Source: Candidatus Zhuqueibacterota bacterium
GTDB lineage: Bacteria > Zhuqueibacterota > Zhuqueibacteria > Residuimicrobiales > Krinioviventaceae
Assembly (NCBI GenBank): GCA_016934825.1
Contig: JAFGSB010000049.1
Location: forward strand, 10,045 to 74,044
Reading direction: 5' to 3'
DNA: 64,000 bases
How positions within the stretch are numbered: position 1 is the stretch's first letter; each line of letters opens with the position of its first letter. The position numbers and the translations under genes are program-made. Positions 1 through 64,000 of this stretch are shown in pieces. The notes beneath the pieces are model-generated. The model made no database searches. It saw nothing but the letters and a program-made list of their open reading frames with translations, and had not been told where the DNA came from.

Positions 1-639
1 TTTAATAAAGATCATTTTCATGATTTCCTGGAATTCAAGCCCGGCGCCGGTTTCCGAATCAGAACTATTGGCTGTCAACTGGTAGAAATAAAGACCGGAT
101 CCCACCAGGTGGGAATAATCATCCCGTGCGTCCCACATGATTCGATAATGTCCCGGTAGTTCTGTTTTGGACTGTAATATTCTGATCCTTTGCCCCATCG
201 TGTTAAATATTTCAATGGTTACCCGGGATTTGCGTGGAAGATCATATTCAATAGTCGTTATCGGATTAAAAGGATTGGGATAGTTCTGGTATAGTTTGAA
301 CGATGCGGGTAAATTTGTATTATTTTCGGTACCAATTTCGGAAGGTTCGGCAAAAATCTGCGGCGCCCAAAAGCCCGATAATATAATACATTTATCATTA
401 TGAAGGGATCCAATTACCATTTCGCCCGCAGTGGCCGTATGGAAATTTTGTGCATTTACTGCGGTCAGTCCTCCTGAACCAACCACATACCGCGATATAA
501 AATAATTCGAATTTTGTATTTTCTTTACTGTTGGCATTTTCTTATCGGCAGGTGCGGCCCGGCTGAATGTAATGACCATACAAAAAAGTACGGTACACAT
601 GCAAAGAACAATTAAAAGGATATTGATATGTTTTTTCAT
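1..639 (-). CDS. Secreted protein with a Por/T9SS C-terminal sorting domain, 3' end (C-terminus) running off the window; start ATG at 639 (reverse complement) preceded by GGAGGA
   Basis: Reverse-complement translation gives MKKHINILLIVLCMCTVLFCMVITFSRAAPADKK… (signal peptide) and ends …NYPNPFNPITTIEYDLPRKSRVTIEIFNTMGQRIRILQSK…SGLYFYQL…, the T9SS CTD pattern shared with two other proteins in the window. Absent from the ORF track because no stop codon lies inside the window. Confidence 0.6.
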   Translation of the reverse strand, partial: MKKHINILLIVLCMCTVLFCMVITFSRAAPADKKMPTVKKIQNSNYFISRYVVGSGGLTAVNAQNFHTATAGEMVIGSLHNDKCIILSGFWAPQIFAEPSEIGTENNTNLPASFKLYQNYPNPFNPITTIEYDLPRKSRVTIEIFNTMGQRIRILQSKTELPGHYRIMWDARDDYSHLVGSGLYFYQLTANSSDSETGAGLEFQEIMKMIFIK

Positions 640-1247
640 ACAAATTCCTCCTTTACATTTTGTTATTTTTAATTATTAAAAAATGGAAAAATCATGTCCT
701 TATTATGACAAAAATTATATAACCGCCTGAGATAAAATAATAAAACATGAAAACACCGGTGAGAACTCTTACTGTTGGCTAATAATGGAAAGTTAAATCA
801 GATCAATACAACAATGAATGGTGTTCATACGCAATATTCTAAACAAATTTGAACATCAATAAATTCATTGAATTGATTAATAATTTTTCGCCGGTAACCG
901 GTTTAACACGGACACGAAACTCTTAATATCACATTTTATTAATATTTTTTTGGTATGAAACTGTTAGTGGTTTGTTCACGGAATTGTAATTTCTATTAAT
1001 AAATTGATTTTATTGAACTTGTAACCCCAACCGATCAAAAAAACCTCACAGATTAATTCATACCTGGACAGTTTTAATTCCTTAACATATTTTTAAACCA
1101 TTATTCTCCGGTTTTAAACCTGATTGGTTTTTCTGCAGAATAAAACAATTTTAACACCGGAAATAATATCAAATTTATGATTGTTTTACTGTCTTTGAGT
1201 TCTTTTAAATAAATAATTCCCTACTTTTGTGAAATGGAGTAAAATAT

Positions 1248-3146
1248 ATGGGGAACAAAGTTCAACTTGATTATCAACCTAAAAGTGAGACAATACAGGA
1301 AATATTGAACAGCCTTGCCGAAGGGGTTATTGTTGCCGATAAAGATGGAAAATTCATATATTTCAATGAGGCAGCCAGGGAAATATTAGGAATAGGTTAC
1401 AAAGACGTCTCCCAGCAAGAATGGCAGAGCATCTATGGTTGTTATTTCCCCGATCAAACCAGTCCATATCCTTCAGATCAGCTTCCATTAGCACGGGCGA
1501 TAAGAAACGATTATGTTATAAATGAAGAGCTTTTTATTCAAAATCAGGAACGTCCCGAGGGTGTATTCATTAATGTGAATGCCACCCCGTTAAAAGATTT
1601 TAATGGTCATATCAATGGCGGAACAATTATTTTTCAGGATATTACAGAAAGAAAACTGGACGAACTGGAGTTGAAAAAAAGCGAAGAGCGGATAAAAGCG
1701 TTGTTCAAGGGATTTCCGATCCCGACTTATGTCTGGCAAAAAGCAGACAACAATTTTATTCTAATCGATTACAACAATGCCGCCGATACAATCACCAAAG
1801 GAGCTGTCAGGAAATATATAGGTATCGATCTGCAGGAAATGTATGGAAAAACTCCTTATTTCAAAGATGTACAGTCCGATTTTTTATTATGTTATAATGA
1901 AAAAAGAACTGTTACCCGGGAAATGACGTACAAACTACAAAGTACTGGAGAAACCAAGGAACTCAAAGTCAGTTATGTGTTTGTACCATCCAATCTAATT
2001 CTTGTCCACACAGAAGATGTTAGCGATCATAAGCACGCCGTAGCAGAGATGAAAAAACTTTTTAATGCCGTGGAACAGACGGCCGATAGTGTTGTGATTA
2101 CAAATATCGATGGAATTATAGAATATGTAAATCCGGCTTTTGAAACCACTACCGGTTACAGTCGCGATGAAATTATCGGTCAAATTCCGGGAGTGCTGAA
2201 ATCCGGCAAGCATGATCATAAATTTTATAAAAATCTGTGGGATACCATTCTTTCGGGGCAACCTTTCCGGGATATATTAATTAACAGGAAAAAAAACGGT
2301 ACCTTGTACTGGTGCGAACAGACGATCACGCCCATGAAGGAAACTAACGGTCAAATTACTCACTTTGTGTCGGTGATGAAGGACATAACGGAGCTGAAAA
2401 AACGTCAGGAGCAGGAATTCAGGTTACAAATAGCCCGTGAAATACAACAGCAATTGTTAAAAGTACAGATCACCGTCCCCGGATTCGACATTGCCGGTGC
2501 AACTTATTCGGCAACAGAGACAAGCGGTGATTTTTTTGATTTCATTTCAATGAAAGACGGAAATATCGGCATTGTCATCGGAGATGTAAGCGGACACGGC
2601 ATTGGTTCCGCTCTTATTATGGCGCAAACACGCGCATATTTACGGGCATTTGCAAAAATGGAATCCGATCCCGGAATTATATTGACACTGTTGAACCAGG
2701 AACTTGTGGCCGACCTGGATGAGAAACATTTTGTAACATTGATATTGGCTAAACTTGATCCACATCATAAATCACTTGAATACTCCAGCGCGGGGCACGT
2801 ACCAGCGTATGTCTTGAATAAAACAGGTAAAGTAATACTTGAATTAAAAAGTACCGGTATTCCATTGGGATTTATGCGCGATTATAAATTTGAAAAAAGT
2901 CAATGTATCCAACTGACCCCTGAAAATTTGATTTTCTTTTTAACGGACGGCGTTTCGGAGGCACATTCAATACATGACAACGAATTCGGTTTCAGACGGG
3001 CCCTCCACAATATTAAAAAATACAGAAATTTGAACTCCCGTAGTATTGTGGAAAAACTTTATACAGCGGTGCAGTCATTTTCCCGAAATGCTTCACAGGA
3101 AGATGACATTACATCGATTGTCTGCAAGATTGATCCGGTTCAATAA
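1248..3146 (+). CDS. PAS-domain sensor fused to a PP2C/SpoIIE-type serine phosphatase (RsbU-like)
   Basis: Several PAS-like segments ('…EGVIVADKDGKFIYFNEAA…', '…SVVITNIDGIIEYVNPAFETTTGYSRDEIIG…') are followed by a PP2C core 'GDFFDF…GDVSGHGIGSALIMAQTRAYLRAF…FLTDGVSEA'. The start is preceded by GGAG. Confidence 0.8.
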   Translation: MGNKVQLDYQPKSETIQEILNSLAEGVIVADKDGKFIYFNEAAREILGIGYKDVSQQEWQSIYGCYFPDQTSPYPSDQLPLARAIRNDYVINEELFIQNQERPEGVFINVNATPLKDFNGHINGGTIIFQDITERKLDELELKKSEERIKALFKGFPIPTYVWQKADNNFILIDYNNAADTITKGAVRKYIGIDLQEMYGKTPYFKDVQSDFLLCYNEKRTVTREMTYKLQSTGETKELKVSYVFVPSNLILVHTEDVSDHKHAVAEMKKLFNAVEQTADSVVITNIDGIIEYVNPAFETTTGYSRDEIIGQIPGVLKSGKHDHKFYKNLWDTILSGQPFRDILINRKKNGTLYWCEQTITPMKETNGQITHFVSVMKDITELKKRQEQEFRLQIAREIQQQLLKVQITVPGFDIAGATYSATETSGDFFDFISMKDGNIGIVIGDVSGHGIGSALIMAQTRAYLRAFAKMESDPGIILTLLNQELVADLDEKHFVTLILAKLDPHHKSLEYSSAGHVPAYVLNKTGKVILELKSTGIPLGFMRDYKFEKSQCIQLTPENLIFFLTDGVSEAHSIHDNEFGFRRALHNIKKYRNLNSRSIVEKLYTAVQSFSRNASQEDDITSIVCKIDPVQ

Positions 3147-3237
3147 AACACAAATCTCTGTTTTATATTCATCAACATGTACACTTTGTGAAATCATTCA
3201 ACCGGTAAAAAATATCGATAAAATACTATTTCAGGCT

Positions 3238-3927
3238 TTATTTGCTCTGAATTAATTTATTCTCCTCATCTTTTAAACTCACAACATAATAAAGAGTAGC
3301 AAACGCCAGTTCGATCAACATAAGCGATATAATAATACCGACAAAGCAGCAAATTAATCCGAGAATGGCGATAAACACCCCCAGTAAACCGATCAGGAAA
3401 ACCGTGGTCGCGTGACCGTTAGTCATCCGCCAGCTTTCCTTTACGGCTTCAATCGCATCCAGTTTACGGTCCACGATAAGGTAAGGTACAAACGCCAGTT
3501 TGCAGGCCAAAATAATTCCGGGAACAATACAACAAATTAGTCCAAATCCAATAATAAAACCCGTTAATATGTTGGCCAATACGGCATGCAGGTAATTTTG
3601 AAAAACCTCGAACATATCCTGAATTTTTATTTTTTCACTCCTGGCGGCTTTAAGGAAAGCAAAGGAAACACCATAGTCAACCGGATTTAAAATGATAACA
3701 GAGTAAAGAATGGACATTGTTAATGCATAAAACGCGACAATACCGCCTTCTTCTTCAATAACGGATAAAATACCCGTTGGAACGGCGATGAGTAAACAAA
3801 TCATCGCGATCAGGAACAACTCGAAGAAATTTTTCCATAATTGTCTCCACGCATGGCTGTAACAGGAACTGACATCTGCGAGTAATATCGGCTTATCCGG
3901 AACAGTACTTTGGTTTTCATTTGTCAT
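3238..3927 (-). CDS. Integral membrane protein, DUF975-like (function unknown)
   Basis: Multiple hydrophobic helices, no catalytic motifs; the family assignment is tentative. Confidence 0.5.
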   Translation of the reverse strand: MTNENQSTVPDKPILLADVSSCYSHAWRQLWKNFFELFLIAMICLLIAVPTGILSVIEEEGGIVAFYALTMSILYSVIILNPVDYGVSFAFLKAARSEKIKIQDMFEVFQNYLHAVLANILTGFIIGFGLICCIVPGIILACKLAFVPYLIVDRKLDAIEAVKESWRMTNGHATTVFLIGLLGVFIAILGLICCFVGIIISLMLIELAFATLYYVVSLKDEENKLIQSK

Positions 3928-4314
3928 TTTTTATCCCTCACATTTATAACTGGTATTACGATTGAGTAACATAAAAAAATGATTGTTTTAATGAACTACC
4001 TTGCAGCAAGCTACGAGATATCTCATGGTCGTTTTTATTAATATTCTAAAGTACGCTTCGGAGAATTAAACCAAAAAAGATTAAATGTCGTTACAGATAA
4101 GTGGAAAATCTGTCATCACGAACTTTAATTAATTTGTACCAATTCCCGAACTGCAGAAAAGGGATTCTTTATATTTATTTACCCTTCGCAAGATCGTTTA
4201 TTCAGCAAATACTGATATATATTCGCTCCGGGCAAAATGTAAAAGGTGAATTCAAGCAACAAGTGCAACAGAAAAACAAAATAATATTGAGCCCCCGCCT
4301 CATAATTATTAAAA

Positions 4315-7086
4315 TTATGATTCAATATTCAATTTTTTTTTCTGAATAACACGTTTTACGTTCCACCCATCTGTTTGTATTATCAGTTCAATGGGACCAT
4401 GAATTTGAGCACGTTCAGAGATTTGCAACGACGCGTTCAGTGTTATCTCTTCACCCGGAGTTAGATGGATATAATTTTCATCGATATAAAAACGTACACC
4501 CTCAGGCAGATTGGTAATTAATGTTTCAAGTCCCATAATTATATTTTGGCTCGTATTTTTATAGCTGATTAAAAAGTTTTTTTCTTCCAGTTGTTTCATT
4601 TTATCAGGGAATTTTTTTATGGTTGGCAAAATTTCATTTTTGCTCCAATTATGATATTCACCAAAAAATCCTCCTGAAACACTGTTGCGATTCTCGTCAC
4701 CAATCATACAGGTGTATTCATTTCGGGAAATAAATTTATTATTTGAATTGAACAAATCAAGTCGCAAAAGGAAATTGTGTTGTTTTGGTTCTGCAGGTAT
4801 TACCCAATCCAGCTTGCCAATACAATTCGTACCATTTGCAGGAACTGACCCGGAAAACTGTTTTTGATAGACGATATCTCCTTTTTCGCCCATGAATATA
4901 GTTGCCTCAACATGCAAATCATTTTTTGAATCGAAATAGTCGTTGATCAAACAAACGGATAAATCATATAATTCTCCGGGTTTAAGCACCTCATACTGTT
5001 GAGATGCGGTGGCCAAAAGAGGGAGCCCGGCTTTTTTAAAAGCAAAATAATTTGGTTTGGCAGTCCCATTGTAAAAAATCATATGGTCGGAGGCTAATGG
5101 CCAAATGTCATTAAATCCCCAGAAAAGACAACCGGACACTTTATATTTTTCAAGCCTGGTATTTTCTAATTGGGCCTGCCATCCTATTACTCCCCTCAAT
5201 GCTTCAATGTGAATTAGCTCATCAAGGTTTCGAGCCACACCATAAAGTTTTTCATTCTTTGCAGGCTCTTTGATCAACTTTAGTGATCTATACCCAAGTC
5301 TGTCCTCATTGCCGTAAATCGGAAACAGATGTTCCTCTCTCATAAAGCTGAGCATGTCGGATCGCGGCGGCCACACCTGGTAATATCCACCCTCGCTGAT
5401 ATATCGTTTATAGACCCTGCTTCGCTCACTTTGTTTAATTATCCCCATTCCGCCATGTTCATCAGCTCCATGGGGAGAGGCTTTATGGAAATCCCGGGTA
5501 GGATCATAACGTTCACAGAGTTCAATTAACTTGTCAAGCTGCTGCTTACGGTCCGGTCGGCTGGCATCAAATTCATTCCCGCCGCAATAGAGTACCAGAC
5601 TCGGGTGGTTGCGTGTCCGTTTTATATTTGTGATAACCGCCTTCCAGGAAGATTCCTGTGATTGCGCGGGGGTATAGCTGCCTATCCAAAAGTCCTGCCA
5701 GACCATAATCCCCAGACTGTCACATAAATTATAAAAATCATCCGTTTCATAAAGACCTTCACCCCAAACCCGGAGCAAATTCACACCGGCTGCCGCCCCC
5801 AGACGAAGAATATATCTATAACGTTCAGGATGAGTATCTAACATTGCATCAATAGGAATCCAGTTTGCGCCCTGCGTAAAAACTTTTTTGCCATTGATGA
5901 CAAAGGTCCAGTTGTACTCTCCATCCACCATTTCACTTTCAGGGAGCTCTATTCCATCCAACCAATGCGGGTCCTCATTTGCCACTTTTTGCAATGTTCT
6001 GACGCCGAAGGATTCAACAGCATTATCAGAAAGAATGCCGGCGTCGTCTCTAAGCGAAATGTCCATTTCATATAATAGTTGCTCTCCCAACCTTACCGGC
6101 CACCATAATTTTGCATTGGCGAGCAAAATGGAATCGGAAAGCTTTACAGTGCTTTCCGCCGGAACCTCAACCTGCCATGATTTCTGTAAAAGAGTTTGCG
6201 TCTTGCCCTTTTGATGAATTTTCAGGTCGACTATTCCATGATGAATTTCATTTCCTTGATTCAAGACAGATACACTGAAATCCAGTTCCGCATTATTATC
6301 AGAAGAGATGTTACGTGTTATCATAAAGGGTCCATCTAATTGCAGCCGATTTCTGGCCACTAATTTGATTGGTTGTAAAATACCTATCGGTACTATGTGA
6401 GTGCCCCAATCCCAGCCAAATAAACAACTCGAGATCAGGAACTCACCGTTTTGGGGATTTGTTGGTGTAACCCAGTTTCGGCGCTGCAATGTTGGATCAT
6501 TTCTGCTGCTCATGAACCATAAATCCGGGATAGAATGAGTGGAATTCTCGGGTGGACGCATACGTATGGTAATAATGTTTTTTTCGCCATATTTCAAGGC
6601 ATTTTCCGCACCCATTTTTAGACGCAGATAATTGCCCTCAGTAACACCGATCCACACCTGGTTAATCCAGACATCAGCCCGATAATTGACCATATTACAT
6701 TCCAGTGTAACCAGTTTACCCTTCCAGTTATCCGGGACATCAAAATAACGCACAAACCACCATTCTTTTTCTTCGACCCATAATGACTGTTTCGCTTGTT
6801 CTTCAATATAAGGATGGGGAATTTTATTGGCTTCAATAAGGGCTTGTCTTACACACCCGGGTATACGGACGGGATAGGCATCTTTTGTTAGTTGTTGTGG
6901 ATCGGGAAGGGGGTCCACCAATAATATTCGAAATGACGGTTTCCACATTCCCATACCAAACTCAAAATCCTTGACTGTCCATGTGCCGTCCAGTGAGATT
7001 TCATCTAAACCAGTTGAAAAAGTCCGGCTTGCATGCATGTTGATGAAACAACTCGCCAACAGGAAAATTAAAAATATTTTACGCAT
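4315..7086 (-). CDS. Glycoside hydrolase family 2 protein with signal peptide, beta-mannosidase-like
   Basis: N-terminal signal peptide MRKIFLIFLLASCFINMHA. Its 923-aa length fits GH2. 'LYCGGNEFDAS' is a GH2-type acid/base 'NE' motif; 'WQDFWIGSYT' and the sugar-binding/Ig-like/TIM-barrel order also fit. Confidence 0.7.
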   Translation of the reverse strand: MRKIFLIFLLASCFINMHASRTFSTGLDEISLDGTWTVKDFEFGMGMWKPSFRILLVDPLPDPQQLTKDAYPVRIPGCVRQALIEANKIPHPYIEEQAKQSLWVEEKEWWFVRYFDVPDNWKGKLVTLECNMVNYRADVWINQVWIGVTEGNYLRLKMGAENALKYGEKNIITIRMRPPENSTHSIPDLWFMSSRNDPTLQRRNWVTPTNPQNGEFLISSCLFGWDWGTHIVPIGILQPIKLVARNRLQLDGPFMITRNISSDNNAELDFSVSVLNQGNEIHHGIVDLKIHQKGKTQTLLQKSWQVEVPAESTVKLSDSILLANAKLWWPVRLGEQLLYEMDISLRDDAGILSDNAVESFGVRTLQKVANEDPHWLDGIELPESEMVDGEYNWTFVINGKKVFTQGANWIPIDAMLDTHPERYRYILRLGAAAGVNLLRVWGEGLYETDDFYNLCDSLGIMVWQDFWIGSYTPAQSQESSWKAVITNIKRTRNHPSLVLYCGGNEFDASRPDRKQQLDKLIELCERYDPTRDFHKASPHGADEHGGMGIIKQSERSRVYKRYISEGGYYQVWPPRSDMLSFMREEHLFPIYGNEDRLGYRSLKLIKEPAKNEKLYGVARNLDELIHIEALRGVIGWQAQLENTRLEKYKVSGCLFWGFNDIWPLASDHMIFYNGTAKPNYFAFKKAGLPLLATASQQYEVLKPGELYDLSVCLINDYFDSKNDLHVEATIFMGEKGDIVYQKQFSGSVPANGTNCIGKLDWVIPAEPKQHNFLLRLDLFNSNNKFISRNEYTCMIGDENRNSVSGGFFGEYHNWSKNEILPTIKKFPDKMKQLEEKNFLISYKNTSQNIIMGLETLITNLPEGVRFYIDENYIHLTPGEEITLNASLQISERAQIHGPIELIIQTDGWNVKRVIQKKKLNIES

Positions 7087-7237
7087 AACCTGCCTCTTTT
7101 TACTTAAATGTAAGGTGATGACATAATTGCGGATAATATATTACAGAATTTAAAATTCATAAAAAAATCATAGATTTTAAACTGTTGGACTTGTTACTTG
7201 AACTGTGATGATTGAATTCTTTTTTAAATGTTTTTTA

Positions 7238-8377
7238 TTATTTTTGTGTCTTCCTTTCGATCAAACTTTTTGCGGTGATATGATCTGTAATTAAAACATT
7301 TGCCAGCTTTCCAATCAGGGCGGCATAGATCACATCAACCCGGTGATGTGTAACTCCGGCAGTTAAAATTACAGTTTTATTACCCTCAACCATATTTTTC
7401 AGTCGTTTTAATCCAAAACCCAACGGAAAGATTTCTTCTTCCGATTCGTCCAGCATTTCATTTCCGTTGTTATCAAAAAACCAGGAATTGATTTCCCCGA
7501 TGGCGCCCCTGGACTGCATTCGTTCCACTTCTTTGACGTTTACCAGCCCCGTCAAAACTGCATGCGATTCTTTTGAAGCCACCCCAATTGAAGTAATCGC
7601 TATCGTGGCCCCGTCCATGAGTGGTTTGATTGTGTCGTTCCATATTTTACTGTATTTGGTAATCGCTTTACTGACTTTAGCTTCGCCCTGCTGAAACACC
7701 GCGGGAAACGGAATACAGTAATAATTTTGAGACCCGTATATATAAGCAATATCGGAAACCAGCGTGTTGGCGTCGAAAGGATCGATTTTCAACCCCCTGA
7801 ATCCGATCATAGGCGCAACCTTTAAATTTGCAAGCGTTCGGGTCGGTTTCAGGTGACTGACCACCCCGCGCATAGTCCTCCCCCATGATATAAACAGAGA
7901 ATCATCATCCTGGATTCTTTCGTCCAGATATAAAGCGGCCTTTCTGGTTAATTCCCCGGTAATTGCTTCCCGCACGGATTGCAAAGCTAAATCGGTCCAA
8001 CCAACATTTTTATTACCTCTTTCGCGAAACGCTCTGGAAACGACCGGCTCAAGGTTATGGGCCTCAATGGGAGAATAATCAAATATACCCTGATCGCCCT
8101 GAATCAGGCGGACATCTTTTAAGCCGAACAGTTTCTGCAATTGTAATGAATAATCTTTGAAATTAATATTGGCCGGTTCAACAACCCGTACCTGAAGCCA
8201 ACCCAGTTCGTCGGCTCTTTTGAGAATTCTGGAAATACCGGCGGGCGATATATCCAGCATTTTGGCTACCTGATTACCAGGTATTTTTAATTCATGACAA
8301 AGATGAGCGACAATATAGGTTTCCCATTTTTCGCGCTCGTTTAAAACGGAACCGGGATCCTCAAATTTATTTTCCAT
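7238..8377 (-). CDS. SorC/DeoR-type transcriptional regulator (N-terminal HTH plus C-terminal sugar-phosphate-binding domain)
   Basis: HTH segment 'NQVAKMLDISPAGISRILKRADELGWLQVRV' followed by a ~300-aa CggR/SorC-like sugar-binding domain. Transcribed on the same strand as, and upstream of, the GH2 gene. Confidence 0.6.
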   Translation of the reverse strand: MENKFEDPGSVLNEREKWETYIVAHLCHELKIPGNQVAKMLDISPAGISRILKRADELGWLQVRVVEPANINFKDYSLQLQKLFGLKDVRLIQGDQGIFDYSPIEAHNLEPVVSRAFRERGNKNVGWTDLALQSVREAITGELTRKAALYLDERIQDDDSLFISWGRTMRGVVSHLKPTRTLANLKVAPMIGFRGLKIDPFDANTLVSDIAYIYGSQNYYCIPFPAVFQQGEAKVSKAITKYSKIWNDTIKPLMDGATIAITSIGVASKESHAVLTGLVNVKEVERMQSRGAIGEINSWFFDNNGNEMLDESEEEIFPLGFGLKRLKNMVEGNKTVILTAGVTHHRVDVIYAALIGKLANVLITDHITAKSLIERKTQK

Positions 8378-8481
8378 AAACTTTCCCTACAATTAATACT
8401 ATATATTTTTTTCATTAAGAAATTTATTGCATATTCATGAAAGAGTCAATAAAAAATTTATTTAAAAAATGAATATTTTAC

Positions 8482-8510
8482 TTGACAAAATAAAAAAAAT
8501 CCACTATCTT
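8482..8510 (+). promoter_or_regulatory. Candidate sigma70-type promoter (TTGACA, 17-nt spacer, TATCTT) about 270 bp upstream of the giant ORF
   Basis: TTGACA at 8482-8487 and TATCTT at 8505-8510; the AT-rich context makes chance matches likely. Confidence 0.25.
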
Positions 8511-8760
8511 ATAAAAGATATTTCTTTCGAAGTGAAATATATTTTATTAAATATTCTGTTTTCTTTTGTTATTTTTTCATATATATTTACACAGGTGCAT
8601 GTCCAGAACGTGTTTACCGTACAAACCGGAGGTTACCGTATCGAAAATTAAATCTTTGTGCCGCATATAATCTGATAAATATTAATATATTTAACATGAT
8701 TAAAAGATAAAAGTAAAGTTGATCTATAACTTTTTGTAATAAACCGGAGGGATTGAAATT

Positions 8761-11700
8761 ATGCAGACCGAAACTCTGAAAAATGAAATTTTAACTCCTA
8801 TGGGATTACACGATCTTGCGGAAAATGATATCGATAATTTGTTATCCATTATTGTTAAAAAAACGGATAATAAGGAAACATATTTTTTCAAGGACCTCAC
8901 CTTTAACGAATATTCTCACTGTTTTGATCTGAATAAAAAATTTATTTATGAAATCAATAAATGGATCAACTTTATCATCAATCATGAAAAACTCAACATC
9001 AATGAACAGTATTATACCGTTGTTTTTGAAAAATATTTCAAAAATAAAAATTACTTTCCGCTTTCCAGAACATTACGGATGCTGCTTTTCCTGGAATCAA
9101 TTTTTATCAATAACTTTAACGATCCTGAAAACGCCACAACCATCGAAAATTTAAATAAAAACTTTAATATTAACTGGAATATTATTTTAACAGAAAAATC
9201 GGATTTGTTTGTTTATGGAAAAGAATTTTTAATTGATGATATTAATTTAATAAAACAAACCACTATCCCGGTAAATCATAATTTTCACATATCGCTGGCA
9301 TTGTTATTTATCATTGCGGTGTTCTATTCACAAACCGAAGCATACCGGACTGTATTTTGGGAAACATACAGCGCGGAACGTGGCAGAACGGAAATTCAAA
9401 AAAGATTTCAGTTCCTTGATTGTTTTACCATTGAGGGAACGGATCATACCGTATTGGATTTTATTATAGATTTAGTCACCATTATTATCCGGTATCAATC
9501 CGACCCGGGACAACTGGTACGGTTTTTCGGGGATTTTAAATACTATAAAAAAATCGCCTGGCTGACAAAGGAAAAATATAATAACGCCGTAATAAATGAA
9601 AAAATCCTGCATTCTATTTTTAATATTTTGGCTATCATAGAAGAAGCAAGGAATCATCAATTACCGGTAATGACCGACCATACAAAGAATCATATTCAAA
9701 CAGGCATCGATCTGGGCGAAGTTCTGAATAAAGGTGTTCACGAGCCCTTGGATTTGAACCAGCTGAAAAATATGCTGATTAACCTGTCTAAAAATAAAAA
9801 ATATTTACAGAATTATGAAAAAATAAAAAAGGATTATGAGCTACAAAGAGAGGGGTTCACATTTCGATGGTCTTTTGCACGGTCGATTATTAGAAAATTA
9901 CCGGTTGTCGAACCTGATTTTTACAGGTTTTTAAAGCTGACAGAAGAATATGTTATTCAAAATATCAGGGAAAATAACCCTGACAATATTGATATAAAAA
10001 ACCTGGAAAAATTGATCGCGCAATTTTCTTTTGGTCGTGATCAATCGCATAACCTGAAAAAATTAATTTTCAACAATATTAAAAAAATAATGAGCCATAT
10101 CGACGAAACGGATTCGCAACATCATTTTGCTGATGAATTTGAAAAAGCGTTTTATTATCATATTTTAACCATCCCGGATCCTTTTGAGCAGAATAATAAA
10201 GAATATGTCATAAAAATCAAGCTCAAAGACTATATTGCCGCCCCCCATCTCATTTTTGATGAGGAAACCGCAAACAGTTTCAACCGACAATGTGACAGTG
10301 ACTCCTGTGTGCCGAAAGTCCTTGAAGAACAAAAAGATGAGAATATTGATGTCTGTGAATTATTCAGATATTTGTATGTCCGGACAAAGGAAGAATTTGA
10401 TTTACAGGCGAAACGATTGAGTAATAATTACTGGATGTATTTTCCGGTGCCGCTTTTTAAAAGAATTTTGGAAGTTATTTACCGTTTGCAGCCGAATAAT
10501 TGTATCTCAATACCGATAAAAATTAAAAAAGGCGAAGACAATAATAATCAATTTCCAAAACAGACGGATGATGATAAAACAAAAACATTTTTAATTACAT
10601 TTCCCCGCGGCCTGCAAAAGGACAATGAAACGGATATCGAGATAATTAAATGTCTGGCGAATTACGTATGGTCAAATGTTCAAAATAAAGCCATGTCCGA
10701 AGGATTTAAATCAGCAGATATTATACTTGAAGAACTTGATAAACTCTCTGATACAAAAAATACCAAGCAGGACAAAAATTCAAATTGTATTGATAAAGAG
10801 TATTTAATAAGGGAAATTGAAGCGGCAAACAGATACAATTCTTACCACATATTGACGGAAAAGTATTTAACGGATTATAATAAAGAACGCGAAAATATTA
10901 AAACCATCTTTCAACCGGAAATACAATCCTTAAGACCCCTTTCGGTTACTAATCTTAAGAAATTATTAATAAAACAGTTAAATATATATTCCGGGAATAA
11001 AGATTCGGAAAATAAAAGTTTAATTTACATAGGAATTGATATTGGCGGTACATTTATCAAAGTTCAATTTTTTGAATTTATTAAAAACGCAAAAGAGTAC
11101 GAATTTAAAGAAATCGGAGATAAATTCAGGTTATTAACCAAACAAAAAAGAAACACACGGTCCGAACTGCCCGATAAAGAAATTTCTTCGCAGGATTTTG
11201 TTAAAAATATCATCCAAAGGATCAATTTACAAATCTTTTCGAATGATGAAATCAGAAAGAAACTGGAAAACAACAATATACATTCGATCGGCATAACGTG
11301 GCCGGGACCAGTCAGGGACAATAAAGTGTCCGGCACCAGTGGAATTTTGCAGCAGTTTTCTCCCCTCACCAGGGAAATCCCCAAAAATCAAATTGAGGAT
11401 ATCTGGAAATTAAATATTGTCGATACCTTTAAAAATGAATGGAAAGATAATTTCTGTTTAAATAAAGAAATATCACAAAAAGACATAACAGTTCCATTTG
11501 TAGCGCTGGTAAACGACGGCGACGCCGAAGGAATGGGGGCAATAGCATTTCCAATATTTGCAGATCCGAATTTTGATCTAGACGCGAATCCTGACCATGA
11601 AAAGGAAAATACTTTAATAGTTATTAAAATGGGTACCGGCACGGCGGGCGCGATTTTTAAAAATGAGAGTCTGGTTAAGAATCTGAACGAATGGGGAAAA

Positions 11701-12984
11701 ATTATTATTGATTTAGGAGCACATCCGGTATTTTGCGAATCTAAAAAAATTACTCCCTACCCTGTTGGTACCGCAAATCATTATTTATCCCAGAAAACAT
11801 TACCGCGGCTGGCAACGGAATTTAATGAAAATTTCAAACAAATTGAACAGTTGGATAGTCTTGAAATCGGGCTGATATTAAATGTCGGTAAAATTATAAA
11901 AAAGGAAATAAATAACAATACAAATAAAAGCCGGACATTGATCAGGTTAATCGAACAATGCGGCATACGGGAATATATTGTCAGCCAAAAATCTGAAATT
12001 TCCGAAAAAGTAAATGTTGAAGTATTACAGCGTATTTTGGATGAACATAAAGGCAGTCAGGACAAAAAAGGAGACCCTGAATTAGAAGAAATCTTACAAA
12101 AATATATGCACGCTTATCGCAGTTCCGCCATCGAAAAACTGATCGATGAAATATATATTTACGGAACGATACGATTATCAAAAATCCTGAGAAAGAACAA
12201 TGACATTAATAATGATCATATCAATCAATTTCTCTACAAAGTTCTGTTACTGGAAAAAAAATCCGTATCCATTAATAATAAAAATAATGAGATAAATCCG
12301 GATTTCATTTATTCGAAAGAATTTGTAATTGAATTATTGAAATACAAGCCGAAAATTAAAGAAGCTGAAATTACGGACAACTATAAATTGATTTCCGGTA
12401 AATTAAATGCAATCCATGATGAATGTAAAAAATACGCGGAGATAATGGGTATTTATGTCGGAGATTTTATTACCCTGTTATACGATCAGTATAATATGGA
12501 TCAACTCATATTATCCGGCGGCGTTTTATCCGACAAAACACGTGAAATTATTCTGTCAAATGCTCAAAAAAGACTTTGCCAGTACGGCATGAACCTTTTA
12601 ATCAAAGACGGCAGTGTAAACGAACAACAGGGAGAAATGAAATATAAAATAGAATTAAAACATAACGACATCAATAACGGACGGGATTTCGGATGTTATG
12701 GTTCCGCCATTTATGCCGCAAATGAAAGTGTTTATCAGGCACAGAAAGACGGGTTATTAGCTTTAAAATACAATTTAATGAAACTGGAAGCAAATGCAAC
12801 TATTGAAATAACGGAAGATGAGTTGAGTTTTATTTCCGAAAAAACAATGAATAATATAGTATTCAATAATACATTGTTAAACAGAAAAAACACTACCGAT
12901 TTTATTAAAAACATCGGCACCGACTTTAATATCATTCTGACAAAATCAGATAACGACAAAGAAATATTTATAAAATTAAGCTGA
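8761..12984 (+). CDS. Giant 1407-aa protein: uncharacterised N-terminal ~700 aa fused to a ROK/BadF/N-acetylglucosamine-kinase-like ASKHA (actin-fold) ATPase domain carrying large insertions
   Basis: ASKHA motifs in order: phosphate-1 'IYIGIDIGGTFIKV', 'LVNDGDAEGMGAIAF', 'IVIKMGTGTAGAIFKN', adenosine/phosphate-2 'LILSGGVLSD', and the terminal 'FGCYGSAIYAANE'. The N-terminal half matches nothing I recognise. Strongly Asn/Lys/Ile-rich, with much lower GC than neighbouring genes. Confidence 0.7.
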   Translation: MQTETLKNEILTPMGLHDLAENDIDNLLSIIVKKTDNKETYFFKDLTFNEYSHCFDLNKKFIYEINKWINFIINHEKLNINEQYYTVVFEKYFKNKNYFPLSRTLRMLLFLESIFINNFNDPENATTIENLNKNFNINWNIILTEKSDLFVYGKEFLIDDINLIKQTTIPVNHNFHISLALLFIIAVFYSQTEAYRTVFWETYSAERGRTEIQKRFQFLDCFTIEGTDHTVLDFIIDLVTIIIRYQSDPGQLVRFFGDFKYYKKIAWLTKEKYNNAVINEKILHSIFNILAIIEEARNHQLPVMTDHTKNHIQTGIDLGEVLNKGVHEPLDLNQLKNMLINLSKNKKYLQNYEKIKKDYELQREGFTFRWSFARSIIRKLPVVEPDFYRFLKLTEEYVIQNIRENNPDNIDIKNLEKLIAQFSFGRDQSHNLKKLIFNNIKKIMSHIDETDSQHHFADEFEKAFYYHILTIPDPFEQNNKEYVIKIKLKDYIAAPHLIFDEETANSFNRQCDSDSCVPKVLEEQKDENIDVCELFRYLYVRTKEEFDLQAKRLSNNYWMYFPVPLFKRILEVIYRLQPNNCISIPIKIKKGEDNNNQFPKQTDDDKTKTFLITFPRGLQKDNETDIEIIKCLANYVWSNVQNKAMSEGFKSADIILEELDKLSDTKNTKQDKNSNCIDKEYLIREIEAANRYNSYHILTEKYLTDYNKERENIKTIFQPEIQSLRPLSVTNLKKLLIKQLNIYSGNKDSENKSLIYIGIDIGGTFIKVQFFEFIKNAKEYEFKEIGDKFRLLTKQKRNTRSELPDKEISSQDFVKNIIQRINLQIFSNDEIRKKLENNNIHSIGITWPGPVRDNKVSGTSGILQQFSPLTREIPKNQIEDIWKLNIVDTFKNEWKDNFCLNKEISQKDITVPFVALVNDGDAEGMGAIAFPIFADPNFDLDANPDHEKENTLIVIKMGTGTAGAIFKNESLVKNLNEWGKIIIDLGAHPVFCESKKITPYPVGTANHYLSQKTLPRLATEFNENFKQIEQLDSLEIGLILNVGKIIKKEINNNTNKSRTLIRLIEQCGIREYIVSQKSEISEKVNVEVLQRILDEHKGSQDKKGDPELEEILQKYMHAYRSSAIEKLIDEIYIYGTIRLSKILRKNNDINNDHINQFLYKVLLLEKKSVSINNKNNEINPDFIYSKEFVIELLKYKPKIKEAEITDNYKLISGKLNAIHDECKKYAEIMGIYVGDFITLLYDQYNMDQLILSGGVLSDKTREIILSNAQKRLCQYGMNLLIKDGSVNEQQGEMKYKIELKHNDINNGRDFGCYGSAIYAANESVYQAQKDGLLALKYNLMKLEANATIEITEDELSFISEKTMNNIVFNNTLLNRKNTTDFIKNIGTDFNIILTKSDNDKEIFIKLS

Positions 12985-12997
12985 ACAGGAACTATTC

Positions 12998-14080
12998 ATG
13001 GAAATACAGATAAGTATTGAAAAAGAGAAAATAAACAGAACCGCGAAATTATTTATTCCGCGATCTGAATTAAGCCGCGTTTATTTGCATATCGCCTCCG
13101 CGGAGATTCTGAACCGAAGTAATTTTTATTTACGCCGCCATCGATACAAGGACGAAGCGTCAGGTCCCGACCCCAATAAACCGTGCCGGCTGAAAAACGA
13201 CAGTCAAAAAATACCTATTGCGCGGCATATTGAAATCATGCAGCAGCAGAATCTAATCCCACAGATATCTCCCGATAATACTGAGAATGGTGAAAATTTC
13301 CATTCCCTGCCGACCATGCTGGCAGTGCCGATTAGCGATCTGGTCGCGAACCTGATTCGACCCTCCTTTCACAAAGACGGTCTTGGTAATTTTAGAACAT
13401 TCTTTTTTAAGGATGAACCTGTATCCCAAAGAAGTTACTGGTGTATCTGTTACTTGAACAATAAACATGATAATAGCAAAAAACTGGAAATCCGCAAGCT
13501 CAACTTTGATGGCAAAAATGATACGGTTTCGGATTGTAACAATAAAACCGATTTGATCGAATCGGGCTTGGAATGGGCCGCGGGAATTGTACCGCTTGTG
13601 ATCGACAATAAACCGTTAAACGCTCACGAAATCGCGGTTCATGATTATGACCTCAGGCAGATCTTGGGACGGGATTCCACAGGGGACATTCAATATATTT
13701 ATGAGGGCTGGTATAACGAGTGGGAATCACGCATTCAAAAGGTGATTGCGGATTTTACAAAACAAAATAAATCTTTTGAAAGTTTTTATCACAGCATTTT
13801 ATGTTTGGATTCTGATAAAAATGTTTATATTTACCAGTTGGAAGGCGCTTTACCCGAACTTGCCCAAAAACTGGTACAGGAGGGTATACAATATGCCGGA
13901 TTACTGGACTCCGGCGGAAGCTGCGCGATCTACGATGCCTGGCTAAAATGTTACCTGAATCATGGGTGGTATTACCGGGAGCCCCGCGGCAGTATACTTT
14001 TATTTGAGCTTGATAATTCGGAAAGAATTCCCCTGAGCGATTTTTACAGAAATTTTCAGAAACAGGAGACAAACAAATAA
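12998..14080 (+). CDS. Hypothetical 360-aa protein, possibly phosphodiester-glycosidase-like (DUF2233/NAGPA family); start 13 nt after the giant ORF's stop
   Basis: 'AGLLDSGGSCAIY' resembles the 'LDGGGS' motif of phosphodiester glycosidases; otherwise no recognisable domain. AGGAA ribosome-binding site upstream. Confidence 0.55.
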   Translation: MEIQISIEKEKINRTAKLFIPRSELSRVYLHIASAEILNRSNFYLRRHRYKDEASGPDPNKPCRLKNDSQKIPIARHIEIMQQQNLIPQISPDNTENGENFHSLPTMLAVPISDLVANLIRPSFHKDGLGNFRTFFFKDEPVSQRSYWCICYLNNKHDNSKKLEIRKLNFDGKNDTVSDCNNKTDLIESGLEWAAGIVPLVIDNKPLNAHEIAVHDYDLRQILGRDSTGDIQYIYEGWYNEWESRIQKVIADFTKQNKSFESFYHSILCLDSDKNVYIYQLEGALPELAQKLVQEGIQYAGLLDSGGSCAIYDAWLKCYLNHGWYYREPRGSILLFELDNSERIPLSDFYRNFQKQETNK

Positions 14081-15228
14081 TGGACGCTATAATATTAGCC
14101 GCAACTCATGAAAGAGGGAAAAACGCTAACGGCCGGGATGTACCAATCGTTCTTTTGGACCTGGGAGAAGATCCCCTGTTGACGTTGATGATAAAAAAGT
14201 TAATCAAAATAAAAGATTTACATAAAATATTTATTGTCACAAATGAAAAAATAAAACCGGAACTGGATACCTGGTTTGAACAGATCAGTCGATACTATCC
14301 CGACTATGCGAAAAAATTAAAGATTGTCAGCGACGGAACGCACACGCCGGAAGAAAAAAAAGGCGCGGTTGGTGATTTACTGTATGTTATTGAACAGGAG
14401 ATCATTAAAGACGATATAATCATAATCGGCGGCGATAACTGGTTTACATTTGATTTACAGGAATTTGTGAATAAATCAAAACAAAACTCGCCAGCAGTGC
14501 TTGTCACCTCATACAGGTCCCGTTTAAATCCCTCCCGTTTTGGGCTGGTGGAACTCGACCGGAACCATAAAATACTCAAATACCAGGAAAAACCGGAACA
14601 AACTGACCTGTTGTTAAAAGCGTCCTGTGTTTACTATATCAACTCCGGCGACCTGTACTGGCTAAAAGAATTTTCAAAGAGGTATGATATTAAATGTAGT
14701 CCGGGCACATTTTTTTCCTGGTTGACGGAACAGACCGATACGTTCGGCGTTCAAATGGACTCAAAGTGGTACGACGTCGGCGACTCAACGGAGGCCCATT
14801 TACACGGTCCGGATTTTATAAAAATAAGGGAACTGGTCAGGAAAAAATTCGGATCGTATTCGACATGGGAAAACGAGGCCGCGCGGAGGCTGCAATGGAT
14901 CAGTTCCTATGAAGATGTGATCGACGCTTTGAGGGACGACGATATCAATCTCAGGATCGTGGCCGCCAATATACTGGGCGATATGAAAAAACTGCTCGAC
15001 AAACAGGAAAAAAGTTATATTATCAATAAACTCAAAGAACTGCTCGCGGACGGCAGTCAGAATCAAATCGATTATGGCGGATTTCAAAGCGACGAAGATG
15101 AGGTATATTATGTTTCCGCCACCGCGGCCGGGTCCATGGCTAAACTGGGTTACGCGGACAATATCGATACGGTCTTTGCCAAAGCCAAAAAAGAGGGGCT
15201 CAGGGTGAGTGAAATGCGAAACGTATGA
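14080..15228 (+). CDS. Sugar-1-phosphate nucleotidyltransferase-like domain (degenerate N-terminal G-loop) fused to C-terminal HEAT/PBS-lyase-like repeats; start overlaps the upstream stop (TAATG)
   Basis: Nucleotidyltransferase blocks 'IIIIGGDNWFTFDLQEF', 'KILKYQEKPEQ' (EKP motif) and 'VYYINSGDLYW'. The N-terminal loop reads 'ILAATHERGKNANGRD' instead of the canonical GGxGTRL. The C-terminus 'LRDDDINLRIVAANILGDMK…' is HEAT-like. Confidence 0.65.
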   Translation: MDAIILAATHERGKNANGRDVPIVLLDLGEDPLLTLMIKKLIKIKDLHKIFIVTNEKIKPELDTWFEQISRYYPDYAKKLKIVSDGTHTPEEKKGAVGDLLYVIEQEIIKDDIIIIGGDNWFTFDLQEFVNKSKQNSPAVLVTSYRSRLNPSRFGLVELDRNHKILKYQEKPEQTDLLLKASCVYYINSGDLYWLKEFSKRYDIKCSPGTFFSWLTEQTDTFGVQMDSKWYDVGDSTEAHLHGPDFIKIRELVRKKFGSYSTWENEAARRLQWISSYEDVIDALRDDDINLRIVAANILGDMKKLLDKQEKSYIINKLKELLADGSQNQIDYGGFQSDEDEVYYVSATAAGSMAKLGYADNIDTVFAKAKKEGLRVSEMRNV

Positions 15229-15451
15229 CGCCTGAAACGGCGGCTGTGTTATATTGATTAATGTAAAATATAAAACCGGATTATTTTTGTCCCCCTCCTG
15301 TTGAAAAATAATTCGGTTTTTATTTAATAAAAATTTTATTTCAAAACCCGGGTAATGAAAAATTCACCACTCTTATTCACTCCGTGCAGGCAAAGTTTTC
15401 AAATTCTTCATCCGGTGAAGTTTAGAATCGAATTTACCGGTATATCAGATT

Positions 15452-15910
15452 TTATTCACTTTCGCACTCTAACAAAAACATTTTCTCCAGCGCGGATGAA
15501 CCATAGTCCGAATTCATGTCATCCTGAGGCGGCGCAAATTCGAGTCCCGTCATTTTTTCAAGTGCGGTACCGGCCATAAAATTCTCGCCGCTTCCGCCGG
15601 TGATCGCGCTGTAACCCATTGGCAGCAATACATCGCCGGGCAAAACCGCATCGCCAGGAGTGGTATTGATTACTTTGGCCGCAACGCCGTTGCTGAGCGT
15701 CTTGATCAGTTCAATTCTGCCGATTCTCCGATAATCAAATCCCTCAAGTCGGTACACATTCAATTTATCGCCCTTGTCGCCAAGATTATTGACGGTATTG
15801 ATGAGTAAATACTGTTCTTTGACCTTCTCAACCGTGCCGATTTCCGGACTCGCCTGAATGATATTGGCCAGAAACATTATAGCCGAAAAAAGATAAACAA
15901 AAAACTTCAT
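15452..15910 (-). CDS. Small secreted hypothetical protein (start chosen at MKFFVYLFSAIMF with GAGGG ribosome-binding site; track ORF extends to 15949)
   Basis: Signal peptide and Gly-rich C-terminal half; lies immediately downstream of the beta-barrel protein gene on the same strand. Confidence 0.5.
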   Translation of the reverse strand: MKFFVYLFSAIMFLANIIQASPEIGTVEKVKEQYLLINTVNNLGDKGDKLNVYRLEGFDYRRIGRIELIKTLSNGVAAKVINTTPGDAVLPGDVLLPMGYSAITGGSGENFMAGTALEKMTGLEFAPPQDDMNSDYGSSALEKMFLLECESE

Positions 15911-15953
15911 TTTTCCCTCTGTAATTAAAAATTCCCATATACAATACAAAAAA

Positions 15954-17177
15954 TTAAAACCCGTAAATTAACGACACCTGTGTAAACAGGTTCGTTCCCG
16001 AATAATCCTTGCCGCTTAATATAAAAGGCCCGTTATGCAGAAAATTGGCGGCATTGTTGGTATCCAGCAAAGCGTCGATCTTTAAGCGGCCTAAACGAAA
16101 ATAAATACCCAGGTTGGCGCTGTACTGGTTGAAATATTCATCGTATTGATCGAGTGTTGTGTTATCAACTGGTGAATTTTGTGTCATCTTTTGTATGAGT
16201 TTGTACATCGACAGACGGAATCCCAGCCATTTTAGCAGATCCGCTTCCACGCCGATATTTACAAACGGCAGCGCGGAATAAGAATTTTCGGCCGCGACGG
16301 GCGCGGTTCCGGTTATCAGGCTTGTTTCGGTGGTGGATGATTGGCGCACCATTCCGGCGGCGCATGTTACCAGTACAAATTCACGCGGTATGATATTAAA
16401 TGCAACTCCGAGGTTCAGAATATTCTGTTTTTCCAGAAATGTGTGGATATTCTGTGTGATGAGTACCTGTTCCACTAAAAACTCGTATCCCGCCCCGTTA
16501 TAAGTATAATTAAAGAAAGGAACAAGAACAACCTTCTCGGACAGGGAACGCATATAACGCGCGGAAAAACTAATGGAGTGGTGACCATAAGGCTCACGCA
16601 CCTTGACCGTATCCCTGCTTCCAAGTTCATAACTGAATGAACGATTTGTATAAGAAATGGCTGCGTCGACCCGGCTGCTTTCATCGGGTTTGAAACTCGC
16701 TCCGCCTTCAATGGTTAGACTGCCGAGGCTTCCGCCCTGATCCTGTTTCGCGTCTTTGGGATTCGAATATTCCATCTTGTTATTATACCTGGCTAAATGC
16801 AGACCGACATCGAATTGTTGGGCGCGATAGCCGGCAAACAGATCAATCTGCTGATTAGCCATATTCATACCGGGTTCGGGATCAACATACTTTATGACGC
16901 GGTTCTGGTCGGAAAGATAAACACCGATGGTCGTATTCGGATTGATCGGTAAATTTATACCGCCCTCCGCAAGCGGATTACCGGTATATGATTCCAGAAA
17001 AATTTTATTATTATAATCAACAATCGTAGACGGATAGAGCCAGATATTATAACTGTCGATTAAATAAAAATTTGTTAGATAACCGAGGGATTGCAATCGT
17101 GTCCCACTCGCCCATGCGGGTGATATACTTGATAATAGTATAATCATAAACACGATTATTTTACTTAATTTTTTCAT
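15954..17177 (-). CDS. Outer-membrane beta-barrel protein (porin-like)
   Basis: Signal peptide MKKLSKIIVFMIILLSSISPAWA, alternating amphipathic beta-strand pattern, and a C-terminal '…LIYGF' with terminal Phe typical of outer-membrane proteins. Confidence 0.6.
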   Translation of the reverse strand: MKKLSKIIVFMIILLSSISPAWASGTRLQSLGYLTNFYLIDSYNIWLYPSTIVDYNNKIFLESYTGNPLAEGGINLPINPNTTIGVYLSDQNRVIKYVDPEPGMNMANQQIDLFAGYRAQQFDVGLHLARYNNKMEYSNPKDAKQDQGGSLGSLTIEGGASFKPDESSRVDAAISYTNRSFSYELGSRDTVKVREPYGHHSISFSARYMRSLSEKVVLVPFFNYTYNGAGYEFLVEQVLITQNIHTFLEKQNILNLGVAFNIIPREFVLVTCAAGMVRQSSTTETSLITGTAPVAAENSYSALPFVNIGVEADLLKWLGFRLSMYKLIQKMTQNSPVDNTTLDQYDEYFNQYSANLGIYFRLGRLKIDALLDTNNAANFLHNGPFILSGKDYSGTNLFTQVSLIYGF

Positions 17178-17658
17178 GACACTATTCTCCTTTATTAATT
17201 TTGATTTAACAGGTTATCTGATTTTCCAGGAAACAATAACGTCATCTTGAACCCCTGGTTGATTCGACCCATTTGTCTGTTTATTAAAATCTATAATAAA
17301 AAAAGATATATTGCAAGGAAATTTCAATTAAATTTTTAATATTTTTCGAGTGAATAATGAAAAAAACTTGTTTCCGCACTCTATCAACGATAATGAAGGA
17401 GCTGAATTCAATTTTCTCAAACTTGGAAAATTTATAATAAAATAACATCAAGTATGAAAAAATTTCAATTTCAGGAATTGCAAAGTTGAAATAATTTCAC
17501 TTACCGGAATTGTTATATAAAATAATAAATATTTAGTTTTTATAATTTAATCTTTCCGAATGGGCGGATACAATTCTAACAGAAGTCGAATAATATATTC
17601 TATTTATTGTTTCTTAAAATAATCAACTCTATTTAACTTGTAAATAAAAGAGTTTAAT

Positions 17659-19182
17659 ATGGTATTTTCAATCCCCTTTTATATGCATGAGGTCATTGAT
17701 AGAGCCGCAGAGGTTTATCCACGTAAGATATTTATTGAAGATGAAACGGATTCGCTGTCCTATGAAAATTTTATTCGTTGCGGAACACAACTGGCAGACG
17801 AACTGAAAACAAAATATGACCTGAAAATGGGTGACAGACTTCTCACCGCATGTGAAAACACATTGCTGGTCCCTCTTTATCTGTATGCCACATCCCGTTT
17901 AGGGGGTATATTTGTTCCTCTTGCCCAAAATTTCCAGGGACAAAGACTGGCACATATTTTAAAGGATTGTTCACCCAAATTAATAATCACAGATAAGAAA
18001 AATTTTGCCTCGCGCTGTAAAGGCTATCGGGTTGTCCTGCAAAAGGGCTTTAAAGACCTGTACAAAATCATTAAAACCCTCAAACCTGACACAAGCGTTC
18101 CCGAAACATTAATTGATCTGGACACATTCCTGCTGATTTATACCTCCGGAAGCACCGGTATGCCAAAGGGTGTTGAACTCAGCCATTCTTCAGTCATTTC
18201 GGCGACAGAGTCCATCGCACGATACCTGGAAGTGAAAGAAAATGAAAAAATTATAAATTTCAATCCCTTCAGTTTTGATTATGGTTTGTACCAGATTTTT
18301 ATAACCGCAATACGTGGTGCGACGCTTTACATAAATAAGAATTTTATTTATAAGGAAAAAATCTTTTCATTCATAAAAGAAAAAAAAATTACCGGCATAC
18401 CATTTGTCCCGTCCCAGATAGTGGCCATGTACGACAGGTCAGAATTAAAAGAAAAAATATTCGACCGGGTCAACTTTATATCCACAACAGGGGCCCCATT
18501 TCCGTACAGACATGTATCGAAATTGCGCTATAATTTCCCCAATGCCCGGCTCTATCCGATGTACGGGTTAACGGAGTGCAAGCGGGTATCTTATTTACAC
18601 CCGTCAAAAGTCGACCGAAAACCAACATCGGTTGGCAGGGCAATGCCGAACTCACGGATCCGAATTATAAATGAAAAAAAGCAGGTTGTCGCGGCGGGTG
18701 AAACAGGTATGCTGGTCATCGAGGGTCGTAATGTCATGCAGGGGTATTGGAACATCCCGGAAGGTAATAACAATGTTCTGGGTTCTATCCCGGATTCACG
18801 GAACAAAATACTGTTCAGCGGCGACTATTTTTATTTGGATGACGAGAACGATCTGTTCTTTGTCGGCAGACGGGACGATATAGTTAAATCAAATGGTATA
18901 CGAATCAGTTTAAAGGACATTGAAAAAATACTTGAAAGGATACCGGAGGTTTCCGAGGCGGCCGTTGTGGCCGTTCCGGATGAAAAAATTGAAAATACAT
19001 TTCATGCGTTTGTCGTTAAAAAACAGGGGACGGAAATCGATTCCGATGGTATTATACAAAATATGTTAAAAGAAGTAGAAACCCGGTTCATGCTGCCGAA
19101 ACAAATCACGCTTACAGATTCCATACCAAAAAAAACCAATGGAAAAATTGATTATCCGCTGTTAAAAACCATGACCGGATAA
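17659..19182 (+). CDS. AMP-dependent synthetase/ligase (class I adenylate-forming enzyme, acyl-CoA ligase-like)
   Basis: AMP-binding signature 'IYTSGSTGMPKGVELSH'. 'YGLTE' and 'GDYFYLDDENDLFFVGRRDDIVK' are adenylation-domain blocks. Confidence 0.8.
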   Translation: MVFSIPFYMHEVIDRAAEVYPRKIFIEDETDSLSYENFIRCGTQLADELKTKYDLKMGDRLLTACENTLLVPLYLYATSRLGGIFVPLAQNFQGQRLAHILKDCSPKLIITDKKNFASRCKGYRVVLQKGFKDLYKIIKTLKPDTSVPETLIDLDTFLLIYTSGSTGMPKGVELSHSSVISATESIARYLEVKENEKIINFNPFSFDYGLYQIFITAIRGATLYINKNFIYKEKIFSFIKEKKITGIPFVPSQIVAMYDRSELKEKIFDRVNFISTTGAPFPYRHVSKLRYNFPNARLYPMYGLTECKRVSYLHPSKVDRKPTSVGRAMPNSRIRIINEKKQVVAAGETGMLVIEGRNVMQGYWNIPEGNNNVLGSIPDSRNKILFSGDYFYLDDENDLFFVGRRDDIVKSNGIRISLKDIEKILERIPEVSEAAVVAVPDEKIENTFHAFVVKKQGTEIDSDGIIQNMLKEVETRFMLPKQITLTDSIPKKTNGKIDYPLLKTMTG

Positions 19183-19295
19183 TACTATTTCTTTTATTCA
19201 AAATTCATTAAAAATTATTTGAAATATTACTTGACATTATCAAAAACAATAATATATTATAAACAAATGTGAATATAATATTTGGGGTGTGAAAA

Positions 19296-19350
19296 AAATA
19301 AAAAGGTATACAAGCAATCAACTTTTTGATTAATTGCATACCTTTTTTAT
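19296..19350 (+). terminator. Imperfect hairpin (AGGTATAC…GCATACCT) followed by TTTTTTAT, downstream of the ligase gene and upstream of the first REC-cNMP gene
   Basis: aaaaggtatacaagcaatcaactttttgattaattgcataccttttttat; a possible intrinsic terminator or leader/attenuator structure. Confidence 0.4.
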
Positions 19351-19454
19351 TAGATCACGAGTGTCATGGAAACAGGATCAATAATTAAATATTTGAGTAA
19401 TAAGTATAAATTTATTTAAAATAAATTTGATTTTTGTTAAAAGGGGATTTATAA

Positions 19455-20360
19455 ATGATTCTTGTTGTCGATGATGAACCGATTTACCAGAAACTGATTA
19501 AAAATTCGCTCAAGGGGACCGGTTGTGAGATTGACATTGCCGGTGACGGTTATATGGCTATGGAAAAAATTAAACAGAATAGATACCTGCTGGCGATTAT
19601 TGATCTTGTGCTGCCCGGTGCGATTAACGGAATGGATGTTATCAGAAAACTCAAAAAACAAAATCCGGAAACGCCAATTATCGTATGTTCAGGCTATGGG
19701 GGTAGTTCAATACAAACACGAATAGAAAAAGCCGGAGCCAATGCTTTTATTTTTAAACCATTCACTCCCGAACAGATGTTTGCCAAAGTTCATTCATTAT
19801 TAAGCGATACTATCGATTTTGAAAAACTCAAACAAGCGGTCGAAGAATCCCAAATTAATCCTGAAACGATTCCGGACATATTAGAAAATTTCCCGGATAA
19901 TAAAATAAATGAAATTTTAAATTTAGGTACAAGTTTTGAGCTGATTGCGCCGGACAAGCTGAGTGTAAATTTTACCGATTCGATAACAATTATCATGTCC
20001 GGTACGGTTGAGTGTCTTTATCAGGATAAGCCTATAGGAGAGTTACATGTACGAGAATCTATCGGTCATGAATCACTAATGAAAAATATTGAAAAAGATA
20101 AACAGATCGAATTGATAGCAAAATCTGACGTAAAATTACTTGTCATTCTCAAAGTGGAGTTCTTGAAATATTTTTGCACACAGACGAATGAATTATTATC
20201 CATTCTTGAAAAAAATATAAAAAAAACGCTGTCTAAAAATATTATCCTCATTTCCAAGATTCAAAGTCCTCCCCAAAAAATCAAACCGTCGGATTCAAGT
20301 AATATAAAAGACGATGATATTCAAGATAAGAATAAGAAAATAGATCTATTAAACATTTAA
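19455..20360 (+). CDS. Response-regulator receiver domain fused to a cyclic-nucleotide-binding-like (CAP effector) domain; no DNA-binding domain
   Basis: REC: 'VVDDEP', phospho-acceptor context 'LAIIDLVLPG', 'CSGYG', 'FIFKPF'. C-terminal '…TIIMSGTVECLYQDKPIGELHVRESIGHESLM…LLVILKVEFLKYF' follows the cNMP-binding beta-roll pattern. Confidence 0.75.
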   Translation: MILVVDDEPIYQKLIKNSLKGTGCEIDIAGDGYMAMEKIKQNRYLLAIIDLVLPGAINGMDVIRKLKKQNPETPIIVCSGYGGSSIQTRIEKAGANAFIFKPFTPEQMFAKVHSLLSDTIDFEKLKQAVEESQINPETIPDILENFPDNKINEILNLGTSFELIAPDKLSVNFTDSITIIMSGTVECLYQDKPIGELHVRESIGHESLMKNIEKDKQIELIAKSDVKLLVILKVEFLKYFCTQTNELLSILEKNIKKTLSKNIILISKIQSPPQKIKPSDSSNIKDDDIQDKNKKIDLLNI

Positions 20361-20504
20361 GAAATTATAGTTCTTGCTTTACAAATCAAAATTATTAAAT
20401 TTAACTTTTAAGAAAATGATCCGATAAAAATTAAAGGAGAATAATATCTCTCATAAATTATTATGTCTTTACGAATTATATTTTGAAGTTTATAGGTTAA
20501 TATA

Positions 20505-21425
20505 ATGATTCTGATAGTGGAAGATGAATCTATTTATCGAAGAGCAATAACGGAAATACTGGAGGTATCCGGTTTACAGGGGGAAGTTGCCACAGACGGT
20601 TATCAGGCTATGCAAAATCTGGAAAAAAAACATTACTCTCTTGCTATCGTGGACCTTGTCCTGCCCGGTCCCGTGAATGGATTTGACGTTATAAAAAAAA
20701 TTAAGACAACTTCTCCGGGGACACATATCATTGCGATGTCGGGTTACGGAAATCAATCGCTGGTGCAAAAAACATATAAAGCCGGCGCAGACCTTTTTAT
20801 TCCGAAACCGTTCAAACCGGAAAAACTGGCAATGGAAGTGGAAAAGTTGTTACAAATTAAAAAAACAGAGGTTGAACCGACGCCAAAAACCGAATCGTCC
20901 ACGATTGACATCAGAACGATACCGGAAATATTTAACGGCTTTTCAAGAGATACGCTCATCGAAATCATTAAACTTGGTAAAGTATTTAATTTGTTACCGA
21001 CAGAAAAATATCAAATAAATTATACTGAATCCATAGCACTAATTATATCGGGAAGCGCGGAATGCTGGCTGGGCAATACCAATATTGGCGTTTTACAAAA
21101 CAAGGAATCTTTGGGCCAGGAATCACTGCTCAAAAAAGCGGATCCGAATGCAATTCTGACTTTTGAAGCACAAGCCCCTTTAAAACTGTTTATCGTTCCC
21201 CGGATCAGGTTAATAAAATATCTTCACGCAAATAACCAAATACCGACATTTGAAAAAAATATTAAAATCTCATTACATAAAAACCTTATCCTCAAGGCAA
21301 AACAAAAAACTAATTCAAATATATCAAATCCGGTCCAATCCCCTCCCGTTTCTCAACAAAACAAATCCCCGCAAATTAAAAATGATAATCTGGATTTTGA
21401 TTCTATTGAAAAGTTAGATTTTTAA
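20505..21425 (+). CDS. Second REC plus cNMP-binding-like protein, tandem paralogue of 19455..20360
   Basis: Same architecture and collinear motifs: 'IVEDES', 'LAIVDLVLPG', 'MSGYG', 'FIPKPF', '…LIISGSAECWLGNTNIGVLQNKESLGQESLL…'. Confidence 0.75.
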   Translation: MILIVEDESIYRRAITEILEVSGLQGEVATDGYQAMQNLEKKHYSLAIVDLVLPGPVNGFDVIKKIKTTSPGTHIIAMSGYGNQSLVQKTYKAGADLFIPKPFKPEKLAMEVEKLLQIKKTEVEPTPKTESSTIDIRTIPEIFNGFSRDTLIEIIKLGKVFNLLPTEKYQINYTESIALIISGSAECWLGNTNIGVLQNKESLGQESLLKKADPNAILTFEAQAPLKLFIVPRIRLIKYLHANNQIPTFEKNIKISLHKNLILKAKQKTNSNISNPVQSPPVSQQNKSPQIKNDNLDFDSIEKLDF

Positions 21426-21609
21426 CGGCGGAAAAAACATCCCTTACCTCTGATTAATTTCGTAACAAGCCTGATCCAGACTGGTTTTTTCTGACCGGGT
21501 TCCCGGATTGTATCGTTCACATTATTCTCCCGATTCAAAAAATTGCTTGATAATCCCATTTAAAATATTAAGTTAGTTGAAAATAACTCAATATCAAGGG
21601 AACAATACA

Positions 21610-22485
21610 ATGAATTATTCCAAATATTTCAAGTGCATATTTATCTTTTTTTTAGCCGTCCTTATTTACACCTGTCCGCTTTTTCCTTCCGATCCGTTAA
21701 TGCGTGTCATGACGTTCAACGTTCGTGTAAACGTGGCAAGCGACAGTTCCAACGCCTGGCCAAACCGCAAGGATATCGCGGCAAGTATGATCCGGTTTCA
21801 CAATGCGGATATTATCGGATTGCAGGAAGCATTAAAAGAACAGGTCGATGATCTGGCAATCCGTCTTCCTGAATATAAATGGTTTGGAATCGGGCGGGAT
21901 GACGGAAAGGATGCCGGGGAATTTATGGCGATTTTTTACCGCAGCGAACGTTTTGATGTGCTGACGGATTCAACATTCTGGTTATCGGAAACTCCCGGAA
22001 AACCGGGACTGGGCTGGGATGCCGCCTGTAATCGTGTGGTTACTTTTGGTAAATTTAAGGATAAAAAAACCGATAAGGTATTCTTTTTATTCAACACCCA
22101 CTTTGATCATATGGGTCAGGTCGCACGCCGTGAAAGCGCAAAATTTCTATTACAAAGCGTCGCCGAAATCGGTTCCGGACTTCCTGTGATTGTTACGGGG
22201 GATTTTAACAGTACACCGGACTCTGAACCATATAAAATATTAACCCAGGGTGTTAATGGAATCAAACTGATTGACTCAAAAAGTATGTCCCAATATCCCC
22301 ACCACGGACCGACAGGAACCTGGACCGGATTTAAGACCGCTTATTTTCCCGACAGACAGCCCATTGACTATATTTTTATTCGAAATAATGTTAAAGTGCT
22401 ATTGCACGGCACGCTGTCCGATAGTTTTGACGGACGTTTCCCAACCGACCATATGCCCGTACTGGCGGAGGTGATCATCGAATAG
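21610..22485 (+). CDS. Secreted endonuclease/exonuclease/phosphatase (EEP) family protein (ATG at 21610 preferred over the track's TTG at 21577)
   Basis: Signal peptide, then 'MRVMTFNVRVN', 'GLQEAL', 'NTHFDH' and a C-terminal 'DHMPV' matching EEP catalytic blocks. Confidence 0.7.
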   Translation: MNYSKYFKCIFIFFLAVLIYTCPLFPSDPLMRVMTFNVRVNVASDSSNAWPNRKDIAASMIRFHNADIIGLQEALKEQVDDLAIRLPEYKWFGIGRDDGKDAGEFMAIFYRSERFDVLTDSTFWLSETPGKPGLGWDAACNRVVTFGKFKDKKTDKVFFLFNTHFDHMGQVARRESAKFLLQSVAEIGSGLPVIVTGDFNSTPDSEPYKILTQGVNGIKLIDSKSMSQYPHHGPTGTWTGFKTAYFPDRQPIDYIFIRNNVKVLLHGTLSDSFDGRFPTDHMPVLAEVIIE

Positions 22486-22604
22486 ACGTATTATTCACAA
22501 ACGCTCACTTTTAGATCGCGTACCGTGCATGACGCTGTCAAAATCGAAGCAAAGTCAGGCCTTGATATATGGATGTAAAAAAATAAACAGGGTATATATT
22601 AAAA

Positions 22605-23738
22605 GTGAAGATCAGGGAAATTGAAGCCAAATCCATATTGCGGAAATATAGAAAAATTGATTCCTGGTTTTTGTCCGGTTACGGGATGAATTTATACCGG
22701 GGCTGTACCCATAACTGCGTGTATTGCGATGGCCGGGCTGAAGGATATTATGTCGAGGGAGAATTTGGTCATGACGTGACCGTCAAAATTAATGCGATAG
22801 ACATTTTAAAACGTGAACTGGACCCGAATCGAAAACGGGTACCGCTCAAATCATGTTTTATTTTACTGGGGGGAGGCGTCGGTGACAGTTATCAACCGAC
22901 AGAAAAAAAATATCTGCTCAGCAGGAAAACACTTGAACTGCTCAATAATTTTAATCTCCCCGTTCATGTATTGACAAAATCCACCCTGATTGAAAGAGAT
23001 ATGGACATTTTAAAATCGATCAACGACAAAAATAGAGTCATCATCTCATTCAGCTTTTCATCGGCGGACGACAAAACAAGCGTTTTGTTCGAACCGGGTG
23101 TTCCTGTTCCGACGAAAAGACTGGAAACGCTGGTAAAATTCAAAAAACAGGGTTTTGCTTGCGGTATGTTTTTAATGCCGGTCATTCCGTATGTAACGGA
23201 CAAACCGGAGATTATAGAACAGGCGGTAAAAGCGGCAGTTGAAGCCGGTATAGATTTTATCATTTTCGGCGGCATGACGTTGAAACAGGGCAGACAAAAA
23301 GACTATTTTATGAATGTTCTGCGCGGAAATTACCCGCAGTTGGCTGCCGGATACGATCATATTTATACGGAAAATCAATGGGGCGAGGCGAGCCGGGAAT
23401 ATTATCACTCAATAAATCAAACTTTCTTTACGATAACGCAGGCATACGGGATACCGGTACGAATTCCGCAAAAATTGTATAACGACATGCTCAACGAAAA
23501 TGATCGTATTATTGTGCTATTGGAACACATAGATTATTTATTAAAGATGAAAGGTGAAAAATCCTATTACGGGTATGCCGCCTATTCGGTTTCCAAAGTA
23601 AGGGAACCGTTATCGACAATCAGGGAAAAACTGGATACTCTGAAAGGAGTCGGACCGGGTATTAAAAAAGTGATTCTGGAAATACTCGATACGGGAAGAT
23701 CGGCATATTTTGAAAAATTGTCAGCATGTAAGAATTGA
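22605..23738 (+). CDS. Radical SAM protein of the SplB/DNA-photolyase-like family (COG1533-like) with C-terminal helix-hairpin-helix (GTG start)
   Basis: Radical SAM 4Fe-4S cysteine triad 'CTHNCVYCD' (with Cys-x3-Cys-x2-Cys spacing) in the SplB-like context 'NLYRGCTHNCVYCDGRAEGYY'. C-terminal 'LKGVGPGIKKVILEIL' is HhH-like. Confidence 0.7.
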   Translation: MKIREIEAKSILRKYRKIDSWFLSGYGMNLYRGCTHNCVYCDGRAEGYYVEGEFGHDVTVKINAIDILKRELDPNRKRVPLKSCFILLGGGVGDSYQPTEKKYLLSRKTLELLNNFNLPVHVLTKSTLIERDMDILKSINDKNRVIISFSFSSADDKTSVLFEPGVPVPTKRLETLVKFKKQGFACGMFLMPVIPYVTDKPEIIEQAVKAAVEAGIDFIIFGGMTLKQGRQKDYFMNVLRGNYPQLAAGYDHIYTENQWGEASREYYHSINQTFFTITQAYGIPVRIPQKLYNDMLNENDRIIVLLEHIDYLLKMKGEKSYYGYAAYSVSKVREPLSTIREKLDTLKGVGPGIKKVILEILDTGRSAYFEKLSACKN

Positions 23739-23809
23739 ACCTCTCCCCCGTTCCCGTCGTAAAAAATTATCTGCAATTCGGGATATAAAATTATTATTAA
23801 AGGGGAAAA

Positions 23810-24640
23810 ATGAATCCAGTAGTAAAAATTGCTAAACATCTCGACCGCAAAGAATACTTTAGTTTTCGTCTGTGGGAATTTTGCCTGCGAAACACTGTGC
23901 GGCTGTTCCCCTGGTACTTTTTATTTGCCGTTCTGATACGGCATCCGCTGACGGCCTTACACGGTTTTTGGTATTACCGTAATCTGGTGCGAAATTCTCC
24001 CAGGCAGGCTTTGCACGGAACTATAAATCTATCCTCGTTGATCCGTACCCTGCGCCAAAATAAAAAAAACGGGCGTCTGATTTTAGCACCGGGTTTCTGC
24101 ATGAAACCGTTTGATGCGGTGAAACGCGAGTCGATTTGTCCCGCCGGATTTTTTAACCATCGTTGCGCTATACTGGATCAACCGGAGCTATTACGCCAGG
24201 AACAGGAAACCTGGGCAGAACCATGCGACCGGTGCAACATCGGCAGACTGGCGCGGCTGAGTGCGCAGATTCATGCGGATTTTTATATTATGACATCCGC
24301 TTTGGATATTGCCCATGACCTGTTTTTACCATCACTGCAGGGAACCGGAGCCAATATGGGTATATTTCTTTTGTGCCCTTATTCCGCCGAAGCGTTTACA
24401 TTCGGGCTTACTGTGACCGGTATGAAAGGCGCTCTGATAACTTTTTGTAAGGGCGATTGTCAGAATTACGAAGAATTTACCAGGGCGGATATTGGTATTA
24501 AAAAAAAGCAAACCTTTATTGAGGAAAGTGATTTTGAATATCTGCAAAATGAATTGGCGGCAGATACTGGACCCGCCATGTCCCCGTCACACAGGATTCC
24601 CAGTTATTCCCGCAAAAATAATGTTTACCGCGCGGAGTAA
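23810..24640 (+). CDS. Cys-rich hypothetical protein (possible metal- or Fe-S-binding, DUF116-like?)
   Basis: Conserved-looking cysteines 'FCMKPFDAVKRESICPAGFFNHRCAILD…CDRCNIGRL'. Sits directly downstream of the radical SAM gene. Confidence 0.45.
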   Translation: MNPVVKIAKHLDRKEYFSFRLWEFCLRNTVRLFPWYFLFAVLIRHPLTALHGFWYYRNLVRNSPRQALHGTINLSSLIRTLRQNKKNGRLILAPGFCMKPFDAVKRESICPAGFFNHRCAILDQPELLRQEQETWAEPCDRCNIGRLARLSAQIHADFYIMTSALDIAHDLFLPSLQGTGANMGIFLLCPYSAEAFTFGLTVTGMKGALITFCKGDCQNYEEFTRADIGIKKKQTFIEESDFEYLQNELAADTGPAMSPSHRIPSYSRKNNVYRAE

Positions 24641-24747
24641 TTGGATAATGAAATAAATCCGCCTGATACGGATATAGGCAATCCCGTAACAAGGGCATTC
24701 AGCCCTTATTACGGGAGAAATACAATATCTTGTAAAATTAAGAATAA

Positions 24748-26082
24748 TTATATATTTATCAACTCTGAAATTTTGACTGTTCGGTTTTCATCAATGCTGT
24801 AGCGCGCTGCAATTCCGGGTAAAATTGCCATAGCGCCGGCGCGGGAATCGGCAGCCTGTTTGTATGGGTCCGGCATGCCTGGTGTGAACACCATATCTCT
24901 TAAACGGGTATCACCGCCGCCATGTCCGCCCTCTGCCGCTTTCACTGTAATGATTTCAGTGGTCCCGAAATTTTTAGTCAAACGGATATCATCCTGCGCC
25001 GGTACCACCCAGGGTTGACGTTCATGGTTCCAGTGTTCCAAACGTCCCTTGCTGCAATTGAACGCGATGCGGTACCCTTCATATGGAGTAAAGGCGTTTA
25101 CCGAATAACTCATAACAACATCATTCGTATACTTTACATTCGCCGTCATGGTATCCCAGATGTTCACATCCTCACGGAAGACACAGCCGTCGCGAGTGTA
25201 ACCGTCAGCTTTTTCGCATTCGACATATAACTTTGTATAATGTGGATTATTGGTGATATCCCAGTAAAAATCACATTTGTCTTTATATGGACAACCGCGG
25301 CAGGTTTTACTACGGAAAGGACCGTTCTTGCCATATTTATTGAGTTTTCCAAAAGCGGAAATCTCAGTCGGTTCCGCTTCCAGCCACCAGTTCACCAGGT
25401 CAAAATGATGACTGGCTTTATGCACCCATAGTGAACCGCTTTTTTCACGCAGACGGTGCCAGCGTCGGAAATAATCTGCACCGTGAATTATATCCAGGTA
25501 CCAGTGAAAATCAACCGAAACGATCTCCCCAATTTCTCCGGACATTAATATTTCCTTCATCGTCTGTCTGTGCGGAGAATACCGGTAGTTAAAGGTCACG
25601 GTTACTTTTTTACCGGTTTTCTTTTCGGTTTCGAGAATGGCTTTACATTTTTCTTCGTCTGTGGTCATAGGCTTTTCAGTAACAATATCACAGCCCAATT
25701 CCATACCTCGAATAATATATTGATGATGTGTTGCATCCACAGTAGTTACAATAATGCGGTCCGGTTTGGTCTCCTTGACCATTTTTTCAAAATCAGTATA
25801 GGTCGGGACATTTGTGTCCAAATATTTTTTACAAAACTCAACCCGCAATGGATTTATATCACACAATCCGACCAATTCTACCTTATCGCCCTGTTCAGCA
25901 AGTAATTCTTTTCCCCACATACCCGAACCGCGACTACCGGTTCCGACAATGGCAACCTTAATTTTCTTTTGTTGCTGAGAAAAGCTTTTTATAGGATTTA
26001 ACATTGTATAGGCGGTTGTCACAGCGGCAGCTTTCCCGGCAGTAGTAAGAAAATCACGTCTTGATGTTACATTTTCTTTCAT
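24748..26082 (-). CDS. Tat-exported Gfo/Idh/MocA-family NAD(P)-dependent oxidoreductase
   Basis: Twin-arginine signal 'SRRDFLTTAGKAAAV'; Rossmann motif 'KVAIVGTGSRGSGMW'; Gfo/Idh/MocA C-terminal domain. Confidence 0.8.
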   Translation of the reverse strand: MKENVTSRRDFLTTAGKAAAVTTAYTMLNPIKSFSQQQKKIKVAIVGTGSRGSGMWGKELLAEQGDKVELVGLCDINPLRVEFCKKYLDTNVPTYTDFEKMVKETKPDRIIVTTVDATHHQYIIRGMELGCDIVTEKPMTTDEEKCKAILETEKKTGKKVTVTFNYRYSPHRQTMKEILMSGEIGEIVSVDFHWYLDIIHGADYFRRWHRLREKSGSLWVHKASHHFDLVNWWLEAEPTEISAFGKLNKYGKNGPFRSKTCRGCPYKDKCDFYWDITNNPHYTKLYVECEKADGYTRDGCVFREDVNIWDTMTANVKYTNDVVMSYSVNAFTPYEGYRIAFNCSKGRLEHWNHERQPWVVPAQDDIRLTKNFGTTEIITVKAAEGGHGGGDTRLRDMVFTPGMPDPYKQAADSRAGAMAILPGIAARYSIDENRTVKISELINI

Positions 26083-26545
26083 GAGTTACTCCATATGAAT
26101 AAAGATAACCATTTAATTGAATAATTTAATATAACAACTTAAAAACGAGAAAAAACAAAAAAATGGTTTATTAAAAATTTCTAATAAATTTTTAATTTAG
26201 ATTAAATCTGAAAATATATCACCGGTATCCGTGTTCACTTGCATTAACATACCGTCCGGTTTTCAGGTTCATTATAATCGGGAAGATTCTCATAAAAATC
26301 ATCCTTTTAAATAAATCAATAATAACTTTCTCCGAATGCCTGAATAATAAACACGATCAGGGATTCCTGTCAGAATTTAACCGAACAACGGTTTTGGGGA
26401 TGTAAAAAAAGATAGTCATTTTTGGATTTTTATTGATTTTACCGATTATTTATTATAATATCTTATATTACTCTTACAATACCCAGTCCGAGTTATTCAG
26501 CCGGCTGACCAAAACATCATAAATAAATCAAAAAGGACATGTACC

Positions 26546-27976
26546 GTGGCAAAATCCTATTCTTTTATTATTAACGGAGAAAAACGCAATACAGGGGAAA
26601 AACTGGAAATCCGCAATCCCTATAATAACGAACTCGTTGGAATAGTGAAACGTCCTACTTCCGTAGATATTGAAGATGCCATCAGGGCGTCGGTGAAAGC
26701 ATTCAAAGAGACAAAAAAAATGAGATCCTGGCAGCGGTCGGAAATACTGCACAAAGCGGCAGTGGAAATTAATAACCGCAAGGACGAATTGGCTAAAATT
26801 CTCTGCCTGGAATCCGGCAAACCCATACGGCACGCCCGCGGTGAAGTTACACGCGCCATCAGTACATTATCCATCGCTTCCGAAGAGGCAAACCGGATAA
26901 ACGGCGAAGTTTTGCCGCTGGATATCACTCCCGCTGCCGGCGACCGGCTGGGTATCGTCCGCCGGTTTCCCATCGGTCCCATAGCCGGTATTTCACCGTT
27001 CAATTTTCCTCTCAATCTGGTTTGTCACAAAGTTGCGCCGGCGCTTGCTGCGGGTAATACGATTACAATCAAACCGGCCAGCGCCACCCCTCTTTCCGCC
27101 CTGCTGTTGGGAGAAATTTTGCATACAGCAGGGGCCGTCCCCGGTTCCTGTAATGTTGTGCCATGCAGCGCTACTCTGGCCGAACCTTTAATTACTGATC
27201 CTCGGATAAAAATGTTAACCTTTACCGGCAGCGCCGAAACCGGATGGGACATAAAAGCCAAAGCGGGAAAAAAGAAGGTTTGTCTGGAACTGGGCGGAAA
27301 CGCGGCCGTGATCATTGAGCGGGATGCCGACAGGACATATGCAGTGGATCGCTGTCTGCTTGGCGGCTATGCTTATGCGGGCCAGGTATGTATTTCGGTA
27401 CAGCGTATCTATATTCAGGAAAAAATATATGATGATTTTACCCGGGCGTTTGTTAAGGGTGTAAACTCTTTAAAAGTAGGCGACCCTTTGTCTGAAGAAA
27501 CGGATGTCGGACCCATGATAGACGAAGCGTCTGCAGTCAGGGCGGAAAAATGGATTAAAGAGGCAGTCGCCAGAGGGGCCGGTTTATTGACCAGCGGCAA
27601 TCGGGACAAAAACATTTTCCAGCCGACTGTGCTGGAAAATGTTCCCCCGGACACCAGGGTCTCCTGTCAGGAGGTATTTGCCCCGGTGGTTATTCTGGAT
27701 AAATATAAAACCTTTGAACAGGCCCTGGAGATGGTTAACAATTCCGAATTCGGATTACAGGCCGGTGTATTCAGCAAAGATATCGAAAAAGCGTTTAAGG
27801 CTTTTAATGAAATTGAAGCCGGGGGTGTCATCATTAATGATGTTCCCACATTCCGGGTAGATCATATGCCCTATGGCGGCGTTAAGGATTCCGGTTTTGG
27901 CCGTGAAGGCGTTAAATACGCGATTGAGGAAATGACGGAATTAAAAATTATGGCGGTAAATCACGGATTGCAGTGA
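26546..27976 (+). CDS. NAD(P)-dependent aldehyde dehydrogenase family protein
   Basis: 'FNFPLNLV', catalytic 'LELGGNAAVII' (Glu), and Cys-loop 'GQVCISVQR' characteristic of the ALDH family. Confidence 0.85.
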   Translation: MAKSYSFIINGEKRNTGEKLEIRNPYNNELVGIVKRPTSVDIEDAIRASVKAFKETKKMRSWQRSEILHKAAVEINNRKDELAKILCLESGKPIRHARGEVTRAISTLSIASEEANRINGEVLPLDITPAAGDRLGIVRRFPIGPIAGISPFNFPLNLVCHKVAPALAAGNTITIKPASATPLSALLLGEILHTAGAVPGSCNVVPCSATLAEPLITDPRIKMLTFTGSAETGWDIKAKAGKKKVCLELGGNAAVIIERDADRTYAVDRCLLGGYAYAGQVCISVQRIYIQEKIYDDFTRAFVKGVNSLKVGDPLSEETDVGPMIDEASAVRAEKWIKEAVARGAGLLTSGNRDKNIFQPTVLENVPPDTRVSCQEVFAPVVILDKYKTFEQALEMVNNSEFGLQAGVFSKDIEKAFKAFNEIEAGGVIINDVPTFRVDHMPYGGVKDSGFGREGVKYAIEEMTELKIMAVNHGLQ

Positions 27977-28205
27977 CGATGAATTTTAAACAAATTGTCA
28001 GACAGGCATTAAGTAAATGATAAAAGCTGTTCATTCAATCGATGTGCTTCGGGCTTGAAGAAAAATCGAATATATGCGGAGAATACACAATGACAATATG
28101 ATCTATATCCGGTCTGTATCCATTGTCGCAGCGCCCTTGATCGTTGCCCTGCAGGTTCTGTTTTATCGGGTGGATTAAATATTTTAAATAAATACGGAGC
28201 AAATC

Positions 28206-30206
28206 ATGATACGAATACTGAATCATAACAAAAAAGTTATCATTTGTATCCTGTTGGCCGGATTTTTTCTCCTGCCGTTAAAAACAACTTCACAACAAAG
28301 CGAACCCCTAAATCTTTTAAGCGGCCGGTTTACGCCGGAAAAACTCGCACAAATCATTCAAACCGCCGATAAATGGCATCCCTATCCGACTGCTGAAGAT
28401 CATGCATCCTGGCAGGAACTGCCAAGTGCAGTACGTGATGTGTATATTTTGGAAGCTGAAAAACTGTTAAACAACGAATGGCAGACTCCCACAGCATCAG
28501 TTTTTCTTGAGTATTCACGCGATGGTAATCGTTCCAATTACGAAAAAATATCATTTGGTCGCCGTGAACAATTGGGTAAGCTGGTCATCGCGGAGTGTAT
28601 GGAAGGTCGGGGCCGGTTTATAAACGATATTGTAAACGGTATCTGGACCATCTGTGAGGAAACGTACTGGGGCGTTCCGGCGCACATGGGTATGCAGAAA
28701 AGAGGAACGGGATTGCCGGATGTAACCGAACCGACTGTAGATCTGTTCGCCGCGGAAACGGGCATGCTGATGGCCTGGACATATTACCTTTTAAAAGATC
28801 AACTCTATGAGGTTTCTTCTCTTGTCAATGAAAGAATCCGATACGAAGTCAAACGCCGGATAATCGATGTCAATTTAAAGCGCGATGATTTCGGCTGGAT
28901 GGGACTGTCCCCGGATCTGACAAGACGGGTGAACAACTGGAACCCCTGGATATGCTCAAACTGGCTGACGGCGGTATTGATCCTGGAAGAAAATCCTGAA
29001 ATCAGGGCGCAGTCCATATATAAGATCATGCGGTGTCTGGATCAATTTCTGAATCCATATCCGACAGACGGCGGCTGCGACGAGGGTCCGGGTTACTGGA
29101 ACCGGGCAGGCGCGTCGCTGTTCGACTGTCTCGAACTGTTTGATTCCGCTTCGAACGGCAGGATAAATATTTACAATGAACCGCTTGTTCAGGAGATCGG
29201 CAGGTATATTTACCGGGTTTATATCAATAAAGATTACTATATCAATTTTGCCGATGCGTCGGCAAAATTACAGCCGGATCCCTCCCTGCTGTTTCGTTTC
29301 GGTAAAAGTATCGGCGATAAAAACATGCTTGGGTTTGCCAGCTTCGAGGCGAAACGGCAAAATTTCGGCACGGGGTACATAGGAGGCAGTTTCGGTTATC
29401 TGGGCCGGGTTCTGGCGGCATTATTCAGTTTATCGGATTTGGTTAATATAAAAGCGGAAGAACCTATGGTGTTTGATTATTTTTTCCCCGACTTGCAGGT
29501 CATGCTTGCGCGTTCGATTGAGGGATCAAACAAAGGATTATATATTGCCGCCAAAGGCGGCCATAATGACGAGAGCCACAATCATAACGATGTGGGTAAT
29601 TTTATCGTTTACGCGGACGGTTTTCCGGCGATTATTGATGTCGGGGTGGAAACCTATACATCAAAAACTTTCAGTTCCAGACGCTATGAGATATGGACGA
29701 TGCAGTCGGCATACCATAACCTGCCGACAATTAACGGCATCATGCAGCATAACGGCGCAGATTATAAGGCAACAGATATCGATTACAAGGCGGACAAGAA
29801 TAATGTTGTATTCAATCTCGATCTGGCAAAAGCGTATCCGTCTGAAGCCGGGATAAAATCCTGGAAAAGGACATTAACATTGAACCGGAATGAAAGTGTG
29901 GTAATACGGGACAAATATAGCCTGGATAAAATAACGGGTGATATAATATTTACATTAATGAGCTGGGCCAAACCCATAATAATGGAAAACGGGACGATAA
30001 AACTCGATCTCAACTCAAAAACACAGGGCACCGCCCGAGATGTTTTTATTTTTTATAATGTTACGAAACTCAACATAAAAACAGAACCGATACTTATCGA
30101 AGACGGAAGATTATTACGCGCCTGGGGCCGGGATATTTACCGAATAATATTGACGGTCAAACAACCGCTTATTAAAGACAATATGGTGATTACTGTAAAA
30201 CAATGA
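28206..30206 (+). CDS. Secreted heparinase II/III-like polysaccharide lyase family protein
   Basis: Signal peptide; 'GGHNDESHNHNDVGNFIVYADGFP' matches the heparinase II/III (HxHxD…F) catalytic block, with an N-terminal alginate-lyase-like (alpha/alpha)-toroid region. Confidence 0.65.
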   Translation: MIRILNHNKKVIICILLAGFFLLPLKTTSQQSEPLNLLSGRFTPEKLAQIIQTADKWHPYPTAEDHASWQELPSAVRDVYILEAEKLLNNEWQTPTASVFLEYSRDGNRSNYEKISFGRREQLGKLVIAECMEGRGRFINDIVNGIWTICEETYWGVPAHMGMQKRGTGLPDVTEPTVDLFAAETGMLMAWTYYLLKDQLYEVSSLVNERIRYEVKRRIIDVNLKRDDFGWMGLSPDLTRRVNNWNPWICSNWLTAVLILEENPEIRAQSIYKIMRCLDQFLNPYPTDGGCDEGPGYWNRAGASLFDCLELFDSASNGRINIYNEPLVQEIGRYIYRVYINKDYYINFADASAKLQPDPSLLFRFGKSIGDKNMLGFASFEAKRQNFGTGYIGGSFGYLGRVLAALFSLSDLVNIKAEEPMVFDYFFPDLQVMLARSIEGSNKGLYIAAKGGHNDESHNHNDVGNFIVYADGFPAIIDVGVETYTSKTFSSRRYEIWTMQSAYHNLPTINGIMQHNGADYKATDIDYKADKNNVVFNLDLAKAYPSEAGIKSWKRTLTLNRNESVVIRDKYSLDKITGDIIFTLMSWAKPIIMENGTIKLDLNSKTQGTARDVFIFYNVTKLNIKTEPILIEDGRLLRAWGRDIYRIILTVKQPLIKDNMVITVKQ

Positions 30207-30227
30207 CATCTAACAGGGTATGTATTA

Positions 30228-30944
30228 ATGAAAATTTTAAAAATCTTGGGACTGGTATTTTTTCTAATTGGACTGACGCTTCTTATTGCAGGATTTTTGA
30301 GTTATTTTTCCACTCAAAAGTTTATTACACATTCCACAGTAACCACAGGGACAGTAATTGATCTTGTCCGGGGAACTTCCGGGACAGATGATTCGGCTAC
30401 AAGTTCTTATGTATATTATCCGGTTGTTCAGTATGAAACGATAAACGGCGTTGTAATAGAGTTTCACAGCAGGATCGGCAGTAATCCTCCCTCCTATCGT
30501 AAAGGCGATCAGGTACGGGTCCGGTATCCGGAGAAAGACCCATACAAAGCCCGTATTGATTCATTCATGCAGATATGGTTTGTGAGTATCATTTTAGGGT
30601 GTCTGGGAATTGTATTCGGGGGAATTGGCGGAACGATGCTCGGGTTAGTTTTACGTTCAAACCGTCAGGAAAAATGGCTGCTGGAAAACGGGCAAATTAT
30701 TTTCACCGATTATGATTCGGTAATTCTCGATACATCCATACGCTTAAAGGGGCAGAATCCATACCGGATATTGTCGCAATGGCTAAATCCGCAAAATAAT
30801 ACGGTCTATATATTCAAAAGCAAACCGATATTGTACAATCCCGAAAAATACGTCAAAAGCAAAGCAATTCAGGTCCGCATAAATCCCGATAATCCAAAAC
30901 AGTATTTAATGGACACCTCGTACTTACCCAAATCCGTTTCATAA
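30228..30944 (+). CDS. DUF3592-type membrane protein
   Basis: N-terminal TM helix, 'TGTVIDLVRG…VVQYET…VRYPEKDP' in the DUF3592 pattern, then a second TM helix. Confidence 0.55.
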   Translation: MKILKILGLVFFLIGLTLLIAGFLSYFSTQKFITHSTVTTGTVIDLVRGTSGTDDSATSSYVYYPVVQYETINGVVIEFHSRIGSNPPSYRKGDQVRVRYPEKDPYKARIDSFMQIWFVSIILGCLGIVFGGIGGTMLGLVLRSNRQEKWLLENGQIIFTDYDSVILDTSIRLKGQNPYRILSQWLNPQNNTVYIFKSKPILYNPEKYVKSKAIQVRINPDNPKQYLMDTSYLPKSVS

Positions 30945-30977
30945 CATCCGGGAATAAAAATTACAACATATCCATAA

Positions 30978-31009
30978 AAAAAGGGCAGACTTGGATCTGC
31001 CCTTTTTTA
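30978..31009. terminator. Bidirectional intrinsic terminator between convergent genes
   Basis: AAAAAAGGGCAGACTTGGATCTGCCCTTTTTTAT: GC stem GGGCAGA/TCTGCCC flanked by an A-run and a T-run. Confidence 0.65.
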
Positions 31010-31033
31010 TAAACGTCTGATAAATTGTTCGGC

Positions 31034-34000
31034 TTATTTGATTAACATCATCTTTTTAACAACAACCTCGTTATCGGTCTGCAGTCTGTAGAAGTAAAGA
31101 CCGCTTGAAAGGTTGCCGGCATTAAAGTTAACAGAATGCTCACCAGCCTGAACCCGGCCGTTAATCAACCTGGCCACTTCCCTGCCAAGAACGTCATAAA
31201 CGATAAGTTCGACGTTGGAATCCTTTGGCAGTGAAAAATCAATATGTGTGCTCGGGTTGAACGGGTTTGGATAATTCTGGAATAAATTAAACGAGCTGAC
31301 CAGTTTATCCTGCTTTTTAATATCGGATGCAACCGGGGAACCCCACAACCGCGCGACACCCATTAAATCGGGATACTGCCAGTCATTATCGGTGGCATCA
31401 TAGGTTTTGAGTTTGGTGTCTTTTACGCCGCCGTCATCGTCATCATTCCAATCCAGATCAATCCCGATCAATGAACCGTAACCGGGATCAATTCCAAGTA
31501 ATTCCATCGGAATGGCCGTCTCAAGGATTAATCCGTCAGCCGTTAACTTTTGCGCCTGTTTAATTTTGGCAAACAGGGCAGAGTCTTTATTTGCGACTTT
31601 ACCTTCGCTTACCGGTAAAAGCAGGGCATCCGGATCATACCTGTAGGCAAAACCCCAGTCGTTCACACCGTCATATGAATGTTTGGCGCTATGATCGGCG
31701 TCAATCCATAATTCCACGCCGTCGTCATTCCAGGATTGATCAACGTCAAAATCCCTGTGTAAAGTATCATCCACAACATTGATCCAGAAATACAGGTATT
31801 CCGTATTCCATACAGTTTTAAAGTTGACTTCGGCATCCTTGTAATCATACAATTTGCTGAATTCAGAAAAGCGTTGATTGACAAAAATATCCGGTACATT
31901 TTCCCACGCGTAATCCATCTCGGCGTCAACTTCAATCGGATAGGCGGTATAATGAATATCCAGGAAATCCGAAGTTTCGCGGCCGGTGAATTTTACCGTA
32001 CCGAATTGACTCGGGTCCAGCCAGGAATTTCCATTATCGGACCACCATCTCCACTGAGTGTTGCGGCCACCGGTATCGTTATCATTGATCTGGACCTCAA
32101 AACCGATTTCCAGGCCTTCCGCCGCTTTAAAGGTCAAACCCCTGCTGAACGGCATTTGTATTTCAACGTTGTATCCGAAATCCGTTCTAGCATAGGCATA
32201 GACAAAATTATCAAGCTGAATATTACCCAATAATGCAGTCGGTTCCTTTCCATATTCAAAACGCAACTGATCATCATTATCATCATAGGCGCTCACACCA
32301 GCTTGAACCATGACATTTTTACTGTTGTCTCCATCAAAATACAGCTCAACGCCGTCATTTGCCCAGGCATCGGCGCTTGAGTTATCAATGGAATCATCCT
32401 GAACTTCAACAAAAACATACAGGTTTCTGGAGTCATACATCATTCTGAAACGGCCGAACATATCAAACCAGTTATCCGGTTCTGTGTCCATGCCGATCAA
32501 CATATTTACGTTGCTGACATTAAACCAGGTGGAATCCAGAACACCGTCAATGGGTGGAGGTGTGGTTGTTCTATCAACCAGCAATGGTTTTGCTTTTTCC
32601 GGAACTTCACCGCCGGGAGCGCCGACGAATTTCCCGGAGCCAAAAACGCTCGGTTTCTGCCAGGAATCGTCTGCCGCTGAAAATGTTTTACATTTTGTAT
32701 CGCGCTGTTTGCCGGCGCCGGTATCGTCATCGTTATAGTCAATCTCATGCCCGACCATCCAGCCGTTAGTGGGCTGCATATGTAAAGAATCAAGCGGCAG
32801 GGCAAATTCGAGATAGATCCCTTTATCCGTTTCGGTAGCGGCCCATGGCACAGAATTAATATCAAATGCAGCATCCCCGCCAAAACCCATCGATACGGAA
32901 TCCAATGGTGAGCCGGGAACATACGACCATTTAATACCAATATCATCGTAACCGTCGTATGCTGGTTTTTTACTGTTGTTGCCGTCAAACCAGAACTCGA
33001 TACCGTCATCCGACCAGTCATAAACACCGTCCGTGATAAGGACATCATCCATTACATCGATACCATAATAAATATAATTGCTATCGAATACGACATTGAA
33101 TGTTAATGAAAGATCATCGAAAAAACTATTCAAGCTGTCCGCGGTATTCATATACTGGTTGAGAACATAAGTCGGGAAATTGTCCCAGGCTTCTTCTCTT
33201 ACACCGTCAATAACAGGAGCGGTATCCGTATACCAGATTTCGGTATAATCATTTTGGATATTATCAACTATCTCGACTGTGCCCAGAACACTCGGATTCT
33301 GCCAGGATTCATCGATCATGGAAAAATACTTGACTTTGGTATCCACATCGCCGCCGTCATCATCGTCATTCCAGTCAACTTCGAAACCGAATCGATAACC
33401 CGGGGTTGGGGTAATTCCAAGTAAATCAAGCGGGAACGCGACTTCAAGGGAAACCATGCCGAGAACGCCATCGCCGGTATAGGCTGCGGCCTGCATGACA
33501 CCGGAATAATCACCGCCGGCGCCTGAATGTGTAAAAGGATTAAAGATCAGAGGATTATCCGGATCACCCGAATACAGGAATTGAAAACCCCTGTCATCCA
33601 CACCGTCATAAGTTGTACCTTTACTGTTATTACCGTCAAACCAGACTTCCACACCATCATCTTTCCACGTTTCGGTTCCGCTGTCTCGCATTAATGTATC
33701 ATCATTGACCAGAACAAACAAATAAAAATACTTGTCGTCATACAAACCGCGCCAGCTTATCGCGGCATCCTGAAAACTATAGACTTTTGCAGGTCCGTTT
33801 GGGAAATGAAAATCCCGGTTCCAGGGACCTGTTTTCCAGATATCATCCAGCACACCATCGATAGCCGGCGGGTGGGCCGCTCTGGCGATCGGGGGGATAC
33901 TATCAGCGTCTGTAACAGCATAATGCGGAACATCATTTAGAGCAAAAGCCTGGGTTCCGGTGAATAGGCCAAGCCCTAATGTGCCTACTAACATATAAAA

Positions 34001-34036
34001 TATGATAATAGCAAACAACCATAAAGTTCTTTTCAT
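31034..34036 (-). CDS. Secreted protein with four tandem CBM9-like carbohydrate-binding repeats and a T9SS C-terminal sorting domain (start at MKRTLWLF with GGGAGAAG ribosome-binding site; track ORF extends to 34066)
   Basis: Four repeats of 'W.DDGVE.WFDGNNSK…YDG.DD.GF' (CBM9-like) separated by Asp-rich 'WNDDDDGG' segments. C-terminus 'NYPNPFNPSTHIDFSLP…LYFYRLQTDNEVVVKKMMLIK'. Confidence 0.7.
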   Translation of the reverse strand: MKRTLWLFAIIIFYMLVGTLGLGLFTGTQAFALNDVPHYAVTDADSIPPIARAAHPPAIDGVLDDIWKTGPWNRDFHFPNGPAKVYSFQDAAISWRGLYDDKYFYLFVLVNDDTLMRDSGTETWKDDGVEVWFDGNNSKGTTYDGVDDRGFQFLYSGDPDNPLIFNPFTHSGAGGDYSGVMQAAAYTGDGVLGMVSLEVAFPLDLLGITPTPGYRFGFEVDWNDDDDGGDVDTKVKYFSMIDESWQNPSVLGTVEIVDNIQNDYTEIWYTDTAPVIDGVREEAWDNFPTYVLNQYMNTADSLNSFFDDLSLTFNVVFDSNYIYYGIDVMDDVLITDGVYDWSDDGIEFWFDGNNSKKPAYDGYDDIGIKWSYVPGSPLDSVSMGFGGDAAFDINSVPWAATETDKGIYLEFALPLDSLHMQPTNGWMVGHEIDYNDDDTGAGKQRDTKCKTFSAADDSWQKPSVFGSGKFVGAPGGEVPEKAKPLLVDRTTTPPPIDGVLDSTWFNVSNVNMLIGMDTEPDNWFDMFGRFRMMYDSRNLYVFVEVQDDSIDNSSADAWANDGVELYFDGDNSKNVMVQAGVSAYDDNDDQLRFEYGKEPTALLGNIQLDNFVYAYARTDFGYNVEIQMPFSRGLTFKAAEGLEIGFEVQINDNDTGGRNTQWRWWSDNGNSWLDPSQFGTVKFTGRETSDFLDIHYTAYPIEVDAEMDYAWENVPDIFVNQRFSEFSKLYDYKDAEVNFKTVWNTEYLYFWINVVDDTLHRDFDVDQSWNDDGVELWIDADHSAKHSYDGVNDWGFAYRYDPDALLLPVSEGKVANKDSALFAKIKQAQKLTADGLILETAIPMELLGIDPGYGSLIGIDLDWNDDDDGGVKDTKLKTYDATDNDWQYPDLMGVARLWGSPVASDIKKQDKLVSSFNLFQNYPNPFNPSTHIDFSLPKDSNVELIVYDVLGREVARLINGRVQAGEHSVNFNAGNLSSGLYFYRLQTDNEVVVKKMMLIK

Positions 34037-34801
34037 AATTTCTTCTCCCATAATTTTATTAATCAAAATTGATTAATTCGAAGAAAACATTCCGGATAGC
34101 CATTTTTCTCAGTAATGGAGAAAAATGGCCTTGTCAGCCAAATTTTAAAAACATTATTATATAGATATAAAGGACAGGTTTTCTCACTTTAACGATTACC
34201 TTTTGATATAAAAGTAATAAAGGTTTTACTTAAAATTTTAGTTGCAGTGTTGCATTTAAAATCTTAAATCTAACCAAATGGAAATGAGACTACCGTATCG
34301 TGTAAGAAGAGTGTGGAATGTTAGATTGTCATATAATATAATACCCGTTTACATCAGTATAACATTTTTCAAATTACAAATTTTTTTATTATTGTCAAGT
34401 GTTATTTTTCAAATTTAAAAAAAACATTAAATTTATTATTGAATAAAAAATACTGTTATCAATTTAAAAATTCATTCAACAAAATTAAAATAATTTAAAT
34501 ACTTTGTTGGTCTTGTCAAAATTTGCTTAATTAAAATTAAATTTGATTAAAATAATAATAAAATCATCACCGGCCGGTTAAACCTGAACACATCACTCCT
34601 AATTATTTTGTTATAAAATTTTCAGATATGAAATCATTCCCTGAGATTTCTATGAAACCGGACGAAAAACTTCAGGATGATAAAATCATCAATCAATCCG
34701 AATCCATTTTATCTTTTAAAATTTGAAATATCATTTACGATTGCCTGTTTAGTTAAAATGAAATATTTACTTTCTTTTCCATAAAATTTTCTTGAAATCT
34801 C

Positions 34802-34830
34802 TTGACAATAAATAATTTTTTTTGTACTAT
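34802..34830 (+). promoter_or_regulatory. Near-consensus sigma70-type promoter TTGACA, 17-nt spacer, TACTAT, about 130 bp upstream of the GH30 gene
   Basis: cTTGACAataaataattttttttgTACTATtc, sitting in a 900-bp AT-rich divergent intergenic region. Confidence 0.35.
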
Positions 34831-34958
34831 TCTTAAACGTTATCGCAAACGATTAAGCCTCTCCATCCTATCCTCTCCTCAATTCGATAAACGACAGATT
34901 CAAGAATTATTCCTGACGTCAAAACTCTTTATAAAATTCATTTAAACAGGAGTTTATC

Positions 34959-37900
34959 ATGAATCGATTCTTTTTAATTGTTTTCACAGTTATTTGTTTA
35001 ATTCCGGCCCTGTTATTTTCACAAGAAACAGGTTTAATTGAAGATTTTAATGATAATATACTTACAGGGTGGGGTGAAACAGCCGATTATTCTCTTACCG
35101 AAAAAGACGGGAAATTAAAAATCGAGGCGAACAAAAGGAATACATGGAACTCTTTCACATTTAGTTTTTCGCAACTAAATATATCAGCAAATCCTTATGT
35201 CAGTTTAAAGGTTAAAACCGATACGGATTTTAATTTGGGTTTCTCCGTTTGGGATACTAATGATCAATATGCATATTCCAGGATTACATATCAGGAAATA
35301 GTAAATTCGAACCATTATACGGAATTTGTATTCGATTTTTCCGACGTTAAGGATGTCGACCTGACGAAAATTAAAATGCTCAACTTTGTATTTAATCCTG
35401 CCGGGGCTATAAGGTTTCAGGGCACGGTATATTTTGACGATTTGAAAATCGGCAGTCATGCACTAGTAACGCCGTCCATAACCACGATACCCAAACAATT
35501 TCATATTATAAACGCCCCGGAAGTGACTGTTCCGTTCAGAGGCGTATCCGATCCGGTGCAGGGTCAAGTGCCGCTTGCCGTTACGGCTGTCAGCTCAAAT
35601 CCTTCACTTATTCAGGACCCTGTTGTTTCATATACAGCAGGCGATAAAACCGGATACTTGAATTATACACCGGCTGCGGATCAATCGGGATTAGCGGAAA
35701 TTACGGTTACTGTATCCGGTAATGCACCGGACGACAAAATCATGGTTTTTGATGTGAAAGTGGAAAACAATATAGCGCCGGTAATTGACCAGGTTGAAAC
35801 ATTGAACGGCAAAGCAGGTGAGTTATATGATGTCATGTTAACCGGAATAAACGACGGTAATCCCAACGCTGAACAGTCAATTTCATTGACCGTCGACAGT
35901 TCCGACCCAGCAAAAATACCGGTTCCGATAATACAATACAACAATGGAGACCCCACTGCCATGCTTGCATTCACACCGGTATTGGGCCAGACCGGTCCGG
36001 CAAACATTACCGTTTATTTAAAGGATGACGGTGGTACGATTAACGGCGGCGTGGATTCCTCAAGTATGATGTTTACGGTAAATATTTATGATGATGTCAA
36101 TGATCCGCCAACAATTGATCCGGTTGACGATGTTTCAATACTGGAAGGAGCGGAAGAACATATTATTCAATTAACCGGTATTTCCGATGGAGATGATGAC
36201 GCGGTTCAGAATCTAACCGTTACAGCGTCCAGTTCCAATAAAGCCGTTGTGCCGGACCCGGTTATCGAGTATACACAGGGCGATTCATCCGCATTATTGA
36301 AATACACACCTGTTAGCGGGAAAACCGGAACGGTGAATATTACAGTAACAGTTAATGATGACGGGGGCACGGGGTCGAATAACGGGGATCAGTCGGTAAC
36401 AAAAACATTTAGTATTCAGGTACGTGTCAAACCGACTATGGGTTTCGAAGACGATTTTGAAGACGGCGTTCTTGCCCCGGAATGGCCTCCGGATTGGGGC
36501 GATCTGGGCGAAGACTCTCATCGATGTACGGAAGAAAACGGCGCCTTGAAAATCGAAATCGATAAAACACGTTCGGGTAACAAGTGGGCCGGCTTATGGT
36601 ATAACATTCCCCGGGAACTAGACCTGACTTTATACCCATATATCAGCATAACCATGAAAACTTCTGTTACCGGCACCGAGATGTTGATCTTTTTATGGGA
36701 CGTGTACGATCATTATAATACCGCCAAAACGGTCAGACATACGGTCACCAGTGAATATGTGGAATATTACTTTGATTTTACAGGACTGAATTTACAGGGA
36801 GACGGCACGATTGTCGATTTTTCGCGTATAAAGGCATTACTGATCAATTTTGATCCGGGCGGCGACAGTCCCCTGTTTCAGGGTGATTTTTATTTTGATG
36901 ATTTTAGAGTTGGTGAATTCGCACATCAGGGACCAAAAACCTATATGGTGACAATGGACCCGGTCCCGGATCAGGTCGTAGCTAAAAATTCCGGTGCACA
37001 GACCATTCAATTAACCGGAATTACCGACGGCGCCGAAGGAATAAATCCGGTAACAATAACGGCTCAAAGCAGTAGAAAAACCATAATACCTGTTCCTGTC
37101 GTCAGTGAAGTTGTGAACGGCAAAGCCACTTTAACCTATGCCCCGGTTGAGGACAAAACCGGTTATTCAACCATTACTTTAACAGCGTCCGCCTCAGGTT
37201 CGGAAAATTTAGTCGTAAGATTTCGAATCAATGTTATTGATGCGGACAAGGCGACGGCTGCAAATGTGTACATTGACTTGAACCGGGAACATCAGACCAT
37301 TGACGGTTTTGGCGCGTTTATGGGTGCTGGCAACAGTGTTATCAACAAGGAGCATTTGGCTCTGGCCAAGGATATCGGTATGTCCATGGCTCGTTTCGGT
37401 ATCATCGATACCGAATTCGAACCGGTGAATGATAACAGCGATCCAAACATTATAAATCTCAATAATTTTAATAAAAATGCCATTTCACTGGAAACAATGA
37501 AACTGCTTGATAAATACACAGGCGTTGAAAAATTTATCCTCACCATGTGGAGCCCTCCGGCCTGGATGAAACGAAACAAGGCATTATCCGCTGAAGAGTA
37601 TGCGACAGACAACAAACTGGAACCTCATTATTATGAGGAATACGGCGAACATATGGCGGCGCTCGTCAAAACGGTCAAATATGAAACAGGACATGATCTC
37701 TATGCCATAAGTCTGCAGAACGAACCGCAGTTTAATGAACCTTATGCATCATGTCAGGTCAATCCCACAGAAATGCGGAACCTGATAAAAATCGTGGGCC
37801 CGCGTTTGGAATCGGAAGGCCTGCACACGAAAATATTCTGGGCGGAAGCTCTACCGGCACAGGGTGCGATCAATTCATATATCAGCTCGGTGAAAAATGA

Positions 37901-38840
37901 TTCTGTGGCGAAAAGATATGCCGATATTGTTGCCATCCATAACTATGATGCGGACGGTATTAATGTGGGCGGCGCCGGAGCTGAAGAATGGGAGCGGATT
38001 TATAATTGGGCGCAGAACCCGGAACCTGCCTACCCGACATGGATGACCGAAACCTCGGGACACGCCAATACATGGGACGGCGCTCTGGAATTAGCCGGTA
38101 ATATCTATAACGCACTGGGCTACGGTAATGCGAGCGCCTGGGTTTACTGGAGTTTTGCCGTTACAAAGGATTCGGAAGTATTTGGTTTGGTTGTGGACAA
38201 TAAACCCTCTGCAAAATTTTATGTATCAAAACAGTATTACAAGTTTATCCGGCCCGGAGCGATCCGTATTGATATCACATCATCGGATGAGGAGCTCCCC
38301 TGCCTTGCTTTTAAACATAACGAAGACAGGACATTAACAATTGTTATGCTCAATAAAAGCAGTGACCCAAAGGCGGTACAGGTAGGCGGATCCGGTTTGC
38401 CGATGTCTTTCGATTCATATACAACCGCGGAAAACCGCAGTTTTGATCAGGGAGACCGTTTAAACAGGGGCGGGGTTATCCTTCTCCCGGCAAGCAGTAT
38501 TACGACACTGATCGGCTATTATGACGGACCCGTTAATGTAGAAGAAACGGAAGCGCTGCCCACCTCGTATGGTTTGTCCCAAAACTATCCCAATCCATTC
38601 AATCCGACCACAACGATAGAATTTCAGCTTCCCGGGACAACAAATATAAGCGTAAAAATTTATGACATACTGGGCCGCGAAGTGCGGGTACTGGCGGACC
38701 AGCCGTATAGCGCCGGTATTCATAGAATCAACTGGAACGGGCTCGACAACACCGGCCTTAAAGTGGCAACCGGAATGTATTTTTACCGTCTATATTCGAA
38801 GGAATTTGTAGCTGTGAAAAAATGTTTGCTGATTAAATAA
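34959..38840 (+). CDS. Large secreted multi-domain glycoside hydrolase: two CBM-like beta-sandwich domains, Ig/cadherin-like repeats, a GH30-family catalytic domain and a T9SS C-terminal sorting domain
   Basis: Signal peptide; duplicated '…FDFS…FQG.VYFDD.KIG' modules; Ig-like repeats 'ITVTV…DDGG…'. GH30 acid/base 'YAISLQNEPQ' and nucleophile 'TWMTETS'. C-terminus 'NYPNPFNPTTTIEFQLP…MYFYRLYSKEFVAVKKCLLIK'. Confidence 0.75.
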   Translation: MNRFFLIVFTVICLIPALLFSQETGLIEDFNDNILTGWGETADYSLTEKDGKLKIEANKRNTWNSFTFSFSQLNISANPYVSLKVKTDTDFNLGFSVWDTNDQYAYSRITYQEIVNSNHYTEFVFDFSDVKDVDLTKIKMLNFVFNPAGAIRFQGTVYFDDLKIGSHALVTPSITTIPKQFHIINAPEVTVPFRGVSDPVQGQVPLAVTAVSSNPSLIQDPVVSYTAGDKTGYLNYTPAADQSGLAEITVTVSGNAPDDKIMVFDVKVENNIAPVIDQVETLNGKAGELYDVMLTGINDGNPNAEQSISLTVDSSDPAKIPVPIIQYNNGDPTAMLAFTPVLGQTGPANITVYLKDDGGTINGGVDSSSMMFTVNIYDDVNDPPTIDPVDDVSILEGAEEHIIQLTGISDGDDDAVQNLTVTASSSNKAVVPDPVIEYTQGDSSALLKYTPVSGKTGTVNITVTVNDDGGTGSNNGDQSVTKTFSIQVRVKPTMGFEDDFEDGVLAPEWPPDWGDLGEDSHRCTEENGALKIEIDKTRSGNKWAGLWYNIPRELDLTLYPYISITMKTSVTGTEMLIFLWDVYDHYNTAKTVRHTVTSEYVEYYFDFTGLNLQGDGTIVDFSRIKALLINFDPGGDSPLFQGDFYFDDFRVGEFAHQGPKTYMVTMDPVPDQVVAKNSGAQTIQLTGITDGAEGINPVTITAQSSRKTIIPVPVVSEVVNGKATLTYAPVEDKTGYSTITLTASASGSENLVVRFRINVIDADKATAANVYIDLNREHQTIDGFGAFMGAGNSVINKEHLALAKDIGMSMARFGIIDTEFEPVNDNSDPNIINLNNFNKNAISLETMKLLDKYTGVEKFILTMWSPPAWMKRNKALSAEEYATDNKLEPHYYEEYGEHMAALVKTVKYETGHDLYAISLQNEPQFNEPYASCQVNPTEMRNLIKIVGPRLESEGLHTKIFWAEALPAQGAINSYISSVKNDSVAKRYADIVAIHNYDADGINVGGAGAEEWERIYNWAQNPEPAYPTWMTETSGHANTWDGALELAGNIYNALGYGNASAWVYWSFAVTKDSEVFGLVVDNKPSAKFYVSKQYYKFIRPGAIRIDITSSDEELPCLAFKHNEDRTLTIVMLNKSSDPKAVQVGGSGLPMSFDSYTTAENRSFDQGDRLNRGGVILLPASSITTLIGYYDGPVNVEETEALPTSYGLSQNYPNPFNPTTTIEFQLPGTTNISVKIYDILGREVRVLADQPYSAGIHRINWNGLDNTGLKVATGMYFYRLYSKEFVAVKKCLLIK

Positions 38841-39092
38841 GGAAATTTTCGGCACGTTCCGACAGCCCGGCATTCCCACATCCCGGGTGTTTTTATATTC
38901 AGGGATATTTAGTCCAAAAAATGAATTTTATATGTTTATCTTAATAGGTTTGTTTATTAGCTGCCGCAGGAAAGATTTAAGCAGTGTGTTTTTTTTCAAA
39001 CTAAAATATTTTCAAATAATATTTTGGGGAAAAAAATGGATTTGATTTTTGTTATGTATTTGAGAGTAATTTACTAATAATGGGAGAAAATT

Positions 39093-40610
39093 ATGAAATT
39101 TACAATTAAACTTTTTATTATGATATGTGTATTGATACCGGCAATATCCTCAACCCAGGTACAAACAACCGGCGGTAAACAGAGTGTGGAAATGGAACTG
39201 CAAAATATCAGATCTTCACTATTCGGGGCGGTAGTCCAGGCATATAAAGAAGCAAAAAATGAAAAAGCGGATATTTTGGCGCCCAAAGCCTATGCAGAAG
39301 CAACTGAATATCTTCGCAAGGCTGATGAAGATTTTAAAAAAGGGAAGTCACTGGAAGAGATTAGAAAAAATATTCAGTTATCGCTTTCCAAATATGAAAA
39401 AGCAAAAGAAACAACCAAACTGGCCAATGTTGTATTCGGAACCAGCCTGCAGGCCCGGGCCGATGCCGTCAACGCCGAAGCGTCGGTAAATGCCGCGCTT
39501 CTCTGGAAAAGCGCCGAAGATAAATTTTTTCAGGCGTCGCAAATTCTCGAATCAGGAAATGTGAATGAAGCGAAAAAGAGAGCAACCGAAGCGGAAAAAT
39601 TATACCGTAATGCAGAATTACAGGCTATAAAAATTACTTATCTTGATGAGACCTATGCGCTTTTAAAAGAAGCGGACAAACTCAAAGCGAATGAATACGC
39701 GCCGAAAACGTTACAAAAAGCCCGCGACCTGGTTAAAAAAGCGGAACTGGAACTTGAAAACAATGCCGATACGGATGTGGCGCGTATATCGGCGCGTCAG
39801 GCAAAACGGGAAGCCAGACATGCGGTTTATCTGGCGACGAAAATTAAAAATTACAGGAACAGTAAAAATTCCTGGGAGGATCTTTTACTGGAAGCAGAAG
39901 AACCTTTAAAAAAAATCGGTTCCTCATTAAATTATATTCCCGGTTTCGAGAACGGGTTTGATAAGCCCACTGAAGAAATATTGTTAAAGATCACCGATTA
40001 TCAAATCAATAATACAAAATTGAGTCTGGATTTATTTGACAATCAGCAGCAAAACGATCTGCTGCAACAACGCAAAACAGAACTTGAGGGTATTAACGAT
40101 AAACTGCGAAACCAGTTAGGCATGATTGAAAAACAAAAATCCGAGTTGGATGAACGCCTGCAGGAACAGGCAAAAATCCGGGAAAAATATGACACTGTGG
40201 CTAAACTGTTTAATACAAACGAAGCAATTATCATTCGCGAAGGCAATGATTTTATCATTCGTCTGATCGGTTTGAGTTTTCCGGTCGGCAAAGCAATTAT
40301 CGAACCTCAATATTATGAATTTTTGGCCAAGGTAAAAAAGGCTATTGACGTTTTTCCCAATTCCACGATTACCATAGCCGGTCATACGGATTCATTCGGC
40401 AGCGATGCGTTGAATCTGAATCTCTCAATACAGCGGGCTGAATCGGTGAAAAATTATTTAACATCTAATGTGGACATAAAATCCGAACAATTTGAAGCAA
40501 TAGGTTACGGGGAAAGCAGACCCATCGCTACAAACGAAACCGAGGCAGGACGCGCGAAAAACAGAAGGATCGAGGTGATCATCCATCCCAAATATAAGGG
40601 CGATATATAA
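39093..40610 (+). CDS. OmpA-family protein with a long N-terminal coiled-coil region
   Basis: Signal peptide; Ala/Lys/Glu-rich heptad-like region; C-terminal OmpA-like domain 'GHTDSFGSDALNLNLSIQRAESVKNYL…NRRIEVII'. Confidence 0.8.
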   Translation: MKFTIKLFIMICVLIPAISSTQVQTTGGKQSVEMELQNIRSSLFGAVVQAYKEAKNEKADILAPKAYAEATEYLRKADEDFKKGKSLEEIRKNIQLSLSKYEKAKETTKLANVVFGTSLQARADAVNAEASVNAALLWKSAEDKFFQASQILESGNVNEAKKRATEAEKLYRNAELQAIKITYLDETYALLKEADKLKANEYAPKTLQKARDLVKKAELELENNADTDVARISARQAKREARHAVYLATKIKNYRNSKNSWEDLLLEAEEPLKKIGSSLNYIPGFENGFDKPTEEILLKITDYQINNTKLSLDLFDNQQQNDLLQQRKTELEGINDKLRNQLGMIEKQKSELDERLQEQAKIREKYDTVAKLFNTNEAIIIREGNDFIIRLIGLSFPVGKAIIEPQYYEFLAKVKKAIDVFPNSTITIAGHTDSFGSDALNLNLSIQRAESVKNYLTSNVDIKSEQFEAIGYGESRPIATNETEAGRAKNRRIEVIIHPKYKGDI

Positions 40611-40659
40611 ACTTTTATCTTATCTGTTCATTGTTTATTAGAAATAAATACGTGCCGGG

Positions 40660-40680
40660 CCGGACAACCGGTCCGGTTTT
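40660..40680 (+). terminator. Intrinsic terminator after the OmpA-family gene
   Basis: CCGGACaaccgGTCCGG followed by TTTT. Confidence 0.5.
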
Positions 40681-40905
40681 CAAGAACAACCACCCTGTAA
40701 ATTCAGTTTTATCTTACAGATGTACGATGATATCAAAAGATGATAAAAATTGAAAATATGAGTTGGTAATATATTTTTTTCTCCGGTTTTAAATTCCACA
40801 AAAACCGAATCGTGTTATTTGTTTTTTTCAATAAAAATATACTTTATATTATAGTGTTGCTTTATTATAAAAATAATAACAGAAAACAATCCCCAGGAGG
40901 GTAAC

Positions 40906-41634
40906 ATGATTTCGAAATCCGGTTTTAATAAAAGAATCACCCCCTTTACAAATTACTTCACCCTGTTTTTCATATTGTTTGCGCTGAATGCTGTATTGTT
41001 ATCACAAACTGTAAAAACCGCGGATAATCCGGACCCCGCACGATTTGCTCAAGATATTGAAACGTTCATCAACTGGGACCAAAAAAACGCCGTGCCTGAT
41101 AATGCAATATTATTCGTGGGCAGTTCCAGTATCAGGATGTGGAAAACACGGGACTCGTTCCCCGATTTTCCCGTCATTAACAGGGGCTTTGGCGGCTCGC
41201 ATATTTCCGATGTGATTTTCTTTATGAAAGATGTTGTACTCAAGTATAATCCGGAGATCATTATTTTCTATGCCGGCGACAACGATATTGCGGGGAGTAA
41301 AAGTCCGCAGCAGGTTTTTGAAGATTATGTAACTTTTATAAAAAACGTAAAAGAAAAACTGCCGGACGTTCGGATCGTGTATATCCCGATTAAACCGAGT
41401 ATCGCACGGTGGAATATGTGGCCCGATATGAAAAAGACAAACAAACTGATAATGGATTATTCACAAAAAGATACACGGCTGTTCTATGCGGATACGGCCA
41501 CACCAATGCTTGGAACCGACGGTAAACCCGAAACCGATTTATTTCTGGATGATGGATTACATTTGAATGATAAAGGATACGAATTATGGAACGGAATTCT
41601 TTATCCGGTTGTTGAGGAAATCCTGAAACAATAA
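40906..41634 (+). CDS. SGNH/GDSL-type hydrolase (carbohydrate or lipid O-acetylesterase-like)
   Basis: Block I 'LFVGSSSIRMW' (Ser nucleophile), block II 'GFGGSHISD', block III 'YAGDNDI' (GxND), block V 'DGLHLNDKGY' (DxxH). Confidence 0.7.
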   Translation: MISKSGFNKRITPFTNYFTLFFILFALNAVLLSQTVKTADNPDPARFAQDIETFINWDQKNAVPDNAILFVGSSSIRMWKTRDSFPDFPVINRGFGGSHISDVIFFMKDVVLKYNPEIIIFYAGDNDIAGSKSPQQVFEDYVTFIKNVKEKLPDVRIVYIPIKPSIARWNMWPDMKKTNKLIMDYSQKDTRLFYADTATPMLGTDGKPETDLFLDDGLHLNDKGYELWNGILYPVVEEILKQ

Positions 41635-41635
41635 A

Positions 41636-41660
41636 GGCGGGTATGAACCCGCCTTCTTTA
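41636..41660. terminator. Hairpin between convergent genes (GGCGGGtatgaaCCCGCC followed by TTCTTTAC)
   Basis: GC-rich 6-bp stem 3 nt after the SGNH stop; the T-run is weak. Confidence 0.45.
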
Positions 41661-41662
41661 CA

Positions 41663-42511
41663 CTAAATCACGGCTAACACGCCTTTTATATAGCCAATTG
41701 ACTCCGCCGCTCCGGCCAAAGGATCATCCTCATCTTTTTCATATTCCAGTGAAACCTTGCCCGTGTAACCCAGCTTTAACAGGGTTCCCAAAAATTTGGG
41801 GATGTCAATGATACCGCGGCCTATTTCCACGGTTGTCCCCTCTTTGGTGGAAGCGGAAACATCTTTGATGTGAACATCCAGCAGCCGGTCAAAATACTTT
41901 TCCGTTTCCACGGACGGATCCAGCCCGATTCGCTGTGTATGACCGATGTCCATGCACAATCCGATACGTTTGTCCAGGTTTTTGACGCGTTCGTAAACAT
42001 CACTCGGCGCCGGGTAACGTTCATCTCCGGGTCCGTGATTATGGATCGCAACGATGATATCATATTCCTGTACTTTTTCGTTGACCAGCTCCAGCAAATT
42101 ATGTTCGGGAACGCCGATGATCACTTTCATACCGGCCGCTTTGGCGTAATTAAAAGCCTGGTTAACCTGCTCTTCATTAGCCATGTAAACAACACCGCAG
42201 CCATACAAATCCAGACCGGCTTCCCTGGTTTTGGCCGCAGCGGCTTTTATTTCTTCCTCGGTGCTTTCCAGGGGTAAATGCATGCTTTTGAAAGCAATAT
42301 GCTTCAATCCAAGCTTGTTTGTCATGGCCAACGTATCATCCAGACTAAATTTCCGAAATGTGTAGGAAGCCATTCCTAAATTTAATCTTTTATAGCCTTC
42401 CGGTTTTGTGATCACGTCCTTGTTGGCGCACGATGTACCATAAACCAGTGCTCCGGCGGTTGCGCCAATACCTGCCGTTCGAAAAAACTCTCTTCGTGAT
42501 TGTTGAGACAT
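41663..42511 (-). CDS. Tat-exported sugar phosphate isomerase/epimerase (xylose-isomerase-like TIM barrel)
   Basis: Twin-arginine signal 'SRREFFRTAGIGATAGALV'; xylose-isomerase-fold blocks with 'HNHGPGDERY' and '…LEYEKDEDDPLAG…'. Confidence 0.8.
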   Translation of the reverse strand: MSQQSRREFFRTAGIGATAGALVYGTSCANKDVITKPEGYKRLNLGMASYTFRKFSLDDTLAMTNKLGLKHIAFKSMHLPLESTEEEIKAAAAKTREAGLDLYGCGVVYMANEEQVNQAFNYAKAAGMKVIIGVPEHNLLELVNEKVQEYDIIVAIHNHGPGDERYPAPSDVYERVKNLDKRIGLCMDIGHTQRIGLDPSVETEKYFDRLLDVHIKDVSASTKEGTTVEIGRGIIDIPKFLGTLLKLGYTGKVSLEYEKDEDDPLAGAAESIGYIKGVLAVI

Positions 42512-42821
42512 ATCTTTCCCTCCACTTGGAAAATTGAAATGAATTATTAATATTAAAATAATGTTAAAATTTTAAAAGTCAATAAAAATTTAAACCGGTT
42601 CAATTAATTTTTAAATTTTTTCCCGGATCACCTTCCTGTTAAACCGAATTCCGATAATTCATTTAAAAATAAAAATGTTTGCCCGGCTGAAGTAATAATT
42701 TGCATAAATTATATAGAATATATACATTATTAATCATATAAACTACATTCTCAAATTATCTCTATTACAGGTAAACGAACATTTTACCACAACCAACAAA
42801 CAATTTATGGAGACTGGATAA

Positions 42822-44117
42822 ATGATAAAGAACCTGATATACGGCATTTTAATAGTCGAGCTTTTTAAAATTTTCATAGTAAATGTTTTTGCCCAGCCGG
42901 AAGGGACTAATTATGATGAATCGCTGGTCCCGCAATTTGTTTTACCTGATGTTTTGGTCATGAGCGACGGGTCGCCTGTAACCGACGCCAAAACCTGGAT
43001 GGAAAAACGACGTCCCGAAATTTTCAAACTTTTTGAACAGCAGGTTTACGGCAAAGCCCCCGGCAAACCCGGGAAAATGCGCTTTAAAATAAATTCTTTT
43101 AATAAAAACGCTCTGGACGGAACAGCCATACAAAAACAGGTATCTATCTATTTTACCGGGAATAAAAACGGACCGAAAATGGATATGCTGATTTATCTTC
43201 CGAAAAACATTAAAAAACCTGCGCCGGTCTTTATAGCGTTGAATTTTAACGGCAATCATACAATTCAACCCGATCCGAATATCACGATAACCAGTCAGTG
43301 GGTCAGGAACAATGCGGAATATGGGATCACAGACCATATAAGCAATGAAAAAGCCCGTGGTATGAGCGCCAGCCGCTGGCCGGTGCAACAGATACTGGAA
43401 CGCGGTTACGCACTTGCCACGATCTATTACGGTGATATTGATCCCGACTATGACGACGGATTTCAGAACGGCGTCCATCCCCTGTTTTACAAAAAAGGGC
43501 AAACACAACCGGCACCGGATGAATGGGGTACTATTGCGGCATGGGCATGGGGATTAAGCCGGGCCATGGATTATTTTGAAAAGGATAAAGATATAAATCA
43601 AAAACAGGTAGTACTTTTGGGACATTCGCGGCTGGGTAAAACCGCACTCTGGGCCGGCGCAGCGGACAAGCGGTTTGCGATCGTTATTTCAAATGATTCC
43701 GGCTGCGGCGGCGCGGCGCTGTCCAGAAGACGATTTGGTGAAACCGTCGAACGTATCAATACCGTTTTTCCGCACTGGTTCTGCGGTAACTTTAACGCCT
43801 ATAATAATAACGAAGATTCCCTGCCGGTGGACCAGCACATGCTGATTGCCCTGATCGCCCCCCGCCCCGTTTACGTGGCAAGCGCGGAAGAAGACCTGTG
43901 GGCAGACCCGAAAGGTGAATTTTTGTCGGCTAAATATGCAGGACCGGTTTACCAATTGCTGGGCGCCGAAGCACTGGCAGCCGACAATATGCCGGGTCCG
44001 GGACAACCCGTTATGAACACAATCGGCTACCATATACGCCCGGGTAAACACGATGTTACTTTATACGACTGGGAACGGTATATGGATTTTGCCGATTTAC
44101 ATTTTCGTAAAAAATAA
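42822..44117 (+). CDS. Secreted alpha/beta-hydrolase, likely a CE15-type glucuronoyl esterase
   Basis: Signal peptide; '[21 protein letters not shown]' resembles the CE15 G-C-S-R-x-G nucleophile motif, followed by 'SGCGGAAL'. Confidence 0.5.
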
Positions 44118-44183
44118 ACCCGATAATCAACAGATCAGGTTTAACGAAAATTTCTTCATTTTATTATTAACAGGGAGGAAAAA

Positions 44184-44684
44184 ATGATAAAGCCTGTAAA
44201 CTCATTAGGTAAATATTTTATTATTTTAATACTTTCCACGCTTTTTCTTTCAATCTCCTGCAGACGATCGGCGTCGTATGATAAAATGAAACCGCTCATT
44301 GAAGAATATGTCAAAGTATGGAACACCGGTAACGTTGAATCTCTGAATGAACTGACCGATCCACAGTTCAAATTATGTATGCCCCCTGATTATGTGGTAA
44401 TCAGCGGGCGCGATTCACTGAAATCCGTTATCAGGGATACCAGAAAAAGTTTCCCCGATTTTTTTATCGTGATTCAGGATGAAATTTTATCTTCGGATAA
44501 GGGATTGGCGGTAAACTGGACTATCACCGCAACACATAACGGCAGGAAAATCATTTCCAACGGTTTTAGTGTAATCACTTTCTCCGAGGGCAGGATCACC
44601 GGCGAATGGATTGCATACAGCGATTTGAAATGGATAAGACAAATGGGATTTACCATTATTCCGCCGAAGGAACAGCTTGAATAA
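44184..44684 (+). CDS. SnoaL-like / NTF2-fold protein (predicted ester cyclase family) with lipoprotein-like signal
   Basis: 'YVKVWNTGNVESLNELTDPQF' is the SnoaL-like signature; N-terminus 'ILILSTLFLSISC'. Confidence 0.55.
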   Translation: MIKPVNSLGKYFIILILSTLFLSISCRRSASYDKMKPLIEEYVKVWNTGNVESLNELTDPQFKLCMPPDYVVISGRDSLKSVIRDTRKSFPDFFIVIQDEILSSDKGLAVNWTITATHNGRKIISNGFSVITFSEGRITGEWIAYSDLKWIRQMGFTIIPPKEQLE

Positions 44685-45327
44685 TTTTGAGGACCAAATG
44701 CACAAAACCGAAATTATGATTATAAACATCGGATTAGTAATTCTGATCCCGCTGATGATTTTCGTTTTCGGTTGGTGGCTTTCGGCTTCACTTTTTATTT
44801 TTAAGGTTTTCCCCCTGCCCGAATCCTATATTATCATTTCAGCCGGCACGGGTTTACTTTTCGGAATTTTTATTGATATTTTTTATTTAAAAAAAATCAC
44901 CCGATTATTTTATGCGATTAAGAATATTTACCTGATACCGGTCTATTTGTTTTGCTCACTGATAGCGGTTGCATTATTTATGGGCCTGCCGGTTGCCAAT
45001 CTCGTATTGGGAGTAACAGCCGGATTATATACTGGCAGAAAGTATTACAACCTTAATCGTAGACCGGAGAGATTCATATCAGCGGCAAAAGAAACATCAT
45101 ATTTTACCGCTTTCGTAACCGGTGTTGAGGCGCTGCCGATAGGCTTGCTGGCGCTTCAGGATATATCGATTATTGGAAACCTGCAATCGTTATTTCAATT
45201 TAAACTGAATACGGCAAATTTAACAATTGATATTATATTAGTACTTTTACTGTGTTCGCTGCTTTTTATTATTCAGTATCGTTTGACAAAATTCGCGGCT
45301 GAATTTGCCTATCGAATTAAAACATAG
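44677..45327 (+). CDS. Hypothetical integral membrane protein
   Basis: 5–6 predicted TM helices, no motifs; overlaps the upstream gene by 8 nt. Confidence 0.5.
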   Translation: MNNFEDQMHKTEIMIINIGLVILIPLMIFVFGWWLSASLFIFKVFPLPESYIIISAGTGLLFGIFIDIFYLKKITRLFYAIKNIYLIPVYLFCSLIAVALFMGLPVANLVLGVTAGLYTGRKYYNLNRRPERFISAAKETSYFTAFVTGVEALPIGLLALQDISIIGNLQSLFQFKLNTANLTIDIILVLLLCSLLFIIQYRLTKFAAEFAYRIKT

Positions 45328-45376
45328 CTTTTTTAAAGACAATTCATAATTCCTTCTGCTAAAGGGCTATTCAATT

Positions 45377-46222
45377 ATGATTATCAGAGAAATGACTCCG
45401 GCGGACATAAATTTCGCATATGCCTGCACGCAGGCGGAGGGTTGGAAAAGCGAAACAGAAGAAGATTTTAAAGGATTTTTGGATTACGATCCCAAAGGCT
45501 GTTTCGTTGCCGAGGATCAGTCTGTACGAATCGGAATATGCATAGCCACCGCGTACAGGGAATGCGGATTTATCGGTGAATTGATCATCATAAAAGAAAA
45601 ACGAGGCCGGGGATACGGCACCCGGTTATTTGATTTTGCAGTCAGGTATTTATCGGCTAAAGGAATAAAAAATATTTACCTTGAAGGCGACCTTGCTGCC
45701 GTACCCATTTATGAAAAAGCGGGGTTTAGGAAAATCGTCAGGTCGCTTCGATTTGTCGGTAAAATCCGGGGCCAAAAATATTCGAACGTCCGCAAGGTCA
45801 CCCCGGAAGATTTAGCCACGATCTGCATAATTGATCGTGAGTTATTTGGCGAGAACCGCGGTTATTTTCTTGAACGTCGTTTTTCATTATACCCCGATTT
45901 ATGTTTTGTACATGAAAGAAATAACAGGATAAACGGTTACCTTATGGCCCGCCCCGGTTTTGAAGTGATATCCGTTGGTCCCTGGGCCATGCTGGATTCA
46001 ATTGATTATGGCGAAGCCCTGCTTGCCGGGTTAAGTCTGGAAACCGGTGAGCAAGAATTAAGGATCGGTGTTTTTGAATCGAATCAAAGTGCGGCCGGAA
46101 TAATCAAATCCATGCGAACATTTGCAGAAAAAGAGTACTGCTGGCGAATGGTTCTCGGACCACAGGAAAATCTGGGGATGGATCGACATCTTTTTGCCAT
46201 TGGCTCCGCAGCGAAAGGGTAA
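45377..46222 (+). CDS. GNAT-family N-acetyltransferase (N-terminal GNAT plus C-terminal accessory domain)
   Basis: 'GELIIIKEKRGRGYGTRLFDFAV' is the GNAT motif A (R/Q-x-x-G-x-G/A). Confidence 0.65.
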   Translation: MIIREMTPADINFAYACTQAEGWKSETEEDFKGFLDYDPKGCFVAEDQSVRIGICIATAYRECGFIGELIIIKEKRGRGYGTRLFDFAVRYLSAKGIKNIYLEGDLAAVPIYEKAGFRKIVRSLRFVGKIRGQKYSNVRKVTPEDLATICIIDRELFGENRGYFLERRFSLYPDLCFVHERNNRINGYLMARPGFEVISVGPWAMLDSIDYGEALLAGLSLETGEQELRIGVFESNQSAAGIIKSMRTFAEKEYCWRMVLGPQENLGMDRHLFAIGSAAKG

Positions 46223-46435
46223 CTGAACAGGAGACTTAATTTCCTGCAGACACTTTTCAAGTGACAGCACATTTTTTCTATTTATCTTTTTAAAAGCCGT
46301 TTGCTAAAAATGATCTAACCTGATTGCAATTATACCCGGAGTGAATTACTCCGTATAAAATAAATAACATAATCGTACTGATATATTATCTTTTGTGTAT
46401 AGAGGCGAGGAATTTTCATTCAAAGGAGGTGTTAT

Positions 46436-46984
46436 ATGTCAGATCAATCTCAACAAATTGCATTACGTATAAAGGATTTGAGAGAAATTTCCGGATTATC
46501 CGCGGCAAGTCTGGCAAAAAAATTAAATATTCCGCTGCCGGAATATCAATCCTATGAATCCGGTACAGTAGATATTCCGGCCGGATTTATATTAAATGTC
46601 GCGCACTATTTTAAAATGGATATGACGACATTATTAACAGGTCAAAATCCGCATCTGCATGTGTATTCTCTGGTCCGTAAGGGAAAAGGAGTTCCGGTGG
46701 AAAGAAAAAAACCTTATATTTATCAAAGCCTGGGTTACCATTTTCAAAAGAAAAAAGTTGAACCGTTCTGGGTTTGTGTTGAACCCTCCTCTGTTGAACC
46801 CGAGATGAATTCTCATCCCGGACAGGAATTTCATTTTATTCTTGAAGGTCAATTACAGGTTACCATTGACGGGCATGATCTTGTTTTGAATGAAGGGGAT
46901 TCCCTTATATTCGATTCGTCCTATCAGCACAGTTTAAAGGCGCTTGACGGCCGGCCCGTAAAATTATTGGTAATGGTTGTGTAA
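46436..46984 (+). CDS. XRE-family HTH plus cupin-domain transcriptional regulator
   Basis: N-terminal '[24 protein letters not shown]' HTH_XRE; C-terminal cupin '[18 protein letters not shown]…GDSLIFDS…H'. Confidence 0.75.
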
Positions 46985-47007
46985 CAAATATAAGGAAAAT
47001 ATACATC

Positions 47008-48678
47008 ATGATAAAAAAGTTCGTGTCAAAACTGGAATTCGAATCCTATGAAGAATTTTATCAAAATTTCAAAATAAATATTCCGTCTTGTTTCAATTAT
47101 GCATTCGATGTTGTGGATCAAATCGCAATGAAACAGCCGGACAAAACAGCGCTGGTGTGGTGCAATGAAGAAGGCCGCGATGCTGTATTCACATTTCAAC
47201 AAATGAAAACGTACAGTGATAAAGCGGCGAATGTCTTTAACGCTTTGGGAATTCAAAAAGGTGATCCGGTCATGCTGATGTTAAAACGGCGATATGAATT
47301 CTGGTTTTGCCTGTTGGCTCTGCATAAAATTGGCGCGGTATGTATTCCGGCTACACATTTGCTGACGACTAAAGACCTGATTTATCGTAATAATGCGGCC
47401 GATATTAAAATGATCGTCACTGTCAATGACGATAACATTTGTAACAGCGTGGATGACGCTCAACAAAAATCATCTTCCCTGCAATTCAAAATGGTCGTTG
47501 GCGGCAAACGTGAAGGCTGGATTGATTTTGACGGCGCGATCCGGGAAGCTTCTGAAAAATTTACTAGGCCCTCAGGATTGATGGCGACCCAAAACACCGA
47601 CCCGCTTTTATTATATTTTACTTCCGGCACAACCGGAATGCCGAAAATGGTCAAACATAATCATACATACCCGCTGGGACATATTTTAACCGCCTCCTGC
47701 TGGCAAAATGTCACGAACAACGGTTTACATCTTACCGTTGCCGATACTGGCTGGGCCAAAGCAGTATGGGGTAAAATATACGGCCAGTGGATTGGCGGAA
47801 GCGCGGTTTTTGTCTATGATTATGAAAAATTCGATGCCAAAAAACTGCTAGGCATTATTGAAAAATATCACATCACATCCTTTTGCGCGCCGCCGACCAT
47901 ATACAGGTTTTTTATTAAAGAGGACCTGTCGCAATTTAATTTTGAACATTTAGAATATTGTGTTATCGCAGGCGAACCGCTGAACCCGGAAGTATATCAC
48001 CAATGGCTGAAAGCGACCGGTTTAAGGCTGATGGAAGGATACGGTCAAACAGAGATGACGGTGGCCATTGCCAATTTTCCCTGGATGGAACCGCGACCGG
48101 GGTCGATGGGTAAACCGTCGCCGGGTTATGATATCGATATTGTCGATGAAAACGGTGTTTCCTGTCCTGTTGGTGAAGAAGGTCAGATCGTGATTCGCAC
48201 GGAGAAAATTAAACCGGCGGGCATGTTTGACGGTTATTACAGGGATGAAGAATTAACCCTTTCGAACTGGCATGACAATATTTATTATACCGGTGACAAT
48301 GCATGGCGGGATGAAGACGGGTATTACTGGTTTGTCGGCCGGGCGGATGATGTCATTAAAAGCTCGGGGTATCGTATCGGTCCCTTTGAAGTTGAAAGTA
48401 TACTGCTGGAACATCCTGCAGTTCTTGAATGCGCGGTGACGGGCGCGCCGGACCCGATCAGGGGACATGTCGTCAAAGCGACAATTGTTTTGACAAAAGA
48501 CTATACTCCCAACGAAGCGATGGTGTTGGAATTACAGGAGCATGTTAAAAAAACGACCGCCCCATATAAATATCCGCGGATAATTGAATTTGTGGAAAAT
48601 TTGCCAAAAACGATAAGCGGTAAAATCCGCCGCGTGCAGATTCGCGACCAGGACGAACATGATCCGGACGAAAATTAA
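47008..48678 (+). CDS. Medium-chain-type acyl-CoA synthetase (AMP-forming)
   Basis: '[16 protein letters not shown]', 'GYGQTE', '[26 protein letters not shown]', 'ISGKIRR' adenylate-forming blocks. Confidence 0.85.
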
Positions 48679-48915
48679 TAAATTTAACAGCTAAAGTAAA
48701 ACGGCCTGCAAATTGATCTTTATGCCGGTATAGTTGTTCTAAAGATATAATTTCAATTAAAAACCCGATTGCCCGGTATCTCGGATTCCGGGCAAAAAAA
48801 AGTGATCGCAAAATCGCCCTTAATTTGATCCTGCATTTTTGAAATACAATTGTCCAAATTATCCGTTAACCGAAAACTGGTTTATAATTGTCTGTTATCA
48901 TAATATATTTGTCAA

Positions 48916-49512
48916 TTGGTTAGAATATCAAAAATATTATTTTCCCTGCTCTTCGGTCTTTTTATAGTTGGCCTGCCCTGGTTTGTACGGCAGCATAAAT
49001 ATAATTTTGAAACGCAGCCGTTGATCGGTGATCCTGTTGACAGTCATCTCGGTATCCCGGTATATTATAACGGCAAAAATTTTTCAAAGAGTTATGGCGA
49101 CCATTTCAGCTCCGATGGATATTATTACGGACAAAAATGGCAATGTGTCGAATATGTCAAGAGATTTTATTGCCAGGCGCTTTCCCATAAAATGCCGAAT
49201 GTTTGGGGACATGCCAGGGATTTTTATGATCCGACAACCAACCACGCAAAAATGAACGATCAAAGGGGGCTTGTGCAATATCAAAATGGCGGCAATGTAA
49301 AACCCGCAGTGAATGACCTGATCGTGTTTACAGCACCGCGATACGGCCATGTCGCCATTATTACTTCTGTGAATAACAAATCCATTGAAATTATTCAACA
49401 GAATGTATTCGGGAAAACGCGGCAGCGGCTTAAACTCATTAAACGAAATAATAATTATTATGTTATTTGTTCAATGCAGGCGGCGGGTTGGCTTAGATTA
49501 AAAACAGAATAA
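48916..49512 (+). CDS. CHAP-domain (Cys/His-dependent amidohydrolase/peptidase) protein with N-terminal membrane anchor
   Basis: Cys motif 'GQKWQCVEYVKRFY' and His motif 'YGHVAIITSV'. Confidence 0.55.
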   Translation: MVRISKILFSLLFGLFIVGLPWFVRQHKYNFETQPLIGDPVDSHLGIPVYYNGKNFSKSYGDHFSSDGYYYGQKWQCVEYVKRFYCQALSHKMPNVWGHARDFYDPTTNHAKMNDQRGLVQYQNGGNVKPAVNDLIVFTAPRYGHVAIITSVNNKSIEIIQQNVFGKTRQRLKLIKRNNNYYVICSMQAAGWLRLKTE

Positions 49513-50025
49513 TTATACAGGTAGTATACCGATTTAAAAATTAATATTTCAATTTTATGTTGTCATTCATAGAAAAAAGAATTATTTTCATATATTAGAT
49601 ATTTTAACAACACTGTGACAGGTTGAAAAATTTAAGTATATTAACTCAAAACAAGGTTGTTAAAAAAAGTCATTAGACAACCGTTCTTGATTTAAAAAAA
49701 ATTAATCCTTTTGGGGCATGCCCCCGCCCGAACAGTTAACAGACAATATATTTTTATCCGGTTATGTATTCTGAAAATTATTTATTCAATTCCAACTGTA
49801 AAAACGTAACTGTTTTTCCAACAACCAATTATTTTCGATTACACAGTTATTTGTATCGGCCGATGTCGCGATTATTTGAAAAATATATATCCCGATATTT
49901 TTTAAAAAAGAAACTATTTGGGGGGTATCATTTTTAACAAGTATTTTTAAATAGAAAAATTTTCATTTTACTACGGAGATAAAAACCGTCAATATTCCCA
50001 ATTGAATAACATGCATAAATCACTG

Positions 50026-50048
50026 GTGTCCGGTTTACGGACACCACT
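50026..50048. repeat. Perfect 9-bp stem hairpin TGGTGTCCG-gttta-CGGACACCA (copy 1 of a GTCCGG…CCGGACAC motif)
   Basis: Seen directly in the intergenic region ~200 bp upstream of the Na/Pi cotransporter gene. Confidence 0.5.
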
Positions 50049-50176
50049 CCCTGGTCAGGCTTACAAGTTAAATAAAATCAGGGTAAATAACTAAAAATTT
50101 TATTTTCTCCCATACAAATCAATTAATGATGTCATATTCGAAAACGTTAATAATAAAAACATATTACGAGTGTCGC

Positions 50177-50194
50177 GTCCGGGTTTACCCGGAC
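50177..50194. repeat. Related hairpin GTCCGGG-ttta-CCCGGAC (copy 2)
   Basis: Same GTCCGG(G)TTTAC(C)CGGACAC core, 150 bp after copy 1 and 45 bp before the Na/Pi gene start. Confidence 0.5.
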
Positions 50195-50239
50195 ACTGGT
50201 TTACATAGATAAATATTTAATTAGAAAACAGGAGCCTTT

Positions 50240-51877
50240 GTGGAGTTTCAATTTATTCTTGAAATGTGTATACAGGTGGTTGGAGGATTGGGCTTATTCC
50301 TTTTCGGTATGAAGCAAATGTCGGAAGGAATGCAGGCGGTAGCCGGAGCGAGAATTCGTTATTTAATCGGAAAAGTTACCAATAACCGAATATTGGGTGT
50401 CGGTATAGGGGCCTCAATTACAGCTCTCATTCAATCCAGTTCCGTCACAACGGTAATGGTAGTGGGCATGGTCAATGCGGGTTTGATGACCCTTCAACAA
50501 AGTATTGGCGTAATAATGGGGGCCGATATAGGTACTACTATCACCGCATGGTTGATTTCTTTAAAAATCGCGGACTTTGGATTACCCATTCTGGGACTGT
50601 CAGCATTTTTCTATCTTTTTTCAAAAAATGATAAAATTCGTTATTCGGCCATGATGTTTTTAGGGCTTGGCATGGTGTTTTTCGGTCTGGAACTGATGAA
50701 ATTTGGATTTATGCCGTTACGCGACAACCAGGCATTTATTTCATTGCTGTCCAAATTTGAACCGGATTCCTATTTCGGCATCATAAAATGTGTTTTAGTG
50801 GGAGCATTTGTCACAGCAATTATTCAATCCTCATCTGCGACTGTTGCGATAACAATCACACTGGCAAGAACCGGTGTAATCGGTTATGATACCGCAGTCG
50901 CACTGGTTCTTGGTGAAAACATCGGAACAACGATTACAGCCTTTCTTGCTTCACTGGGTACAAATACAAATGCCAAACGTGCTGCATATGCCCATATAAC
51001 CATTAAAGTTTTGGGAGTCATGTTAATGATCCCGGTCTTTAGTCTTTATATATCCTTTTTGAAATTCGTTTTATCGGAAAATATTGATATCTCTGCGCGG
51101 ATTGCTTTTGCGCATTCCTTCTTTAATATTTTAATTGTTTGCATTTTTATATCATTTGTAACCCCGCTTGCCCGGTTTCTCAGTATCTTGGTCCCGGATA
51201 AAAAACACAAACAAAAACGCCATCTAACTTATTTCGATGTTCGCATGCTGGATGCTCCGGCGCTGGGCGTAAAACAATCCTTATATGAAGTCGTGCGAAT
51301 GGGTGAAGCGGTGCAAAAAATGAATTTTTGGTTGTACGATTTTTTATTCAAGAAAAAAGACAATTTGAAGGAAAAACTTGTTAACCGGGAAAGAATGTTG
51401 GATGTTATGCAAAAAGAAATTGTCGAATTTATCAATAAACTGATGAGCGGGAGCCTGTCAAGCGACGCAACATTGGAGGTAAGAAAGCAATTAAGAATGG
51501 CCGATGAATATGAATCCATAAGTGATGAAATTATCATAATTATGAAATTAAATGTAAAGATGAAAAAAAGAGGACTCAAGTTTTCAAAACAGGATAAAGC
51601 CGATATAATCGAGTTACATAAATTAGTTGCCTTGCATGTTGCGGATGTAAGTCAGGCAGTCAAGATAAACAACGGAAACTTTCTTACCAAATCGATGAAT
51701 GACGGCAAAAAAATTAATCATATGATCAAAGAACACCGTGCAAGACATTTAAACAACCTGGGCACAAAACAGGCCTCCCCCCTGCTCAGTTTGTTATATA
51801 CCGACATGTTGAATTCCTATAAACGGATCAAGGATCATTCCATCAATATAGCGGAGGCGCTGGCGGGAGAAAAATAA
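50240..51877 (+). CDS. Na+/phosphate cotransporter (NptA-like) with C-terminal PhoU-like domain (GTG start, AGGAG ribosome-binding site)
   Basis: Duplicated Na/Pi-cotransporter repeats ('QSSSVTTVMVVGMVNAG…' and 'QSSSATVAITITLARTG…') and a soluble helical C-terminus. Confidence 0.8.
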   Translation: MEFQFILEMCIQVVGGLGLFLFGMKQMSEGMQAVAGARIRYLIGKVTNNRILGVGIGASITALIQSSSVTTVMVVGMVNAGLMTLQQSIGVIMGADIGTTITAWLISLKIADFGLPILGLSAFFYLFSKNDKIRYSAMMFLGLGMVFFGLELMKFGFMPLRDNQAFISLLSKFEPDSYFGIIKCVLVGAFVTAIIQSSSATVAITITLARTGVIGYDTAVALVLGENIGTTITAFLASLGTNTNAKRAAYAHITIKVLGVMLMIPVFSLYISFLKFVLSENIDISARIAFAHSFFNILIVCIFISFVTPLARFLSILVPDKKHKQKRHLTYFDVRMLDAPALGVKQSLYEVVRMGEAVQKMNFWLYDFLFKKKDNLKEKLVNRERMLDVMQKEIVEFINKLMSGSLSSDATLEVRKQLRMADEYESISDEIIIIMKLNVKMKKRGLKFSKQDKADIIELHKLVALHVADVSQAVKINNGNFLTKSMNDGKKINHMIKEHRARHLNNLGTKQASPLLSLLYTDMLNSYKRIKDHSINIAEALAGEK

Positions 51878-51912
51878 AATATTTAAATAGTCAATTAATA
51901 AATGATATTGAA

Positions 51913-52182
51913 ATGAATAAATCACACTTTTTCAGATGTTTGAATTTTGTTTTTTCACTATCGCTTTTTTTAATTGCTCATTGTCATAATGCGCCGGTTG
52001 AATCAGACGATAACACTATTTATTCATTTGATCTCTCGCAACTTGCCTCAGGAAAACCTGAATTAACTACTATTTCCGCAACAAATGTTTGGGAACATAC
52101 GGCGCTTTTGTTCCGTACCGATTCCGCGCACAATACTATCATTCTCACAACCGACGCTGACAGTCACCTCAGGGCTTCTTGA
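51913..52182 (+). CDS. Small hypothetical protein with possible signal peptide
   Basis: ORF only; hydrophobic N-terminus; weak support. Confidence 0.3.
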   Translation: MNKSHFFRCLNFVFSLSLFLIAHCHNAPVESDDNTIYSFDLSQLASGKPELTTISATNVWEHTALLFRTDSAHNTIILTTDADSHLRAS

Positions 52183-52255
52183 TTATCAGGGAATTCAAAC
52201 AGAACGATAAAAGTCAATTGAAAAATTTCACGGGATAATTTGAAAAGGATTAGAA

Positions 52256-54787
52256 ATGTTTAAAAAATCAAAAATTACTTTGCTAATTATTATTTTATTA
52301 ATTTTCACAAATTTCAATTTGCATGCAGACATAAATTTTAAAAATGGAATCCTGACCCTTGAAAATGAAAAAATGGTCAGGCGAATTCAGTTACCGGAAC
52401 AAACACCGGGACCTGTGTTTGTTTCTTCAATATATTCGAAACAAACAAATAAAGAACTGTTGGCCGTTACGAACGCCGACCCCTATTTTGAATTTGTGAT
52501 CAACAATCGATTGATAACTGCAAACGATAATATATGGCAGTATAAAAAACATGAAATCAGAAAGATGCAAAACGGCGGAGAAGAAATAAAAATTTTTTTG
52601 CAGGGCAGAAAATCGCCCGTGAAAGATTTGACTCTAATCATCTGTCAACAACTGTTTGCAAACCGAACATTAATTCGGGAACAGCTTGTTTTGCAGGCGC
52701 CCGGCAAAACTCATTTTACCCTGAACAAACTGAATAACCGCCTGCACTTTAAATTCCCGCAATACAGTCTGATCAACAAAACACCGGTTAAAACCACAGA
52801 AATACGGATCGCAACCTGGGCAAATGAGTTGATCGATTTTAAGCAAAATGCCTTTGACGATTACCGAAAATACGATGATAAAACCGGTGATCTGAACCTG
52901 GCGCACTGCCATATGTTCCATCCGCAAATAAACGAATTTAAGCCCGACAGTGTGATAACAACAAAAGGTCCCATTCAGATTTTATCAAATTCCGGTTTTA
53001 GCTGGATAACGGCCTATGAACACGCGTCGCAGGACGGGCGAAAAGGTATCGCCGCATCGGGCTTTGACTGGGAAGAAAAAGACGATGATTTTCATTTCCT
53101 CGGGATCAGCCAAAACAATACCGGCAGCAGACTCGATATATCCGTCGACATATTACGCGGCGGTTACCTGGACGGGGAAACAATCACCCCTGAACGTCCC
53201 TATGAATCCGTATGGACGGTCAGCGCGTTTTGTCACGACGGAGATCTCGCAGCAGCGAAAGCGATCATTCATGATTACCTGATAAACCTGATCTGTGAAA
53301 AACCGGCCTCAAGGAAACCGGCATTCTATTACAATACATGGGGAATGCAGCGCGATCTGGAAAAAAAGGGGAATCCGGTACGCGAGGTATTCACGGAAGA
53401 ACGAATTTTACAGGAAATAAAAAACGCCGCGGAATTGGGCGTGGACCTGTTCGTATTGGACGACGGCTGGGAACAGGATCAGGGCGACTGGACGGCAAAT
53501 AAACAGAGATTGAAAAACGGGTTGGCGCCGGTAAAAGCGGAACTGGACAAATACGGGATCGATATGGGTATATGGCTTTCAACGGCCGGAATATCCAAAG
53601 AGACTGACCGGTACAAACAACACCCCGAATGGGTCATAAAAGACGCAAAAGGCGAACCTTTTCAAGCTCAATGGGATCAGCCGGCATTCGATTTTGTCAG
53701 CGGATTTTATGATCTGTTCATAGCCGATTGTAAAAAGTTGATCGACCAGGGGGTGAGGTTTTTCAAATGGGACGCGATCAATACATTCAACAGCACACTG
53801 CCGAATTTATATCATGGCAGCGACAGATATTCGGCGTTGGAAATCAAACAGCGTTATGAATACCTTCTGCCCCTATATATCACCAGGGCTATGAAAGAAC
53901 TGACCGATTATGAACCGGATCTGGTTATAGAGATCGATGTAACGGAAGCACGCCGGGTATTGGTCGGCCTTGCGCCGCTCAGTCAGGGCAAATTTTTCTG
54001 GATGAATAACGGCGCATCCGGATATGGCGACAGAAGCGTTTACCGCGCAAAATCCATGCGAACCATAGTAAATGAATTCGGCGGGATCATACCTTTGGAA
54101 TTATTTACTTTTGCGAATTATCCGCATAATTCTTATCCCTACTTTGCACAGCGATATAATGTCAATACATCGCTGATTGCCGGGCATGGTTTCTGGGGTA
54201 ACCTGGAAGATATGAACAGCGAGCAACGCTTACGCGTCGGGAAACTGGTCGCCAAAAGCAAAAGAGTCCTTCCATATATTGTTGAAACAATGCCTGAAAT
54301 AAACGGCAAAATCGGCTCGTCACCGGAGATATATACAATTGTCAATCAGGATAAAGCGGCGGGACAAATTATCGCGTTCAGCGGCCAGGCCAAAAAATAT
54401 GAACATAAAGTGACTATAAATTCGGACAACCTGCTCGCCGTTCTGAATCATGCGTACAACCTGGGGGACGATAATTTAACTCTCTGTTTCGAATTTATGA
54501 TGCCGGATGATGCACGCGAGGCGTTTCTGCTTACAAATAATGGCGACGGCATATCGATTGTTTCTTCAACTTCATGGCTTGACGATGTTTTACTTAACGG
54601 CAGTGAATTAAAATTTACTTCCGGGGCTCCCGGTATCCAAACAATACAATGGAATAAAAAACGAGGGAAACCGGAAGTTTCAAGTACCGGAAACATAAAT
54701 TATAAAATTTCTGATCCGACATTAAAAGATTACTACCTGATTACGGTGCAGATTAATGAACCTGACTGCGAGGTTATTATCAGGTAA
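52256..54787 (+). CDS. Secreted GH36-like glycoside hydrolase (alpha-galactosidase / clan GH-D homologue)
   Basis: Signal peptide; 'FVLDDGWEQDQGDWTANKQRL' matches the GH36 'LDDGWF…GDW' nucleophile region and 'FKWDAIN' the 'KWDMN' block. Confidence 0.55.
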   Translation: MFKKSKITLLIIILLIFTNFNLHADINFKNGILTLENEKMVRRIQLPEQTPGPVFVSSIYSKQTNKELLAVTNADPYFEFVINNRLITANDNIWQYKKHEIRKMQNGGEEIKIFLQGRKSPVKDLTLIICQQLFANRTLIREQLVLQAPGKTHFTLNKLNNRLHFKFPQYSLINKTPVKTTEIRIATWANELIDFKQNAFDDYRKYDDKTGDLNLAHCHMFHPQINEFKPDSVITTKGPIQILSNSGFSWITAYEHASQDGRKGIAASGFDWEEKDDDFHFLGISQNNTGSRLDISVDILRGGYLDGETITPERPYESVWTVSAFCHDGDLAAAKAIIHDYLINLICEKPASRKPAFYYNTWGMQRDLEKKGNPVREVFTEERILQEIKNAAELGVDLFVLDDGWEQDQGDWTANKQRLKNGLAPVKAELDKYGIDMGIWLSTAGISKETDRYKQHPEWVIKDAKGEPFQAQWDQPAFDFVSGFYDLFIADCKKLIDQGVRFFKWDAINTFNSTLPNLYHGSDRYSALEIKQRYEYLLPLYITRAMKELTDYEPDLVIEIDVTEARRVLVGLAPLSQGKFFWMNNGASGYGDRSVYRAKSMRTIVNEFGGIIPLELFTFANYPHNSYPYFAQRYNVNTSLIAGHGFWGNLEDMNSEQRLRVGKLVAKSKRVLPYIVETMPEINGKIGSSPEIYTIVNQDKAAGQIIAFSGQAKKYEHKVTINSDNLLAVLNHAYNLGDDNLTLCFEFMMPDDAREAFLLTNNGDGISIVSSTSWLDDVLLNGSELKFTSGAPGIQTIQWNKKRGKPEVSSTGNINYKISDPTLKDYYLITVQINEPDCEVIIR

Positions 54788-55061
54788 AAAGTGAAAATAA
54801 CAAATTCTTGTAAGCCAATCCGAATTATTCAGTTCATCTGAATTGATCCGTATAAATTATCGCTTTTCCCAAAAGCACTGTTTTGTCCTGTCTGTTTTAC
54901 TCTCCGGATCAAATTTACACACGGATCCACTTTGTATTACACCTGTAACAGAAATGCAGAGTAAGTGAAAAACTTTTATTTTTCAATTGATATACTCAAT
55001 AAATTTTATTAATTTGATAAAATTTTCTTTATTCGAATTTTTACATCAAATTAAATAACCG

Positions 55062-55793
55062 ATGAAAAAAATACCTTATACAGTTGTCGTTAGCGCTTCT
55101 TTTTTTATTTTTTTTATACAATCAATTATTACGTTATTATTCACAACCCTGGCAATTATATTCTCATATATAAAATGGATGACGGCCCTGAGAATATCTC
55201 TTTCCATTTGGGGAATACTTTTATTTCTGGTTATGGGGAAATGGCTGCATGTTACCGGTAAAAACAATATCGAAAAAGGAAAAAACTATATACTTTTGGT
55301 AAACCATGCCAGTTTATATGATATACCGGCAATAATGGTCGTTTTCCCGCGTGTTTCATGGCTCGGACGCGAGTATTTGGTTAGAATACCTTTATTCGGA
55401 CATGCCCTTAAAATGAACCATTACATTCCCATCAGCAGGGACCTTTCTCTCGGTGTTAAAAAAATAATTAATGATTCGATTGCAAAATCCGGGCATATTA
55501 CGATTGCAATTTTCCCGGAGTCCACACGTACCATGGATGGCCGATTGCAGGATTTTAAAAGAGGTTTTGTACATATCTTGAAAGCCACAGAACTTGATAT
55601 TTTGCCGGTAACACTGAACGGGATGTATAAACTAAAACCAAAAACCCGTAAATATTTGAATCCCTTTATCAAGTTGGAATTGAAAATTCACAAACCTCTA
55701 AAAAATAATGAACTAAAGGGGAAAAGTGTGAATGAAATACTGTTTCAGACAAAAAATATAATTGAATCAGCTTACATTTTCCAAGAGGGATAA
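55062..55793 (+). CDS. 1-acyl-sn-glycerol-3-phosphate acyltransferase-like (PlsC/LPLAT family)
   Basis: Acyltransferase motif I 'VNHASLYD' (HxxxxD) and motif III 'FPESTRT'. Confidence 0.75.
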   Translation: MKKIPYTVVVSASFFIFFIQSIITLLFTTLAIIFSYIKWMTALRISLSIWGILLFLVMGKWLHVTGKNNIEKGKNYILLVNHASLYDIPAIMVVFPRVSWLGREYLVRIPLFGHALKMNHYIPISRDLSLGVKKIINDSIAKSGHITIAIFPESTRTMDGRLQDFKRGFVHILKATELDILPVTLNGMYKLKPKTRKYLNPFIKLELKIHKPLKNNELKGKSVNEILFQTKNIIESAYIFQEG

Positions 55794-55796
55794 AGA

Positions 55797-56714
55797 ATGT
55801 CAGATGAAAAAAAATGGGCGTTTATCGTCAATCCGATAGCCGGAAATGGATTTGCCCGGAAATATGTTCCGACAATCCGAAAACACGTTGAAAATCGAAA
55901 ATTAGATTATACCCTTGTTTTCACGGAAAAAAAAGGTCATGCAATAGAACTTGCGAGAGATTTTGCAGCCAAAGGTTATACCCATATCATAGCCGTTGGA
56001 GGCGACGGTACGATGAACGAAACCGCAACGGGTATAATGGAGCAAAATGTAACATTTGGTATTATTCCCGCCGGAACAGGCAACGATTTTGTGCCGATAT
56101 TGGGATTTAATGAACATTTTTCCGAGAATGATTGGAAAATATTTTTACATGAAAATACCATTGAAATTGATGTCGGCATATGTAACGGCAATTATTTTTT
56201 AAACGGTATGGGACTTGGCTTTGATGCTCAGGTCGCTTCCGAAAACTACACAGACGGCGAAGTTAAAAAGGGCAGCTCGAAAAAATATTTCTGGCATATC
56301 ATCAAAACGCTGTTATTTTATCATGAAAAACCAATGAGTGTGATAAATGAAGAAGATGAAAACCAGTCTTTATGTTTCATCAACACCATAGGCAATGGCA
56401 GAAGATTTGGCGGCGGTTATTTTCTCACCCCTCAGGCCATATCCAATGACGGATATTTTGATATCTGCATGGTAGAAAAATTATCATTGTATGAGCGTTT
56501 TAGATTATTCACCAGAGTACCCAAGGGCACACATATTTCCGATAAAAAAGTCAAATACTATAAAACGAATAAATTACTCATTCAATTCAATGAAAAAGTA
56601 CCCTATCATCTGGATGGTGAAATGTATTATGATGAACAGTTTATCATTAACATTATGCCCCGGAATCTAAAAATCATTTACAATCCGGAAGGAGAACACT
56701 ATTTCAACAATTAA
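55797..56714 (+). CDS. Diacylglycerol-kinase catalytic-domain lipid kinase (YegS/DgkB-like)
   Basis: 'IIAVGGDGTMNE' and 'GIIPAGTGNDF' DAGK_cat signatures; starts 3 nt after the PlsC stop. Confidence 0.8.
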   Translation: MSDEKKWAFIVNPIAGNGFARKYVPTIRKHVENRKLDYTLVFTEKKGHAIELARDFAAKGYTHIIAVGGDGTMNETATGIMEQNVTFGIIPAGTGNDFVPILGFNEHFSENDWKIFLHENTIEIDVGICNGNYFLNGMGLGFDAQVASENYTDGEVKKGSSKKYFWHIIKTLLFYHEKPMSVINEEDENQSLCFINTIGNGRRFGGGYFLTPQAISNDGYFDICMVEKLSLYERFRLFTRVPKGTHISDKKVKYYKTNKLLIQFNEKVPYHLDGEMYYDEQFIINIMPRNLKIIYNPEGEHYFNN

Positions 56715-57372
56715 CAAAAAGAAAGACTATGTTGCTTTTTTTGATCTTGACCACACAATTCTAAACGACAGTAGCGGAAAAATTCTCGGTATACAGGCTT
56801 TTTTAAATGATATTTTTAAAAAAAGGTATATGTTTGAAGCCGCTTTTATTTCTTTTGCCTATAAATTCAAGTTAATGAACCCGGAAAAAATATTAATCAG
56901 AATGGGGAAATGGCTCCGCGGCCAGCAAGAACAAAAGATTGTTGATTTTATGACAACTATGTTCAACAAAGTAATGAAACCTGCTATCCGTCAAAAAGCA
57001 CATAAAGAAATTGAGTTCCATAAACGAAACAATGCGCTGACAGTAATTCTATCCGCTTCCACATCGCAAATATGCGAACCGGTAAAAAACTATCTCGGTT
57101 TTGATGATATGATTTGCACGACCCTTGAATTGATAGACGGCCGTTTTACCGGTTATCCGAAAGATCGCTATTGTTTTGGAGAAGAAAAACTCAACAGGAC
57201 TATCAATTATTGTCAAAAACATAATCTGACATTGAAAAATGCTTGGTTTTATACCGACTCCTATTCCGATATCCCTATGCTCAATGCAGTCGGGCACCCG
57301 GTATGCGTTTCACCGGATAAAAAACTCAGCCGGTTCGCCCGGAACAAAGGCTGGGATATTGAACGATGGTAA
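56701..57372 (+). CDS. HAD-superfamily hydrolase (HAD-IB/phosphoserine-phosphatase-like); proposed non-canonical ATT start after AAGGAG (track ATG at 56830 would delete HAD motif I)
   Basis: In-frame 'FFDLDHTILNDSSG' (DxDxT motif I, 56743-56757) lies upstream of the first ATG. The frame opens at 56671 and contains no ATG/GTG/TTG before 56830. AAGGAG at 56689-56694 sits 6 nt before ATT at 56701. C-terminal 'YTDSYSDIPMLNAVGHPVCVSPD' is HAD motif IV. Confidence 0.55.
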   Translation: MSTINKKKDYVAFFDLDHTILNDSSGKILGIQAFLNDIFKKRYMFEAAFISFAYKFKLMNPEKILIRMGKWLRGQQEQKIVDFMTTMFNKVMKPAIRQKAHKEIEFHKRNNALTVILSASTSQICEPVKNYLGFDDMICTTLELIDGRFTGYPKDRYCFGEEKLNRTINYCQKHNLTLKNAWFYTDSYSDIPMLNAVGHPVCVSPDKKLSRFARNKGWDIERW

Positions 57373-57848
57373 TCATTAATTTTAACCGACAAGCCGGAAT
57401 GTAATGCCCGGCAGTTCAAAAAATGTTTATTCATAAAGGAAATCACTTGTAACAATTACATTTCAACAAAATCCGGAAAAACTATTATCCCACTTTGTCA
57501 ACATTTATCAGGACTGATTACCTTCTATGCCACACTATTTTTAATTAAATAACCTGTTTTGCACGATTTTATTTCCACCTTACTAACCTTTCCTCTTGAA
57601 AATAATGCACTTAGCGTATTTATACCCGTTTACAGATCATGTTTTATTGTTTAATTAACCGGCAGACGGATTATACAAAGCTTAAACTCTTACCTTATTA
57701 AATTATTGATTTCCAAGCAATTAGAAAACTTCATATTAAATCATACTCTGCATCAGTGACCGTTATATTTCTGATATCACATTTATTATGGCTCATTTTT
57801 TGCAAAAAACGAGATGTCATATGACATAGTATTACTGGAGTCTACAGG

Positions 57849-59393
57849 ATGATATCGGAAAAAAGCTTGCTTCTATTATATCAAAACGCTGTGCAAGGAA
57901 TTTATCAAACTACTCGTGAAGGGCGTTTTTTAACAGTTAATCCCACAATTGCTGTAATGCTGGGGTATGATTCAACAACAGACCTGATCCAATCCATAAC
58001 CGATATAGGTTCGCAGTTGTATGTTGAACCGGACCGCCGACAGCAATTTATCGATGAAATCGAAAAAAGATATATTGTAAATAATTTTATCTCACAAATA
58101 AATAAAAAAGATAAGACTAAAATCTGGATTTCTGAAAACGCACGAATCGTATGTGATGAAACGGGAAATGTTCTTTATTATGAAGGTTTTATATCGGATA
58201 TAACAGCGCTTAAACAAGTGGAAGAACAAATTAATTCTCAGTTAAAAAGACAATTTATAAATGAAAAAATGGAATCCATCGAATTAATGGCCAGGGGATT
58301 TGGTCATGATTTGAATAACATGCTGAGCCCGATTTTGGGATATGCGGAATTACTATTGGAATTTTTCCCTAATGAAGAAAAAATGGAGAGATACCTGCAG
58401 AATATAATACGATCCACTAAAAAAGCCCGCGATTTGATCGGGCAGATACATTCGATCGGAAAACCTGAAAAAAGAAAAAGTAAACCGCTGCACATCTCAA
58501 GTCTTATTAACGAGATTATAAATCAGCAAAGAACCAAACACTCACCGAATATTCACATAACACAAAAAATTGAAAACGATATCCCCTACATTCTGGGGAA
58601 TCCGTCACAAATTCATCAGATATTGAATAACATGATCGAAAACGCTATTCAAACAATGGAAAACATCGGGGGTGAATTAACTGTTACTTTAAGGGAAAGA
58701 AATTTAACGGCAAACGATATTCATATCAATTCCCTCTATCTTGATCCAGGCTCCTATCTTGAAATTATTTTAAGTGACACTGGTGACGGCATACAGGCGA
58801 AAAATATACATTGTATTTTTGATCCCTATTTCATTACCAGAAATGACAAAATCGGACATGGATTTGGCTTAGCCACAGTTTATAGTCTTGTTAGAATGTA
58901 TAACGGCGATATTAAAGTAAAAAGTAATCCGGGGAACGGTACAACCTTTAATATTTATCTGCCTGCTTACAAAACAGATGTGACAACAAATTATTTACCT
59001 GCCGACAAAAATCCTTCGCGAACCCAAAAACATATAATGCTCATCGATGATGATGATGATATTCTCAAAATACAAAAGCAACTTGTTGAATATCTTGGAT
59101 ACAAGGTTACGGCATTTAATGAAAGTCAACTGGCGCTTGAAGCATTTAGTAATAATCCCCAACTTTACGATCTTATTTTGACGGATATGAATATGCCTGA
59201 ATTGACCGGGCTGGCGCTCTCAAAATTAATGCTGCAAATCAATTCCGATATACCGATAATATTATGCACAGGTTATGCCGAAAGCATCAATGAAGCGACC
59301 ATTAAATCGGTCGGCATTAAAAAGTTTATCCTCAAACCCTTAACCGCTCAAAAACTTTCCAATGATTTGAAAACTGTTTTAAAAGAATCATAA
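57849..59393 (+). CDS. Hybrid sensor histidine kinase (PAS – HisKA – HATPase_c – REC)
   Basis: H-box 'GFGHDLNNMLSPILGYAELL'; G-boxes 'LSDTGDGI' and 'GHGFGLATV'; C-terminal receiver 'IMLIDDDDD…LILTDMNMP…KPL'. Confidence 0.85.
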   Translation: MISEKSLLLLYQNAVQGIYQTTREGRFLTVNPTIAVMLGYDSTTDLIQSITDIGSQLYVEPDRRQQFIDEIEKRYIVNNFISQINKKDKTKIWISENARIVCDETGNVLYYEGFISDITALKQVEEQINSQLKRQFINEKMESIELMARGFGHDLNNMLSPILGYAELLLEFFPNEEKMERYLQNIIRSTKKARDLIGQIHSIGKPEKRKSKPLHISSLINEIINQQRTKHSPNIHITQKIENDIPYILGNPSQIHQILNNMIENAIQTMENIGGELTVTLRERNLTANDIHINSLYLDPGSYLEIILSDTGDGIQAKNIHCIFDPYFITRNDKIGHGFGLATVYSLVRMYNGDIKVKSNPGNGTTFNIYLPAYKTDVTTNYLPADKNPSRTQKHIMLIDDDDDILKIQKQLVEYLGYKVTAFNESQLALEAFSNNPQLYDLILTDMNMPELTGLALSKLMLQINSDIPIILCTGYAESINEATIKSVGIKKFILKPLTAQKLSNDLKTVLKES

Positions 59394-59454
59394 AACATAT
59401 TTAAATTTAAAAATAATTTAAGGATTTTATCTCCAATCAGGTATTACTTTGTAT

Positions 59455-59491
59455 ATAAAAAAAGCCCCGAAAAATTTTCCGGGGCTTTTTT
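59455..59491. terminator. Bidirectional rho-independent terminator between convergent genes
   Basis: AAAAAAGCCCCGaaaaattttCCGGGGCTTTTTTAT. Confidence 0.75.
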
Positions 59492-59510
59492 ATCGAGGTG
59501 GCCTCATGGA

Positions 59511-59843
59511 TTAATACTGGTAAACCCGCAAAACTTTTTTCAGTTTCTTTAAATAAATTTGAATAAAATTGTAATCATTTTTTGAATCAATTTGAAATAC
59601 CTTCTTTTTATAAACCGGCATGCTGTTTAACCCAACAGGTTCTTTGGGATTGTCTAAATTTTTCTGCCAAGCCACCTTGTTATTACTTTTTGCCTGTTTT
59701 GAAAATTTGAAAAAAGATCCACTTTTGTCTTTATAAAAGACAACTTTACCTTTATTCGTATCGGCAAATGCCGAATCCAGGGATACAAATAAAAATACAA
59801 CCGCGACAACTGCAACCATCAAAAATTTAAATGAATTTTTCAT
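59511..59843 (-). CDS. Small secreted Lys-rich hypothetical protein
   Basis: Signal peptide MKNSFKFLMVAVVAVVFLFVSLDSAFA; no motifs. Confidence 0.45.
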   Translation of the reverse strand: MKNSFKFLMVAVVAVVFLFVSLDSAFADTNKGKVVFYKDKSGSFFKFSKQAKSNNKVAWQKNLDNPKEPVGLNSMPVYKKKVFQIDSKNDYNFIQIYLKKLKKVLRVYQY

Positions 59844-59997
59844 GACGTCTCCTTTGCTTTTATATAAAATTATTTGTTAACAAATTCTACAGGGGTTTAG
59901 GCAACGTCCGTGCCAGAAATCATTCCAACCAAATATGCAGTTAACTATATATTTTTAAATGAATAACAAATGTAATGAAATTTACAAAAAAACAGAA

Positions 59998-60136
59998 ATG
60001 TCTCATTTAATACCGAAACAAATGAGACACATAATACCAAAAAGTCGTCCTGAAATATTTATTGATATTTAAAATCAATAAAATCAGCTAAATACAATTC
60101 ATTGTACTATGTCAATAACCGTATTATGTCTCATTT
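59998..60136. repeat. Three copies of the 11-mer ATGTCTCATTT within 140 bp: direct copies at 59998 and 60126, and a near-exact (10 of 11 nt) inverted copy at 60020-60030 forming a 10-bp inverted repeat with the first
   Basis: Seen directly in the 830-bp divergent intergenic region upstream of the TonB-dependent-receptor-like gene. Confidence 0.4.
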
Positions 60137-60676
60137 CATCAACTGGTAAACAATGACCCATATATTCTAAAGGAACAATAAAAATTTTTGAAATATATGA
60201 CAAGCATTTTAAAAACTCATTATGAGAACAACCGGTGCCCGTTTTGATATGATAACAAGGGAATAAATATTTAATAAAATAATTCATTTTTTTGTTGACA
60301 TTTCAATATAATTTTATTAAAATATCACAAATTTACGAAAACGTTTAAGTAAATTATATCCCCTATTAATTCATAATAATACATCCTCCAGAATGATTTA
60401 TGCTAAGGAATGCTCTGATTTTAAATGTTAAGTGAAAATATTATGATAATGAAGAAGGTTGTGTATTAATTTACTTGTTACACAAAATTTATTACATATG
60501 CCTTTCATTGCCGTGAAAATATAAAGATTATTAAAAAATCTTTAGTCGGTATAAATAATTTTCATCTGATAACGTTTTTTCAAGCAGTGCATAAACAATA
60601 TTCAATTTCCGCTTTCAGGTATAATTCAAATTTTTATAGAACAACATGTATAATAAACATGGAGCGTAGGATAGTG

Positions 60677-63439
60677 ATGAATAAAAAGTTATTTATCCTC
60701 GTATTTATGGCAGTTATTGTGATCTTTATATCATTGAGCACCCGTGCGGCAACAACCGGAAAAATATCAGGACTTGTAATTGACAAAGAAACCGGCGAAC
60801 CTTTGCCTTATGCTCAGATCATGTTAACTGAGGTTTGGGCCGGTTCCGAAAAAACCGCACTCGATAAGGTAAGAGGATCAATTACTGACATGGAAGGAAA
60901 TTTCTATATGCTCAACATTATGCCCGGCACATATACGATCCAGGTCAGAATGATAGGTTATGCAAATGTTAAAATGGAAAAAGTCAGGGTCAGCACAAAC
61001 TCTACGACAAATCTGAATTTTCAGTTGACCCCGGAAGTTATTGAAGGTGAGGTTGTCATGGTCACCGCTTCCCCTATTGCGTTTAAAAAGGATCAAACCA
61101 GTTCGGTACGGAATGTTTCCTCGGACCAAATTGCCATTTTGCCGACAGAAAATCTGAACGGGATCATTGAAATGCAGGCGGGTGTTGTTGACGGGCATTT
61201 CCGTGGCGGCCGGTTAAACGAAGTTTCCTACCTCATTGACGGTATGCAGGTGGACGACAAGTTTTACGGAGAATCCAAAATCGTCAGCATTGAAAATGAT
61301 GTTATCAAAGACCTTGAGGTTATAACGGGAACCTTTAACGCGGAATACGGTCGCGCCATGAGCGGTATTGTTAACGCGGTGACCAAAGACGGAGGCAACG
61401 GATTTCATGGTAAACTGTCGGCCGATATGGGTAACTATTATACCGCCCACGATGATATTTTTATCGGACTAAAATCCTCCGATGTAACCCGAAACCAGGA
61501 TTACAAAATTCAGCTTGAAGGTCCGGTTTATCGAAACCTGGTGACCTTTTTTATCAACACACGTTATCAGAATAATAAGAATCATCTTAACGCCATAAGA
61601 AGATTTAATATTCAGGATTACAGCAATTATGCATCCGACAATTACGCCGAATGGATCGATTTACATAATGGCGATAGTTCTTATGTTCCATTAAACGACT
61701 CGGAAAATCTTTCCGTATTTGCAAAGTTATTATTCAAACCCACACCGGGTTTCAAACTGACATTCACATATACCAAAAATAATAACGAGTGGGGAACGTA
61801 CAATCACACATTTAAATATGCCCCGGAAGGAAAAGCGAGACAACATCAGAATTCCGACATGTACAGCATTCAAATGAATCAGAACCTGGGATTCAGCATG
61901 TTTCATGAATTAAAGCTTTCCCTGATAGATGGGTACTATGGGAATTATTTGTACAAAGATCCTTATGACAGCCAATATATTCATGATCGTTATCTAAACG
62001 CCGCCGGCCCTGGATTTTATACGGGCGGCCAGGAAAAAAATCATACGGTAAGGGAAACCAGGGAAATAGATTTAAAATATGATTTAACCTGGCAGATTCA
62101 CAAAAATCACAGTCTTAAAGCAGGCGGTTTATATACGGATCATGATTTGAATCATACAAATTATACTATTCGAAACTTTTATGCCAACAAACCAAATGAA
62201 TTTGACAATTATTTTGACGCAGATAAAAATACTTATATCTACCCCTATTATATCCCCGTTACTCTGGGTGATTCATCACGTTATACCGACAAATACAATG
62301 TAAAGCCAAAAGAATTTTCGGCATATATTCAGGACAAAATGGAATTTATGGACATGGTCATGAATATGGGCGTTCGTTACGATTATTTTGATCCCAATAC
62401 GATATATCCATCGAATTTGAGAAATCCGGCCAATCAGCTTAGTTTTCCCGATAACCCGGACAAGATGTCGACCTATCCGAAAGCAGAGCCGGAATACCAG
62501 ATCAGTCCTCGTTTCGGCATTTCGTATGAATTATCAAACAAGGCCTTACTGCATTTCAGTTACGGTCATTTTTTCCAGACACCACCCATGTATGCATACT
62601 ATCAAAGACATAATTTTATCGTATCGCCAATTGACTGGGATACTCAAATGGGAAATCCCCGTCTGAAGGCCCAGAGTACGGTCCAATATGAAGTGGGTTT
62701 ATGGCAGGAACTGATGACAGGTATGGGACTGGAAGTTAACCTGTTCTATCGTGATATTTATGACCTGTTGACCATGACTATCATTTCAACTTACAATCAA
62801 ACCCAATACGGGCTTTATTCCAATAAAGACTATGGTAATGTAAAAGGTCTTGAAGTTAAATACGATTACCAGTTCAGAAATATATTTGCCGCCGTTAATT
62901 ATACACTGCAATACACCCGCGGTAATGCAGACAATCCGACGCAGACTTTTACCAGGGCGGGTAACAGTCAGGACCCAATCGCCCGTCTGATCCCTATGTC
63001 CTGGGACCAGCGGCACACTTTGAACGTGACGGTCAGCCATACCACAAAAAATACAAGTGCCACGTTATCGGCCTATTATGATTCCGGTTCGCCGTATACA
63101 TGGTCGCCGATTGCCGAAAGCAGGTTATCAAGGGTTAATCTTTATCCGAACAATTCGGTGAGACCGGCAAGGTTTAGATTAGATTTTTACGGTTACTATG
63201 ATTACGCTTTGATGAAAAGTATCAAACTAAGATTGAGTCTCTATGCCGTGAATCTGCTGGATACAAAGAATGAATTATGGGTCAACGGACAAACAGGTCG
63301 CGCAAACGAGGCAATCATTCGGGAAGTCGATCTTGCCAGTCATCGAAGTCTTTTTAACGAATACCAGGATCGGGTTTACGACCCGAGCGCTTTTGATCAT
63401 CCTAGATACGTAAAAATCGGGTTTGGACTATTATTTTAA
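60677..63439 (+). CDS. TonB-dependent receptor-like outer-membrane protein with N-terminal carboxypeptidase-regulatory-like domain (start at MNKKLF, GGAG ribosome-binding site; track start 60587 rejected)
   Basis: Signal peptide, then CarbopepD_reg-like 'GKISGLVIDKETGEPLPYAQIML…GTYTIQVRMIGY', then plug and beta-barrel; ends '…KIGFGLLF' with terminal Phe. Confidence 0.7.
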   Translation: MNKKLFILVFMAVIVIFISLSTRAATTGKISGLVIDKETGEPLPYAQIMLTEVWAGSEKTALDKVRGSITDMEGNFYMLNIMPGTYTIQVRMIGYANVKMEKVRVSTNSTTNLNFQLTPEVIEGEVVMVTASPIAFKKDQTSSVRNVSSDQIAILPTENLNGIIEMQAGVVDGHFRGGRLNEVSYLIDGMQVDDKFYGESKIVSIENDVIKDLEVITGTFNAEYGRAMSGIVNAVTKDGGNGFHGKLSADMGNYYTAHDDIFIGLKSSDVTRNQDYKIQLEGPVYRNLVTFFINTRYQNNKNHLNAIRRFNIQDYSNYASDNYAEWIDLHNGDSSYVPLNDSENLSVFAKLLFKPTPGFKLTFTYTKNNNEWGTYNHTFKYAPEGKARQHQNSDMYSIQMNQNLGFSMFHELKLSLIDGYYGNYLYKDPYDSQYIHDRYLNAAGPGFYTGGQEKNHTVRETREIDLKYDLTWQIHKNHSLKAGGLYTDHDLNHTNYTIRNFYANKPNEFDNYFDADKNTYIYPYYIPVTLGDSSRYTDKYNVKPKEFSAYIQDKMEFMDMVMNMGVRYDYFDPNTIYPSNLRNPANQLSFPDNPDKMSTYPKAEPEYQISPRFGISYELSNKALLHFSYGHFFQTPPMYAYYQRHNFIVSPIDWDTQMGNPRLKAQSTVQYEVGLWQELMTGMGLEVNLFYRDIYDLLTMTIISTYNQTQYGLYSNKDYGNVKGLEVKYDYQFRNIFAAVNYTLQYTRGNADNPTQTFTRAGNSQDPIARLIPMSWDQRHTLNVTVSHTTKNTSATLSAYYDSGSPYTWSPIAESRLSRVNLYPNNSVRPARFRLDFYGYYDYALMKSIKLRLSLYAVNLLDTKNELWVNGQTGRANEAIIREVDLASHRSLFNEYQDRVYDPSAFDHPRYVKIGFGLLF

Positions 63440-63502
63440 ACCGTTTAAAACGGATTTAGTGATCTCTACTATAAAAGTAGAAAAAAAAATTAAGAGGATG
63501 AT

Positions 63503-64000
63503 ATGATGAATCATTTAAAAAAATTATTAATCATGATACCTTTGGTATTACTGACAATATATAATACTTCCTTTGAACAGGGAAAACCCTACGACGGTCC
63601 GGATGATCCGGCAGGCGATATTGCCGCCGAACGTGAAGGTTATATGAACGGCAACAGAGTATATCTTTATTTTCAGAATACAACCGAATTAGCCGATTGG
63701 CCCAGGGTGGACGTTTCAAAATGGCCGAATAATTACCGGGGCGTAAAAATGACGGATGGAATCAACATTTTATTGTGCTCCGAAGTGTTTTTGGAAAACG
63801 ATACCATTCCGGTTACCGATCCGAAGCAAATCGAATCCAGGACGGACCTGGACACGCTTTATTTTTGCCAGACAAGCTTTCGCGGCGGCATGGATATGAA
63901 CCCCGAGGGTACGGTAGAATGGGGTCTTTACCCGGTTTTTGGATATTTCAATGAATTGAGTGAGTACCCCGCAATGAGTAACCGCCCGGAATCCTGGCCG
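63503..64000 (+). CDS. Hypothetical secreted protein, 5' portion (runs off the window end)
   Basis: AGAGGA ribosome-binding site then ATGATG; signal peptide MMNHLKKLLIMIPLVLLTIYNTSF; open frame continues to 64000. Absent from the ORF track because it has no stop in the window. Confidence 0.45.
   Translation, partial: MMNHLKKLLIMIPLVLLTIYNTSFEQGKPYDGPDDPAGDIAAEREGYMNGNRVYLYFQNTTELADWPRVDVSKWPNNYRGVKMTDGINILLCSEVFLENDTIPVTDPKQIESRTDLDTLYFCQTSFRGGMDMNPEGTVEWGLYPVFGYFNELSEYPAMSNRPESWP

What the first reader, a model, noticed from the sequence alone, without database searches (positions are those of the whole stretch)
8761..15228. Three-gene, translationally coupled operon: giant sugar-kinase-like ASKHA ATPase fusion, DUF2233-like protein, and nucleotidyltransferase–HEAT fusion. 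This is the candidate undescribed system.
The three ORFs are packed as an operon: a 13-nt gap between the first two, then a TAATG stop/start overlap. The first protein (1407 aa) has a C-terminal half with a complete set of ASKHA sugar-kinase motifs (GIDIGGT…NDGDAEG…MGTGTAG…LILSGGV…GSAIYAA) interrupted by long insertions. Its ~700-aa N-terminal half matches nothing I recognise. The second protein carries only a weak LDSGGS phosphodiester-glycosidase-like motif. The third is an NDP-sugar-pyrophosphorylase fold (EKP, GGDNW blocks) with a degenerate NTP-binding G-loop, fused to HEAT-like repeats. Kinase plus sugar-1-P nucleotidyltransferase is the logic of nucleotide-sugar salvage, as in FKP or AmgK/MurU. 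The domain fusions, the giant N-terminal extension and the putative phosphodiester glycosidase are not part of any described salvage pathway. Alternative readings are a glycan or teichoic-acid-like phosphodiester remodelling module, or a nucleotide-based defence island. The locus sits between a SorC-family sugar-phosphate regulator gene and an outer-membrane-protein operon, not in core metabolism.
Basis: partly seen in the sequence, partly recalled or inferred. Interest (0 to 1): 0.75.

Follow-up and report, generated by a model that had tools for sequence, protein, structure and literature searches.

The report
Conserved kinase–glycosidase–nucleotidyltransferase gene module, function unknown
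Three tightly packed genes in an uncultured KSB1 bacterium form a rare gene module, found across at least six bacterial phyla, that pairs a giant sugar-kinase fusion protein with an intracellular relative of the lysosomal 'uncovering enzyme' and an odd sugar-nucleotide-synthase-like protein; no described pathway or defence system matches it and its function is still unknown.

Summary
ORFs 8761-12984 (1407 aa), 12998-14080 (360 aa) and 14080-15228 (382 aa) are real, with a 13-nt gap, a TAATG overlap and a hairpin terminator after the third gene.

- **p1:** a family-specific N-module fused to a divergent ROK-type kinase. The N-module's fold resembles class-II tRNA nucleotidyltransferases and HD/PDE/PPX-C domains, but it has no catalytic HD or DxD residues and instead carries an Arg-rich conserved patch. 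The kinase motifs are invariant in 23 homologues.
- **p2:** a cytoplasmic NAGPA/DUF2233-fold protein (pLDDT 93) that keeps the catalytic DGGGS motif as an invariant DSGGS.
- **p3:** an RmlA/GalU-like nucleotidyltransferase with a rebuilt NTP loop (LAATHER) and a HEAT-like tail.
- **Co-conservation:** p1 precedes p2 in 18 of 25 informative loci, in KSB1, Fibrobacterota, Planctomycetota, Acidobacteriota, Nitrospirota and Geobacter. One protein is a p1-p2 fusion. An NTP_transferase gene is present in 15 of 27 loci and a UTRA-domain protein in 11.
- **Rarity:** 41 representatives among 1.84 billion proteins.

There are no PADLOC, phage or plasmid hits. My best reading (about 0.4) is a metabolite-regulated turnover or salvage module for a sugar carried on an anomeric phosphodiester. 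A conflict-system reading (about 0.2) is not excluded. The module appears undescribed and moderately interesting.

The parts
7238..8377 (-). SorC-type regulator (HTH plus sugar-phosphate-binding domain), divergently transcribed. It is a candidate regulator of the operon.
   Evidence: Pfam Sugar-bind 2.4e-35 and MarR_2 0.002. This association is seen only in this genome. In 11 other loci the adjacent regulator-like gene is a UTRA-domain protein.
8378..8760 (.). AT-rich divergent intergenic region holding the presumed promoter and operator of the operon.
   Evidence: Sigma-70-like TTGACA-17-TATCTT at 8482-8510, though the region as a whole is not enriched over shuffles. GGAGG lies 7 nt before the p1 ATG. 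No Rfam match. Only AT-rich imperfect repeats.
8761..12984 (+). p1, a 1407-aa fusion of a family-specific N-module and a divergent ROK-type kinase.
   Evidence: ORF confirmed. No Pfam hit above threshold. Homologues are 1150-1450 aa in other phyla, and split into 728 + 540 aa in Geobacter. This is the lowest-GC gene of the window (32.7% against 39.6%).
8929..9660 (+). p1 residues about 57-300: an all-helical domain carrying the conserved Arg/Gln/Ser-rich patch. It is a putative phosphate- or nucleotide-binding sensor domain with an HD/PDE/PPX-C-like fold.
9913..10905 (+). p1 residues about 385-715: an alpha/beta domain, possibly the part that resembles the pol-beta / class-II tRNA nucleotidyltransferase fold. 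No catalytic carboxylate triad is conserved.
11008..12984 (+). p1 residues about 750-1407: ROK/polyphosphate-glucokinase-like ASKHA kinase domain with long helical insertions.
   Evidence: Profile against PDB: 1woq polyP/ATP-glucomannokinase 1.5e-7, aligned over the DIGGT and NDxDA...GTG...E-G motifs. Pfam ROK hits in 14 of 33 homologues, best 2.9e-7. D(IGGT) 23/23, ND 23/23, GTG 23/23, ExGK 23/23 and GG 22/23 are conserved.
12998..14080 (+). p2, a 360-aa cytoplasmic NAGPA/DUF2233-fold protein and putative sugar-1-phosphodiester glycosidase.
   Evidence: AF2 pLDDT 93.4, pTM 0.92. Foldseek PDB: NAGPA 6pku and 6pky, and DUF2233 3ohg, E about 3e-7, probability 1.0. Profile against PDB: NAGPA as top hits, but weak. 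89 homologues at about 45% identity across phyla. No hydrophobic N-terminus or TM segment.
13907..13921 (+). Codons for D304-S-G-G-S308, the counterpart of the catalytic DGGGS motif of NAGPA.
   Evidence: Invariant in all 42 aligned family members, including the 26%-identical paralogues. It aligns with the LDGGGS of NAGPA. The role of the motif is taken from PMC13474241.
14080..15228 (+). p3, a 382-aa protein with a sugar-1-phosphate nucleotidylyltransferase-like domain (aa 1-240; nt 14080-14799) and a HEAT-like helical tail (aa about 262-382; nt 14863-15228).
   Evidence: Pfam NTP_transferase 3.1e-16, 60 bits against a cut-off of 21. PDB: RmlA 3hl3 6.7e-8, GalU-like 8x7s 3.2e-7, alphaRep 3.4e-4 at residues 276-302. 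HEAT_2 0.02. Full-length orthologues follow p2 in 9 loci. GDN, EKP and WYDxG are kept. GxGTR is replaced by the conserved LAATHER, and the PKP lysine is lost.
15272..15320 (+). Hairpin plus U-run: a likely bidirectional intrinsic terminator that closes the operon.
   Evidence: 17-bp stem, -16 kcal/mol, z = -4.28, with 0 of 200 shuffles as stable. The consensus scan missed it because the stem is AT-rich.

Best explanation
This is a self-contained cytoplasmic enzyme module in which all catalytic parts handle one sugar carried on its anomeric carbon by a phosphate diester (an NDP-sugar, or a sugar-1-phosphate linked to something else).

Proposed steps:
1. p2, an intracellular NAGPA-type glycosidase with its catalytic motif intact, cuts the sugar off the phosphate (sugar-1-P-X + H2O -> sugar + P-X).
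2. The ROK-type domain of p1 phosphorylates the released sugar with ATP (or polyphosphate). The large N-module of p1, built from catalytically dead HD/PDE-like and nucleotidyltransferase-like folds with an Arg-rich pocket, binds the nucleotide or phosphate part of the substrate or an effector. It thereby gates or targets the kinase. p1 and p2 work as a physical unit.
3. p3, an RmlA/GalU-like protein with a rebuilt NTP loop and a HEAT tail, either re-activates the sugar phosphate to an NDP-sugar or acts as the NDP-sugar/sugar-1-P-sensing subunit.

Expression is set by a sugar-phosphate-type repressor: UTRA/GntR in most genomes, and probably the divergent SorC gene here.

Shown: the folds, the intact motifs, the co-conservation, the fusion and the regulator association. 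Inferred: the substrate class, the order of steps, the role of the N-module, and whether the net function is salvage or turnover.
For: - **Operon.** Tight coupling and a terminator.
- **p2.** NAGPA/DUF2233 fold at pLDDT 93 and Foldseek probability 1.0. Invariant DSGGS matches the DGGGS motif shown to bind GlcNAc and phosphate. No signal peptide.
- **p1 kinase domain.** ROK/polyP-glucokinase similarity. The phosphate-1, catalytic ND, phosphate-2, ExG(K) sugar-binding and adenosine motifs are conserved in 22-23 of 23 homologues.
- **p1-p2 linkage.** 18 of 25 informative loci in at least 6 phyla, plus a natural p1-p2 fusion.
- **Third gene.** An NTP_transferase-family gene is in 15 of 27 loci. 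Nine are p3 orthologues. Five are HTH-fused. One is a canonical GlmU/GMPPB-like enzyme standing in the p3 position, which argues that nucleotidyltransferase chemistry is wanted there.
- **Regulation.** UTRA-domain proteins, with or without a GntR HTH, are adjacent in 11 loci, and a SorC sugar-phosphate regulator is adjacent here. This is the usual signature of metabolite-controlled sugar operons.
- **Genomic setting.** The window neighbourhood is rich in glycan-degrading enzymes (GH2, GH30, CBM9, T9SS tails). Neighbours elsewhere are mostly housekeeping genes.
Against: - No transporter, mutase or downstream catabolic enzyme is conserved with the module, which is unusual for a salvage or catabolic operon.
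- Characterised ROK kinases phosphorylate non-anomeric hydroxyls (my own knowledge), so kinase -> nucleotidyltransferase does not connect without a mutase.
- p3 lacks the GxGTR loop and the PKP lysine and may not be catalytic. In five loci the NTP_transferase domain is fused to an XRE-type HTH, which looks regulatory rather than metabolic.
- If all three enzymes act on one sugar, the sum is a futile NTP-consuming cycle.
- The distribution is very rare and patchy (9 loci in 185,579 species genomes; 41 representatives in 1.84e9 proteins). One copy sits inside a conjugative element.
- Distant p2 paralogues sit beside STAND NTPases, TPR-CHAT proteases and a type I restriction subunit.
- No substrate has been identified. 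All steps beyond fold and motif are inference.
Confidence: 0.4

Rival explanations
1. It is a conflict (anti-phage or anti-plasmid) system. The dead-enzyme N-module of p1 senses an invader-derived nucleotide or nucleic-acid cue. The p2 glycosidase, alone or in a kinase-nucleotidyltransferase-glycosidase futile cycle, then destroys an essential NDP-sugar pool (for example UDP-GlcNAc or UDP-Glc) or burns NTPs. This arrests growth or blocks phage DNA glycosylation.
For: - Rare, patchy, cross-phylum distribution with about 45% identity for p2.
- It is a compact autonomous module with variable flanks.
- One copy lies between the relaxase and ArdC/TraG/SSB of a conjugative element.
- The Geobacter copy lies next to an MNT/HEPN pair and a WYL regulator.
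- Distant p2 paralogues with the same DSGGS motif sit next to a kinase-STAND NTPase, a NACHT-FGE protein, a type I restriction R subunit and TPR-CHAT proteins.
- A giant multidomain protein with inactivated enzyme folds, an XRE-HTH fusion and an occasional small membrane protein (weak 8xMP hit) are all common in defence systems.
- The three activities formally close an NTP-consuming cycle.
Against: - No PADLOC hit for p1 or p2, and only one weak chance-level hit for p3.
- No copy in IMG/VR viral contigs, INPHARED phages or PLSDB plasmids.
- Most neighbourhoods are housekeeping or glycan-metabolism genes with no defence genes.
- The associated regulators are sugar-metabolite types (UTRA/GntR, SorC), not the WYL or CapW types typical of defence.
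- p2 and p3 have host-like GC content.
- The paralogue contexts concern a 26%-identical branch, not this module.
Confidence: 0.2
2. It is mainly a sensory or regulatory device rather than a pathway. p3 (NTP_transferase-like with a rebuilt loop, plus HEAT) and the UTRA protein are ligand sensors for an NDP-sugar or sugar phosphate. p1 and p2 set the level of that ligand. The output is transcriptional, through the HTH that is fused either to UTRA or to the NTP_transferase domain.
For: - The HTH swaps partners. It appears as GntR-HTH+UTRA with p3 lacking an HTH (L009, L019), or as UTRA without an HTH together with an XRE-HTH+NTP_transferase (L010, L015).
- p3 has lost the canonical NTP-loop residues but keeps the sugar-side residues, with the replacement LAATHER strictly conserved in five orthologues.
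- From my own knowledge, eIF2B-epsilon shows that NT-like domains with HEAT tails can be non-catalytic.
Against: - Kinase and glycosidase active-site motifs are under strict conservation, so real turnover of a metabolite is central.
- No regulated target genes are conserved next to the module.
- A canonical, apparently catalytic GlmU-like enzyme replaces p3 in one locus.
- The window has no UTRA gene and no HTH on p3.
Confidence: 0.12
3. It is classical nucleotide-sugar salvage in the manner of AmgK/MurU or FKP: the kinase makes a sugar-1-phosphate, p3 makes the NDP-sugar, and p2 supplies the free sugar.
For: - A kinase and an NTP_transferase lie in one operon.
- p3's nearest solved relatives are RmlA and GalU.
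- A glycosidase upstream of a kinase is logical for salvage.
Against: - The kinase is ROK-like, not an anomeric kinase of the APH or GHMP type.
- There is no mutase.
- p3 lacks the NTP loop and the lysine.
- About 12 loci have p1-p2 without any NTP_transferase gene.
- The N-module has no counterpart in salvage enzymes.
Confidence: 0.08
4. These are ordinary housekeeping genes (a ROK glucokinase and RmlA) that are adjacent by chance, or the long ORF is an annotation artefact.
For: - p1 is AT-rich and low-complexity in parts, and is the lowest-GC gene in the window.
- Word-based homology searches returned only the protein itself.
Against: - Full HMMER scans and locus comparisons recover 40 homologues, and 23 of the 33 sequences aligned in A5 are full-length (at least 1000 aa), with conserved motifs over the whole length.
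- Adjacency recurs in at least 6 phyla, and a fusion exists.
- Neither p1 nor p2 reaches any curated family threshold.
- The AF2 models are confident.
Confidence: 0.02

Closest known systems
NAGPA 'uncovering enzyme' and bacterial DUF2233 (PF09992; PDB 6pku, 6pky, 3ohg)
   Same: p2 shares the fold (Foldseek probability 1.0). It also has the catalytic Asp-Gly-rich loop, DSGGS against DGGGS, which in NAGPA holds the sugar and the phosphate.
   Different: - p2 is cytoplasmic, with no signal peptide, propeptide or EGF stalk.
- Sequence similarity is confined to the motif region (E 0.03-0.17).
- TM-scores are only 0.3-0.55.
- p2 does not reach the Pfam threshold.
- It is always coupled to a kinase-type partner.
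- The sugar specificity is unknown.
ROK family and polyphosphate/ATP-glucomannokinase (PF00480; PDB 1woq)
   Same: The C-terminal half of p1 has the DxGGT, ND, GTG, ExG and GG motifs in the same order, and a profile hit to 1woq at 1.5e-7.
   Different: - The His of ExGH is Lys.
- There is no CxCGxxGC zinc motif.
- There are about 250 aa of helical insertions.
- It is fused to a 740-aa N-module.
- The window protein itself has no significant Pfam ROK hit.
RmlA/GalU-type sugar-1-phosphate nucleotidylyltransferases (PF00483)
   Same: The p3 N-domain passes the Pfam threshold and keeps the GDN, EKP and WxDxG elements.
   Different: - GxGTR is replaced by THER within a conserved LAATHER.
- The PKP lysine is absent.
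- The C-terminal tail is HEAT-like instead of an oligomerisation or LbH domain.
- In other loci the domain is fused to an XRE HTH.
PPX/GppA (ASKHA phosphatase plus HD-like helical domain) and class-II tRNA nucleotidyltransferases with HD domains
   Different: - The domain order is reversed.
- There is no sequence similarity.
- The ASKHA part is kinase-like, not Ppx-like.
- The nucleotidyltransferase carboxylates are not conserved.
AmgK/MurU and FKP nucleotide-sugar salvage
   Same: A kinase and a sugar-1-P nucleotidyltransferase-like protein are encoded together.
   Different: - The kinase fold is different (ROK rather than APH or GHMP).
- An anomeric specificity for the kinase is not expected.
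- p3 has a degenerate NTP site.
- The obligatory partner is a phosphodiester glycosidase, which those pathways lack.
GntR/HutC (UTRA)-controlled sugar operons such as nagAB/NagR or treAP/TreR
   Same: A UTRA-domain regulator lies next to a kinase plus glycosidase pair in 11 loci.
   Different: - There is no PTS or transporter and no downstream catabolic enzyme.
- In several loci the UTRA protein has no HTH.
- This window has a SorC regulator instead.

Membership tests
ROK family (PF00480) / ASKHA sugar kinases | Phosphate-1 DxGxT, catalytic Asp (ND), phosphate-2 GTG and adenosine GG motifs, in order | tested here: met
   GIDIGGT 756-764, NDG 918-920, GTGTAG 958-963, GGV 1253-1255. They are conserved in 22-23 of 23 full-length homologues and aligned to 1woq.
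ROK family (PF00480) / ASKHA sugar kinases | Significant match to the curated family model | tested here: not met
   The window protein has no ROK hit. Its best hits are Hexokinase_1 at E 0.023 and NCBIfam polyP-glucokinase at 0.051, far below the cut-offs. 14 of 33 homologues give weak ROK hits, best 2.9e-7.
ROK family (PF00480) / ASKHA sugar kinases | ExGH sugar/zinc motif and CxCGxxGCxE zinc site (a feature of classical ROK, from my own knowledge) | tested here: not met
   The motif is E977-W-G-K980 (Lys, 23/23), and no CxC motif follows it. In this respect it resembles the zinc-less polyphosphate glucokinases.
NAGPA / DUF2233 phosphodiester glycosidase (PF09992) | Fold of the catalytic domain | tested here: met
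   AF2 pLDDT 93.4. Foldseek against 6pku, 6pky, 3ohg, 6u11 and 6pkg gives E 3e-7 to 1e-6 and probability 1.0. TM-scores are moderate (0.3-0.55).
NAGPA / DUF2233 phosphodiester glycosidase (PF09992) | Invariant DGGGS catalytic and substrate-binding motif (PMC13474241) | tested here: met
   D304-S-G-G-S308 is invariant in 42 sequences and aligned to LDGGGS of NAGPA. The second position is Ser instead of Gly.
NAGPA / DUF2233 phosphodiester glycosidase (PF09992) | Significant match to the curated family model | tested here: not met
   No Pfam hit for the window protein even at E 10. Only 2 of 89 homologues carry a weak precomputed PF09992 hit.
NAGPA / DUF2233 phosphodiester glycosidase (PF09992) | Secreted or luminal location (signal peptide or membrane anchor) | tested here: not met
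   No hydrophobic N-terminus or TM segment. The maximum Kyte-Doolittle 19-residue mean is 1.18.
NAGPA / DUF2233 phosphodiester glycosidase (PF09992) | Hydrolysis of a sugar-1-phosphodiester | not testable with these tools
   This needs an enzyme assay.
Sugar-1-phosphate nucleotidylyltransferase (PF00483) | Match to the family model above the gathering score | tested here: met
   60.1 bits against a cut-off of 21.2, E 3.1e-16, residues 27-235.
Sugar-1-phosphate nucleotidylyltransferase (PF00483) | N-terminal GxGTRxxP NTP-binding loop and the following PKP lysine | tested here: not met
   p3 has LAATHERGKNANGRDVPIVLL where GalU-like 8x7s has LAAGKGTRVRPITYTIPKPMI. LAATHER is conserved in 5 orthologues.
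Sugar-1-phosphate nucleotidylyltransferase (PF00483) | Sugar-phosphate and metal-side elements (GDN, EKP, WxDxG) | tested here: met
   GGDNW 117-121, EKP 170-172, WYDVG 230-234, aligned to RmlA 3hl3.
AmgK/MurU- or FKP-type nucleotide-sugar salvage | Anomeric (C1) sugar kinase feeding the nucleotidyltransferase directly | tested here: not met
   The kinase belongs to the ROK/ASKHA type, not the APH or GHMP folds of AmgK, NahK or FKP. Regiospecificity itself is not testable here.
Known anti-phage defence systems (PADLOC-DB v2) | Match of any component to a defence-system protein model | tested here: not met
   p1 and p2 have no hits. p3 has one weak hit (E 0.0077, 14 bits) to an unrelated TM-protein model.
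Known anti-phage defence systems (PADLOC-DB v2) | Recurrent location in defence islands or on mobile elements | tested here: inconclusive
   One of about 27 loci is in a conjugative element and one is next to MNT/HEPN plus WYL. The others lie among housekeeping genes. There are no phage or plasmid copies. The sample is too small for statistics.
HD-domain phosphohydrolases / PDEs | Conserved H...HD...D metal-binding residues | tested here: not met

The most novel reading that the evidence does not exclude
The module is a new kind of immune or conflict system that works on the nucleotide-sugar pool. The dead-enzyme N-module of p1 recognises an invader-derived nucleotide, RNA end or polyphosphate-like cue. 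This switches on the p1-p2(-p3) ensemble, which hydrolyses an essential NDP-sugar, or runs a kinase-nucleotidyltransferase-glycosidase futile cycle that burns NTPs. The result is a block on cell-wall synthesis, phage DNA glycosylation or replication. It would be an NDP-sugar counterpart of NAD+- or dNTP-depleting defences. The first cytoplasmic role for the NAGPA fold would follow in either case.
Probability: 0.2. Interest if true: 0.85.

Novelty: new variant of a known kind. Interest (0 to 1): 0.6.

Why it matters
- **A new setting for the NAGPA fold.** The phosphodiester-glycosidase fold is known from the lysosomal mannose-6-phosphate pathway and from secreted bacterial proteins. Here a deeply conserved branch (about 45% identity across phyla) is predicted to be cytoplasmic, keeps the catalytic motif, and is locked to a giant kinase fusion. 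Cytoplasmic sugars on an anomeric phosphate are mostly NDP-sugars and lipid-linked precursors, which are the currency of envelope synthesis. An enzyme set that cuts, re-phosphorylates and perhaps re-activates them would be a new control point, or a new weapon.
- **Two protein families gain a defined context.** The p1 N-module and the c5 protein have no family annotation. The work gives concrete, cheap tests: three recombinant enzymes and a small substrate panel.
- **Limits.** The organisms are uncultured, the module is rare, and no long-standing question hinges on it.

Tried and rejected
1. **Word-indexed homology searches with p1 and with a seven-sequence p1 alignment** returned only the query itself. 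Low-complexity words saturated the candidate list, so two of the three searches were lost. Homologues came instead from loci found through p2 and from the exhaustive HMMER scan of the N-module.
2. **Exact-sequence look-up of p1 in the contig index** found nothing on record.
It was accepted once the alignment used the ids.
4. **The AFDB Foldseek library** was unavailable. The N-module was therefore compared only with the PDB, and no residue ranges were returned, so placing the HD-like and nucleotidyltransferase-like similarities within the N-module is my inference.
5. **Sequence-profile search of the N-module against the PDB** gave nothing even at E 10.
6. **The c5 protein that replaces p1 in five loci** has no Pfam or PDB hit. 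I suspected a ribokinase or ADP-dependent-kinase fold from its motifs (GGNPGI, NEVE, GxGAxFDG). It aligned the NxxE regions but at 4.8% probability, so the result is inconclusive.
7. **Riboswitch or leader RNA upstream of p1:** no Rfam match.
8. **Horizontal-transfer signal from base composition:** only p1 is AT-rich, while p2 and p3 are host-like. I rejected this as evidence for a recently acquired island.
9. **tRNA or integrase boundary:** there are no tRNAs in the window and no mobile-element genes among the neighbours examined.
10. **Literature searches** for DUF2233/NAGPA with conflict or anti-phage terms, for ROK with NTP_transferase and defence, and for UDP-GlcNAc depletion defence found no description of this module. 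A search for '8xMP' returned only irrelevant hits.

Full report
**1.
- p1 ends in TGA. Thirteen bases later, after an AGGA, p2 starts.
- The p2 TAA shares its last base with the p3 ATG (TAATG), with AGGAG upstream.
- A 17-bp hairpin followed by a U-run at 15272-15320 closes the unit (z = -4.3 against shuffles).
- No + strand terminator-like site lies at the p1-p2 or p2-p3 junction; the only + strand candidate (10429-10449) lies inside p1.
- Upstream, a SorC-type regulator and a GH2 enzyme are divergently transcribed. Downstream there is a PopA-like porin gene.
- The source is a candidate division KSB1 MAG.
- None of the three proteins has a signal peptide or TM segment.

**2. p1, C-terminal half.**
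The window protein has no significant Pfam or NCBIfam hit. The only traces are Hexokinase_1 at 0.023 and polyP-glucokinase at 0.051. Other evidence is clearer.
- A profile of seven full-length homologues hits polyphosphate/ATP-glucomannokinase 1woq at 1.5e-7. The alignment runs through the phosphate-1 motif and the ND...GTG...E-G block.
- 14 of 33 homologues give weak Pfam ROK hits, best 2.9e-7.
- Across 23 full-length homologues, conservation is: Asp of DIGGT 23/23, catalytic ND 23/23, GTG 23/23, ExGK 23/23, and the adenosine GG 22/23.
- I take this as strong evidence for an active ROK-like sugar kinase or ATPase domain. It is atypical in having Lys for the ROK His, no zinc motif, and roughly 250 residues of helical insertions.

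**3. p1, N-terminal half.**
- An exhaustive HMMER scan of 1.84 billion representatives with residues 1-740 found only 41 proteins at E <= 1e-3. Most are 1150-1450 aa fusions of the same architecture. None has any Pfam domain other than ROK.
- With 33 of these as the alignment, AlphaFold2 gave a confident model (pLDDT 81.5, pTM 0.84).
- Foldseek was weak: 3wfo at probability 0.9 but E 0.5, and DNA polymerase beta at E about 0.4-1.
- A sequence profile found nothing in the PDB.
- No HD dyad and no nucleotidyltransferase carboxylate triad is conserved. The conserved polar residues are R103, T104, R106, S190, Q191, W200, E201, S204, R209, E211, R244, Q246, S247, Q251, R254, E295 and R297, all in the helical region 57-300.
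- My inference is that the N-module is built from enzyme-derived folds that have lost catalysis and now form an arginine-rich pocket for a phosphate-bearing ligand. The tools gave no residue ranges, so which sub-domain matches which template is not established.

**4. p2.**
- 89 homologues were found, typically 42-50% identical across phyla. The 42 that were aligned share 25 invariant residues.
- The AF2 model is excellent (pLDDT 93.4).
- Foldseek puts the vertebrate uncovering enzyme NAGPA and the Bacteroides DUF2233 structure on top, at E about 3e-7 and probability 1.0.
- The profile also picks NAGPA chains as its best, though weak, PDB sequence hits, aligned at LDSGGS against LDGGGS.
- A 2026 structural study identifies the invariant DGGGS motif as the element that holds GlcNAc and phosphate, with the Asp essential. 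It also notes slow turnover of GlcNAc-1-P (PMC13474241).
- In p2 the motif D304-S-G-G-S308 is invariant, including in the 26%-identical paralogues.
- p2 is therefore most likely an active glycosidase for a sugar attached through C1 to a phosphate. Unlike every characterised relative, it is cytoplasmic.

**5. p3.**
- The N-domain passes the Pfam NTP_transferase threshold. It is nearest to RmlA and GalU-like structures.
- GDN, EKP and WYDxG are retained. The GxGTR loop is replaced by THER within a strictly conserved LAATHER, and the PKP lysine is missing.
- The C-terminal 120 residues give weak HEAT signals.
- Full-length orthologues (42-49% identity for the five aligned) directly follow p2 in nine loci.

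**6. Co-conservation.**
I collected 37 loci and compared ORFs. About 27 distinct loci carry a close p2.

| Feature | Count |
|---|---|
| p1 (fused or split) immediately upstream of p2 | 18 of 25 loci where that side is readable |
| Unrelated 300-520-aa protein ('c5') in that position | 5 of 25 |
| Neither | 2 of 25 |
| NTP_transferase-family gene adjacent | 15 of 27 |
| of which p3 orthologues | 9 |
| of which XRE-HTH fusions | 5 |
| of which canonical GlmU/GMPPB-like | 1 |
| UTRA-domain protein adjacent (with or without GntR HTH) | 11 |

- The HTH and NTP_transferase data come, and the UTRA data.
- One protein, P0105 (1640 aa), is a p1-p2 fusion.
- Named hosts include KSB1, Fibrobacterota, Geobacter, Nitrospiraceae, Acidobacteriaceae, Bryobacteraceae, Planctomycetaceae, Thermoguttaceae and Phycisphaerae.
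- The family is rare: 9 loci in one genome for each of 185,579 species.

**7. Metabolism or conflict?**

For a metabolite-controlled enzyme module:
- The sugar-metabolite-type regulators (UTRA/GntR, and SorC here).
- Strict conservation of the kinase and glycosidase active sites.
- A canonical nucleotidyltransferase standing in for p3 in one locus.
- The glycan-degrading neighbourhood of the window (GH2, GH30, CBM9, T9SS-sorted proteins).
- Mostly housekeeping neighbours elsewhere.
- No PADLOC hits.
- No copies in IMG/VR, INPHARED or PLSDB.
- Host-like GC for p2 and p3.

For a conflict system:
- Rarity and patchiness.
- The compact autonomous layout.
- One copy inside a conjugative element, between the relaxase and ArdC/TraG/SSB.
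- The Geobacter copy beside MNT/HEPN and a WYL regulator.
- Contexts of the distant p2 paralogues: a kinase-STAND NTPase, a NACHT-FGE protein, a type I restriction subunit, and TPR-CHAT proteins together with a HEAT protein and an HTH-NTP_transferase.
- Kinase, nucleotidyltransferase and phosphodiester glycosidase formally close an NTP-consuming cycle.

No conserved transporter, mutase or downstream enzyme accompanies the module. That weakens the salvage and catabolism readings, and the FKP or AmgK/MurU analogy fails on the kinase type.

**8. Verdict.**
The specific salvage logic is not supported as stated, and the defence alternative remains a minority possibility.
- I commit, at about 0.4, to a regulated cytoplasmic turnover or salvage module for a sugar carried on an anomeric phosphodiester. 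In this reading p2 is the bond-cleaving enzyme, p1 is a ligand-gated kinase physically coupled to p2, and p3 is the re-activating or sensing subunit.
- The conflict reading stands at about 0.2, a mainly regulatory reading at about 0.12, and classical salvage at about 0.08.
- The literature searches found no description of the module.
- I rate it a new variant of a known kind (sugar-phosphate and NDP-sugar processing operons), with two component families lacking any annotation. Interest is 0.6.

Noticed in passing
L003:8716-10017, L019:1831-3390, L028/L029:3493-4398, L037:8683-9969, L005:3-344: In five loci a 300-520-aa protein with no Pfam or PDB hit ('c5') takes the place of p1 directly upstream of p2, usually after a GntR/UTRA gene. 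Its motifs (IGGNPGI, NEVE, GxGAxFDG) reminded me of ribokinase or ADP-dependent sugar kinases. If that is right, the kinase has been displaced by a non-orthologous one.
   Followed up: partly
protein P0105 (1640 aa): This is a natural fusion of p1 and p2. Residues 1293-1627 are 48% identical to the window's p2, which is Rosetta-stone evidence that the two proteins act together.
   Followed up: yes
L012:5606-9658, L031:2307-5450, L032:2-2515, L034:3831-8741 and 14106-17885, and the contig of P0086: Distant p2 paralogues (about 26% identity, DSGGS kept) sit next to a Ser/Thr-kinase-STAND NTPase, a NACHT-FGE-sulfatase protein, a type I restriction R subunit, and TPR-CHAT proteins. In L034 a separate HEAT-repeat protein and an HTH-NTP_transferase are also present. 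This suggests the wider cytoplasmic NAGPA-like clade is used in conflict- or signalling-type neighbourhoods.
   Followed up: partly
L001:6180-8366 and 8382-10004 (Geobacter sp., GCA_030834625.1): Here p1 is split into 728-aa and 540-aa ORFs. The break falls inside the ASKHA domain: the DIGGT phosphate-1 motif is at the end of the first ORF, and the rest of the kinase is in the second. The same split is seen on 11 contigs, so it is probably genuine rather than a sequencing error.
   Followed up: partly
L015:1-21071 (Logan SRR24767408 contig): The p1-p2 pair, an HTH-NTP_transferase and a UTRA-only protein lie inside a conjugative element. They sit between a relaxase and ArdC, a TraG-like coupling protein, SSB and RepB/ParA genes.
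   Followed up: no
L001:11098-11499, L025:9928-10338: A 133-136-aa hydrophobic protein follows p2 in the Geobacter-type loci that lack an NTP_transferase gene. It has a weak Pfam hit to the octameric membrane protein family 8xMP (E 6e-4, below threshold).
   Followed up: no
L006:3354-4535, L008:11162-12631, L022: In Planctomycetota loci a 390-490-aa protein with no Pfam hit ('c7') follows p2 where p3 would be. Its relation to NTP_transferases was not resolved.
   Followed up: no
window 8761-12984 versus 12998-15228: p1 has the lowest GC of the genes examined in the window (32.7%, GC3 34%), while p2 and p3 are 42-43%, like their neighbours. p1 also carries long Lys/Asn/Ile-rich insertions that are absent from homologues. 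This suggests relaxed constraint on linker regions rather than recent transfer of the operon.
   Followed up: partly
window 15452-15949 (-) and L018:2771-3229: A 165-aa ORF with a signal-peptide-like N-terminus lies convergent to p3 and upstream of the PopA-like porin gene. It is conserved in the closest relative's contig, which shows synteny of the downstream flank in a related KSB1 genome. No family hit.
   Followed up: no
window 19455-20360 and 20505-21425: Two adjacent response-regulator genes of about 300 aa have unannotated C-terminal halves. The first is low in GC (34.5%).
   Followed up: no
window 31034-34066 (-), 34959-38840 (+): There are large secreted glycan-active proteins with T9SS C-terminal sorting domains: a 4x CBM9 protein and a GH30-like protein with Ig domains. 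An AT-rich intergenic region lies between them (GC 0.336 at 34001-36000).
   Followed up: no

What the first reader, a model, noticed from the sequence alone, without database searches (positions are those of the whole stretch)
19455..21425. Tandem paralogues with a rare architecture: receiver domain plus cNMP-binding-like domain without any DNA-binding output
Both proteins have intact phospho-acceptor receiver domains, followed by a CAP-effector-like beta-roll. They lack the HTH that follows this domain in CRP/FNR regulators. Two diverged copies sit head-to-tail, separated by 144 bp. That hints at a duplicated signalling node integrating phosphorylation with a small-molecule ligand (cAMP, cGMP or c-di-NMP). 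The partner kinase is not adjacent; the only histidine kinase in the window (57849..59393) is a hybrid with its own receiver domain.
Basis: partly seen in the sequence, partly recalled or inferred. Interest (0 to 1): 0.5.

Follow-up and report, generated by a model that had tools for sequence, protein, structure and literature searches.

The report
Tandem receiver–CNB-like response regulators
Two neighbouring signalling genes each join a phosphorylation switch to a CRP-type "cyclic-nucleotide" domain that has lost its nucleotide-contact residues and has no DNA-binding part; they belong to a tiny family that elsewhere mostly sits among type IV pilus motor genes, so they probably act by binding proteins rather than by sensing cAMP or cGMP.

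Summary

In both copies the phosphate-binding-cassette Glu and Arg are replaced, and no Arg occurs there in 39 relatives. Canonical cAMP/cGMP binding is therefore unlikely.

New points:
- A disordered tail ends in a conserved acidic-hydrophobic C-terminal motif.
- The family is tiny (40 cluster representatives among 1.84 billion proteins).
- Six of seven examined relatives outside the window's clade lie in type IV pilus-like clusters next to the PilB-like ATPase gene.
- The window's clade has left that context and instead forms a conserved RR–RR–secreted EEP phosphatase trio.

REC–CAP_ED regulators are already catalogued, so I rate this a new variant of a known kind. The most likely mechanism is a protein-interaction output.

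The parts
19231..19260 (+). Promoter-like site (TTGACA-16/18-TATATT/TATTAT, 11 of 12) upstream of RR1, inside a 21-nt block identical in the closest relative L002
19300..19353 (+). Stable hairpin followed by a T-run, between the promoter-like site and the RR1 start. It is either the terminator of the upstream AMP-binding gene or a leader/attenuator. The stem is conserved in L002 only
   Evidence: -20.6 kcal/mol, z -3.8; no Rfam match
19455..20360 (+). RR1 gene (301 aa): REC - linker - CNB-like domain - disordered tail with C-terminal motif
   Evidence: (100% identical to an NCBI 'response regulator [candidate division KSB1 bacterium]')
19458..19790 (+). RR1 receiver domain (aa 2-112); phospho-acceptor D50 at 19602..19604
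   Evidence: 89.3 bits; CheY alignment; fold hits to receiver domains
19857..20252 (+). RR1 CNB-fold domain (aa 135-266): helix A, eight-stranded beta-roll, short helix between beta6 and beta7, helices B and C
   Evidence: (pLDDT 95.2)
20064..20120 (+). RR1 degenerate phosphate-binding cassette (G204-H205-E206 ... K214/K216 ... A222): the Gly is kept, the canonical Glu is His, the canonical Arg is Lys
20334..20357 (+). RR1 extreme C-terminal motif KKIDLLNI, after a low-complexity disordered spacer
20361..20504 (+). RR1-RR2 spacer (144 bp), 84% identical to L002, which looks high given that the flanking proteins are only 66% and 75% identical (no nucleotide comparison of the coding regions was run)
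   Evidence: protein identities
20505..21425 (+). RR2 gene (306 aa), same architecture as RR1
20508..20837 (+). RR2 receiver domain (aa 2-111); phospho-acceptor D50 at 20652..20654
   Evidence: (89.8 bits)
20907..21302 (+). RR2 CNB-fold domain (aa 135-266); PBC G204-Q205-E206 ... P/A in the Arg column (21114..21170)
21393..21422 (+). RR2 extreme C-terminal motif DFDSIEKLDF
21610..22485 (+). Conserved third gene of the trio: a signal-peptide-bearing endonuclease/exonuclease/phosphatase-family protein, closest to Bacteroides proteins that include a mannosyl-6-phosphatase. It has its own conserved upstream block. ATG 21610 is the more likely start than TTG 21577
   Evidence: (3g6s 1.4e-59; 4c1r 3.9e-52)

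Best explanation
RR1 and RR2 are two phosphorylation-competent response regulators with no DNA-binding or enzymatic output. Each consists of a receiver domain, a flexible linker, a CRP-type beta-roll (CNB homology) domain that has lost the canonical cyclic-nucleotide contacts, and a disordered tail ending in a short conserved acidic-hydrophobic motif.

They are a derived, relocated and re-duplicated branch of a very small family. Most other members of that family are encoded between the PilB-like and PilT-like ATPase genes of type IV pilus-like clusters.

I infer that phosphorylation of D50 changes how the CNB-like domain and the tethered C-terminal motif engage a protein partner. The CNB-like domain probably dimerises through its long C-helix, possibly as an RR1/RR2 heterodimer. 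The ancestral partner is most plausibly a pilus or secretion ATPase. On this view the pair does not integrate cAMP or cGMP.

Shown: the domain architecture, the intact phospho-acceptor site, the degenerate PBC, the tail motif and the genomic associations. Inferred: dimerisation, docking by the tail, the identity of the target, and loss of nucleotide binding.

For: Degenerate PBC: Glu to His/Gln and Arg to Lys/Pro/Ala in the two copies; no Arg in 39 members; only two Gly are invariant family-wide.

Tail motif: [DN]xDx[IT][DE][LI]Lx[LIF]-COOH in 16 of 22 members of the tail-bearing lineage. In the four heterologous pairs checked (L001, L003, L007, L009), at least one partner keeps it.

Pilus link: P0072, P0074, P0077, P0088 and P0083 lie immediately after the 594-595-aa T2SSE ATPase gene in pilin-PilC-PilB-RR-(PilS-like)-PilT-...-secretin clusters. 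P0084 is followed by a PilS-like membrane protein. That is six of seven examined.

Tandem REC-CNB pairs recur in L007 and L009. The tree places the window's clade as sister to the tail-bearing pilus copy.
Against: No pilus or secretion-ATPase gene lies in the 64-kb window or next to any member of the window's own clade. What is conserved there is a secreted EEP phosphatase, which cannot be a direct cytoplasmic target.

The full-length AF2 model does not dock the tail on anything (pLDDT < 50).

Loss of nucleotide binding is inferred from sequence only. An invariant Glu sits one residue after the canonical position, RR1 has Lys near the Arg position, and other ligands or binding modes are not excluded.

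The tree is a crude NJ tree. One distant member (P0087) is not pilus-linked.
Confidence: 0.5

Rival explanations
1. One reading: the CNB-like domains still bind a cyclic (di)nucleotide, so each protein integrates a phosphorylation input with a second-messenger input, and the duplication gives two differently tuned nodes.
For: The fold is a genuine CNB fold, and the top structural neighbours include ligand-bound CAP, PKG, HCN and the cyclic-pyrimidine sensor PycTIR. The PBC Gly and a neighbouring Glu are invariant in the clade, and RR1 has Lys at or near the Arg position. The solo third paralogue in three related genomes sits next to an MBL-fold phosphodiesterase-like gene with a faint Apyc1 resemblance.
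Against: The canonical Glu and Arg are both replaced in both copies, and the Arg column is K/N/M/P/S/A/C across orthologues, so it is not conserved even as a basic residue. Pfam cNMP_binding is below threshold or absent. No cyclase lies nearby in the window. The MBL gene is closest to RNase Z/ELAC, and Apyc1 scores only E 0.003.
Confidence: 0.2
2. The beta-roll senses a different small ligand or cofactor, as in non-cNMP members of the CRP/FNR family (from general knowledge: CooA with haem, NtcA with 2-oxoglutarate, PrfA with glutathione, CprK with chlorophenols). Phosphorylation and that ligand would jointly set the output.
For: Clade-specific invariant residues cluster in the roll (N172, T174, I177, G183, C187, G204, E206) and in helix C (N254). 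Cys187 is retained in most of the wider family. Structural neighbours include DNR, HcpR and CooA sensor domains.
Against: Across the whole family only two Gly are invariant and one Asn nearly so, which argues against a shared ligand pocket. No biosynthetic or transport gene for a candidate ligand is linked. Nothing here identifies a ligand.
Confidence: 0.15
3. The pair is dedicated to the neighbouring gene. RR1/RR2 control production or export of the secreted EEP (mannosyl-6-phosphatase-like) enzyme as part of glycan foraging, acting through a partner transcription factor or the secretion machinery.
For: RR1-type, RR2-type and EEP genes form a trio in six genomes: the window, L002, L012, L013, L014 and L018+L015. 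Other flanking genes differ except in L002, which also shares the AMP-binding and radical-SAM genes. The RR2-to-EEP gaps are only 34-48 bp in L001 and L003. The window is rich in glycoside hydrolases and T9SS-sorted proteins.
Against: The regulators have no DNA-binding domain. The EEP gene has its own conserved promoter-like block and a gap of 184-294 bp in the window and L002. The wider family's conserved context is pilus genes, not EEP. The six genomes may be too closely related for synteny alone to prove a functional link.
Confidence: 0.1

Closest known systems
Response regulators with a CAP_ED (cNMP-binding) output domain, a class in Galperin's 2006 classification
   Same: Same two-domain architecture: an N-terminal receiver and a C-terminal CAP effector-type beta-roll, with no DNA-binding domain. 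[quoted passage not shown]
   Different: No member of the class was found to be functionally characterised in the searchable literature. This subfamily falls below Pfam's cNMP_binding threshold, lacks the PBC Glu/Arg, carries a C-terminal docking-type motif and is linked to pilus clusters.
CRP/FNR-family transcription factors (CAP, Vfr, GlxR, Clr)
   Same: The sensor domain has the same fold and topology, including the long C-helix that mediates dimerisation in CRP.
   Different: No C-terminal winged-HTH, a receiver domain in front, 10-18% identity, and the cAMP contacts E72/R82/S83 not conserved.
Cyclic-nucleotide-binding homology domains (CNBHD) of KCNH/EAG/hERG and plant SKOR/AKT channels
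   Different: Eukaryotic channel context. Their pocket is filled by an 'intrinsic ligand' strand after helix C. Whether the conserved N-hydrophobic segment after helix C here (KNIIL / KNLIL) does the same was not tested.
CheY-like regulators of type IV pilus motors and polarity (PilG/PilH; Myxococcus FrzS and RomR)
   Same: Receiver-domain proteins without DNA-binding output that act on pilus ATPases or polarity factors. RomR likewise has a receiver, a low-complexity linker and a short conserved C-terminal region (general knowledge). The wider family here is encoded next to the PilB-like ATPase gene, in five loci between the PilB- and PilT-like genes.
   Different: No sequence relationship beyond the receiver domain. 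None of those proteins has a CNB-like domain. A pilus role for the window's own pair is an extrapolation.
Pycsar effector PycTIR N-terminal CNB domain
   Same: Best Foldseek match of the C-terminal domain (8jsk, E 1.7e-7, TMq 0.68).
   Different: No effector (TIR or TM) domain, no adjacent cyclase, and no PADLOC match beyond receiver-domain noise. This is not a defence system.

Membership tests
Response regulator receiver domain (PF00072) | Profile score above the Pfam gathering threshold | tested here: met
   89.3 and 89.8 bits against 30.2
Response regulator receiver domain (PF00072) | Acid pocket, phospho-acceptor Asp, Ser/Thr, aromatic switch residue, Lys (CheY D12/D13, D57, T87, Y106, K109) | tested here: met
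   D6/D7 (E6/D7 in RR2), D50, S79, F98, K101 in both copies. D7, D50 and K101 are invariant in 15 relatives
Response regulator receiver domain (PF00072) | Phosphotransfer from a cognate histidine kinase | not testable with these tools
   No adjacent kinase. The only one in the window is the hybrid at 57849..59393
cNMP_binding / CAP_ED (PF00027) | Profile score above the Pfam gathering threshold (27.5 bits) | tested here: not met
   Full-length proteins: no hit at E <= 10. Isolated domains: RR1 14.8 bits (E 0.028), RR2 no hit
cNMP_binding / CAP_ED (PF00027) | Homology detectable at profile level | tested here: met
   The family profile hits only CNB proteins among the listed PDB matches (PKG 2.6e-30 ... 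CAP 2e-3). hhalign to CRP gives probability 84%. 23 of 33 wider-family members hit PF00027 at E <= 0.01
cNMP_binding / CAP_ED (PF00027) | Eight-stranded beta-roll with a PBC helix, flanked by helices A and B/C | tested here: met
cNMP_binding / CAP_ED (PF00027) | Phosphate-binding cassette G-E-x-A ... R-[ST]-A that contacts ribose and phosphate | tested here: not met
   Gly is kept. Glu is replaced by His/Gln, with an invariant Glu shifted by +1. Arg is replaced by Lys (RR1) or Pro/Ala (RR2). No Arg in 39 members
cNMP_binding / CAP_ED (PF00027) | Actual binding of cAMP or cGMP | not testable with these tools
   Needs biochemistry
CRP/FNR transcription factors | C-terminal winged helix-turn-helix DNA-binding domain | tested here: not met
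   Only 35-40 disordered residues follow helix C, and there is no HTH family hit
CNB homology domain (KCNH type, nucleotide-independent) | CNB fold lacking the nucleotide-contact residues | tested here: met
CNB homology domain (KCNH type, nucleotide-independent) | Intrinsic ligand segment after helix C occupying the pocket | not tested
Pycsar / CBASS-type defence effector with a CNB sensor | CNB sensor fused to a killing domain and encoded next to a cyclase | tested here: not met
   No PADLOC family beyond weak receiver-domain noise. Neighbours are AMP-binding, EEP and radical-SAM genes
Pilus-cluster REC-CNB regulators (the family defined here) | Gene located next to the PilB-like T2SSE ATPase gene of a pilin-PilC-PilB-...-PilT-...-secretin cluster | tested here: not met
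   Met for P0072, P0074, P0077, P0088 and P0083. Not met for the window's pair or its clade
Pilus-cluster REC-CNB regulators (the family defined here) | Sequence membership: REC plus this CNB-like subfamily | tested here: met
   Profile search: 40 representatives, window clade at 1e-34 to 1e-54 and pilus-linked members at 1e-8 to 1e-25. The A5 HMM scores 121-154 bits on the locus-encoded copies

The most novel reading that the evidence does not exclude
The window's pair belongs to an undescribed class of pilus-motor regulators. The class combines a receiver domain, a nucleotide-blind CNB homology domain and a tethered C-terminal docking peptide. It is ancestrally encoded between the extension (PilB-like) and retraction (PilT-like) ATPase genes, often beside an ATPase-less PilS-like 6TM-DHp protein, and would switch the motors in response to phosphorylation. 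In the KSB1-type lineage this module was detached from the pilus cluster, duplicated again, and fixed next to a secreted glycan phosphatase. It would act as an RR1/RR2 heterodimer on the same or a new target.
Probability: 0.3. Interest if true: 0.6.

Novelty: new variant of a known kind. Interest (0 to 1): 0.4.

Why it matters
Response regulators that act through something other than DNA binding or catalysis are the least understood part of two-component signalling. The REC–CAP_ED class has been listed in censuses for about twenty years without a characterised member.

This analysis shows that at least one REC–CAP_ED lineage is probably not a cyclic-nucleotide sensor. It gives that lineage a concrete, testable context: type IV pilus-like motor ATPases, an ATPase-less PilS-like partner, and a C-terminal docking motif.

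It also warns against annotating "cNMP-binding" function from fold alone. For the window itself it defines a conserved three-gene unit (RR–RR–secreted EEP phosphatase) in an uncultured KSB1-type lineage.

Tried and rejected
- **Plain Pfam and NCBIfam scans of the full proteins.** Only the receiver domain is seen. NCBIfam hits are receiver-only fragments of OmpR, NtrX, RssB and similar models, far below their cut-offs, so no equivalog applies.
- **Fold search with the full-length model.** It was swamped by receiver domains. I solved this by modelling the C-terminal domain alone.
- **Defence-system reading, prompted by the PycTIR top hit.** Rejected: no PADLOC match, no cyclase and no effector domain.
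- **Riboswitch or known RNA in the leader and spacers.** No Rfam match. The hairpin upstream of RR1 is shared only with L002.
- **MBL gene beside the solo paralogue as a cyclic-nucleotide phosphodiesterase.** It is conserved in three genomes, but its best matches are RNase Z/ELAC, and Apyc1 scores only E 0.003. I kept it as a weak lead only.
- **EEP protein as a direct target.** Rejected as a cytoplasmic partner because it carries a signal peptide and resembles periplasmic or secreted Bacteroides phosphatases.
- **Survey of REC+CNB proteins in AFDB50.** The library was not available.
- **Galperin's 2006 and 2010 papers.** They could not be opened, so the class is cited through PMC2222644.
- **Genome scan with the wide alignment A3.** It failed for lack of conserved stretches. 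A1 worked but reaches only the window's clade.
Full report

Yes. The ORF list gives 19455..20360 (+, 301 aa) and 20505..21425 (+, 306 aa), separated by 144 bp. I call them RR1 and RR2. They are 39% identical over their whole length (BLASTP E 3e-69), so they are true diverged paralogues.

RR1 is 100% identical to an NCBI protein named 'response regulator [candidate division KSB1 bacterium]' on an 83-kb contig. The genes are real: full-length orthologues at 35-84% identity exist in several metagenome-assembled genomes.

**2. The receiver domains**

Both proteins score about 89 bits on Pfam Response_reg, against a cut-off of 30.2. Their structural neighbours are activated receiver domains.

- CheY D12/D13 corresponds to D6/D7 (E6/D7 in RR2).
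- D57 corresponds to D50.
- T87 corresponds to S79.
- Y106 corresponds to F98.
- K109 corresponds to K101.

D7, D50 and K101 are invariant in 15 relatives. Phosphorylation competence is therefore well supported by sequence.

**3. The C-terminal domain**

A plain Pfam scan does not report cNMP_binding on either full protein, even at E <= 10. On the excised domains, RR1 reaches only 14.8 bits (E 0.028, cut-off 27.5) and RR2 gives nothing. More sensitive tests all point the other way:

- A profile of 15 orthologous C-terminal domains hits only CNB-fold proteins in the PDB sequence set.
- A 39-40-sequence profile gives PKG 2.6e-30, PKA-R 6.5e-9, KCNH CNBHD about 2e-6, Epac about 2e-5 and CAP about 2e-3, and every listed hit is a CNB protein.
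- hhalign to E. coli CRP gives 84% probability, E 7e-6.
- 11 of 15 close members and 23 of 33 wider members touch PF00027.
- An AlphaFold2 model of the domain alone is very confident (mean pLDDT 95.2, pTM 0.88). It shows helix A, an eight-stranded roll with a short helix between strands 6 and 7, and helices B and C.

The fold claim is therefore correct. Nothing follows the domain except 35-40 residues modelled as disorder, and no HTH family is hit. 'No DNA-binding output' is also correct.

**4. Ligand-contact residues**

Two independent registers agree that the signature contacts are gone: HMMER against PKG and hhalign against CRP.

- The PBC glycine is invariant (G204).
- CRP E72 aligns with His205 in RR1 and Gln205 in RR2. 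An invariant Glu206 sits one residue later.
- CRP R82 aligns with Lys (K214 or K216) in RR1 and with Pro or Ala in RR2.
- Among orthologues that column is K, N, M, P, S, A or C. No Arg occurs in this loop in any of the 39 family sequences.
- Across the wider family only two glycines are invariant and one Asn in helix C is nearly so. This is not what a conserved ligand pocket looks like.
- Within the window's clade a set of polar residues is invariant (N172, T174, C187, E206, N254). A clade-specific ligand cannot be excluded.

My reading is that canonical cAMP/cGMP binding is unlikely (about 75-80%). This is an inference from sequence, not a measurement.

**5.

*(a) A conserved C-terminal motif.* After a variable, low-complexity, disordered spacer, both proteins end in a short acidic-hydrophobic motif: KKIDLLNI in RR1 and DFDSIEKLDF in RR2.
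- The same motif ends many relatives: DFDATDLLGL, DIDIIELLQL, DLDLIEILHL, GADIIDLLSL, FDFTTSDLLGI.
- It is present in 16 of 22 members of one lineage.
- That is the signature of a tethered docking peptide.
- In the four heterologous pairs I could check (L001, L003, L007, L009), at least one partner keeps it.
- From memory, it resembles the CheY-binding peptides of FliM and CheZ. That is only a lead.

*(b) The family is very small.* An exhaustive HMM search of 1.84 billion cluster representatives with the C-terminal profile finds 40 proteins at E <= 1e-3, nearly all about 280-400 aa. Of the 33 that I aligned and scanned, 29 carry a receiver domain in front.

*(c) Restricted distribution.* Among 185,579 species-representative genomes, matches covering both domains occur in only four MAGs. 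The patterns used reach only the window's clade.

**6. Genomic context**

*The window's clade.* RR1-type, RR2-type and an endonuclease/exonuclease/phosphatase (EEP) gene form a trio in six genomes: the window, L002, L012, L013, L014, and L018+L015 split at contig ends. Other flanking genes differ, except in L002, which also shares the AMP-binding and radical-SAM neighbours.
- The EEP protein has a signal peptide. It is closest to Bacteroides proteins that include a mannosyl-6-phosphatase (3g6s 1.4e-59, 4c1r 3.9e-52).
- Three of these genomes also carry a solo third paralogue next to an MBL-fold hydrolase. That hydrolase is RNase Z/ELAC-like, with only a faint Apyc1 resemblance.

*Outside this clade.* Six of seven members I looked up lie in a type IV pilus-like cluster. 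The order is pilin-like gene, T2SSF, a 594-595-aa T2SSE ATPase, the REC-CNB gene (two in tandem in L007 and L009), a 6TM-PilS+HisKA protein without an ATPase domain in three loci (H-box HE[LM]NNP), a roughly 400-420-aa T2SSE ATPase, two unknown genes, then a secretin.
- L011 is a short contig showing an RR followed by a PilS-like membrane protein.
- In L092 and L093 the RR gene overlaps the next ATPase gene by 17 and 4 nt.
- P0087 is the exception.

*The window itself* contains no pilus gene. Its only histidine kinase is the PAS-HisKA-HATPase-REC hybrid at 57849..59393.

**7. Evolution of the pair**

A crude NJ tree groups RR1-type, RR2-type and solo-type proteins together. This group is sister to the tail-bearing pilus-cluster copy (L007_RR, L009_RR, P0073, P0075). 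The second pilus-cluster copy (L007_318, L009_RR2, P0076, P0078) branches elsewhere.

The window's tandem pair is therefore a later duplication within the tail-bearing lineage. It is not the same duplication as the pilus-cluster pairs. Tandem REC-CNB pairs have arisen and been kept at least twice, which suggests that two copies work together.

**8. Non-coding DNA**

- *Upstream of RR1.* A 21-nt block containing TTGACA is identical in L002, and it overlaps a promoter-like site scoring 11 of 12 (19231..19260). It is followed by a conserved stable hairpin with a T-run (19300..19353; -20.6 kcal/mol, z -3.8) about 100 nt before the start codon. This could be the upstream gene's terminator or a leader element. 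There is no Rfam match.
- *RR1-RR2 spacer.* It is 84% identical to L002. That looks high given that the flanking proteins are only 66% and 75% identical, but I did not compare the coding DNA directly.
- *EEP gene.* It has its own conserved upstream block, so the three genes may be separately promoted.

**9. Most likely mechanism**

*Shown:*
- Two phosphorylatable receiver domains.
- A CNB-fold domain with a degenerate cassette.
- A disordered tail with a conserved terminal motif.
- No DNA-binding or catalytic domain.
- Membership of a family that is otherwise embedded next to pilus motor ATPase genes.

*Inferred:*
- Phosphorylation at D50 alters the association of the CNB-like domains, whose long C-helix is the dimerisation element in CRP.
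- It also alters the availability of the C-terminal docking motif, and so controls binding to a protein partner.
- By ancestry the most plausible partner class is a PilB/PilT-type ATPase or an associated pilus component.
- In this lineage the module has moved away from that cluster, and its present target is unknown.

I put about 0.5 on this overall picture. I put about 0.95 on the architecture and about 0.75 on loss of canonical nucleotide binding.

*Rivals:* a still-functional (possibly non-canonical) nucleotide sensor (0.2); a sensor of another ligand, as in CooA, NtcA or PrfA-type relatives (0.15); and a dedicated role with the neighbouring EEP gene (0.1). The last is not mutually exclusive with the others.

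**10. Comparison with what is known, and novelty**

REC-CAP_ED is a listed class of response regulator (PMC2222644 citing Galperin 2006), so the architecture itself is not new.

I found no paper in the searchable library that characterises such a protein or links one to pilus clusters. The library is incomplete and the primary classification papers could not be opened.

Functionally the domain looks more like the nucleotide-independent CNB homology domains of KCNH/SKOR channels than like CAP. It is not a CRP/FNR transcription factor (no HTH) and not a Pycsar-type effector.

I rate it a new variant of a known kind, of moderate interest (0.4). The window's pair itself remains of unknown target. 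The family-level pattern (pilus-cluster position, ATPase-less PilS-like neighbour, docking tail, nucleotide-blind roll) is a concrete and testable lead.

Noticed in passing
window 20334-20357 and 21393-21422; also the C-termini of P0014, P0015, P0068, P0072, P0074, P0075 and L003 9132-10094: Conserved extreme C-terminal motif ([DN]xDx[IT][DE][LI]Lx[LIF]-COOH) after a variable disordered spacer, in 16 of 22 members of one lineage. It is a candidate docking peptide. From memory it resembles the FliM-N and CheZ-C CheY-binding peptides.
   Followed up: partly
L007 3016-14927; L009 3181-15059; L010 740-11861; L092 3263-13489; L093 3212-13480: Conserved type IV pilus-like cluster in uncultured bacteria: pilin-like gene, T2SSF, 594-aa T2SSE, REC-CNB (one or two copies), then a PilS-like protein in three loci, a roughly 400-420-aa T2SSE, two unknown genes and a secretin. 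In three loci a giant Big_1/invasin-repeat protein follows.
   Followed up: partly
L007 9063-10019; L009 9305-10288; L010 5499-6470: PilS-like membrane proteins with a 6TM_PilS domain and a HisKA/DHp H-box (HE[LM]NNP, which is the phosphatase-motif form) but no HATPase_c domain (318-327 aa in total). They are candidate phosphatase-only or scaffold partners of the REC-CNB proteins.
   Followed up: partly
L005/L016 7058-8945; L017 4371-7894; L019 7133-8861: A solo third REC-CNB paralogue sits near an MBL-fold hydrolase gene in three genomes (directly adjacent in L016 and L019, about 1.8 kb away in L017), although the surrounding gene order is rearranged in L019. The MBL protein is RNase Z/ELAC/YhfI-like, and Apyc1 scores only E 0.003.
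   Followed up: partly
window 19222-19353: A 21-nt block with TTGACA (a promoter-like site scoring 11 of 12) is followed by a stable hairpin and T-run. Both are conserved in L002, and they lie about 100 nt upstream of the RR1 start. Possible readings are a leader or attenuator, a short RNA, or the upstream gene's terminator. No Rfam family matches.
   Followed up: partly
window 20361-20504: The RR1-RR2 intergenic spacer is 84% identical to L002, which looks higher than expected from the flanking proteins (66% and 75% identity; coding DNA not compared). Conserved blocks include TTCTTGC and AAAATGATCCGATAA.
   Followed up: no
window 21577-22485: The EEP gene more likely starts at ATG 21610 (MNYSKYF..., matching L002) than at TTG 21577. 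The protein is closest to Bacteroides EEP proteins, including a mannosyl-6-phosphatase. It fits the window's many glycan-degrading genes (GH2, GH30, GH31/melibiase-like, heparinase-like, CBM9, glucuronyl esterase) and T9SS-sorted genes (Por_Secre_tail at 31034-34066 and 34959-38840).
   Followed up: partly
P0070 (1966 aa) and P0071 (2712 aa): Two giant proteins each give 17 repeated partial matches to positions 4-47 of the C-terminal domain profile (helix A plus the first strands). These may be repeat proteins or a compositional artefact.
   Followed up: no
window 8761-12984, 12998-14080, 15452-15949, 15954-17177, 23810-24640: Several ORFs, one of them 1407 aa, have no Pfam match at E <= 1e-3 or 1e-4. 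By eye, 15954-17177 looks like an outer-membrane beta-barrel with a signal peptide.
   Followed up: no
window 1248-3146: A PAS-PAS-SpoIIE (PP2C-type phosphatase) signalling protein. With the hybrid kinase at 57849-59393, it is the only other obvious signalling gene in the window.
   Followed up: no
L020 4102-5621; L021 8001-9209: Three receiver-domain matches in a row, about 100-140 residues each, lie within 1.2-1.5 kb in two unrelated MAGs. They are either triple-REC proteins or tandem single-domain regulators.
   Followed up: no
L001 12031-16539 compared with window 41663-44117 and 55797-57372: The distant relative L001 carries AP_endonuc_2, glucuronyl esterase, DAGK_cat and HAD genes within 7 kb of its RR-RR-EEP trio. 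Genes with the same Pfam families are spread over 20-35 kb downstream in the window, which suggests large-scale gene-order relatedness (no sequence comparison was run).
   Followed up: no
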